50,319 nt of DNA, taken from positions 95,517-145,835 of the forward strand of contig MQRK01247877.1 of NCBI GenBank assembly GCA_001938485.1, written 5' to 3'. Shown here in pieces: positions 1 to 50,319 of this stretch; within the stretch, counting starts at the first letter, position 1, and every line of letters starts with the position of its first letter. The stretch comes from Girardia tigrina. Taxonomy: Eukaryota. The notes beneath the pieces were generated by a model. The model made no database searches. It saw nothing but the letters and a program-made list of their open reading frames with translations, and was not told the DNA's origin. The position numbers and the translations under genes are program-made.

Positions 1-1019
1 CAGTTTATGAGATTTATTACGATATACAAATTCAATTAATATCGATTCGACAATTCATGTTGTAATTAAAGATAATTACTTTGGAAAGAGTGCCCCACAA
101 CTTATGACTCACCCTAATAATAAAAGTCAATTAAAAAAATATATTCAAATTCTTTTCAAAATCAATCAAATCTATCTGAACACCAATTCGCTCGACAAAG
201 TCAATCAAAATTAAAGAAATCAAATCCACAGACACAAAAATTTCACTCCAAAACAAAGTCTTTTTAACACTAATCTCAAAAAATTGTTTTCAATCAAAAT
301 CAGATTCAAAATATTTGTTTAACAAAACAATTTGTAAATTTTGTTTGATAAACTTGTCCAATGGTACTATCCAAAGGTACCTATCCAATGGTCGGATGGT
401 TGGCGACTAAACCGGTTGTCTAACCCAGAGCAACCTGGGTGAGTGGACACCCAAGAAGTGGAAAAACTAAATCTGTCAAAGGGTGGATGAGCTCATTGGA
501 GCCAACGGCCATCCATACCTGGAGAGGAGATAGTCGGAACTAGGTTATTTGCCTACTGGAGACATTAAAAAATATGCAAAACCCAAGCCATAAGGCATAA
601 TGCACCCACGGCCCAACGGATACTGTCTAAAAAAATTGAAAATTCGTCACTTTAGAAAAAAATCATAAATTGTTACTTAAAAATCACTAAATAAAGAAGC
701 TCGCACAGATTGGTTGACCGATTCATGGATTCTGCAACATTAAACATAATTAATTATGTTTGGAAAAAGAGAGGAATGAGACTTGGATCATAAATAAAAA
801 ATAATAATCTAACAATTATAAATATTAATTTATTTAAAGTCGGAAAAATATACTAAATTAACTAACCCTAACGCTAATCCGGAAATCAATTATTATTTGC
901 ATATCTTTTGAAAAAAATTCACTCCCGCCATTGAAAAATCGATTCTGACATAAGTACTACTACGTATTCAAATGTATTTAGAATTTCATAGTCATGTAAT
1001 ACAATAAATTTTCAATCCA

Positions 1020-1960
1020 ACAATGATTCAGACCGTTGACCTTTCTCTTGCTTTTGCTTGTTGCATAAAAGGGCAATTTGTCTTCATTTTTGCATGACGA
1101 ATAAATTTCCTTCATAACTTTGATTGCGTGCTCTGCACTTGATTACTTCTGGGTATCTGTAGTATGGATGGCCCTCGCTTCCAGTTATTTTTCAAAGAGC
1201 TTCAAGCCTTTTTGTATGGATTCAGTACTTCAGCCAAGTTATTAAAATCGTTTTAATTGTACAGTTTGTCTATAAACCAATTGTTTGCCAGCCATATGAT
1301 ATAAATCGACATACTCTCTGCAGAACTGTCCTTTTTGAAGAAATTTAAATGAAGACTAGGATCGCTAGTATAGCTCTGGATTTCCACCTCAAATTGCTGA
1401 TGTTGGGTATTTTCTGAAACCTGATCAATGAAAAATGTCCCTTTTCCTCAAAACATCTGAACACTCCAGTGAGATGAAACAAAATTTCATATCATCTCTC
1501 CAGCCTGATGTTTCGAGAATTACTTCTGTTTCGTTAACAAACTGTGTTTTCAGTTGTTCGTACTCCTTCAACAGTTGAGATACAACTGTATATTAGATTT
1601 TTTTCCGAATGTGTTTTACTTTCAAGTTCTTCACCAATCACCAAACGGAGGATTCTATCTAAAACATGGTTCTGACAACTGATAAACTGAGATTTGTTGT
1701 TGCGTTTCTCTGTGAACATTTATTGCAATCTTACAACTACACCATTCTTTTTTCCAGTGTTAATGCTAGTGCAATCATATATGATCATATGCATTGAATT
1801 CCATAGGTGAAATTCATCGAGGACTATAGAAATTCACTGCCATCTACCAAGCCCAGGACATCCGATTTGATTTCTCGTCTTCCATTTTTAAGGAAAACCT
1901 CTTGATTAATCGATTTCGTCGATGTGCTTGCCATCAAAGTGTAAGGACCAACTTTCCATA
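1020..1960 (-). pseudogene. Degenerate DNA transposase, probably hAT-related
   Basis: Frameshifted translation FISCQNHVLDRILR (CxxH) ... GWRDDMKF..HL..VFR...KIPNISNLRWKSRAILAIL (RW motif); a possible terminus lies near 606-625. Confidence 0.55.
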
Positions 1961-1984
1961 TGCAACATTTACAGCATATACAGT

Positions 1985-2115
1985 CTAAAATGTTCTACAA
2001 TATTCCAGAATGTTCTAAATTGTTCTAGAATGTTCCAAAATATTCTAAATTGTTTTAGAATGTTCTCGAGGTTTCTAAAATATTCTGGAATTTTCCAAAA
2101 TGATCTAAAGTGCTA
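1985..2115 (+). repeat. Degenerate 10-bp tandem repeat (aatgttctag-like)
   Basis: Repeated aatgttctaa/aatgttccaa/aatattctgg units. Confidence 0.7.
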
Positions 2116-5100
2116 AACAATTTTAATCTATACATTGTTTTAAATGATTTGCAGCAAAGCCACAAGTATTAGTAGTAACAGTAACAAGATTAAATAAATG
2201 AAAATAACAACTGAGAGGAATTGAACATATTTTCAATATTTTCTATTAAAAGGTCATCGATTTATGACACAAGAAATTAATTTTTTTTTAAAAATTTAAA
2301 AAGTTATAACCCTTATACTAATACTATTAGGTACCAGAGCAGTATTCATCGGTTTTCTTATCGAATTGTCATCTGTTACGATACATGGATGACCTATGAT
2401 AATCCCAGAAACCCCAGAAATTTCCATGGACTATGGTGAAAAAAGATATTCACCAGAAAAAGATTAGTGACATTTTGGTGGCCCTCATCGTCCATGTGAA
2501 TTATCTTCTTCGAGGTCAAACAATTTTGCTGCTGTGCATTTTGTTGTCTTAGTTCACCAGAGTTATTGAAACATAGTTGTTCAGCCACATCCACCGTTTA
2601 GCCTAGAGTTCTCTAATAAATTATCATCTTTTGCGGTTATTATTAAATATCGTTTTTTACTTCTTTAAACTCGTACTTCTTTTCACGCGACATGATATCG
2701 TTTTTGGAGGATTTTTTAATAGATTATGTTAGTAGAAACGATAAGTACTATTTCATGTACCTAATATAATCAATGTTCTGCATAAGAAAGTATAATATTT
2801 GAAAATAAATTATTAGATAAAATTATTTATTTTATTTTTAGTTTCAAGAAGACAATTTCGTACAAAGAAATAAATAGATTTCATTCCCGTTCATTTCCTA
2901 TTTTGAAAAATCGATCACATTATTCAAATAAGAAACAATTTATTACTTACACATCTCCGATTCTTTTCTAATATACGTGTATAATTAGTAATATTAATTA
3001 TTTCCATTACTTTTTTATACATATGAAATATGATAGACTAAAGGTGGAACAGTATAGAGTATTTGAAACTGCATTTCAACTTTCACATAATTCAGAAGAT
3101 TGATGAATTAATTGAAGGCCTTTAATAATATTGTATAGTTTAATATTAGATAGCTGTTCCTTTTTACATTTAAAAGCTCACTAAACTAATATTTCATTCT
3201 GAATACAATTTTTTATCGGAGCTGTAAACCATGCTAATTGGAAATGTCTTGTTTAGTGATGAATAATTATTTTTGAGGTTAACAATTCTGACATTTTATA
3301 ACTTTCTTAATTATTATAATAATTAATTAATAATCTATTGATTCTCCCTTTTGGATTTACGTTGACACTCAATACTCATGATAAATAATATAAAAGAAAA
3401 GAAACCAATATATATGTATAACAATATATTATTATTATTATTATATTTTATGCTATATATGTATAATATTATTTATTTTTATGAGTAATTTTAATTCTTT
3501 TTGTTTGAAGATTAAAAAAAATAACAAATTAAGAAATGTTTTTAATTTTTTTTATTATTTTGTAATCGTTATTACGAAGAATTTTTAGAATGATTCCGGT
3601 TAATGTTTTATTACATCCTTTATTCTTAATAATAATAAAATTTCAATTACATCTAAAATTGTATCAAATAATTGAGAAAGTGATACTCTTTGAAATTTTT
3701 TTACCATTTCGTTTTCAATATGTGAGGGAAAATTTGGAATGTTGTAAATTTGTTGTTTGTATACTGTTTAGATTTGTGACTCTTCTACTAAGATGGGATT
3801 GACATGTTTATTTGATTGATTATTTGAATCTAATGATATTAATTTAATGATATTAATTTTAAGTACTAATTAATTAAAGTTTTATAATTATGAATTTTAA
3901 TAATATTTTTAGTAAACGATTTTAACTTATTGAATTTAATATATTTTAAAAATTAATTTTTATTTAAAAAATTACGTATTCCCTTTCTATCCAATAAAAT
4001 TATGAGAAATTAAAAGTTAATATTAAAAAATTTCCCATTGATTGTTTTTTTTAGATTTGAATACAGAAATAAAAACTATATCAATCAAAGAAAGATGCTT
4101 ACTGAGAATTGTTGTGAAGAATCTGTTTGTGTTGTTAATAAATGTTTACATACAAATTGTGATGTTATTAATACCATAAATGCTGGAATCCTTTTTATGG
4201 CACATTTTTAATTAATTCTCTGTCCAAAAATATCTTTTTTGCCTTTACTACTTCGAAACGGTTTTCAAACAATGCAGCTAGAGAAATTTCTTGAAATTTT
4301 GGTTCTTAGTTAAAATAATTCATTTGATGATCCAGCTGCCTTTTCATTTTTTTCACTAGTGGTATGTTCATATCTCCGTGTATAAATGATACTTTTATTC
4401 ATGCATAGAAAGATAATGGCTCTTCAAGTTATATTCTTAGCACAGAGCTACGATTTGTAGACATTCCAAACACTGTGGTTTACCAATTTTGTTCAGGATA
4501 AATAAATAATATATCTCCTAGCGATCTTGAAATTCTCGATTTTCGAGGTCTATTTTCTTTTATTAGTAGCACTCATATTCAATAATTATTTTAATTAATA
4601 AATATGAAATTTAGTTCATAATATTATAACACAGTCACCCCTCAATAAATTATAGACAAGACTGCACTCGCATAAATCAACCAAATAGCGCAGGGTAGTG
4701 TGCGCATCACGTGCCCAAACCATAGATAGACAACAACTAATTACAAATATTATGTAGTGTCAGCGTTGAGTAAACTATCATTCGGCATTAAACGGATTGC
4801 TGCTGTATTCAGCCACATTAAGTGAAGTTACGCCAACTAAATAGTATATACCTTAAATTCAAATTAGGTTTTAATTTTCACATAGTAAAATAGTTTTAAT
4901 ATTAATAACTATCATTTAGTAACAAATTTATTCATAGTAAAATGTACTCACGGTCTGTATACGGCCCGCGGGCCACAAGTTAGGCAAGCCTATACTAATA
5001 TATTAACATAAATTTAGATATTTACTCGAATTAACGTTAAAAATATCCAACACAAAAATAAAGAATTGAAAGTTAATGATAGTCTAATTTTATTGATTTT

Positions 5101-6272
5101 TTAAATTTTTTGATCAATATCGTCTTTTCCAATCAATTTTGACTTGAAAAAAAATAATAGGTTGTGAGAAAAAGAAGCAAAAAAGTAACTAAATAATTTA
5201 TTGATGAAGATAGAGAACTTTGCAGCACAGTTTGTAATATTACAAAGCATATATCGAAAAAATCCTGCGCAATTCTCATAAGTAATATTTTGTGACTCTG
5301 AAATTAATAATTCGGTTAATGAACCAAAAATATCTAATCTTAATTTCGATCTTACATAATTTTTAATTTTTGAAAAAGCATTTTCAATCGGATTAAGCAT
5401 TACAGAATACGGCGATAGAAACTGAAAAATATAGACGAAATGCTCCACAATTCTTTGAATATCATCTTTTCTATGTATCCGCGAATTATCTAGAATTTTC
5501 TTTCTTTTTACATCCCGCAATAAAGACATAATTCATTGATATATTCGGAAAAGATCTCAGCATTCACTGTCGAGTTAGTTATTGTCTTGCAATAGTCCAT
5601 TCTATCTATTATTAGACTTGCAATCAATGAAACATTTTGACCTCTTACAGTAGGCTCCTGGGTAATTGCTCTAGTACCTCGTCTAGATCTAGCGTATGAT
5701 CTTTTGAGATGGAGATTAAACCCAGACTCGTCAATTAATACATTATTTGAAAAATCGTTTTGAAAATGGTTATTGAACCATAATGAGTATTCTTTCCTTA
5801 GCTGTATCTTATCAGGTAAGTTAACCCTGTCGAGTTCACGATGTGAGAGTTTTATGGTTGTTTTCAACTCTTGCAAGCCTCTGTTTATTGTAGAAATATA
5901 ATTTTTTTCGTCTTCTCTTATTTCCCTTTCAAGAACCATTTTTATCTCTCTTAACGTATTTTGGGGATTATACGTTACAATTGAATCAATCTTGTCTAAT
6001 ATACACAGAGTAAGGACAGATCTTGTACTTCCGCCTTTTGATTTAGTTTCCACCTGTCTTGTTAGTGAGTAATTGTTTATTATAGCTTTCGTACTATTAT
6101 AATTAATTTCTAGGATAGCTGCTGCAGATTTGATAGTCTGTCCTTGCTCCTTGACAAGATGTATTAAGTTCAATCTTTTTTCATTTGATACGGAGACATT
6201 TCTACTTCTCGGTCTCGGGGCCTGCGAAACATTCCTTAATGATGAAGTTCTTCTCTCTTCTTGATTTGACAT
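5101..6272 (-). pseudogene. Tc1/IS630-like DD34E transposase with one frameshift near 5510-5530
   Basis: HTH N-terminus, IDESGF (D1), LDNSRIH (D2), PYS..LNPIE (E) with 34 residues between D2 and E; TIRs not found. Confidence 0.88.
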
Positions 6273-6379
6273 AAGGGCTGTTTTTTTTTCAAATTCTAAA
6301 AAAGTGGAGGAAATTTAAAAATACTTTTATTTTCTATCCAAAAGTTGACTAAATTAAAATAAAATTTTCTAAAGACAAT

Positions 6380-6475
6380 ATTGATTGGCGAAAAGCCAAA
6401 ATTGGTTGGCAAAAAACCAATATTGATTAACAAAAAGCCAAAATAGACTGGTAAAAAGCCAAAATTGACTGATAA
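6380..6475 (+). repeat. 21-bp tandem repeat, about 4.5 copies (attgattggcgaaaagccaaa-like), likely subterminal repeats of the adjacent transposon
   Basis: Visible periodic units immediately 5' of the transposase ORF. Confidence 0.7.
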
Positions 6476-6820
6476 ATGGTATATAATCAAAGTATTAGAA
6501 CAACGATCAATAACAATAGTAAACATGATAGTAATATAATATATTGATTTCTTACTATAATATAGTATTATTATTAAATTTACATTTGTAACTAGTGGCG
6601 TCGACTCATAAAGGTCTATTCATTTTGCGATGGATCCATCGCTGATTAAACAAGAATGTTGGTTAGAATGATGATATAATCAACAGTTAATTTACATTGA
6701 TCATCATGTATATGTTTTTACGCCAATTTATGTTAGGTAATATGTATAAATGATTAATATGTTTACGTATCTTATTAATCATTATAAAAATTTGCGATAC
6801 TTAAGTCTTAAATATTGCAG

Positions 6821-6938
6821 TCACTGAATAAGTCTCAGACAGGAAGTGATACATCCAGTGGTTATTCTGGTTCCGAAAAGATCTCAAATGGAGACAGTGA
6901 ATCTATCAGTCTAAAAACAGGTTCCAGTAGCATTGACA
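6821..6938 (+). CDS. RAPGEF2: PDZ-GEF exon: SLNKSQTGSDTSSGYSGSEKISNGDSESISLKTGSSSID
   Basis: ttgcag acceptor, gtaggt donor; SDTSSGYSGS resembles the SDTSSAYSGS-type segment recalled from invertebrate PDZ-GEFs. Confidence 0.7.
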
Positions 6939-8673
6939 GTAGGTTTTTATAATTTATTTATATGAATGTATGAGATTAAATATAAATTAATAATACATAA
7001 TAATGATGTCAAGGTGCTACAAGTAGTCAACTCCTGGCCCGGCGAGCTGTTTCCGGAAATAATAATAATATGGGCGCATCGATTACGAATTCAGACAGCG
7101 ACGATGACGATGATTTATCCGATTTTACATTCAATGAGGTGATTTTTATTAATAAATAAATAATATGAATTATTTCAATAATAATAATATTAAAATTTAT
7201 AATAAAATTTATTCATTATTATAAATTTCATTCATTCATTAAATTTAGTGTTTTTAAATATGGAATTTTATAAACAAAAGTTTGATATAAAAATAAAGAA
7301 TAATAATAGTTTTTATTTGTTATCAAGTTGTAAATTTATTTCATTTTCAAATATATTTTTCCTAACTGAAATGAAATAATAAAAGCGCAAAAATTTAAAC
7401 AAATTTAAAAAATATAAAGGTTTATTTTTGACATTTGGTATATATTTTCAACAAAAATTTTGTTAATTCTTGATATATTTATGGGAACTTTTTGATGTTT
7501 ATTTACTTCTTCTTCGCATATTTAAGGTTATTTGACACTCATATTTAATAATAAAATATCGATTTAGTAAAAGCGTAAATAAACTATCGCCAAAAAATTC
7601 AAGGCATTTAAATAACAGTTCAGAAAATTTAATAGAAACCAAAGTGTTTTTATCAAAATATTTGCAACATTTTTCTTGATTGAATTTAAAGGAGATTCTG
7701 TTTTTGTAAAGTTTTAAATTTAAGAAACCAAATTTTGGAAATTTGTAATTTGAAAGGGTTTATAGTATAAACCGCGTATATTATAATTTATATTACAATA
7801 ATTGAACTAGTTAATCAAGGATAAACTGTTTATCCTTTGCACAATCACCTTGCCCGGATCGTCATGTTTCTAAAATGCTAAGTGTAGTTCTCAGCTTTGC
7901 ATTTTATGAACATGACGATCCTGGCTAGGTGATTGTGCAAAGGATAAACAGTTTATCCTCGATTAACTAGTTCGATTATTAAACATTTTAATCTGATAAA
8001 GATTAAAAAAAAGCGATTAAAAAAAGAGGATAAAAGCCCATTTTTTACTTTAAAATAAAATTTAACAAATTTTCCCACAGATTTTAACATTTTTTATTTA
8101 TTGTTTGCATTTAATGTTTTATCTATTAATTTGTGTCTATTATTTGTCGTGTGTTTTTGTGTATTTGTAAATATCTATTTGTTTAGGTACTTATTTTAGT
8201 TAGTTAAATGGAATATCGTTCATTTAACTAATAAAAAGAATGTTTTTGTGATTTTATTTCCGATGATGTTTAATTTTGAAAATACGACTTTTTTTCAGAA
8301 AAATGTATTTAAAAATTACTATTACATTGCAAGATTGAAAATATTTTCTACAAATATTTTCGGACCATCTTGGTTTATATGATAATAAAATAGGAAGATG
8401 GTCGAGTGTTCGTTTAAATTTGAGCAAATAAACGGTCATAAAAGGTTTAGTTAAGAAAATATAGTAAGCATTAAATCTTATAATATTATAATCTTAAAAA
8501 ATATACAGGAAGATCGGGTACTCTTAAAAGTTTCTTAGTTTTCTGAGACATTTATCCATTTACTACCTTCATGTATTCTATCGCTTTAAAAAAATAAAAT
8601 TAAGGTATAAATTAAAGTACAAGTACTATTTTTATATTTTATCCGTACTGAAAATTCCTATGATTTCATATTA

Positions 8674-8730
<57 letters not shown>

Positions 8731-8780
8731 NNNNNNNNNNNNNNNNNNNNNNNNNNNNNNNNNNNNNNNNNNNNNNNNNN

Positions 8781-8811
<31 letters not shown>

Positions 8812-10819
8812 TTAAAAATTACAAAGAATAGTAAACAAATGGCGTGATTGATATGAGAAGATTTACAGACATAAAAAGCGGTATAAAAACAATAAATTGT
8901 CTAATGAAAAAAAAATAGGAAACGTGATTTATACAATATATTTATTGTCTACGTGATATACGAAATTTATATTTTAGTCAATATATATGTCATGCCAGTC
9001 TTTTTAGAATATAAGAAAATGATATGAATTATTTATGTAAAGAGTCGACGACGTTTTATATAAGTCCATGATCAAAGTCTCTGTAACCATCGTTTTACTT
9101 AAGGATACTCAAGTTTCGATATTACTTCAGTCTGTCACTATATAATGACTGTTAGGAACTTAAGAACCAGGAGGAAATTTTGGAAAAGATAAATAGTTTG
9201 AATTATAAAATTAAAAAAAAATTGTTGAAAAAAATTTTAGAAAAAAGAATTGTTTCGGTTTATATATGTAATTTATAATATTCAAAAGATCAATTTTATA
9301 TATTTATTTACTTTCAGATTTACATAACCTGGAAAGATGAGTTGAATATTAAATGAACATTTAAAATAAATTTACATAATAATTTGCAAGTCATTTTAAA
9401 AATAATCAGGTTGTCAATATTAAGATATATTTACGACCCCTTGCACATTAATTATGTGTAATAGTAGAAAATTGTATGATAATAACAATTGCTTATTCAA
9501 GATATAGAATCTGCAAAACAAATTAGACAGCTCCTTAAATGGTCAATTTCAAATAAAGTAGACCATGAAGTCACCACGTATATGCCTTAGAAAGGAAACC
9601 TGGTGAACCATTTTTGTACACTCTTGTCATATTTCCATAGTATATTGGATAGACTGAAAGAAAACGTGAGTTACACCTTTCTTTTAGCACAGTTCACAAA
9701 TTATGAAAGAAGTTTACGTCTATACCGTAAACAAGCTGAGATCGGAATTGATTGATTTCAAATGCGGTCTCATCACTGAACAAAACCGACTTGCAATTGT
9801 TTTGGTATCCTATGAGAATGTTGTGGAATCCATCTAAGACGGATAATTCGTTTAAAATTATTTAACTTTGGTGCAATCAGTGGTTGATAAGCATCCATTC
9901 CTGATGGACACAGTGAGTGTAAATCAATCAAGACTAACGTGGGTTACCAAATGCTTTGTTTTCGTTTGAAAAATAATTGCAGCTTTTGAAGCTATTAAAA
10001 AATGGTATTATTAGGCCTACATGTCAACAATATGTTTCCTTTTCAGTCATAAGGAATTTTATATAACCACTATCGCTGCACAATTCATGCAAAAGGTCAC
10101 TTTTTTTATAAATTATTATAGCATTTTTACAATGAAATTGAACTTTCGCACAATAGAAATGAATTTTTACAAAATTGAATTGAACTTCTGCAATATGAAA
10201 TTGAACTTCGGTATTAAGTGTCCTCGGGATTAAGTGTCCTGGATTAACTGTACGGAGATTAACTGTCTCTGGATTAAGTGTCCCCGTACCAACCCATCAT
10301 AGAGATTATTTCGATTTTTTATTTATTCGATCATTCTCTCAAAAAAAAACTTTTAACTTTTTGCAAAATTTCAAATTCATTTTGCAAAAGTTCAATTCCA
10401 CTTTGCGAAAGTTCAATTTCATTGTAAAAATGCTATATAATAAAACTATATTGTTATTAATATTTCAAGCACCGAGTTCAGTTTAGCGCATAAAATATAG
10501 ACTGATTATTATTTTATCTACAATTTTATTGAGTTTATCAAGATCAAGGTAAAAAATTTGAGTTTAATATAATATAAATATAACTATTTTATTTTCAAGG
10601 ATGCATAATTTTAGAAATCTTGTAAATAATACGATGTATAGGATCTCTGACACTTGAAATTCTGACTTAAGTGTCATCTTTAAAAAGTTTTAATATTACC
10701 TTTCAGAAAGGAATGTTTACTTAAATCAATGTAATAAGAAGACTAAATTCTGTGTAAAATATATCCAACTCTACCGAATATAAAATTTTCGTGAACATAA
10801 TATAGTATTCCAACAAACT

Positions 10820-10869
<50 letters not shown>

Positions 10870-13800
10870 AGTGTAATTTGGTATGCTATTCCACATCAAA
10901 TTTGGAATGTATGGTAGTAGTATGTAGATAAATTGAGTTCGTTTTCAAATTATTTAATGTTAAGCGTTCACTTCGAGGATTGAGTTTTGATGTGCTTCAA
11001 TCTGGAAGGATTATTAATAGCAATGACTGGGTAACAATAGTCCGTATCGCCGATGTGGTTACTCTGAACGAACATTAACATATATAGGTACTAGAATATC
11101 AAGGATTTACACCAATATGAGCGTGTTCATTAGCATCTGTTATTAAATATTTGTTAACTGTTCAGAAATTGTTTTATTAAAATTCTTAATATTAAAATAT
11201 ATATTAAAATAATTACAGATCCATTAAAGTATGAATTAATATGTTATCTTAATTATCATCACATTTAAATATCTAAATTATCTCTAAATTTATAATTCTA
11301 TCGTTATTAATATTGTTTGATTTTACTTATTAAATTGATGGAAACTTATTTTGTTATAATTAAGACAGAGAATTTAACATTTTTATTAGATGATAATTAA
11401 AATAAATAAATAAAAATATTTTACTTTTAGACTGCTTTATATTTTCTATTATGTATTTTAATTATCATGGGTTATACTATCTGATCAGCATTGATTCACG
11501 TGGGAACAACTTTGCGTTTGTTTCTAATCTATGAATCATACAATAATCAAGACTGTTGAATTCGAATATAGGATAGATATACCGGATCATATATTTAAAA
11601 TTCACCAAATTTAGATCTTGGAATTTAAAATCCTACCGCATCCCAATCTACATAAAACTTTTTTTCAATAAAAATAAAAATTGATTTGTAAAAAAATGAG
11701 TCTTTCTGTATTTTTAGGCAAGATTCAGCAACAATGACCTGACAAAGTCTTTACAGTAATATGAAATAGTATTTAGTAAATACACTCTCAGATAGAACGC
11801 TAATTGCTAGACAGATTGATAAATTTAATTTTCTAATTTTAAAACCTTAGATTCTTTTCTATTCTCTATACTATCTCAATCACAATCTTCTAATTTAGGG
11901 CAAAAATAAAACATTTCTTGAATTTAAATTCTTTTTGGGATATTATTGTTCAGTTTAGAAAAACAACAATTTTTAAGTGTAGGCCCAAAAAGGTCGTTAA
12001 AGAACAAGAAAAGTGAATCTCATCATTTCTCAATATTTTATTACTGGAATAGAGTAATTTCGTTTTATAGAAATTAATTCTGAATCACAATCTTCTTTTT
12101 CCATACTTCATATAATCTTGTTTTTGGTTCCATGAAAAAATAGCAAAGGAAAAAAACAACACAAGAAAAAACAGCACAACCAAAACAGCACATTAAAAAA
12201 CAGCATAGTGAAAAAACAGCACAATTAATTTTTTTACTAAATTATATAACATTCTTCTTGTCAATTAAAGGGTCATTTAAAAATCTATAATAAATATATT
12301 GTCGCAATATATTTCGGTGGATTTTCCACCATCTTCAGGCTGAATTAACAACAATTTTGCGTAATTTCATATGTCCAGGACATATCTCGCATCATTGATT
12401 GCCTTTCCAAACACTGAAGTCAAAGGAGGCTACTTTCATCTTTGTCAAAGCCTCATCAGAAAAATCAACACTGCTGGCTTGAAAATCGAGTTTGAGTCTG
12501 ATATTGAAGTCAAGTTGATGCTAAAATCGTTGTCTGCCTTGGCATTTGTGCCAATGCAAGAAGTGAGAGCTGTGTTCGATACTCTTGCTGTCACATTTCC
12601 AGATGAGGAAAGCTACAATGATATTCTCACCTACTTCTTTTTTACTTACGTTGAGGGTGCAGCAGGACGAGAGCCACAACTTCCCATCAGTATCTGGAAT
12701 CACTATTAAGCTGCTGTTGAACAATCACCAAAGACAACAAACTGCTGTGAAGGCTTCCACAATTCGCTTAATGCCATCTTCCACTGCAGTCATCCAAGTG
12801 TCTGGTCTCTCTTTTCTGGTCTTCAGATTGGCATGGCTAACATATTGATAAAAGCACAGGATGGTCAACCAGAGGTCATGAAGAAGAAGTATCAGCTACT
12901 TCATCAACAGGTTGCTGCTGCAGCTCTAGGATACCAAGCTGAAGAAGACAAGTTGAAGTATTTGCGAAGGATGGCTAATTTGCAGTGAGTAACATGTCAA
13001 AATACAATACAAAATTCGTGAATAAATGCTAGTTATATTAATTGTGCTGTTTTTTCACTATGCTGTTTTTTAATGTGCTGTTTTGGTTGGGCTGTTTTTT
13101 CTTGTGTTGTTTTTTCCTTTGCTGTTTCATCCGGTTACCCTTGTTTTCTATATATGTATCCATAAAATTTAGAAATCTTTTTTGGTTTTTTACTGAATCA
13201 ATTTTCTTCAAACTTTGAATATTTATTCATTCTTGATGACAATAAATGATTATGCGAAATTTTGATCAAACTAGTAAATCAAAAAATATTTTTTTTCAAA
13301 TAAAGTTTTACGATTATCCACAAATGTTTAATATGTAATACATAAAAATGTTTTGGTTTTTTTTCTTCGACACTTTATATAATAAATTTATTATGTTATT
13401 AGTAACTATTTAATTGGAGTTTTAAAAATTTTTGGTATGAAATTTTCCCTTCAACCAAAGATTTAAATAGTTACTAATAATGTAAATAATTTATTAAGAA
13501 GTGTAATAGTAATTTTCCCTTCTACAAAATATTTTGTTGGTCAAGTAGAGTTCTGACTGCATAAAGAATGGATATAAAAATTTTTTGATTTACTGACTTA
13601 GAGTAAATCTACAATAATATTATATTTTTATATAATGAAAATTTTAATGTTTATTGTTTAGATTGAATATTTATTTCTAAACTTTCGTTTATTTTTGAAA
13701 AAATCAATATGAAGTTGTTTGTGAGAATATGAAATACAAAGATGAGGAGATCAGGAAAATGATATAATTAAAATTTATAGTTAAAGAAAATGTCTTCTAA

Positions 13801-16800
13801 AATAAATTATCCGTGTTTGAGACAAAATAACAAAAAAGTGTAATGTGGTATTTGCAATGAATTAACAAGAAATTATAATTTTTATGTAGGATTGACTTTG
13901 TAGTCTTATTATAGAATAGTATTGAATAGAATTAATGTTTTTATAAAATCAGTTGGATCATAATAAAACCTATCTGCTTTATGACCCAACCAGATTGTTA
14001 CACCAACCGTATATAACAATGTATAAAAAATTATTTTAGGATTGATCCAATAAAACACTTAATCTGTAAAATTTTTGTAAACAATTCCTTTCGTATAATA
14101 TATTATTAATTAATTAATAAGTATTAGTCTTTGTGTTCATTCAAAAACACGAAGCAAAATATCACATACAAACTAAATTAAAATAATATAAGTTAACCCT
14201 GGTCATGCGAAGGTCAATAATTTCTCTTTAAAAACTAATCTAGTCTAAATTATGAAGCTAAATAACTTAATTATATTTCAGATTAGTTGTCAAGATCATA
14301 TTAAAGACATTCTTCAGAAACCTCCTGAAGATAGGTCTAATCAGGAAAATGAAACAATTATGAATGTCATTCAGAATATCCCAGTGAGTATCACTTTTTA
14401 GTTTATTCGGTTTTTATTAGATAACTTCAATCTATCTATTATAGAAAATAATTTATAAATTAGACGTGAAAAATTATAATCTTATAAAAAATCTTGTTTT
14501 AATCAATCTTTTTATAAATTATAATTCCTAGAGTATATGTAACTTGTTATGATACATTTATTTAAATATATAGGACTAAATATATTCGCATGCTTTGCAT
14601 AAAAACATCTTAAGTTTTTTATTTGCATTGTCATATTTGAAAAAAACTAATACGTCTTTTTTCGTTTTATTACGTATATGATCAAATAAATGCAAAGAAT
14701 TTTTAATACTGTGAGAAGTGGTTGCAACCTCAACATCAGGATTCATTTTTTTAACACCAAAATTTATTAATATAACAATTCACATATTTAAAAAAAATTT
14801 TCCTGTTAATTTAATTATGTCGACCCAAATTAATCTATTAAATTCTTTTCGATTTAATTTTTAAAATCCTGAAAATTTATTTCAAAAATTATTTAAACTT
14901 TATTTTCAAAATTTATTTCAAANNNNNNNNNNNNNNNNNNNNNNNNNNNNNNNNNNNNNNNNNNNNNNNNNNTATTTTTGTTTTCTTGACATTTTTAATT
15001 TTAAGATATTTAATAGATACATTAAAAGATATTTTTTATTTTTAAATATATATTTTATTTTTTATGATTTTCTTTTATTATATCATTTTTATTTTTTTTT
15101 TAAAATATTTAAAAACACATTAAAAATATTTTATTTTTAAAAACGTTTTTGATTTTTAATAGTTGTTTTATTATATCATTTTTAATTTTAAAATATTGAA
15201 TAAGCATATTAACATAAAAATATTTTACCCTTTAAATTAAAAAATAATAAATTATTCAGGCGAGATAAAAATTTAAATCAACCCCTCATATCCCCCTTCT
15301 TTAAGAATTTTCTCAATTTTTCCACGTTTCGATCTAAAATTCTTCCATCTTCATTTATTAGTTTATACCTTCTATCGTGTGTAAAAAAAAGTTAAAAAAA
15401 TAAAAAGTTTAATCTCCAGGTTTCACTTCAGTATTCATTATAACAACAAGTATAATTTATTAATTATTTACAATCTTTTTAGAATACTTAAACAAATAAT
15501 AATCAAAACTTTCCCTTCTTTTATAATTCGTTATTCACTTTCTTAATCCACTCAATGCTTCGACGAATTATTTTTCCATCTTTCAAATTCTGTAGTTCCA
15601 ATTGGTGTGGCGATATATGTCTTAAAATTTGGTACGGTCCATCGAATGGGAAGGTGTCCTTTCTCAGTTTTGTAGGATCTTGTTTTATAAAGACTTTCTG
15701 ACCATCCTCGAAATGTCGATTTGTTCTCTTCTCTCTCTCCCAATTTTCCATTCGTCTTGCCGCTTTTTCTAAAGTTTCTCTTACCTTCATTTTGATCACG
15801 TTGCTTTCTTCCTTTTTAGCTATTCCTGCTGCAGCATGTAAGTTTATTTTTCTACCAAACACAACTTCGAAAGGCGAATATCCGGTCGTACTCTGAACTG
15901 TTGCATTTAGACAGAATTCTATCTTCGGAACAATCTGATCCACCACGACCAATAGATATGGGTACATGTTATTCTTGTCACCCACATATGCGATATCCAT
16001 CACGACTTGCTCTAAAAACTCGTCACTTCGTATTGGAATCAACTTCTCTTTTGTTTTTTCACTTGGAATTTTTCTGCGTATACATTCCTGACATTCTCCT
16101 ATAACGATTTGCACCTCTTTCGCTAAATCTGGTATTATAAAATGATTTTGCATGTACTTCTTTGTCTTTTTGATACCTACATGACATAAATCTCTGTGTA
16201 TTTTCCTGATGAAATCTCTTCTAATTTGCTTCGTAACCAATGGTAACACACAATTTCATTCTTGCCTACCCCATAACCCATTCTAATAAACTAATTGGTC
16301 CTTTAGTTGTAATAACTCCTTGGTGATTTCATTCTTTTCACCCTCTGCCATCTTCTGTATTTGTTTCAACTGGTTCAACTCTGAGCACTTTTCTTGTTCG
16401 TCTTTTATCCATTGAATTGTAGACTGAATCACCACTGTATTGATGTGTTTCACCCTTGCTTTTGTTGATTTTGGTTCTTCGTGTTTTGTTTCACACTGTG
16501 TGTAAAGGCCTAAATACTTGGATGACTACGTCGTAGATAGAGATTCGGGTACGGACGAATCTGGTGGGGATGTGCGATGAGATGATAATCGAAAATAATA
16601 ATCTCGTTAATTCGATTTTTATATTTGGTTTAAATATTCCGGTCTTTGAGAAAAACGTGTTTTTTCTATTTAATACAATTGAGGAACTTGTTATTCATTA
16701 TCATTGTTAAGAGAACTCACACATTTGGCAGAACATTTATTACATTCACAATTTTTATCATCTTTATGATGATCAATAGTATTGCTTTCACTTAGATCCA

Positions 16801-19800
16801 TCAATCAATTTTCAATATCTCCCATTATAATCTGAACTAACTTGATNNNNNNNNNNNNNNNNNNNNNNNNNNNNNNNNNNNNNNNNNNNNNNNNNNNNNN
16901 NNNNNNNNNNNNNNNNNNNNNNNNNNNNNNNNNNNNNNNNNNNNNNNNNNNNNNNNNNNNNNNNNNNNNNNNNNNNNNNNTAATAAAAACTAAAAATTTG
17001 AATATTAAATCTAAATTTAAATAAATTAGTTTCAGATTATAAAAAATTAAATATTGATAATCCATCTGGTTAGGAGAGGCACAATCCAAAATCAACATAA
17101 TTCATAAACATACACACACCAAATATTCCTCACAGTCATTCTCTACAACAATTTATTTATAACAACAATAAAATACACAGGTGTAAATACGATTATGATA
17201 TAGTGCTAAAATAAGGATAATAATCCGAGACAATCGATTAATAATGTCAAACACTCAAATGCAACAACACAATAATTACAACTATATAATTTACCAAATC
17301 AAAATTACTGTGAATAGACTCACAAAATTTAGAATACAATAATCAATCGACGAATCACAATAAATTCACCCGTTTCAATTTTCACACACCAAATAAAAAA
17401 ATTCGATATTTAAACAAAAATTAAAAAATCCATTATTTACTAAATTCATATTTTATAAATTCTTTTGAGGAACTTTCCTAAACTTGTTAATGATAAACTG
17501 AACTTGATTTTTTTATTATTTTATAAATTTTTATTTACTTTAATTTATTACTTAATTTTTTCCAGATATTCTTTACTAGTTAATTAATTCAAAAATTTAT
17601 AATGCTCAACGTAACCCTAACAGAAATCAAATTCAAATTTAAAATATTTAAGTATCATTCTAAGTAATAATTTAATGTAATTCATAAAAGTAAAATTTAT
17701 ATTAGTAAAAAAGGGAATTTAAATGTAAAAAACCCTGAATAAATGAATAAATATAAAAAATAAATAAAAAAATTTAATAAGAAATTTAAAAAATAATGGT
17801 AAAATTTTATAATTAAGAACGCCATTAAAATCAAATTTGTGATTTAATCAATAATGCCTCACAAGTAAATCTTTTCTATTTTAAAAAAACCTGTCGAAAA
17901 AAGAAATTAATGTTTGTAAATTTGATAAAGGTAATGGTTTAGTTGTTTTGGATAAATCTGATTATCTTAATAAGATTCATGAAGTGTTAGAAGGTCCACA
18001 ATTCAAAAAATTAGATAATTTTCGAAAAAATGGGAAACTTCCACCATTGAAAGATGAGGAATGTCTACGTTCTCTTTTGAAAAAACTTTGTAAAAACGGT
18101 CACATGGATAAGAAGTTAGAAAAACTTTTATGTCCTACTGGTTCCCAGCCTGCTAAACTTTATGGTCTTCCTAAGGTACATAAGGATGGGATTCCAATGA
18201 GACCTGTTTTATCCATGATTCAAACATCTCAATACTGTATTGNAAAATTTTTGGATTCGAAATTAAAACGTTTGATTTCCTCTGAGTTCCAGTGTAAGGA
18301 TAGCTTTGAATTTGTTGAATTTATTTCTAACTTTGATTTGGGTAATGAAAATGAATTCATGGTTTCTTTTGACATTGGAAGTCTTTTCACCAATGTCCCA
18401 TTGATGGAAACAATTGATCTATGTTGTGATCTCTGGAAATGTAATAGTGGTAAGCATGATAGTCTTGATGAGTTTGCTTTTCGTGAATTACTTACTTTTG
18501 CAACATCAAATGTTCATTTTTTGTTTAATGATAATTGGTTTAAACAGGTAGATGGTGTTGCCATGGGTTCCCCTTTGGCACCAACACTTGGATCCATTTT
18601 TCTGTCTAATATTGAAAATAAAATTCACTTGTTCATGGGTGTTAGACCTTTAGCTTATAAGCGATATGTTGATGATATTTTTCTTGTTTTCAAAGAGCGT
18701 GAAAATATGTTGCCGTTTTTAGCTTATATGAATTCCCTTCATTCTAATATTATTTTCACGGTTGAGCTTGAGAAGAATGGTGTTTTACCATTTTTAGATT
18801 TGTTAATCGAGAGAAAAGGGAGTCATTACGAGACAGAGATTTATAGAAAGAAAACAGATACAGGTTTATATAATACTACTAAAAGCTTCTGTGAACCTAA
18901 GTACAATAGAAGTATGATAAAGGGTTTGTTATTTAGGTATTGGTCTCTATCATCAACATATGAAAAAGCAGATGCAAGCATAGATAAACTAACAGAACTA
19001 TTGCAGAAAAATGGCTATTCGAAATCATTTTTAGAGAAATTAACTAATGAGACGATAGATAAATTAATGAATAAAGAACATGAGGATAAAGACGAATTAA
19101 AACCCGATAAATTATCTAATGAAAATTTTAATATTGGATATACGCTAATCGTTCCTTATTCAGAGGGTTACAAAAAATTGAAATCGTCTATTTTAAAATC
19201 AATCGATAGAAAAAATTTGAATTTAAAAATCAGTTCTAAATCTTACTAAATTCAAAGTATATTCAGCAATAAATCTCATACTCCTTTGAGTTTATGTTCC
19301 AATCTGGTTTATGAATTTTCGTGTAATGGATGCAACGCTACATACATTGGAGAGACGTCTCGTCCTCTCTGTAAACGGATTCAGGAGCATGGACGATTGG
19401 GTAGTGGGAGTAATATTGCTGGACATATGAAGGGTTGTAAGTCGGAGGTGAAAACAACTAATTTTAAAATATTGTGCAGTAATTTTAAAAATTATTGAGA
19501 AAGAGTTACTTGAGGCATTATTGATTAAATCATTTAATCCGTCCATTAATGTACAAACAAGTCTCTCTTCCAATTTGTTGAAAATATTTAATTAGTTATT
19601 ACGCAAGATGTTTGCATAATCATCAATTTGTTATATATAAGACAGCGAAATTGTTGTTAATTCAGCCTGAAGATTGTGGAAAATCCACCGAAATATATTG
19701 CAATAAAATTTGATTTTAATGGCGTTCTTAATTAAAAAAAAATTTATTTTTTTTAGATTCTAATGTTTCCTTTTATTGAGGTTTATTCTAAACTTAGTTA

Positions 19801-22800
19801 TTCTGTTTAGAATATAAAAAACTGCAGTTATATTTTACACAACCCAATGTAGTTTTAATTTGGGAATTTCGGTCCATCTTTTCATTTTTAAGATAATTAT
19901 TTTAACCTAATTGAACGTTTTGTATATATCGGATTCGAAGTACTAAAGAACCAATCTTACTTACCCAAAGGATGTTGTTATCATGATATGAATAAAATTT
20001 ATGGGGTACCTGGACATTTAAAAGTAAGGTAACTAAATTGTTCGAATTAATTTGACCCACGTTAAATATCATTTAACACAATGTATTTAAACAAAATATT
20101 TTTATAATTATTGCACTTTTAATGATATATTTTTAAAAAACTAATTTATCATTATATTAAAACACTGTTATCAGTTTTAATTTCAGTTTCACATTTTAAA
20201 ACTATTCCGTAGTATATTTCAGACGAATCCTTTTTGAGCATCTGTTTGTTCTATTTATTAAACGAATCCTCTTCTAGCAGATATTAAATAAATAAATTGT
20301 TTGCAACTGAAACAACCGAAAAATTAGCAATTTTTATTGATTCTCTTTTCAATCCCATTTGAGTAAATACCTGTTTTCCCTATTTGCAATCTTTATTCAC
20401 TTGCTTGGATTTTACTAAGGCAAATTTACTTCTGTATGTTAGGATTTTTCGAATATATGTGGCAAATGTATTCTTTCTGCGTCATAAACATTTGCTGTTA
20501 GTTGGATTTATGAGAACAATTCTACGACGGTTTTAAATTCAAATCTGAAATTAAGTTCCTAATTTAAAAAAATTAGAATATGTACGATTAAATCGAGTCG
20601 ATTCTCTTTTTCTAAAGCATTTTTGTTTTTTTTATAAAACTTTTGTTTTCACTATTCAACTTTTCATTATATAAAATTCCCAAAACATTGAGCCTAAATG
20701 TACTGATTGCTTACATATAATATTATTTGTATTTACATATACATTGTTATTGTAGTGATAAAAAACGGCTTCCAATGAAATCTATTTAACCATAAACTGA
20801 TGAATAAACAAACCAAAAACATTAATCATTTATTATTATTGACACTATTCGATTTCCTATTCGAATATTACTTTAAAAATAATAATCTTCAGTATACTTT
20901 ACAACTTTATTATCATTTAATATTTTCAGATAGCAATAAATCCCTATTTAAAAAGAAAATATAGTGGTAAATTAATACAAATTTTATTATAAATATTCTT
21001 ATTCTACATTAAAACAAACTAGGCCAAGTAAATTGATTTTGAAAATGCCCAAACGAAAAAAGAAGCGAAATGTGCATCGCTTTTACATAATGAAGATTAA
21101 TAATATGTGAAAACGTTTTTCCACGAAGATTTCATAAATCAAGTTGATTCTTTTTTTACGAAGTCCATAAATTAATGACTGTCCTATTTTCGTCATTTTC
21201 TCATATGAAATGCAATTAACAAAAAATCTTCTGATTATGCAGTCTGTCAAATGAATACATGAACTAAGGTCGGAATAAGTTAATTTTACATAATTTATTG
21301 TAGAACCATCTTATATCCTTCAAAAGATCCACCGTACTCATATATGCCATTGCCCTTACTCCGTTTTTATTGCTCAGAACATCGATGAAAGTCATCAAAA
21401 GTAAAGTTTTTCAACTATCTTCACGTTTCACGTTTTAGCTCTTCTCATCATCCCATTAACACGCATGACTCTTGCCTTTTATGAATAATGGAAAAATCCA
21501 GGGAGTTAAGTCTGGCGAATAGGGAGGTTGATCTATCATTGTGAAAGAATTACGGACCAGAAATTCAGAGATAATGACTGATGCAGCAATCCATCAATGA
21601 TCCATTTACCTTTTGGTATGCATCATTAATCATTCGAACTTTAAATTGGCGTTCGGAGAAAGCACAATTAATTTTACTTTTATCCTAATTTTTATTGGTT
21701 TATTACTTCCAAAGGCTTCCTTTAGACGAATAATTCGAAAACCATTAAAAACTAGTAAGCAAGACAATGCTAACATAATATTCAGGACTTACATTTATTA
21801 TTATTATATTATGATGATAATAATTATTATTATCATTTCGATAAATTATTAATAAATTCTTGGCAAAACTCTATTTTGTGATACAATATTTCATTAAATT
21901 TTTAAAATAATTATTTTAAAAATGAGAAATACCGCAAAAATAATAATTTAAACTATTTTTAAATGTATAGATTTCTATGACATGAGTATTTTCCAATACT
22001 TAATCTTGTTCTAAAGTACAGGGTGAGTCAGAAGTCACAGGGCAGTCATTATATTAGTGATCCAAGTGTACAAAAATGAGTTTACATTGATCAGTCATTT
22101 GATTTCTTGGTATAAACTCACTAAGAAGATCATGTGAACACATCTTACAAATAGTCTATTTATGTCGATAATTTCATATTTACAGTCGATAATTTCATCA
22201 TTTAACAGACCTTAAAAATGGCAGAGTCAAATAATTCCAAACTAATAACTGAAGAACGCGTATTTCTCATAAAAAAACATTTTATAAAACGGACAACAAA
22301 AGTGAAACATGTAGACGATTCCAAGAAAAAATTGGTAGGGCGGTTAAAAGAGACACAATAGCGAATCTAATTTACCGCTTTGAAATAACTGGTTCATGTG
22401 AAGATATTCCTAGATGTGGTAGACCTAAATCTGTTTGCAACTCTGAAAACAGACAAATTATTACATATAGTTTTACGAATAGTCCTCGAAAATCCACCAG
22501 ACGAGCATTACAAGAGCTTAGCATTTCTCAAACTTCCATTGTCAGGCTCCTGCACGATGCTCATTTAAAACCTTACCGTCCACATTTACTCCACTCCTTG
22601 AATGAAGATGATTATGACCGTCGAGTTGAATTCTCTCAGATTTTTCAACAACTTTGCCATGAGGACGCTACATTTCCGGAGAAGATTATTTGGAGTGATG
22701 AAGCAACCTTCAAGCTTAACGGACAGGTCAATCGTCACAATTCTGTTTACTGGGCCCATGAAAATCCGCATGAAATCCTACAAAAAGAAGTCAACGCAGT

Positions 22801-25800
22801 TGGTGTCGCAGTTTGGATTAGAATCACTGCTTCAGGTCTGGTAGGGCCGTTTTTCTTTGAAGATTATGTGACAGGTGATAGTTACGTGTCAATGCTTAAC
22901 AATAATTTTATACCCTGTGTGAAGAACTGTCCGCTTGGGGAGATGTGGTTTCAACAAGATGGTGCACCGCCCCATTACAGCATTGTAGCGCGAAACTGGC
23001 TCAACGACAACTTTCCAAACAGATTGATTGGTCGTCGCGGTTCCATCGAGTATCCTCCTCGCTCTCCAGACCTTACTCCTCCTGATTTCTTTCTTTGGGG
23101 TGTGTTAAAGAATTCAGTGTATGCCGATAAGCCGGGAAAAATAGATCAACTTGTGGCAATGATAATGAATTCTTGCACAGAAATTAGTGATGATTTATGC
23201 CGAAGTGCTTGCTATTCTGTCGTTCGAAGGACTGCAAAATGCATTGAAGAAGGCGGCCAACATTTTGAGCCTTTACTCCGTTAGATTATGTACACAATTT
23301 TAATGTAATAATAAATTGAATTTTTAAAGCCTGTGTCGTTTTGACTGCCCAGTGACTTCTGACTCACCCTGTACTTTGACAAGTGAAAGGTACTTTTTTT
23401 CAGATAAGACAACCTTATTGACATTTTGAGTAGGCAAGTTTGTTGCTGCCTCATAAATCGTATGGTTTTATATAAGTTTGGAGTATTTGTTATTATTATC
23501 ATTTAAAGATGTTTTTTATTTAATTTTGTATTTGATAGTTATTTTCCCTGTGGACTCAATCCTTACGTTATGCAGCATGCAAGTTGGCCAAGCTTGAAGT
23601 AGTTGAAAAATCTCAGACCATTTTAATAAAAAAAGACGAGGCATTAGCCAATTGGATATACTGTTTACAAGGTACTCTTGAAGTAAGAAGATCTATCGAG
23701 AACCGAAATCAGGATTCAGATAAACATTTGGGAGAAGTATTAGAAACTCTTCGTTACAGCGATAGTTTTGGTGCAGATTTAAGAAAATCAGAACCACAAG
23801 TATTGATTCTGCATTGATATTATTTTTGTATATTACCTTTGATTTTCTTTGGTGTATAAAATATTTTAGGTCAGCAAAGTGTTTTTGGTGACTACATCCA
23901 ATGATTGTTGGTTAATGTTGATCAATTGGAAGGATTTTATGGCAGTAAAATCTCAGGAATCAACTACTCTTAGTCAAATCGTTGAAAATAATAAAACTGT
24001 GATGGTAATTGAATGTAGAAGCGCTATGGATGGTAACACAAAAGGACCAGTTTTAGTGAAAGTAAGGATCTGATAAATTTTATTTAATTGTAATGAATGT
24101 GATGATAAACAGTAATGATTAGTCATTAAAATTAAAATTTACACAATAATTATTATGAGACAGTAATTAATTTAGTTCGCTGATCAAAATTTAAATGGTT
24201 TAAAAAAATTGTTTTGAATTAAAATCAAACTGAAAATTTTAAAAATTAAATGATAATTAAATATTTTAACTTTGAATTTGAAAATATTATGTATAAAATA
24301 TTATTTTGAATTATTAGAATATTATTTGATATTTTGAAATATTATTTGTATTATTTTTAAAATATTATTTGAGCAAAAAATGAATGGATTAAAACAGAAA
24401 ACAGATAGAACAGTATTTAAAAAAAATAATCATTTTATTTGAATTTTATTAAAAATTTTAAAAGTAATTAAGGATAAGATTAAAAATTAAATATTTTGAA
24501 CATAAAACAATTAAATATTAAATATAAAGTATTTTTAAAAAAAATTTAAAATAATAAAAATAAATTACATGTTTTTTTATAAAAAAATGCAAAATTTAAA
24601 AAACAGAATTTAATATTTCATTTGAAAAACAAAGTTTTAAAAACAACATAAAAGGCTAAAATAAACAACAAATTAAAAAAAATAAATATTCCCATTAAAA
24701 ACTAAATATACGTAAATTATTAATTTTCATAAATATGTTTTAAAAATTAAATATTATTTTGATTGCAATTTGAGATAATTTAGAAATTATTTGAAAATAG
24801 AGATCAGCGGATTAATTATGAATTAAAGAAATAGTTGAAAAATTTGTTTGAAAATTGTTTTATAATAAATAAATTTTGGTGTTAAAAATGAATTCTGATA
24901 TTGATGTTGCAACCACTTCTCGCAATTATAATAACAAATAATTTATTTTATTCATAATTTTAAATAATTTGTTTAATGATTTTTTAAAAAAATGTATTTA
25001 GTAATGAAATAAATGAAAAATTAATGATAATCATTTCTTCATTATATCATAATAAAAAAGGTATAAAATGAATATTCAATGATCTTTATAGCATTAGGCC
25101 CTTAACGCGTAGACCCGAGTAGGACTCGGGTATGGAATTCTGGCAAATTTGTGCAAGCCCGAGTTCAGTTCGGGTGTCTCATATGTTTTTGCTATTCTTC
25201 TATGCAGCAACGTTTTGTTTTGTTTTTCTCTGTTTTTTTATCTAATTGTATTTGTACATTGATTAACAGTTCTAAAAAAATGTTTTTTGGACCGTTTACA
25301 GGAAAAAATGCGCGTTAATGGGTTCAATGAGTATTATGTCTTAAATGTAATTTATAATGTTGTAAATTAATGCATTATTATAATTCAAAATTACTAGACA
25401 TCCATACATGACACTTAATTAATCTCTTTTTAACATGAACATAATATATAAATTAGAACATAATATATAAATTAAATTAAACAATATATAAAAAAGATTT
25501 TAATTTTGGATTAGTGTTCAGTTTCTGAATAAACTCTTGTCGATACATTGTAATGTTTCACTACGATAACATGAGTTTGGTTTTGGATTTTAGAAATTAT
25601 TAATCTTTTAAAAATCTCAAATAATAAACGTTCGACGATATATTTCACTTAATTTTCTACAAATTTTCAATTAGATGCTCTATCAAATTTCGATTAAATG
25701 CTCGACACATTTTCAATCAAATAATTCCAAAAAAAATTAAATGTAACATAATAATAAAAATGTCTGGCCCAAGGCTCACTCTGATTGATCAACCAATCAG

Positions 25801-26168
25801 AGCTAGCTATTTCATTAAATCACCCGATTCAACAAAAAACAGCACATACATACTAGAATTGACTCGATTCAATGAGTCATCATATTTCTCATTTTTTCAA
25901 ACTGTTCACTTGAAAAAAAGAACAACACTCAATCATTTAAAATCACAACTCTAAATTCTCTTCNNNNNNNNNNNNNNNNNNNNNNNNNNNNNNNNNNNNN
26001 NNNNNNNNNNNNNNNNNNNNNNNNNNNNNNNNNNNNNNNNNNNNNNNNNNNNNNNNNNNNNNNNNNNNNNNNNNNNNNNNNNNNNNNNNNNNNNNNNNNN
26101 NNNNNNNNNNNNNNNNNNNNNNNNNNNNNNNNNNNNNNNNNNNNNNNNNNNNNNNNNNNNNNNNNNNN

Positions 26169-26202
<34 letters not shown>

Positions 26203-29200
26203 ACAAGTGTTAAAGCAACAATTTTTCAGCGATTGTCATTCAATAAATATAACAAAAAATATATCATCTTTAGGCAAGGAGATGGATATGTAAATAAATA
26301 TGACGATAGATGATTTAAATTCTGAAATACATAACATATAAATTCCAGTAGAAAATATAGAAAATGATTTTGAAAATTACAGACTAAAAAAGGTCCTTTT
26401 TGTTTTTAACCTTAGCTAAATGGGAGTAGATAATCCTGCTCTAATTTTATTTTTATAAAATCTGTTATTTATAATGTCAATTAAATTAAAATAAATTTAT
26501 TATCTATTTACATATTTAACAGGCTACAGTGAAGAAGCTTATAGATCATCTATTCGAGAATCATAGTATTGTGGATAACACTTTTACAGAAGACTTTTTT
26601 CTCACTTATAACATATATCTGGACTCTACTGTTTTGGTTCGCAATGTTATCATAGAACAAATACGGGAATATCCAGAGAAAAGAAAAAAGTGCACAGATA
26701 TCGTTGTAAAATGGATTAAAAACCACTTTCAAGAAATTGAAAACCAGTGTGAAATAATGAAATTTATCGATTTAATTGTTATGCTTCTGCTTCGAGAAAA
26801 CGAGGAAGGTAATCTTTTTACATGTTTTTTATTTTTCTGAAACTTATCATTATATTTCTTCTATCATATATTATACAAAATAATCACTTATCGACATTTA
26901 AACTGTTATAACGATTTTAATAAAAGCAGTCGTCTAACTCAAATATTTACTATTAAAATTCCAAATATTTTAGTCTTCAAATGACTTCTTAAAATCTCTT
27001 TGATGATGTGGCACTGACTTTGTTTTTGATTATATATTTACCCAATCACTTAACTATTTGTCTGAAATGTCATTGTTAGTGTTGATCAGCGGCTTTTAGC
27101 AAAATTCACTCGTCAAAGTGTAGCATGAGTATAGTAATCTTATACAATCTTATATGATTGTGTTTTGGATAACATAATCCAAATAATTACAGTTGGGGAC
27201 GACTATTTTACTTGAATCTAAAAGTATATATTTTTCTTATTTGATAACAAAATATCAATACGCAGACCTTGAGAAGAAATTTATACTGGATACGGATGCA
27301 AGTTTCGATACAATCGGAGCAGTGTTATCACAGAAGGACGCGTTTGGAAGAGAGAGAATGATTGCATATGGATTACATAAAATGAACAAACATTGGCTTG
27401 GATATTGTGTTAAGAGGAAAGAGCTGCTTACAATTTATTGTTTTACGCAAAATTTTACACATCTTCTACGATACAAGATTTTTACTGAGAACTGATCGCA
27501 AATCAAATAACACCACAATTCTAAACATTGATAAATTTTGTTAGTGGTCTGGATATGAGAATGGAATATCGAAAAAGCGGAAAACACTGTAATGCAGATG
27601 CAATGTCTAGAAATTCTTGTGAATTATGTTGTCAGTGTCAAACAATGCAAGAAGAAGCTAAGAAAGGGAAAAATTGAAAAAAAGAATATTGGCTTTAGAT
27701 GAAGAATCAAAGAGTTCATATGGTAGAAAGATAATGACGAAATAAATCATATTAGAAAAAATATTTTAATCGGAAGAACACATAAATGGATACTGAAAGA
27801 CGATATTGTGACAACAATGGATAGTAAATATTGAATTCTGTTAACCACAAGGACAGGTTCGTTTAAATTCGTTTAAGATGTGCACAAGATGATTTGCCAT
27901 GCTGCAGTAAAAAGTTTTATAACTATTAGATAGATGATTTCGATATGGTCAATATGAGAGAGATAATAAAGGATATTGTAAAATGTTTCATAAACTGTCA
28001 AAAGAAATACTGTAAAAAATCGAATTCAGGAAAGAAGTTACGAATTGAAGTTAGTAGAACTTAGAATTTTAATTAAGAATGTAGAATGGCTGAAGACATT
28101 TAAATCGATTGGGATGTAAGGAATGCTTTGTGTTTGAATGTTGTATGTTGATTAAAGATTATGTGCCTCCTACTCAGATGGATGATTAATATTTTAATTC
28201 TTATATTCTGAAACTAATTTTATTCAAATTTTAAATTTAATGCTTGAATTTACCTTTAATTAATGAAAATTGTAAATTTTAAATGATTTTATTTATTTTA
28301 TTTTTAAAATTTTAAATTAATAAAGTAAATTAATATTTATAAATAATTTAAAAACAATGTCATGTTTCTTGTAAAAGTAAAAAGTCGCCATTTTAGAAAC
28401 CAATTTTATTTTTATTGACAATTAATTTCGACAGTATAACCTTCATCTTTAGATCATCAAGAAAATAGGAATTTAAATGTGTGTAAGTAATTAGGTTATC
28501 TTAACCCACTGAATAAGGTTGTCGAGACACCCGTTTGTGCATTAATAATTTTAAATAATAATTATTCAATTTAATTTTAACCAATAAAATTTGCAATAAA
28601 TATTTTTTTATAAAATATGTAAGTTCAAGTTAGTTAAAATTTTTAGATAAAGATTATTAAATTTTTCCTCGATGAATATGAGTGAAAGCACTACTAAGGA
28701 TTATAACAAAGATGATCCAAATTGTAATTGTAATAAATGTTTTAATCAATACGTGAGTTCTCTTAACAACAATAATTATCAGAAGACAAATACTAAACAG
28801 TTGGTTTCAAAAATTCTAGTTTTAAATAAGTATGCTGAATACAATTAACGGTAGTCTGCAGAATTATCAATTTATTAAACATGCTTCTTATTGATGTTGT
28901 GAGCTAATCAGTTAAAAATTGTTTAGCAGTATCACTGTTAGTTCCTCTAATTTTCGGGCGACCACGGTGAGGCTTATCCAGAATCGATCATCTTTTTTAA
29001 AGTTTCCATGTCTTATCTTTTCTTAGAACTTTCGCGAGGTTCAAATATTTTATTTCTCACAAAGCCGTTTTCTTATTTCGGACATGGTATGACCTGACTG
29101 TTTACCATTGGAATACCATACAGATGCCAAAATATATAGCTATTGAAGAATCACGGATCTCAGTCATAATAAAAACTAAAACAAAATATTGCTAGTTGAG

Positions 29201-32200
29201 AATTTTTTTTGTTATAATTTAATGAATTCGAACATTCAAGTAAATTTGAAAATTTGAAAAGTAGTAACTTTTAGAACGCCCTGCAGATCTCACGAGCCAA
29301 CAATAATTGTGCCATCGTGAATTTCCTCAAATCTATTTTAAGTTGTTACTAGACACAATGTACACTTTACGGTCATTTGATTTTACAATATAATGCAGTG
29401 AAACACTGTTTCAGAAGTAGACTAATGATCACGGAAATTCGTCGATATGGCAAACATTTCAAGAATAATTGAATATTTTAAAATTTTATGACTTTACTTT
29501 TAAAGTATTTTTTTTACATTTTATGATTTCAGTGTCTTTGTTTTGTCGATCATAGAAAAAATTATGTATTAATAAATTTTTATTATGAGTTCATTCACAA
29601 TGATTCTTTTAATAAAATACATTTTTGGGGTTTTAGACTTTTGTTCAAATTATTTAGCATTAGTCAACGGTTGTGGTTACTATAATGCATTCAGAAGGTG
29701 ATTAAAGTTCATATAAAATCACAGATCATTCTAAATACTAAATATCAGCAGAAAATAAACTGCGTATTTCGAGCGTTACATCTTGTGTTTCACAAGAATT
29801 AAAAAAATGATTAATTGACGAATCAGACAAAAGGAGAAAGAAAACTATAAATCAAAATGGTTATATATATGAAATATGTTCTTAATAGTTTCAAGATATA
29901 GTGAACATGATAGAAAGTAAAGTATGAACGTGGTAACAATACGGTGTAAGGAGCTCACACGGCCAGGGCACTATGCTACTCCAGGTTTCATTGAATCTGA
30001 TTATTGGTCATCAAAAAATTCAGGTCTGAATATGATTATTGTTACTGACAGAAATACAAAAATCGTCACAACAAAATAATTGATGAACTGACATTACTCT
30101 GACTAGACGTATGGAATAACATTACACAAGCAACACTCAAAGCTTCAACAGAAGCTTAGATTCTACTATTAAGACGTTGTCATGCAGTATAAGAAAGTCA
30201 TTTTGAAGATATTTTAATTGATAGTTATATGTATATGTGATTAAATGCAAATTATTAAATTTGTTTAAATTTCTTGATTTCCCAGTGACCCTACGTCACT
30301 ATATTGTTGAAGAAAATGTTCTGGACATTCTTTAGTAGTTATTGTTGTGAACAATTTCGAACTAGGTGAAGAAAAATATTTTTGAATCGCTTTTCGCTTG
30401 CAATAATAATATTATTTTATGTCTTAAACATTTTTAAGAGGATTAAACTAGTAATTAATTGCACTTTGTTTTCATATACAAAAAAAGCTTTTTTTACAAT
30501 CCATAATTTAGAAAATTGAAATTTTCAATGTCTCCTGATAATGAATAACTTTTCTAATTTAGACAGCTGAATGAGAAGTAATTGTCATTATTCGATCGAA
30601 CTCACGAGCCATCGTTTTATTAACTCAAAATTGACAGAATATTTCATAAAATAATAAAGATTTTCTTATGCAAAAGACATCATGCGAACACAAATACATG
30701 GTATGATGAAAGTTTATCTAATTCTGAATAATTATTGTAGTGTTCATCATCAGTAAAAAAGCACATTTTTACAAAATCCATACGAAAATCAAATCTACAA
30801 AAAAAACTCAAACTATTATAAATACTCCTATCTTATATATAAAAAATCATATTAATTAAAGATCATTAAAAGACAAAAATCAACCGTTGCTTAACTAAAC
30901 TGGAATTTTTAAAATTAGGAAATAAATAAATAATTTTCGGAACTGTGTTTTTTTGCCTTAACCTTTTGTATATTGAATCTTCTTTTTTTCGGTTATAATC
31001 ACACGTCAATTTTTTCTGAACTGAGTGATGGTGAAATGAAAGAATAAACCACCTGATAATGTCCGATAAATCGATCGTTGTTTCGGCCTTATCAGCGGGT
31101 CGAGCGCCATCAACCCCGATCGACAGAAGTAGTTGCAACCTCTTTAAAGATCGAGCAAACAGTTGCGTACTCCCGCTAGAAGTCAGACTTATGATTACTC
31201 ATACTCGCGGCAGGTCCTTATTTTTAGATACAATTTAAACCCATCAATCCTGTTTAATTAAGGAGTTCAGTAGTTCAATATAATAAGAGCAGAAATCTAT
31301 GACATTTGTTAATTATTATACTATTTATTGCTCCAACAATTTTCGGTGTCCTATATAGTCTACTGTAGTTGTTGCTCTTGTTCAATCAATATGAATACAA
31401 ATATCTTAAAAAGAACTGTTATGAAACTTTTTTTTATTTTTAAGGAAAATTGACCCAGAAAAATTAAGTTAAGTCAATTATCAACATGTCCTACAAAGAA
31501 TAGATGTTGAAATTAAATTATGGGAGAAGATTATGGATATGGTAAACTCTGAGAAATTCGTATTGATAAATTTTGAGGATGCTATCTATTTGGAATATGC
31601 ATCAATTTAAATATAGCTGTAACTAGTTAAGCATTTAGTCATAAAGGATTTGGACTTAAGAATTGTTTTCGCTTCATTTATGTAATAGATTTTTTCTACT
31701 GTTGAGCAAAGAATGTTAAGGACATCAATCTAAGAGATATTTGTTTGTTTGGGCATTCGTGTATCTAAAAATATATTATGTTCTTATGAAAATAAATACA
31801 TTTTAAAATTTATATACAAAGATACTCATAAATTATAGTGAAATAAATATTGTTCTCATCAGTAACGATATTTATTTTGTTCACTGAAGAGTTAAAGCGG
31901 AACGATGCATAAATTAGTTCTATACAATTATAGTTACAGTGATGGACCTTCATCAAATGAATATTTTTATGAGAATTCTTTTAGACCATGAATAATTATT
32001 TATCATTTTGACTATTTGATTTTAATTAGAATAGAAATAATTAAATGTACAAAATATAATAAATACAAATTTAAAATAAGAAGTATAATATAAAAAATAA
32101 TTTATATATTTTTATATTTATAAATGAAATTCTTGTAGAGGTTTAGTACGAGGCTCATGATGAGTTTATAATTATTTAAATTGTTAACAAGCTCTATGTT

Positions 32201-35200
32201 AAAAACTTAATTGTCTTCAGCATCAATTTCAAGTTTAAAAAGATCCCCCTTAAAATGTTTAAAAGTATGTAAATGTTTTAAACTGTTTTACTGCAAATTT
32301 TATTGAAGAAGGATTGTAATTATTAATTGACTATTCCATTTGAATTTTGTTTGTTTTATTGTACAAATTCATTTTATAATCATCTTATTTGTTTAACATA
32401 AATCAAAAGAAATTTCAATGTCAGATACATTGCCGTTGCAACAGATTTCGAAAGTTTTCAAACAATTTACAGTAATTGAAGAACATCCTCCAAATTTAAG
32501 GATTTAAACCTTGAAATCTTAAATATTTTAGAAGAACAAACTTTCATTTATTTTTTTTACAATGAACATTGGAAAAATATTTTTATTAATCATTAGAATA
32601 TACTTAATATTTCGTACTCAGCAATAACATATTCAGGTAGTTCGTCGATTTAAAGAGTATAAAACATTTCACATACCGATAAATAGTCTGTCTTAAATTA
32701 TAGAAAAATATTTACATTCTGATTGGTTGCAAATACATAAAAATTGTATATTGTAAGAAGGCCTAAAAATATTATTAGGAAATCTCTGAGCATTCTTTCT
32801 AATTTTAGTTTCAATAAAAGAAAAAATAAATAAACGAACAAATAAATCTATTTCTACAAACAATTAAACTTACAAAAAGTCAAAATATCACAAGAATGAG
32901 AAATGTTTTGGTCGATCAGAGAATTAACATAATCAAATTGTTTTTACATTAGTCTTTAGGGACAGGAAGAACTATTAAGAAAATTTCAGGAATTTGGTTT
33001 AACTTTTAGGATTTTATGATTCGATAATTCTCGTGGATTTATTTCTTCTTTTTAATTTCAAATCTGATAGTCTTCAATATTGAGTTTCTTTTTAATTCGT
33101 CATCACTCAGTTTTCTTTCTTTAGGTTCTTCGAGAATTAATTAGAATTGGGTGGTTTCTGGAAATTTCTGGTTATTAAGTTTTTTCAAAACTTTTTTTTG
33201 TTCTTCGTATGTACGAACCCATCAAAGATATTTTGTTAAGAATGAAACCTGTATATTCAGTTCAAGAATGGAAATGTCGAAAAGCCAGTTTCATGGATCA
33301 TCAATAATCCTAAAAGTTTCATCACATGTTTCATTCCAGTTTGTTAGAAATCCGATTTACACCTTTACGTAGTTATAACTACATTAAAAGATAAAGAAGA
33401 AGCATTTAACAGGAATAAATATATTTGTAGTCTGACAATGCAGCAGTGTAGTATGATATGTCAATATTCGAATCACCAAAATATTTTAAATTATTTTCCG
33501 AATACTCAATCTATTGTTTTGGCGAAATTCTTAACTATTTCTAAGACCTTCCATACATTAGTCTTATGGATTCAAGTATGTTAAATTGAAATTCTAAATG
33601 TTTCAAGCAACAAAATCATGGCAGTGGTACAAATTAATGATTCTTCTATAATATGAAGTTTGTTTATGTCTTTTTTATTTGTCCTCAATAAATTTGGAAC
33701 CTATTGTATGTTAGACTTTATCGAATTCTTTATACAAAGAAGAATGCACTGGAGTTTATTCGGTATTTCTTTTCGTTTTTTTGTTTTCTAATTGTTTAAA
33801 CAAAAATTAAATTAAAAGATTAAAATTTAAAATTATTGTAATGTTAAGCGTATAAATTTATCAAAATAGTGTATGGGAAGAATATTGAAATTTTTTATGT
33901 TGAATTTGGTATTTGGAAATATGTTTCTTCCACCGAGATGAAATATTTGTACTTTAGATGTTTGTAGTAAGTACTTTTTCGAGCATGATTTACATTTTAA
34001 ATTGCAACATAAGATTTAGAAAATTTAAATTATTAAACTGAAATTATTAATTTTGTTTTTTTAAAGCTTTGTTCGAATACTTATTTATAAACCAATTATT
34101 CTATAATTTTATAAATTTAGTTCAAATTATGATAATAATAAAAATTTTGAAAATCATATTAGTGTTCTTAATTGTGTTTTTTCTTAGCAAAGTAGTTATG
34201 TTCCAAATCGCAATTATATAATTTTTTTATATATATTTATTTATTCAGTTTTTTATATTAATTATATATGTATATATGTATTTTTATGTATGTTAAATAC
34301 ATACATATATTTAACTTTGAAGTAAACGAATAATGTCATCACGATAAATTCTTTTATTTTAAAAAATTTTTCCTGTAAAATAATTAATAAGTGTTGGTAA
34401 AAATTATTAAATCATGTTTTAATTTAAATAACTATTGTTAAATTTTTATTAAGATTGTGCTGGAAAAATTTATCACACATGTTCCAAGTATTCAACACCG
34501 AGGAGTGTTACAATTATCTCTAGCGATAAAGACAGTGGGTCCAAGCCAATTATTACAGGAAATGGGTCTCGAATTTCTCAAAAAGATAAAGTTCCAATCA
34601 CCATTGACCAATATCCCGTTGAATTCAGTCGATGCACACTTTTTAAAGAGGGTCATAAGTTAAATAATCTTTACATCAGTCAGATAAAAAACTGTTTGGA
34701 TCTCCGACCTGGTGATCGTATTATTCAGATTAATAATACTTGTGAAGAAAATCTTACCCAAAAAACCTCAAATTCAATGATAGCAAAATCACAATTAACG
34801 ATTCTCAATGTAAAATATGATCCTGAAGGTTTGAATTAAATTTTTCTTCTTTAATTACCTTTAACTGTTAAACAGATTAGATAAAATTTGGTTTAATAAA
34901 GTACCTAATATTGTTTGAAAAACTAGAATTTATGTTGGATAAGAATGTCAAAACAATTACGATTCGTATAAATAATGAAGAAACTTTATATATATACAGT
35001 GGGTGCCGCTTTATGTGATCACATTGGGTCGCCTCCATTTGATTACATAAATCGGCCGATAATATTAAGCGGAAAAACGGCAAAATATTGTTTTGAACAT
35101 TGAACAACTAAGTGACACTGATGAATTCCATTTATAGAGCTGTATTAAAGTGTAGTATAGTCCACATGTACATATTACAGTACTGTATTAAAGTTGAGGA

Positions 35201-38200
35201 ACAGTAAAAAATTCATCCAGTGTTGTTTGAGTGAGTGAAGTTTGTAATAGTCGCCCAATTGACTCTTCTAATTTATAAAATATTGAATAGTCATTCACGG
35301 AGCCACCACGTAGCTCGAGCGTTCTCAAAATTTGTAATGCGTTATTCACTTCTTTTGATGAAGGTAGACGTAATGGCATGTCTTCTGTGCCTTTATCAAA
35401 ATCACTGTCCTCTTCATAAAATACCCTTTGTTTATGGTTTTGAATTTCTTTGGCAATATCAGCATCAGTGACCGTCAGCATTTTCACCGTCATCAATTAG
35501 TGAAATAATTCTGCGTCGTAGGCAACTCCTATAGTGAGCTTTCGTAGAATGAATAATACCATGGTCTAAAGGCTACATTATCGATGTTGTATTGGAGGGT
35601 AAGAATTGTAGTTGAATATTAGTGAGATGGACGCCTTCTGGATGTGCTGTACAGTTATTCAGTAAAAGCAAAATTTTTCGCTTTTTCGGCGATTTTCTAC
35701 ATCCCACTCTTGAAACATTTATGTACAGATGACACTGGTCATCCAAGCATTTTATTGCTTTTGTAGCCAACAGGTAAATTCTTCACTTCTCTGAGGCAAC
35801 GAGGATTTGCGCTTTTTCCGATTACTAGAGGGCATCTTTTCTCTGATCCATCCATGTTACATATGAAAAGGACAGTAAGACGATCTTTAGACTTTTTACC
35901 TCCAGCAACGTTATCTTTGTGGAATGTCAAGGTGCTGTCTGGCATAGCACGATAATATAAACCACTCTCATCAGTGTTAAAAATATCTGCAGGAGAATAT
36001 TCCGTCAGCAGAGGAGGCAACACTTCGGACAACCAGCTATACGCACGGGGCATATCAACATCTTGTTTTTCACCATGTAATTTCTTATAGACAATATTGT
36101 TACGCACCTTCCATCTTGTCAACCAACCATCTGTTGAGTTGAAATCAATAACACCAAGGGACTCGGCCAAAGAACGAACTTTGTCACACAGAATATCACG
36201 AGTAATTGGTGCATTTTTATCTCTTGCTCGTGTAAACCAAATTAACAGTGCTTCTTCAACATCAGATGCTTTACCTTCTCTCTTCCGTTTTCGACTGACA
36301 TTTTGGTGGCCATAATTCATTTCTTTTAATTCATCCCGAGACTTCAATAACTTGCAAAGAAGAGGCTGAGAGATTCCTAACTTGGCTCCTGCTTCTCTTT
36401 GACTGACAGAACCACAAGAATCATACTGTTCCAGAAGTTCCAATTTTTCAGTTACAGAAAGATTTTTCTTTTACGAATAGAAACGGCGCTTTGAGTTGAA
36501 TTTTTTTTCAAATTCATCGGAACTGGTTCATTAAATTGATTCATAGTTAGAATTAGTTAACTTACCAAAATCAGCCGTTTTTTTAGAACTAAAACCAGGC
36601 AAAAAACTAGAATTTTCACAAATAGATTTATAATTAAATTTAGACATTTGTAAATTTTGTATTTGAAAGGTTGAATTAAAATAATTGTGAATATTTAAAC
36701 ATGAATTACACGAATTTTATTAAATTATTACATTAATTTATTACATTATGTATTAAAATACTCAGTATGATTAATTTGAGTTAATTCAGCACAGTAGACA
36801 AAAATAGACAAAAACTCCGTGATCATATTAGATGGCGGCTCGATCAGATTAAGCGGCGTAAAATGCACAGAAATTGGTGATTAGGTTTTGGTTTTTTTAA
36901 GATTGATCACATTAAACGGCTGATAACAATAACCAGTAATAATATAAAGCTGCGCCCACTATATATATATATATATATATAGTGACACTCAAAAGTGATG
37001 GAACACGCTATATTTTTTGTTTAAACGTTAATATCGAAAACATACTTTTTTCAAGCCCAAAGTTTCTATAACCTATTTGAACAACAACTCATACCAAATA
37101 CATAATAAATACAGCTGCATATAGTTAGGTTGTATAATATTGTAGTTGTATAATTTATTTACATGAACTCCCCATATCTTTATGTATCTGTTAATAAATA
37201 TATATACTTTTTTTTACATTAAGAGGCTTAAATAAACGCAATCCCTTATAAATAATTCTTTCAAATACCACAGGTATAAAATTTATAGTCTTATTTCCGA
37301 ATTGAATAAATTTAGGATGAAAATTTTCGAACATTATACTATCAAATAGGTATTCAGGAGACTATATTTAAAAACATTCTAACAACATATTGATTTAGAA
37401 TAAATGTAAATAATGTAACAGTCGTACTGATGAGCCTATAAAAATTAAAATAAAGTTAAAATATCTAAAGCAATTCTGAGAAAACAATGTATAGAGCTCG
37501 AATTAAAAGAAGAGATTACATATTTTATAAATGTGTAATCTCTTCTTTTAATTCGAGCTCTATACATTGTTTTCTCAGAATTGCTTTAGATAATTTAACT
37601 TTATTTTAATTTTTATAGGCTCATCAGTACGACTCATACATTTAGATGATAAAATTCTTAAACATTAATTAAATTTAGAAACAAAAATTATTCTAGATTT
37701 AATGGTTACTCAATTTGACAAATATCAAGGTTACCGTGATCCTTCGCTATTTAATATTCGATTAAATAATAAAAATGAATCATGAATCTTATAAAATCTA
37801 CGATGAAAATGTAATAATAAAAAGAATCGATAGTCTATTATGGATATTAAAATTAAAAAAACTATATTGTTAGTTTCGTTTATGTCATTTTCATTATCAG
37901 TAATGTTACAATTCATATTCAACACAAAATGTATTACAAAAACAAACAGATTTTCAAAGAATTTCTTGTTAAATTAATTTTTAATTTCGCCAAATCTTTA
38001 ATAATTTCGTTTAATTGATTATGCTAGTTTTTATCCAAATTTTAATTTTATTAATTTAATTTATTTTATTCTGTAACATTTTTTAAAAATTTTTATTTAA
38101 TCCAACTTTTTATTATTAAAATTTATCTACCTAATATATTCTAATTAAAAATAAAATTATTAAATTTAATTTACACTAAACTATAATTTTTTTTCAAATT

Positions 38201-41200
38201 ATTTTGTAAAACTATTTAACCTAATAATATAATATCAATGAATCGAACTAAGTTGAACTGTGGTGATGTCAATTATAAAAAACACATGTGTGGATAGCAA
38301 GAATGAGTATGCATCTCTACTGTTCAGGATAAAAATTGGATTTATTTTTTATCCAGTTTTAACAAACGTGGAGAACAAGATCTGAATTTCGTACGAGAAT
38401 AAGCAATCCGGAGCTATCGAACAATGTCTTACACCTTGAAAGAACATATTATCTCTGATTTTCAACTGGAACAAGCAATTTAGCTTGTTAGTGACATCAG
38501 CAGACTAGATAGTAAATGATGATTAGTTCATCAATTTTCTTCATAAAACTATTGAAAGGTAGCACAAACTTTGATCAAACCAAACAAGATTGAAATACAT
38601 TATTCGTCGATTTTACTACTATTCGACATGCAAAACTAAGGAATTACTTGAAAAACGAGAATTGGGGACACTATTTTAAGTACCATTTTATCAGATTTGA
38701 TCTTATATTATTTGAGTCTATTTTGGTTAATAAACTAGTAAATCAACAAATTAAATTTTTTATATCCATTATGCAGAACTCTACTTTGCCAACAAAGTTT
38801 TAATTAAAAAAATGATTTAAAAAAAATTAAAAATTAATATAAACTACTTATAATTTTTAAGTAGATCTTTTTTAATTGATATTTTTCCATTTTTCCCCAT
38901 TTTTGGACCTTAAAAGGTTTTTTGATCAAGTATTCACATCATCATTTATTGTCATTGAGAACGAGTAAGTGTTCCAAGTTTGAAGAAAATTGATTGGGTA
39001 AAAGGCCTTCAAAAATAGGTTTCTAAATTTATATAGAAAGTAAGCTAATAAAAAGAATGGAAAAAAGAACTGCACAGAAATTCTTTAAACGATGAAAAAA
39101 GCTGAAAAGTTCGCACGTTAGTTGCATTACTTATCTTCTAAAAGACTTTCTACCACCCAATCCTAAACCCTTAAAAAATTTTTATTCTACCAAATATACC
39201 TCATCTGTGTCCACCACTGTATGTCTACAAGTGAAGTCATGCTGCGTGAATAGAAGTCAGAGTTTAGAAAATCGAAAACCGATCCAATTCTATTTTTCTA
39301 TCATCACCACTTGTAAAATGTTGGTTGGTTAGGAAATTCGAAAATGATCGAAAAATATGGTAATCTTTTGAAGAGATGTCGGGGCTATATGGTGGCTGTG
39401 GCAGAATCTCACAGTCAATTTTCTTCAACTTGTCGCTGGTTTTGTCTGTAATATATATTCATAAGTTTTTGTGGAACAGTAGAATGCCTTTTCTATTTAC
39501 CTATAAAGTTTGGGCTTCCCTTAGTTTTGTTTCAACTATAGCAATCTAAGTACAATATACGTCAGCAGGAATTGTTTGACCTCGAAGAAAATAATCCACG
39601 TGAAGATAATAAACGTAAAGTTCACCAAACTGTAGCAATAATCTTTCTCTGATATAGTAGTAATCTTTCTCTCTTCGAAATAGTTTTTTGATATGTCCTA
39701 AACTTAATCAAGTACCTTAAAATTTTTGGATTGTCTTGTTCACCCACTTGTCGAAACATGTTACGATTCAATCTATAAAAGGATACTCGGGTAAGTAAAC
39801 AATTACGTATGGGAAATTGAGAAATTTTGTTGTTGTCACTCAATATTTGTGGTGGTCATTTGCCAAGCTTTAGCGTAAAACAATAACATGGTCGATTCAT
39901 CATTTTTTAATATTTTCCACTTTTCTTCCCATGTTGCATATTAATTTTCATTGAAATACTTACAATTGTCTTCTTTTTCATATTCCAATGAACTCTCTGA
40001 GCATGATTTGTCTTCAACATTTCCATTGACAGATTTAAATCTACGGAATTAAAACCATGTAACTTGATCTGTTACATTATCTTCGCTAAAAGCATTTCTT
40101 AATATGATTGCAGCTTAGAAGTTTTAAAACCATTTTTAAATTGATAAAGCAAAAAAGTAAGAGTTTGAAAACTTGAATACAATATTTGAAGTAAAATAAT
40201 CAATAATCAAATGATTTCGAAAACTTTATAAAGTTTACTTCAAATTAATGGGATTCATCTTTAATGGCGTTTAAAACGTTAATAATTAATATGAGAGGTT
40301 AATTTAAATTTGCATCTCGCCAAAATAATTTATTATTTTTTTAATTTAAAAGTTAAAATATTTTAATGTTAATATGCTTATTAAATATTTTAAAATTAAA
40401 ATGATATCATAAAGCAACTATTAAAAAATCAAATACGTATTTAAAAATTAAATATGTTTTTAATGTGTTTTTTAAATATTTTAAAAATTAAAAAATGATA
40501 TAATAAAAGAAAATCATTAAAAAATTAAATACCTATTTAAAAATAAAAAATATGTTTTTTAATGTATCTATTAAAAAATTTAATGTATCTATCTTAAAAT
40601 GAAAAATGATAAGAAAACCATTAAATATTAAATATTTATTTATAAATAAAAATATTTTTACAGTCGTAACAATTTATATATTTTAATAGAAGTTATGAAA
40701 CAATTTTAAATAAATTTTAAAATAAATTTTCAGTTTTAATGTAAAAATTATTTAATAAATTTAAAGTTTAAAATTTGGAAGATTTTAAAAATTGAATCGA
40801 AAAGAATTTAATAGATTAATTTGTGGCTAGATAATTGAATTAACAGAAAAATTTGTTTAAATATGTGAATTGTTGTGATAATAATAAATTGTGGTGTTAA
40901 ATTATGAGTTCTGAATTTGAAAATAATGAAAGTGGCATAAACGCTACTTACTAATTTTTAATTAATTTTTCCGGTTCCTAATACAAAAATATTCCTTACA
41001 AACATAACTAAATAATCATCATAACCTTACATACAATGTAATATTTATTTATTATTATTATTTAATATATATTATTTTTTTAAAGGATTTTATAGTCCTT
41101 TTCTTGTAAATTATTTGAAAACGAAAGTCAAACCCAGATCCACAAGCACATATAGTGCTGTCATTGATATCCCAGACTGTTTTATCGATCCCGGTTATTC

Positions 41201-44200
41201 AACACTACCTCTAAAACCTAAACTTGGAGGGACAGGACCCCCAAGTCAGGATAGAATGAAGAAAATAATGTCTAATAGTGTTAATCAAAGTTCAACATCA
41301 AGTGCATTAAAGAAAATGATGAAAAGATGTAAAGCTAATAGCAGGTAAAACTCTAAGTGGAAAATATATTTAGTTGATTGAATTTATTAAAAACTAGTTT
41401 TACTGATGAAAAAAAATTGAAAAATAAATCTAAAAGTCGGAGTGCACATAATTCCCCTGATCGATGCCAAGTATCAAATCCAGATTTAGCATTTAATGAT
41501 ACATTTTCCAATGTTAAAGTTAATTCCGAAATTATGTCAACAAGTTTCACTTCAACCAGCAATACCAATTTAAAGGTAGAAGCACCGACAGTGAGGATGC
41601 GCAAAATGAGATCCAGATGCGACAGTCAACCCGATCTCAGAAAAATGGTGAGATTTTAAATAGAATTATAAAACTCAAACACCATAATATTTACAAAACT
41701 CTCATACAATCTTAAATGATGTAATTTGAAAGCTTTTTATAGTAACTGTCATTTTAAAGTTTGCTTCCCTATTTCCTCGTTACACATTTGTGTTATTATA
41801 TGAGTAAATTTTGCAAAAATGGCTTTTTTAATAGTTTTAAATGTTATAACTTTGTATTTATTTTTATGTTAATTTACTTTTATTTTATATAAAGTAACAA
41901 ATTTCTTTTATTCTTTCTTAATATTATGATACCAGCAGGTAATGATGGATTGTTCCACGCCTTTATGAAAGAGCAGAATGATTCAAAAAATATTGTATAG
42001 AAATACGGGAATATTTTTTTAAAGGAATAATACATCTTGCAAATTTTTTTATTGACAATTAATGTTGAGGGTCATACCGTTATCATCTTTGTCATCAAGT
42101 ATGAATATACCTTTTAAATCTGCAATCAAATAATCTTTGAATAATTGTATTCTTAAGACAAGTAGGGTCGTTGAGCATTAATTTTGCGGTCAAAAGATCT
42201 AATAGATAGCGCATCAAAGAATTATCAAAATGAATAAATCGAATTTTGAAATTACATATTTGAGTTGGATATCTTTCGAACATGAAAAATTTAAAATGTG
42301 TTTGGTAATTAATATCTGACCCCACTTAGATTATTTTCAAAACTCGTATATCATGGTAGTTAGGGAAGCATCTTGCATTTTCTGTTACAATAGAATCATA
42401 GAAGACAGTCTCAATATTAGTGAAAATACTTTTGCTGGATATCGAAGGATTGGTTTCGTTTTGATTTTTTAATTATACCTTTTAAATCTGCAATCAAATA
42501 ATCTATTCGTAATTATTATATGTTTTATAATACAATTTTTTTAATACAATTATATAAAACACACTGTATTCATACATATGAATATTTTTGAATGGTGTTT
42601 ATTGTATGTTGTTTGGTATGTTGTTTTAGGATTGTATTTCTCCCATCCAGATGGAAGATTGATATTTTAAATATTTTAAAACGTCGGGTTATTTAATCAA
42701 TAATTAGAATTTAAATAATCACTTTAAAATTAAACTAATATTTCATAAATAATATTTCTAGTGACTCAAACTTGAAGTTAAAGTTTACACAAAAATCCTT
42801 GACCGAATTTTGGATTGGAACTAGAACTGAATTTCCCTCAATTTCTGAAATGGCATTAAATATTCTTTTGCCATTTAACACCACATATTTATGTGAAACA
42901 ACTTTTTCTGCTTTGATGCATATCAAAACGAATTATCGTTCACAACTGAAAAACGCTGAAGAAGCCTTACGCCCAGCCGTATCAAATATAGTTCCCGTTT
43001 TGATTTGTTATGCAGCAAAAAGCAAGCTCATCCATCCCATTGAAAGATTTTTTCGTTTTAAAATATTGTAATAGTTTGTTTTATAATAAATTATGCTTTA
43101 TGATGATTAATTAATAATTACTACTTATTATCTTTGTATTAAAATGTTGTAAAAGTTTATTTTATAATAACTTAGGTTTCATATTAATTAATAGTAATAA
43201 CATAAATGGCATCACAAAATTATGACCTTAAATTTTTATATTTAACATCTGGGGTCGCGAAAAAATTGTGGATCATAAATTGGGTCGCAACGGAAAAAAA
43301 AATTAAGAACCTCTGATTTAGAGTATAAATTATTTTTGTAGTAATTAAATTATAATTTAAAGTATAAATTATTTTTGTGATAATTAAATTATAGTATAAA
43401 GTATAAATTCTTTTTGTAATAATTAAATTATAATTTAAATTTGTTTTAATAATAAAACGTTAAAGAATATTAGAAAAGATAACGTTTATTAAACGAAATA
43501 CAATTTGTTATCAGTTCTCATTTCAAAGAAAACTAGGTAACATTTATTATTATTGTTATCATATTGTTTTCTTTAGCCTGACAAATTGTCGTTTTATCAG
43601 TGATCAAAGAATTTCAACTCTTCGTTTTATCCGTCTCTTATAGAGTTACTAGGAAAAGACCTGTCATGTATGACAGGGGAGTTAAATTTTCGTCTTTGAA
43701 AGTTTCTGTTTTAATTTATAAATCACAGTTATAATTTTTATTTATTGTTTCGAATTGGGTGTTTAATTTTTCAATTTTTTAAAATTTAATTTCTTTTAAT
43801 TCAATTTTTTATAATAATTAAAAAGAAACTATAAGAATAATATAGTAATAATAATACAAATAATAAGCGATAATAACTCGATAGCTTCAGGGAAAGTGGG
43901 TTAAAATTGCAAGAAAAACAGTTTAAACATTTGTAGATAATCTAGTAAATGATGTCATAAAACGATGGAAATAAAACGTAATGAAATCGTAAAACTATTT
44001 TTGCCAAAAATTTTTTTAAATTTAAATTTAAATCATAGTTCTTTTATAAAGATAATAAATTAATTTTCCAAAATAATATTTTACATTCTTATTAAAAACA
44101 TTTGTAATATTCAATTAACAAAGTACAATTAAAAAAATAATTAAATTTGTTTTACTGAACTCCGGGAACTTCACACAGAATGACAGACAGAAATCATAAT

Positions 44201-45356
44201 TCTATTATATTATTAATTGATACATAATATATTATTGTATTTTTATAAAAATAACAGTGTTATTTATCCAAATTTACATTAGAGTTATTAAGAACACCAA
44301 CATGGGTTTTCGAACTTTTGTTTTCAATGTAATTAGAACTGTCTTTTGGACAACTCTCAGCAAAGCTTTCGTAATTCGACATCGTTCTAAATTGATATAT
44401 TTTAGTTAATGTTTTTTTAATAAACAATTATTCGAACAAATTTTTCATTATTTTTAGATTTTATTTTTAAAGTTCAAATTTTGTAATTTTAATAATAATT
44501 CTATCTACATATTAATTTTATTTAAAAAATATTTTATGTAAAGAAAGAACATTTATTTAATTTAAAACTTAGTTAAAGATATTTACTTTATTTAAATTTT
44601 TAGTATTTAAAACGATTTAATATTTTTAAAGTTCTTAAATATCTTATGCTGTACTTTAAAATGCAAATTATACTCGAATAATTATTTATCATGAACATCC
44701 AAAATATCAATTTTCCATCTGGGTGGGAGAAACACATTTTCAAATACTAAACTCAACATACAATTTCAACATACAAAATTTAAAATATTCCTCACAAGAG
44801 TGTTGGTAACGTCAATTGATCGAGTTTTCCTAGCACTTTGGCTACATTATTTATTCCAAAGATATTTTGATGTGGAACAGTTGGATAATACATATAATAA
44901 TATTTGAATATTTTGAATTAGAATTAATAGAACAATTCTTTGTTATTTCTATAATTTAATTTTTACAATTACAATAATATAAACATAATTTTTTATAAAA
45001 GTACAATTTTAAAAAAAATAAATTTCACTATTACAATATTAATTACTTTTATTTGTTTTTATGTAGAATTCTTATAACAGTGGAGAAACAGTGAAAAGTT
45101 CTGGTGAGTCTGTGATCAAAATTTTTTACAGGGATTCCAGTGACACGGGAATTTCTGGAAAATCTAATGTAAAATGTACATACTTGATTATTAATAAAGA
45201 AACGGAAGCATTAGAAGTGATAGTAAAAAGTGTTTGCGAGTTAAATTTATCATGCGCATCAAATTCGGAATTTTGCCTATGTGAAGTATCTGTGGAACCA
45301 GGCTCAATTGTGAAACAGAAAGCAATAAAAGAGAACACAAATAATTTATTAGAAAA
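6821..45356 (+). CDS. RAPGEF2: PDZ-domain Rap guanine nucleotide exchange factor (RAPGEF2/RAPGEF6-like), multi-exon, partial; exons 6821-6938, 7014-7138, 14282-14383, 23539-23799, 23870-24061, 26523-26808, 34454-34828, 41086-41344, 41398-41647, 45067-45356
   Basis: Manual splicing gives one open frame with GT-AG junctions and matching phases (1,0,0,0,0,1,1,2,0). The domain order cNMP-like, REM, PDZ, RA is diagnostic of PDZ-GEFs. Start codon uncertain; CDC25 domain not found in window. Confidence 0.9.
7014..7138 (+). CDS. RAPGEF2: PDZ-GEF exon: acidic segment ...ITNSDSDDDDDLSDFTFNE
   Basis: Phase 1 to 0; matches the DSEDDDDEED acidic stretch that precedes the cNMP domain in RAPGEF2; gag|gtgatt donor. 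Confidence 0.75.
7797..7980. repeat. Fold-back (palindromic MITE-like) element, about 86-bp arms, about 12-nt spacer
   Basis: aataattgaactagttaatcaaggataaactgtttatcc... pairs with ...ggataaacagtttatcctcgattaactagttcgattatt without indels. Confidence 0.85.
8680..8808. repeat. (TA)n microsatellite spanning an assembly gap (8731-8780)
   Basis: Directly visible; other (TA)n tracts at about 10823-10865, 26169-26199, 36960-36981 and 50296-50319. Confidence 0.95.
10117..10437. mobile_element. Composite non-autonomous element: inverted arrays of tgaaattgaactt-like repeats around a MULE-like terminus (ggattaagtgtcc repeats ending ccccgtacc)
   Basis: 10117-10150 is the reverse complement of about 10405-10437; tandem repeats at 10213-10290. 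Confidence 0.55.
12140..13140 (+). mobile_element. Internally deleted MULE/Mutator element with about 90-bp repeat-built TIRs and a C-terminal transposase remnant (12390-12988)
   Basis: TIRs 12140-12228 and 13037-13140 (aaaaaacagca repeats); G.YFHLCQSL.RK and KTTNCCEGFHN motifs of MULE transposases, with an in-frame stop at 12707-12709. Confidence 0.85.
12304..12340 (-). ncRNA. Minimal type I hammerhead ribozyme in a short Penelope pLTR fragment (family 1)
   Basis: Minus strand reads gc-CTGAAGA-t-ggtgga-aaa-tccacc-GAAA-tatatt-gc; homologous to 19648-19701. Confidence 0.72.
14282..14383 (+). CDS. RAPGEF2: PDZ-GEF exon: ISCQDHIKDILQKPPEDRSNQENETIMNVIQNIP
   Basis: tttcag acceptor, gtgagt donor; aligns by eye to RAPGEF2 [31 protein letters not shown]. 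Confidence 0.88.
14710..15290 (-). mobile_element. 3' LTR (family A) of a Gypsy remnant; contains a gap
   Basis: Preceded on the minus strand by the PPT gaaggggga (15291-15299); termini TATGAG...CTCACA; homologous to 40290-40953 and 24154-24924. Confidence 0.75.
15521..16510 (-). pseudogene. Ty3/Gypsy integrase remnant with in-frame deletion of the catalytic core
   Basis: H-H-C-C zinc finger (IHRDLCHVG...CQEC), first catalytic D (VVMDI), STTGYSPFEVVFG, GPY module. Confidence 0.88.
16705..17134 (-). mobile_element. Solo LTR (family B) with gap, nested in another LTR-like repeat starting at 16572
   Basis: Minus-strand TGTGAGGAATATT...TTCTCTTAACA; flanks atcat/gtcat (4/5 TSD). Confidence 0.65.
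17900..19595 (+). pseudogene. Penelope RT/GIY-YIG ORF with in-frame stops at 19247-19249 and 19496-19498 and a late frameshift
   Basis: ORFs 17948-19249 and 19286-19498 are in the same frame; the EALLIK..NPSINVQ terminus is in another frame. Confidence 0.9.
19665..19701 (+). ncRNA. Minimal type I hammerhead ribozyme motif in PLE pLTR (family 1; stem II basal pair mismatched)
   Basis: gc-CTGAAGA-t-tgtgga-aaa-tccacc-GAAA-tatatt-gc; PLE pLTRs are known to carry minimal hammerheads. Confidence 0.7.
22019..23371 (+). mobile_element. Full-length Tc1/mariner-superfamily DD41D (rosa-type) transposon, 1353 bp
   Basis: 30-bp TIRs cagggtgagtcagaagtcac(a/t)gggcagtca with 1 mismatch, TA TSD; WSDEA, QQDGAPPH, SPDLTPPD with 41-residue D-D spacing. 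Confidence 0.95.
22218..23284 (+). CDS. DD41D transposase; single frameshift in the A7 run at 22271-22277
   Basis: ATG at 22218; from 22277 the -1 frame is open through the GRP motif into ORF 22598-23284. Confidence 0.8.
23539..23799 (+). CDS. RAPGEF2: PDZ-GEF exon: cNMP-binding-like domain, N-terminal part (LFSLWTQSLRYAACKLAKLEVVEK...SFGADLRKSEPQ)
   Basis: ORF 23584-23817 extended to the ag acceptor; W..LQGTLEV and SFG motifs of the CNB fold. Confidence 0.88.
23870..24061 (+). CDS. RAPGEF2: PDZ-GEF exon: end of cNMP-like domain and linker (VSKVFLVTTSNDCWLMLI...KGPVLVK)
   Basis: 70-nt intron upstream; gtaagg donor; resembles RAPGEF2 ..DDCQFVCI..VMVKEHR..KGHIVIK. Confidence 0.9.
24154..24924 (+). 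mobile_element. Solo LTR (family A-related) with 5-bp TSD ATTAT
   Basis: attat|TATGAG...gttgcaaccacttCTCGCA|attat; 3' end matches the reverse complement of 14710-14780. Confidence 0.7.
25099..25322. mobile_element. Small piggyBac-like MITE, degenerate
   Basis: Ends cccttaacgcg / cgcgttaatggg; internal acccgagt..actcgggt hairpins; TTAA TSD not intact. Confidence 0.45.
26523..26808 (+). CDS. RAPGEF2: PDZ-GEF exon: REM (RasGEF_N) domain
   Basis: ATVKKLIDHLFENHSIVDNTFTEDFFLTY...KWIKNHFQE matches the REM consensus (HSVVDPTFIEDFLLTY...WVNNHFND); aacag acceptor, gtaatc donor. Confidence 0.93.
27245..28114 (+). pseudogene. Gypsy pol remnant (RNase H, integrase zinc finger) ending at a PPT-like tract
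   Basis: FILDTDASFDTIGAVLSQKD...Y....KELL; NADAMSR; decayed H-H-C-C; gggaTGT junction. Confidence 0.85.
28115..28768 (+). mobile_element. 3' LTR (family B) interrupted by a PLE pLTR fragment (about 28350-28548)
   Basis: TGTAAGGAAT...TTCTCTTAACA; similar to 16705-17134 and 48292-48400; insert similar to 48610-48815. Confidence 0.65.
28417..28455 (-). ncRNA. Degenerate hammerhead motif (family 2), probably inactive
   Basis: Minus strand CTAAAGA-t-gaagg-ttata-ctgtc-GAAA-ttaatt-gtc: core G5 changed to A and stem II weakened relative to 48669-48715. Confidence 0.55.
34454..34828 (+). CDS. RAPGEF2: PDZ-GEF exon: divergent PDZ domain (frame not shown in ORF track)
   Basis: 375-nt phase 1-1 open frame DCAGKIYHTCSKYSTPRSVTII...LYISQIKNCLDLRPGDRIIQINN...LTILNVKYDPE; LRPGDRIIQIN is a PDZ signature. 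Confidence 0.88.
34997..36961 (-). mobile_element. Tigger/pogo-like DNA transposon with disrupted transposase (about 36470-35188)
   Basis: Ends cagtgggtgccgctttat / ataaagctgcgcccact in TA runs; CENP-B-type HTH (GWLTRWKVRNNI), IFNTDESGLYY, KDRLTV, FLPSNTTS. Confidence 0.92.
37420..37634. repeat. Near-perfect 215-bp palindrome (106-bp arms, 3-nt loop)
   Basis: Centre at 37527; no indels; two substitutions seen between arms. Confidence 0.95.
38230..38720 (+). pseudogene. Highly decayed mariner transposase fragment
   Basis: Remnants of DEKW-region, W..E..P, and SDL/DYYLF-like motifs across frameshifts. Confidence 0.45.
40290..40953 (+). mobile_element. Solo LTR (family A), 3' end degenerate
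   Basis: Starts TATGAGAGGTTAATTTAAATT; colinear with the reverse complement of 15290-14740. Confidence 0.7.
41086..41344 (+). CDS. RAPGEF2: PDZ-GEF exon: linker (GFYSPFLVNYLKTKVKPRS...KANS)
   Basis: Phase 1 to 2, continues the frame of the PDZ exon; cag|gtaaaa donor. Confidence 0.75.
41398..41647 (+). CDS. RAPGEF2: PDZ-GEF exon: Ser-rich linker ending RCDSQPDLRKM
   Basis: 53-nt intron upstream, phase 2 to 0; SQPDL resembles the SNPDL motif found before the RA domain of PDZ-GEFs; gtgaga donor. Confidence 0.78.
42745..43315 (+). mobile_element. hAT/Charlie 3' fragment: dimerisation domain plus terminus
   Basis: EFW....EFPSISEMALNILLPFNTTYLCETTFS...IKTNYRSQL; ggggtcgc subterminal motifs and aagaacctctg end. 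Confidence 0.85.
43322..43438 (+). repeat. 39-bp tandem repeat, 3 copies
   Basis: agtataaattatttttgtagtaattaaattataatttaa-like units at 43322, 43361 and 43400. Confidence 0.9.
44286..44796 (-). mobile_element. Solo LTR (family B), 511 bp, perfect 5-bp TSD AGAGT
   Basis: agagt|tattaagaac...aatattcctcaca|agagt; inverted homologue at 48292-49785. Confidence 0.85.
45067..45356 (+). CDS. RAPGEF2: PDZ-GEF exon: Ras-association (RA) domain
   Basis: VIKIF...YLIINKETEALEV...FCLCEVSVEPGSIVKQK matches RAPGEF2 RA (YIMISKDTTAKEV...YSLCEVSVTPEGVIKQR); gtaagc donor. Confidence 0.93.
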
Positions 45357-45404
45357 GTAAGCTCTGAATTAAATAAGTCACTAAACCATTATAAATAATG
45401 TTAA

Positions 45405-46620
45405 TATATTTATCGAGGACTGCCGGATGGAAATCTTCTGCACCTGCTTCCATTTGGGGCTCCTCCATACTCTCTGGTTTTTACATGGTTTGTATGGAGT
45501 CCATGGGTACTTCCTCCTCTCATCCTCGATCCGGTTAAATCTTCGGATCCCTGGGAATCTTTCATATCTAGGAAATGACCATTGCGTCGAAAAATATTTG
45601 ACATTGGATATCGAGCACGCTATCGCAATATTTCTAATAGTCTTTGGTGGGATCTTTAGACTTGTTTTAGACTTGTACTGCGCTTTGGCGTAGTTCCGAT
45701 ACACCCTACCTGGAGTGTGTGGAGCAGTACAGTTGTATTCGGCATGCCCCTTCTACAAGCAATAGCCAAGGACTAGTCGTGATCCAAGTTCTTGGTATTG
45801 CTGTTTTCCATATTTTTCTGTGTGTCATATTGACACTTGACATCTATGAAATACAGAATGTTTTGCCCTGGGAGCATTATTTGCTGGTCTACCCGTTGTT
45901 GTGACGGAACATATGCAGACATAGCATCTATATGTATTTCACAATCTAAGTGCTGTGTTATTTGTTCTGCCAAAAAGTATAAGACCGCATTATGTTGGTA
46001 CTTTCTAAACTCAGCACTCGGTCAAAAGATATAGCACAGTCTCATTATTTTGTGGAAATCTTCTACAGTGTCCACCATTAGTACGAATATCACGTCGGTA
46101 GTTGACGGGCACTGTATATGTCATTGCCTTCTGAGAAAAAGTACCATTCAGTATAATTAAGTCCTCCTCCATATACTGCATCGTGAAAACTAACCACGGA
46201 GATTAGACTTCTCGCAAATCTCCTGGTACTACTCTGCTTTAGATTTTTGTGTGTTCATGACTTTTCCCATAACCTTCTACGTGTCCTGGACACACTTTTG
46301 TTGAGCATCGGCATGAGCAGTAAGTTTTCATCGATGTTGTCCCTTATTATTTCTGTTTCTCGATTTGCTAGTCGTCCTTCCGAGACTAGACTCTGATGTA
46401 TATGTATACAAATGCGTGTTCGTTCTGCACCAATTCTATTTTGATTTGGTGCAGTTGTAAAATTTTGTGTATTACAACCTTTATTTTCCTCCACCGGTTT
46501 TTAATTTTACCTGATTGTGTTCCTCTATTGAGTCAACTGATTGCTGTCTCAATAGAGATAATGTCAGCTTTCTTCTTTCCACTGACTTCTCTTTGAAGCA
46601 AAAATAAAGCGACATCTGTT
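45405..46620 (-). mobile_element. 3' remnant of a non-LTR retrotransposon with restriction-like endonuclease (R2/NeSL/R4-type group)
   Basis: Decayed CCHC knuckle (CRR...ETV..LLTEC), QHNAV (RHN), QRVD...FIDVKC.YD (PD..D-type nuclease motif), followed by a GC-richer 3' UTR. Confidence 0.72.
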
Positions 46621-46999
46621 GTCACTTCATCACTGCATGTAATCATTTGGAAGCAGTGAGAAAGTGACTGAATCAGTATTCATCCAATATAGATTTTAGT
46701 TTCTCCAAATTCTAGTCTTTCGATCCAATTTAAATATAAATAAATATCTGTTTTCAAAACAGTTAATTTTGTCTTTTAATAAATTAGTTTGTATTGACGA
46801 TTGACAATCTGTTAATTTTGTCACCGTTCTTTTGTTTGGGTAATTTAGCGATGTTACTAGGGTGTTCAATATTTTTCTATTTTTGTGCGTTATATTGATA
46901 TTAAAAGATGAGGTTATATTTATATCATGAAATAATAACAAATTTTGTTAAAATTATTTATTTATTTGACAAAGTATAATTGATCATGATCAATGGTTT

Positions 47000-47700
47000 T
47001 TCTTCATATTTTTACAAGCTGTTCTATTCCATGGTGATAACAGGTCTGATCCTTGGAAGCAAAGAATAATCTGCATTCCATTTCATCGTCATCATGTATT
47101 CCAAAGTTACGATCAAGCAAAAAGTGAACCATTGAGTGAAAAAAATAAAAATCTGACAAATCAAGTCTTGGACTATAAAGGGGTTAGGGTAACAGTAAAA
47201 ATTCCAGGTCATAGTTTTATTGTTTTGTTAAAGCTGCAATATATGAAGAAACATTATCCCACTTAAATGACACTCATTTGACTATTCTTGAATATTGTTG
47301 CCTCATAACATCCTACACACGTTCTACTTGTACAGGCTCCATACCTATGAAATTCCACCAAACACAAAACACGATCTTGTGTTCGAATAACCCACTTTTG
47401 AAAAGAAGATATAGCTAGTAGATCAGGATCTAACCATTGATTTTGCATATTTGGATCATGAAAATAGATCCATTTTTCGTCTTGGGGATTCGCAAGCAAC
47501 AAGTTTGGAGAGATCAAGACGCCATTGTGCTTGCTCAGGAATGAATTAATGAGGAACCCCAGACAACATCGGTTAATTCTATCAATTTCATGGTACTTGT
47601 GGTGGTTAGTTTAATTTGAATTATCCAACTCTTCTGATAGTACAACCAACTTATCATTCTGAAACGGGATTTTTCATTTGAAAAGAGGTGACATTATTTG
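47000..47700 (-). pseudogene. Decayed mariner transposase
   Basis: DEKWIYF...QWLDP and YSPRLDLSDFYFF (YSPDLAPSD-like) on the minus strand. Confidence 0.75.
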
Positions 47701-48603
47701 AAAAGTGAAAGAATCTAAACAATGTATGAATTGATAAATGTCAGCAATAAATTAAAATGTATAATAACCGTCTAACAAAACTCTCCTTAATATGCCCCAC
47801 TGGATATCCTTTATTTGTCTACTTTACAGTGTTACATCTCGTATTTCTTCAGTTGAACTGTAGTAATTGGCAGAACCCAAATAGGAAATGTAGAAATCAC
47901 ATTTTTGGACAAAAATAATTCTAATTTTCACTTACATTTGTTGGCAAAATAAATAATGTCAATTCTATATTATGAAATATTATATTATTTTTTGCAAGTT
48001 TTACCAAATCATCAAAATTTATTTTTATACAAATTGATTACCTTAATCGACATTATACAATATTTTAGAATAATTAAATTCAATTTGTATTTGGTGATCA
48101 AGTTCAATATAAAATACTAATTGAATAAAATGATACTTACTATGATATATATCAGTTTATTTGACTGACTTATTACAAATTAACTTCTATGTTAGTATGA
48201 GTAGACTGGCTTACTCTTATCAAAATAAGTGGTACCCACACCTCTGCCTTCCATCCCAAATAGAATATTCAAAATTTACAACAATAATGACTGTGAGGAA
48301 TATTTTAAATTTAGTTTGTTGAATTTTGTATGTTGAGTTTAGTATTTGGAAATGTGTTTCTCCCACCAAGATGGAAAATTTATATTTTGGGTGTTCACGA
48401 TGAATAATTATTCAAGTATAATTTGCATTTTAAAGTACGGCATAAGATATTTAAAAAATTTTAAAAATATCAAATCGTTTCATAATTTTAATATTAAAAA
48501 TTTAAATAAAGTAAATAGCTTTTAACTATGTTTTAACTTATATAAATGTTCTTTCTTTAAAGAAAATCATTTTTTAAATAAAATTAATATGTAGATAAAA
48601 TTA

Positions 48604-49561
48604 AAAAATGATGGCAACTTATTTTTAAAGACAAAAATACGCCATTTATTAAATAAACATTTATTTTTTTAAGACAATTAATTTCGACGGTATAACCGTC
48701 ATCGTCAGGTCTCAAGAAAAAAATGAATTTTAAATCTGCTTATATAGGCAAGCAGTGATTATGTCATCTAAACACGCTCAATAGGGTTTCCGAGAGACCC
48801 ATTTGCACATTAATCTTAGAATCTAAAGATCTGATATAAAGTACTTCACAGGTCACCCTCTCCCAATAGTTTTTAAAACGAGAACACAGAATTTTAAAAT
48901 CATTTATGTTTATTTTTTCATTCGACTTATAACCCTTTCTGTGTTCTGCAATATTACTCCCACCTACATTCCTACTATGTTCTTGAATTTTCCTACAAAG
49001 ATGACGGGACGTCTCTCCAATGTATGTGGCATTACACCCATTACATGTAAATTTATATACGAGATCCGAACATAATCCACATGGGGTTGGAGATTTATTA
49101 CAAAATACATTTTGGATTTTATATGTTTGTGATATTATTTTAAATTAAAGGCATTATTTACGCATTTTAAAATTGAACGCTTAAATTGACCTAATCCTTC
49201 TGAATATAGAATGCTTAAAACGTATTCTAAAGTTGTTGATTCTTCCTTATCATTTTTAATCGGTTTATTAATTAATTTATCAATTGTTTCTTTGGTCAAT
49301 TTCTCAACGATCGATTTTCAATAACCATTTTTATTCCATAATTTAGTTAATTGGTTAATGCTATCACAATTTTTTGTATAAGTTGATGATAATGACCAAG
49401 ATCGAAAAATTAGTCCTCTAATCATATTACATTTGTATCGAGATACACAAAAACTGTTTGGCGTTGTATATAGCCCAGTATCAGTTTTCTTTCTGTAAAT
49501 CTCAGTTTCATGAACATCTCTTTTCCTTTTTACCTTCGAAATTAATTGTTTTAAAATATAA
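48604..49561 (-). mobile_element. 5'-truncated Penelope-like element (family 2) with 15-bp TSD and inverted tail
   Basis: HETEIYRKKTDTGLY...RSWSLSSTY..NGY; GIY-YIG VYKFTCNGCNATYIGETSRHL; TSD atgtagataaaatta at 48589-48603 and 49562-49576. Confidence 0.92.
48669..48715 (-). ncRNA. Minimal type I hammerhead ribozyme (family 2), intact
   Basis: Minus strand ttgagac-CTGACGA-t-gacgg-ttata-ccgtc-GAAA-ttaatt-gtcttaa: 7-bp stem I, 5-bp stem II, palindromic stem III, AUU triplet. Confidence 0.85.
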
Positions 49562-50319
49562 ATGTAGATAAAATTATTACTAAAATTACAAAATTTGAAC
49601 TTTAAAAATAAAATCTGAAAATAATGAAACATTTGTTCGAATAATTGTTTATTAAAAAACATTAACTAAAAATTATCAATTTAGAACGATGTCGAATGAC
49701 GAGAGTTTCGCTGAGAGTTGTCCAAAAGACAATTCTAATTGTATTGAAAATAAAAGTTCGAAAACCCATGTTGGTGTTCTTAATAATGAACATTGAAGAA
49801 ACACACTTAAAAAGTCTTTTTATATAAATATGTACTCATATTCTAATAAAGATTGTCATATGACATGAAAAAATTTGTTTAAATGTGACAAAATCACGCA
49901 ACATAATATAAAGCGAAAAGAACTGTGGAAATATCATAAATCACAAATATTGTTTCTCATCACGAATTTAATGGTATTTTCTCGCTCAAAATCATTTAAT
50001 TGTTTCTTTAAACTAATTCAATATTGTTATTTATTTTCTAAGTCTTGACTTTCTTACTCGGAAATTTGATATTTTTTCTTCGTCTTATTCCAATTAATAT
50101 CCAAGTGATGATATGTTTATTATGACTTCAAGTCATTTATTATAGGAAATAACTTTTTTGAATTTTCGATCTAATAAGATTTACAAAATTTTTGTTTTAT
50201 ATTCTTTATGTTTTAATACGTGTCGTCTTTTTTTAATCGTATCAACAGTTCTGCAATTTAGTAATCTCTTATTCCATTCTTTTTATTAGCTTACTTTATA
50301 TATATATATATATATATAT

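Follow-up and report, generated by a model that had tools for sequence, protein, structure and literature searches.

Minimal hammerhead ribozyme motifs, mostly relics, in the pLTRs of two Penelope-like families of Girardia tigrina

The window analysed, a stretch of 50,319 nucleotides of the Girardia tigrina contig MQRK01247877.1, contains real copies of the minimal hammerhead ribozyme (min-HHR), which occur above the chance level, are mostly relics and are ordinary for their class. The motifs are very probably min-HHRs located in the 3' pLTRs of two Penelope/Poseidon-type families, here named A and B, whose structure was once under selection and is now decaying in dead intronic copies; if active, they would cut weakly after AUU, as dimers or with the assistance of a protein. 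The four motifs of an earlier note, made from the sequence alone, were found at the coordinates first given there, and a fifth copy, absent from that note, is added.

48669..48715, minus strand: family B minimal type I hammerhead, intact, predicted cut 48676/48675
28417..28455, minus strand: family B hammerhead, decayed (G5A in the core, stem II mismatch), in a pLTR fragment of family B
12304..12340, minus strand: family A hammerhead, core and stem II intact, in a solo pLTR fragment of ~100 bp (about 12260-12360)
19665..19701, plus strand: family A hammerhead 72 nt past the ORF stop, core intact, G10.1 changed to U
about 42046..42100, minus strand: family B-like hammerhead relic, heavily decayed (model R1, 13 bits, E 0.5)

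Read on the minus strand from 48715 to 48669, the first of these is composed of stem I, CUGACGA, U, stem II, GAAA, UUAAUU and stem I', in which a 7-bp stem I (one G.U) and the core CUGACGA are followed by an extra U, a 6-bp stem II with a 3-nt loop, GAAA, the palindromic AUUAAU and U17. C3 is at 48708 and U17 at 48676, and the predicted cut had been placed rightly between 48676 and 48675. In family A, stem I has only 2 bp; the 19665 motif combines it with the palindromic AUAUAU and U17. Stem III is thus palindromic in both families, as had been proposed. The five motifs that were aligned include a further one, L001, from a metagenome contig; all five carry the extra unpaired U between A9 and 10.1, a stem III palindrome (AUUAAU or AUAUAU) and U17, and the type I order CUGANGA...GAAA...NUH is present in 48669, 12304, 19665 and L001 and absent from 28417.

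The CUGANGA layout attributed to all four window motifs holds for 48669, 12304 and 19665 but not for 28417, which reads CUAAAGA (G5A) and whose stem II contains one A.G mismatch and one G.U; the G5A change abolishes hammerhead catalysis. The G10.1-C11.1 pair is G-C in three of the five aligned motifs and G.U in L001, while in 19665 the conserved pair is replaced by a U10.1.C11.1 mismatch. Among the four listed copies, only 48669 and 12304 have both core and stem II intact, and in 12304 GAAA and stem III can be drawn by the 3' neighbouring sequence into a predicted local 10-bp hairpin, leaving 48669 as the sole copy free of core, G10.1 or competing-hairpin defects. The term "functional" is therefore not supported at the level of the copies, two of the four having core or G10.1 defects, 12304 being prone to the predicted hairpin, and all being solitary, kilobases apart and part of dead elements. 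The statement that stem II changes completely between families also had to be corrected: in both it is composed of 6 bp and a 3-nt loop (GACGGU/ACCGUC and GGUGGA/UCCACC), with three pairs the same, three compensatory and 6 of 12 positions identical.

The strict pattern core-spacer-CGAAATWWATT has two exact matches in the window vs none in 100 shuffles. A generic type I descriptor with exact core gives a mean of 0.04 matches per shuffle (max 1, 100 shuffles); with one core mismatch allowed it yields five matches vs a mean of 1.78 per shuffle, namely all four motifs and one unrelated-looking match at 12459, and in this loose form is by itself weak evidence. The Rfam hammerhead covariance models had no match at E up to 10, either in the whole window or in 48600-48800. 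A weak match to the hammerhead model R1 with a broken core (29415-29465, plus strand, 20 bits, E 0.004) is possibly a very old relic or chance.

The earlier assignment to minimal type I hammerheads in the pLTRs of two Penelope-like families agrees with the position of the motifs at ORF ends and with the pLTR fragments. The remnants of the Penelope-like elements (PLEs) that carry them are as follows.

17885..19594, plus strand: family A PLE ORF, 5'-truncated, with RT (Pfam RVT_1, E 7e-11) and GIY-YIG (E 0.002, under the curated cut-off)
17805..17874, minus strand: two inverted pieces of the 3' end of element A (copies of 19706-19739 and 19500-19532) at its 5' junction
48764..49533, minus strand: family B PLE ORF, 5'-truncated and broken, with the end of the RT thumb/linker and GIY-YIG, stop 55 nt before hammerhead C3
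48604..49561, minus strand: whole family B insertion of 958 bp within another repeat, with a 15-bp target-site duplication (49576-49562, 48603-48589)
49528..49565, plus strand: inverted pLTR piece at the 5' junction of element B, an 87% copy of 48657-48695 with the 3' half of the hammerhead only
48604..48646, minus strand: 3' tail of element B, with AAAUGGCG within a predicted hairpin (z -2.0)

Element A spans 17885 to about 19740 on the plus strand and its ORF is broken by one stop and one frameshift; the protein P0015, with 95% identity to element A across 43% of the query, clears the GIY-YIG cut-off. Element B matches element A by tblastn in both the RT (E 5e-34) and the endonuclease (E 4e-35), and the two are 67% identical over 756 nt and are therefore regarded as two families. 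Both have a single-ORF layout, RT followed by a C-terminal GIY-YIG, and the hammerhead follows the GIY-YIG stop by 55 nt in B, 72 nt in A and 74 nt in L001. The endonuclease alignment is characterized by CNGC before YIG, two downstream His and no Cys cluster in the linker; in Penelope/Poseidon, CxxC separates GIY from YIG within a CCHH motif and the linker lacks a zinc finger (PMC8557442), and the CxxC endonuclease seen here, also devoid of a linker zinc finger, is consistent with that clade. Inverted pLTR pieces occur at the 5' junctions of both A and B, with the target-site duplication in B, as the Penelopes of Adineta have inverted pLTRs with target duplications (PMC3846280); no direct tandem pLTR arrangement was found in the window. 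Element B ends about 72 nt past the predicted cut, an empty paralogous site of its target repeat is present at 44285-44796, and public contigs contain joints that skip 972-974 nt at the insertion. The 28417 motif belongs to an older pLTR fragment (28321-28546) with 71% identity to element B.

The target of element B is an unclassified multi-copy AT-rich repeat with at least three copies in the window (44285-44796; 48292-48603 plus 49552-49786; 33889-34037). A non-LTR retrozyme, made of short non-coding tandem units that each bear a type I hammerhead, was considered and rejected, the copies here being solitary and joined to pLTR fragments or to coding remnants of PLEs.

Changes between families argue for selection on the structure. 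Metagenome contigs were scanned with the endonuclease alignment, blind to the RNA pattern, giving three loci from 43 candidate stretches, and L001 was the sole full match; its hammerhead combines a family B stem II, a family A stem III, a third stem I (A-U) and the AUU triplet. In the resulting set of five motifs from three families, which holds few independent events and whose structure was read off the same sequences, the covariation first proposed was recovered, with 7 of 12 pairs changing on both sides and pairing kept in 93% of 60 cells. The covariation score is 0.65 vs 0.30 in shuffles (none of 500 as high) and at most 0.15 when partners are slid; the count of doubly changed pairs is reached in 8 of 500 shuffles, and in the same five motifs the further pair types are not above shuffles (286 of 500 as high). 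All 11 core positions are identical between families, and the 45-nt flanks on both sides show a shuffle-level likeness in six of six comparisons (21-169 of 200 shuffles as high).

In viral contigs, 120 loci fit the RNA pattern, seven of them with at least four stem II pairs. Among the 124 loci no PLE protein match was found except in L001; L002-L004, from protein-based scans, are weak short matches, and model R1 gave at most 25 bits on 85 loci other than L001 (82 of the 120 pattern loci and L002-L004). The pattern loci other than L001 are regarded as chance hits to a preselected pattern.

The comparison with published systems places the window motifs within a known class. Cervera and De la Peña (2014) had already described as emergent features a nucleotide between 9 and 10.1, the G10.1-C11.1 pair and a palindromic stem III, with covarying consensus families within each genome (PMC4209133), and the consensus of their Figure S3 reads CUGANGAH G...C GAAAN palindrome NUH (PMC4209133); the extra nucleotide, the palindromic stem III and the covarying families are hence all in the 2014 min-HHR consensus. 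The likeness extends to the type I topology, CUGANGA with the extra nucleotide, G10.1-C11.1, the longer stem II and short stem I; to the palindromic 15.2-16.2 and loop 3, with U-rich 5' and AU-rich 3' flanks; to the position in the 3' pLTR of truncated elements, in several covarying families per genome; and to a copy placed on the opposite strand at a truncated element's 5' end (legend of Fig. S4A), while only the stem sequences and the host genome are different (PMC4209133). The earlier description as lineage-specific variants with an uncommon AUU is not supported: Figure S3 already has the GAAAUAUAUU stem III in identical form, as well as AUU and the extra U (PMC4209133). Counted by hand in 56 rows of that figure extracted from the PDF, with the GAAA column extracted separately, AUU is a minority triplet, as had been said, but not unusual for the class, being carried by 5 of the 56 motifs published there (those of D. 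rhopaloa, D. elegans, D. ficusphila and C. remanei, and Latimeria 1), and U17 is present in 24 of 56; the AUUAAU palindrome of family B is absent from the 56 rows as extracted. The Penelope hammerheads of the three Drosophila species have the same GAAA-UAUAUU and AUU as family A and L001, and likewise a 6-bp stem II and a stem I of 2-3 bp, and differ in the extra C instead of U, a loop II of 6 nt instead of 3 nt and the other stems (PMC4209133).

The Poseidon of Anolis carolinensis (PAc), studied by Frangieh et al. (2024), shares RT with a C-terminal GIY-YIG, a pLTR hammerhead near the start codon, an AT-rich target and insertions whose 3' end has a tail past the hammerhead; in contrast, its ORF starts at stem II, before the cut, whereas here the likely ATG is 5-30 nt after the predicted cut, and PAc was assayed while the window motifs are known from sequence alone (PMC11167929). 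The PLE hammerhead variants of Lünse, Weinberg and Breaker (2017) have a short palindromic stem III, as seen here, and are reported to cleave as dimers, as is predicted here (via PMC6765202). The in vivo role of PLE hammerheads is termed unclear in PMC8557442.

Two short motifs recur on either side of the hammerhead.

TATATA: 19632-19639 (plus strand), about 48746 (minus strand) and about 1878 in L001, shared despite unrelated flanks
AAUGGCG: within 48604-48646 (minus strand), 19718-19740 (plus strand) and 1948-1957 in L001, in three families

TATATA precedes C3 by 33-38 nt in A, B and L001 and is absent from 28417; AAUGGCG is located 5-30 nt past the predicted cut in A, B, L001 and 28417, and in element B it opens the predicted hairpin that ends beside the 3' end of the insertion. 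The former is likely the TATA box of the pLTR, judging from its position, and the latter likely the start codon of a tandem copy; both readings are in line with the TATA-bearing pLTR already described (PMC3846280). From this anatomy, the hammerhead of a tandem element would belong to the 5' leader, downstream of the pLTR promoter and ahead of the start codon.

In an active tandem element the cut after AUU would be weak, with the hammerhead acting as a stem III dimer or aided by the protein of the element. On the basis of published work, the monomer would be inactive, its stem III being limited to 2 bp and a 2-nt loop, while two copies in one tandem transcript could swap strands to form a 6-bp stem III and cleave slowly; published min-HHRs showed no activity as monomers and weak activity as dimers (PMC4209133), and the Anolis Poseidon hammerhead required its protein for cleavage, and insertion in vitro did not depend on this hammerhead (PMC11167929). 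In the computed folds, stem III is formed in none of the monomer MFE structures. The palindromes self-pair, with -2.0/-2.6 kcal/mol for the 8-nt duplex vs -0.2/-0.8 for the active 6-nt form; in RNAcofold the family A dimer has 8 bp paired, A14 and U17 included, and the family B dimer swaps via stem II and not stem III. The active core needs A14 and U17 unpaired. The difference between computed dimers and active form is nevertheless a lead and not a refutation, because energy models miss the core. A contig of an RNA library (X19, 122 nt) covers 48673-48775; such contigs cannot show transcription or RNA ends.

Another reading, which we consider improbable, is one in which the motif is a hammerhead by descent selected mainly for RNA-RNA dimerisation or protein binding, and the duplex of the 8-nt palindrome (A14-U17) blocks catalysis until the protein of the element opens it, or the RNA never cleaves. 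The greater stability of the 8-nt self-duplex, the 8-bp form of the family A cofold and the presence of U17 in all five motifs agree with it, as do the Anolis data, in which hammerhead mutants had no effect on insertion in vitro, cleavage needed protein and RNA-seq revealed no ends at the cut site (PMC11167929). The A14/U17 symmetry, however, is automatic from GAAA and U17, which 24 of 56 published motifs have (PMC4209133); AUU is a cleavable triplet of middle rank, mid-table among NUH triplets and above GUU (PMC8879150); and the 11 catalytic core positions are kept in three families while the flanks drift, which fits selection for catalysis. A more specific proposal, that the palindrome extended by U17 locks two RNAs until their own protein remodels them and that the cut then removes the capped leader, acting as a translation off-switch and not as release of unit-length RNA, is distinctly improbable. 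That the hammerhead likeness is due to chance in AT-rich DNA, or to neutral shared ancestry of repeats, is highly improbable: the missing Rfam match, the 1.78 loose matches per shuffle and the few independent sequences would allow it, but the strict pattern is found in none of 100 shuffles, the motif has a fixed place behind the GIY-YIG gene in all three elements with an ORF end, and compensatory changes amid unrelated flanks are joined by agreement with the published PLE consensus (PMC4209133).

The genomic setting bears on a last possibility, scarcely credible, that the window copies are active ribozymes exapted to act on the pre-mRNA of a host PDZ-RapGEF. Nine segments on the plus strand, from 6812 to 45351, match a RasGEF_N/PDZ/RA/RasGEF protein; the closest protein, P0182, is 46-84% identical per segment and its C-terminal 525 residues are missing from the window, and the PDZ-RapGEF-like gene likely runs beyond the window end. 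Its introns are packed with transposons; the 12304, 19665, 28417 and 42046 motifs fall between the segments that match, and an intronic position is likely for 48669 as well. This position between or behind exons, together with the intactness of 48669, is what speaks for exaptation. Against it, both intact copies (12304, 48669) and both relics (28417, 42046) lie antisense to the host gene; 19665, the single sense copy, is devoid of G10.1; copies are at least 7 kb apart with neighbours on opposite strands or of different families; and the carrier elements are truncated and decayed. Four of five motifs being antisense, with the G10.1 mutant as the sense copy, are numbers too small to call selection. 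The reading as decaying min-HHRs of dead elements is preferred, and the window copies probably do nothing now, as each stands alone at a distance from the others and most are antisense to the gene.

Public DNA runs, which may be the source of the window, have 24,467 and 18,448 contigs on 48450-49700, partly from the flanking repeat; the region is therefore highly repetitive, although this depth is no copy number. No variant falls inside 48669-48715 among the 40 of 146 that were listed, and this is not counted as conservation.

Other repeats were observed in the window. The family A pLTR fragment with the 12304 motif sits inside an element (12146-13120) that is bounded by terminal inverted repeats of 84 bp (96%) and contains a broken transposase-like ORF (12365-12988) without a Pfam match, which we take to resemble Mutator-like transposases. 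Remnants of Tc1/mariner-like (DDE_3, Tc3 HTH), pogo/Tc5-like, hAT and Gypsy-like (integrase zinc finger, RNase H) elements lie at 5101-6314, 22253-23284, 35739-36470, 42739-43071, 15521-16255 and 27187-27495. Two near-perfect palindromes, 37412-37642 (114-nt arms, 96%, 3-nt spacer) and 7797-7980 (86-nt arms, 92%), are possibly MITEs or foldback elements. Broken ORF pieces at 45381-47610 on the minus strand, with no Pfam match for the one piece scanned, are reminiscent of a non-LTR retrotransposon whose C-terminal endonuclease is restriction-like.

Dead intronic fragments do not make the in vivo role of PLE hammerheads more testable. With these motifs, a class already known from 40 animal species gains three families, two from the window and the third from L001, and the TATA-hammerhead-ATG layout is a useful lead, which would matter if cleavage controls translation of the element.
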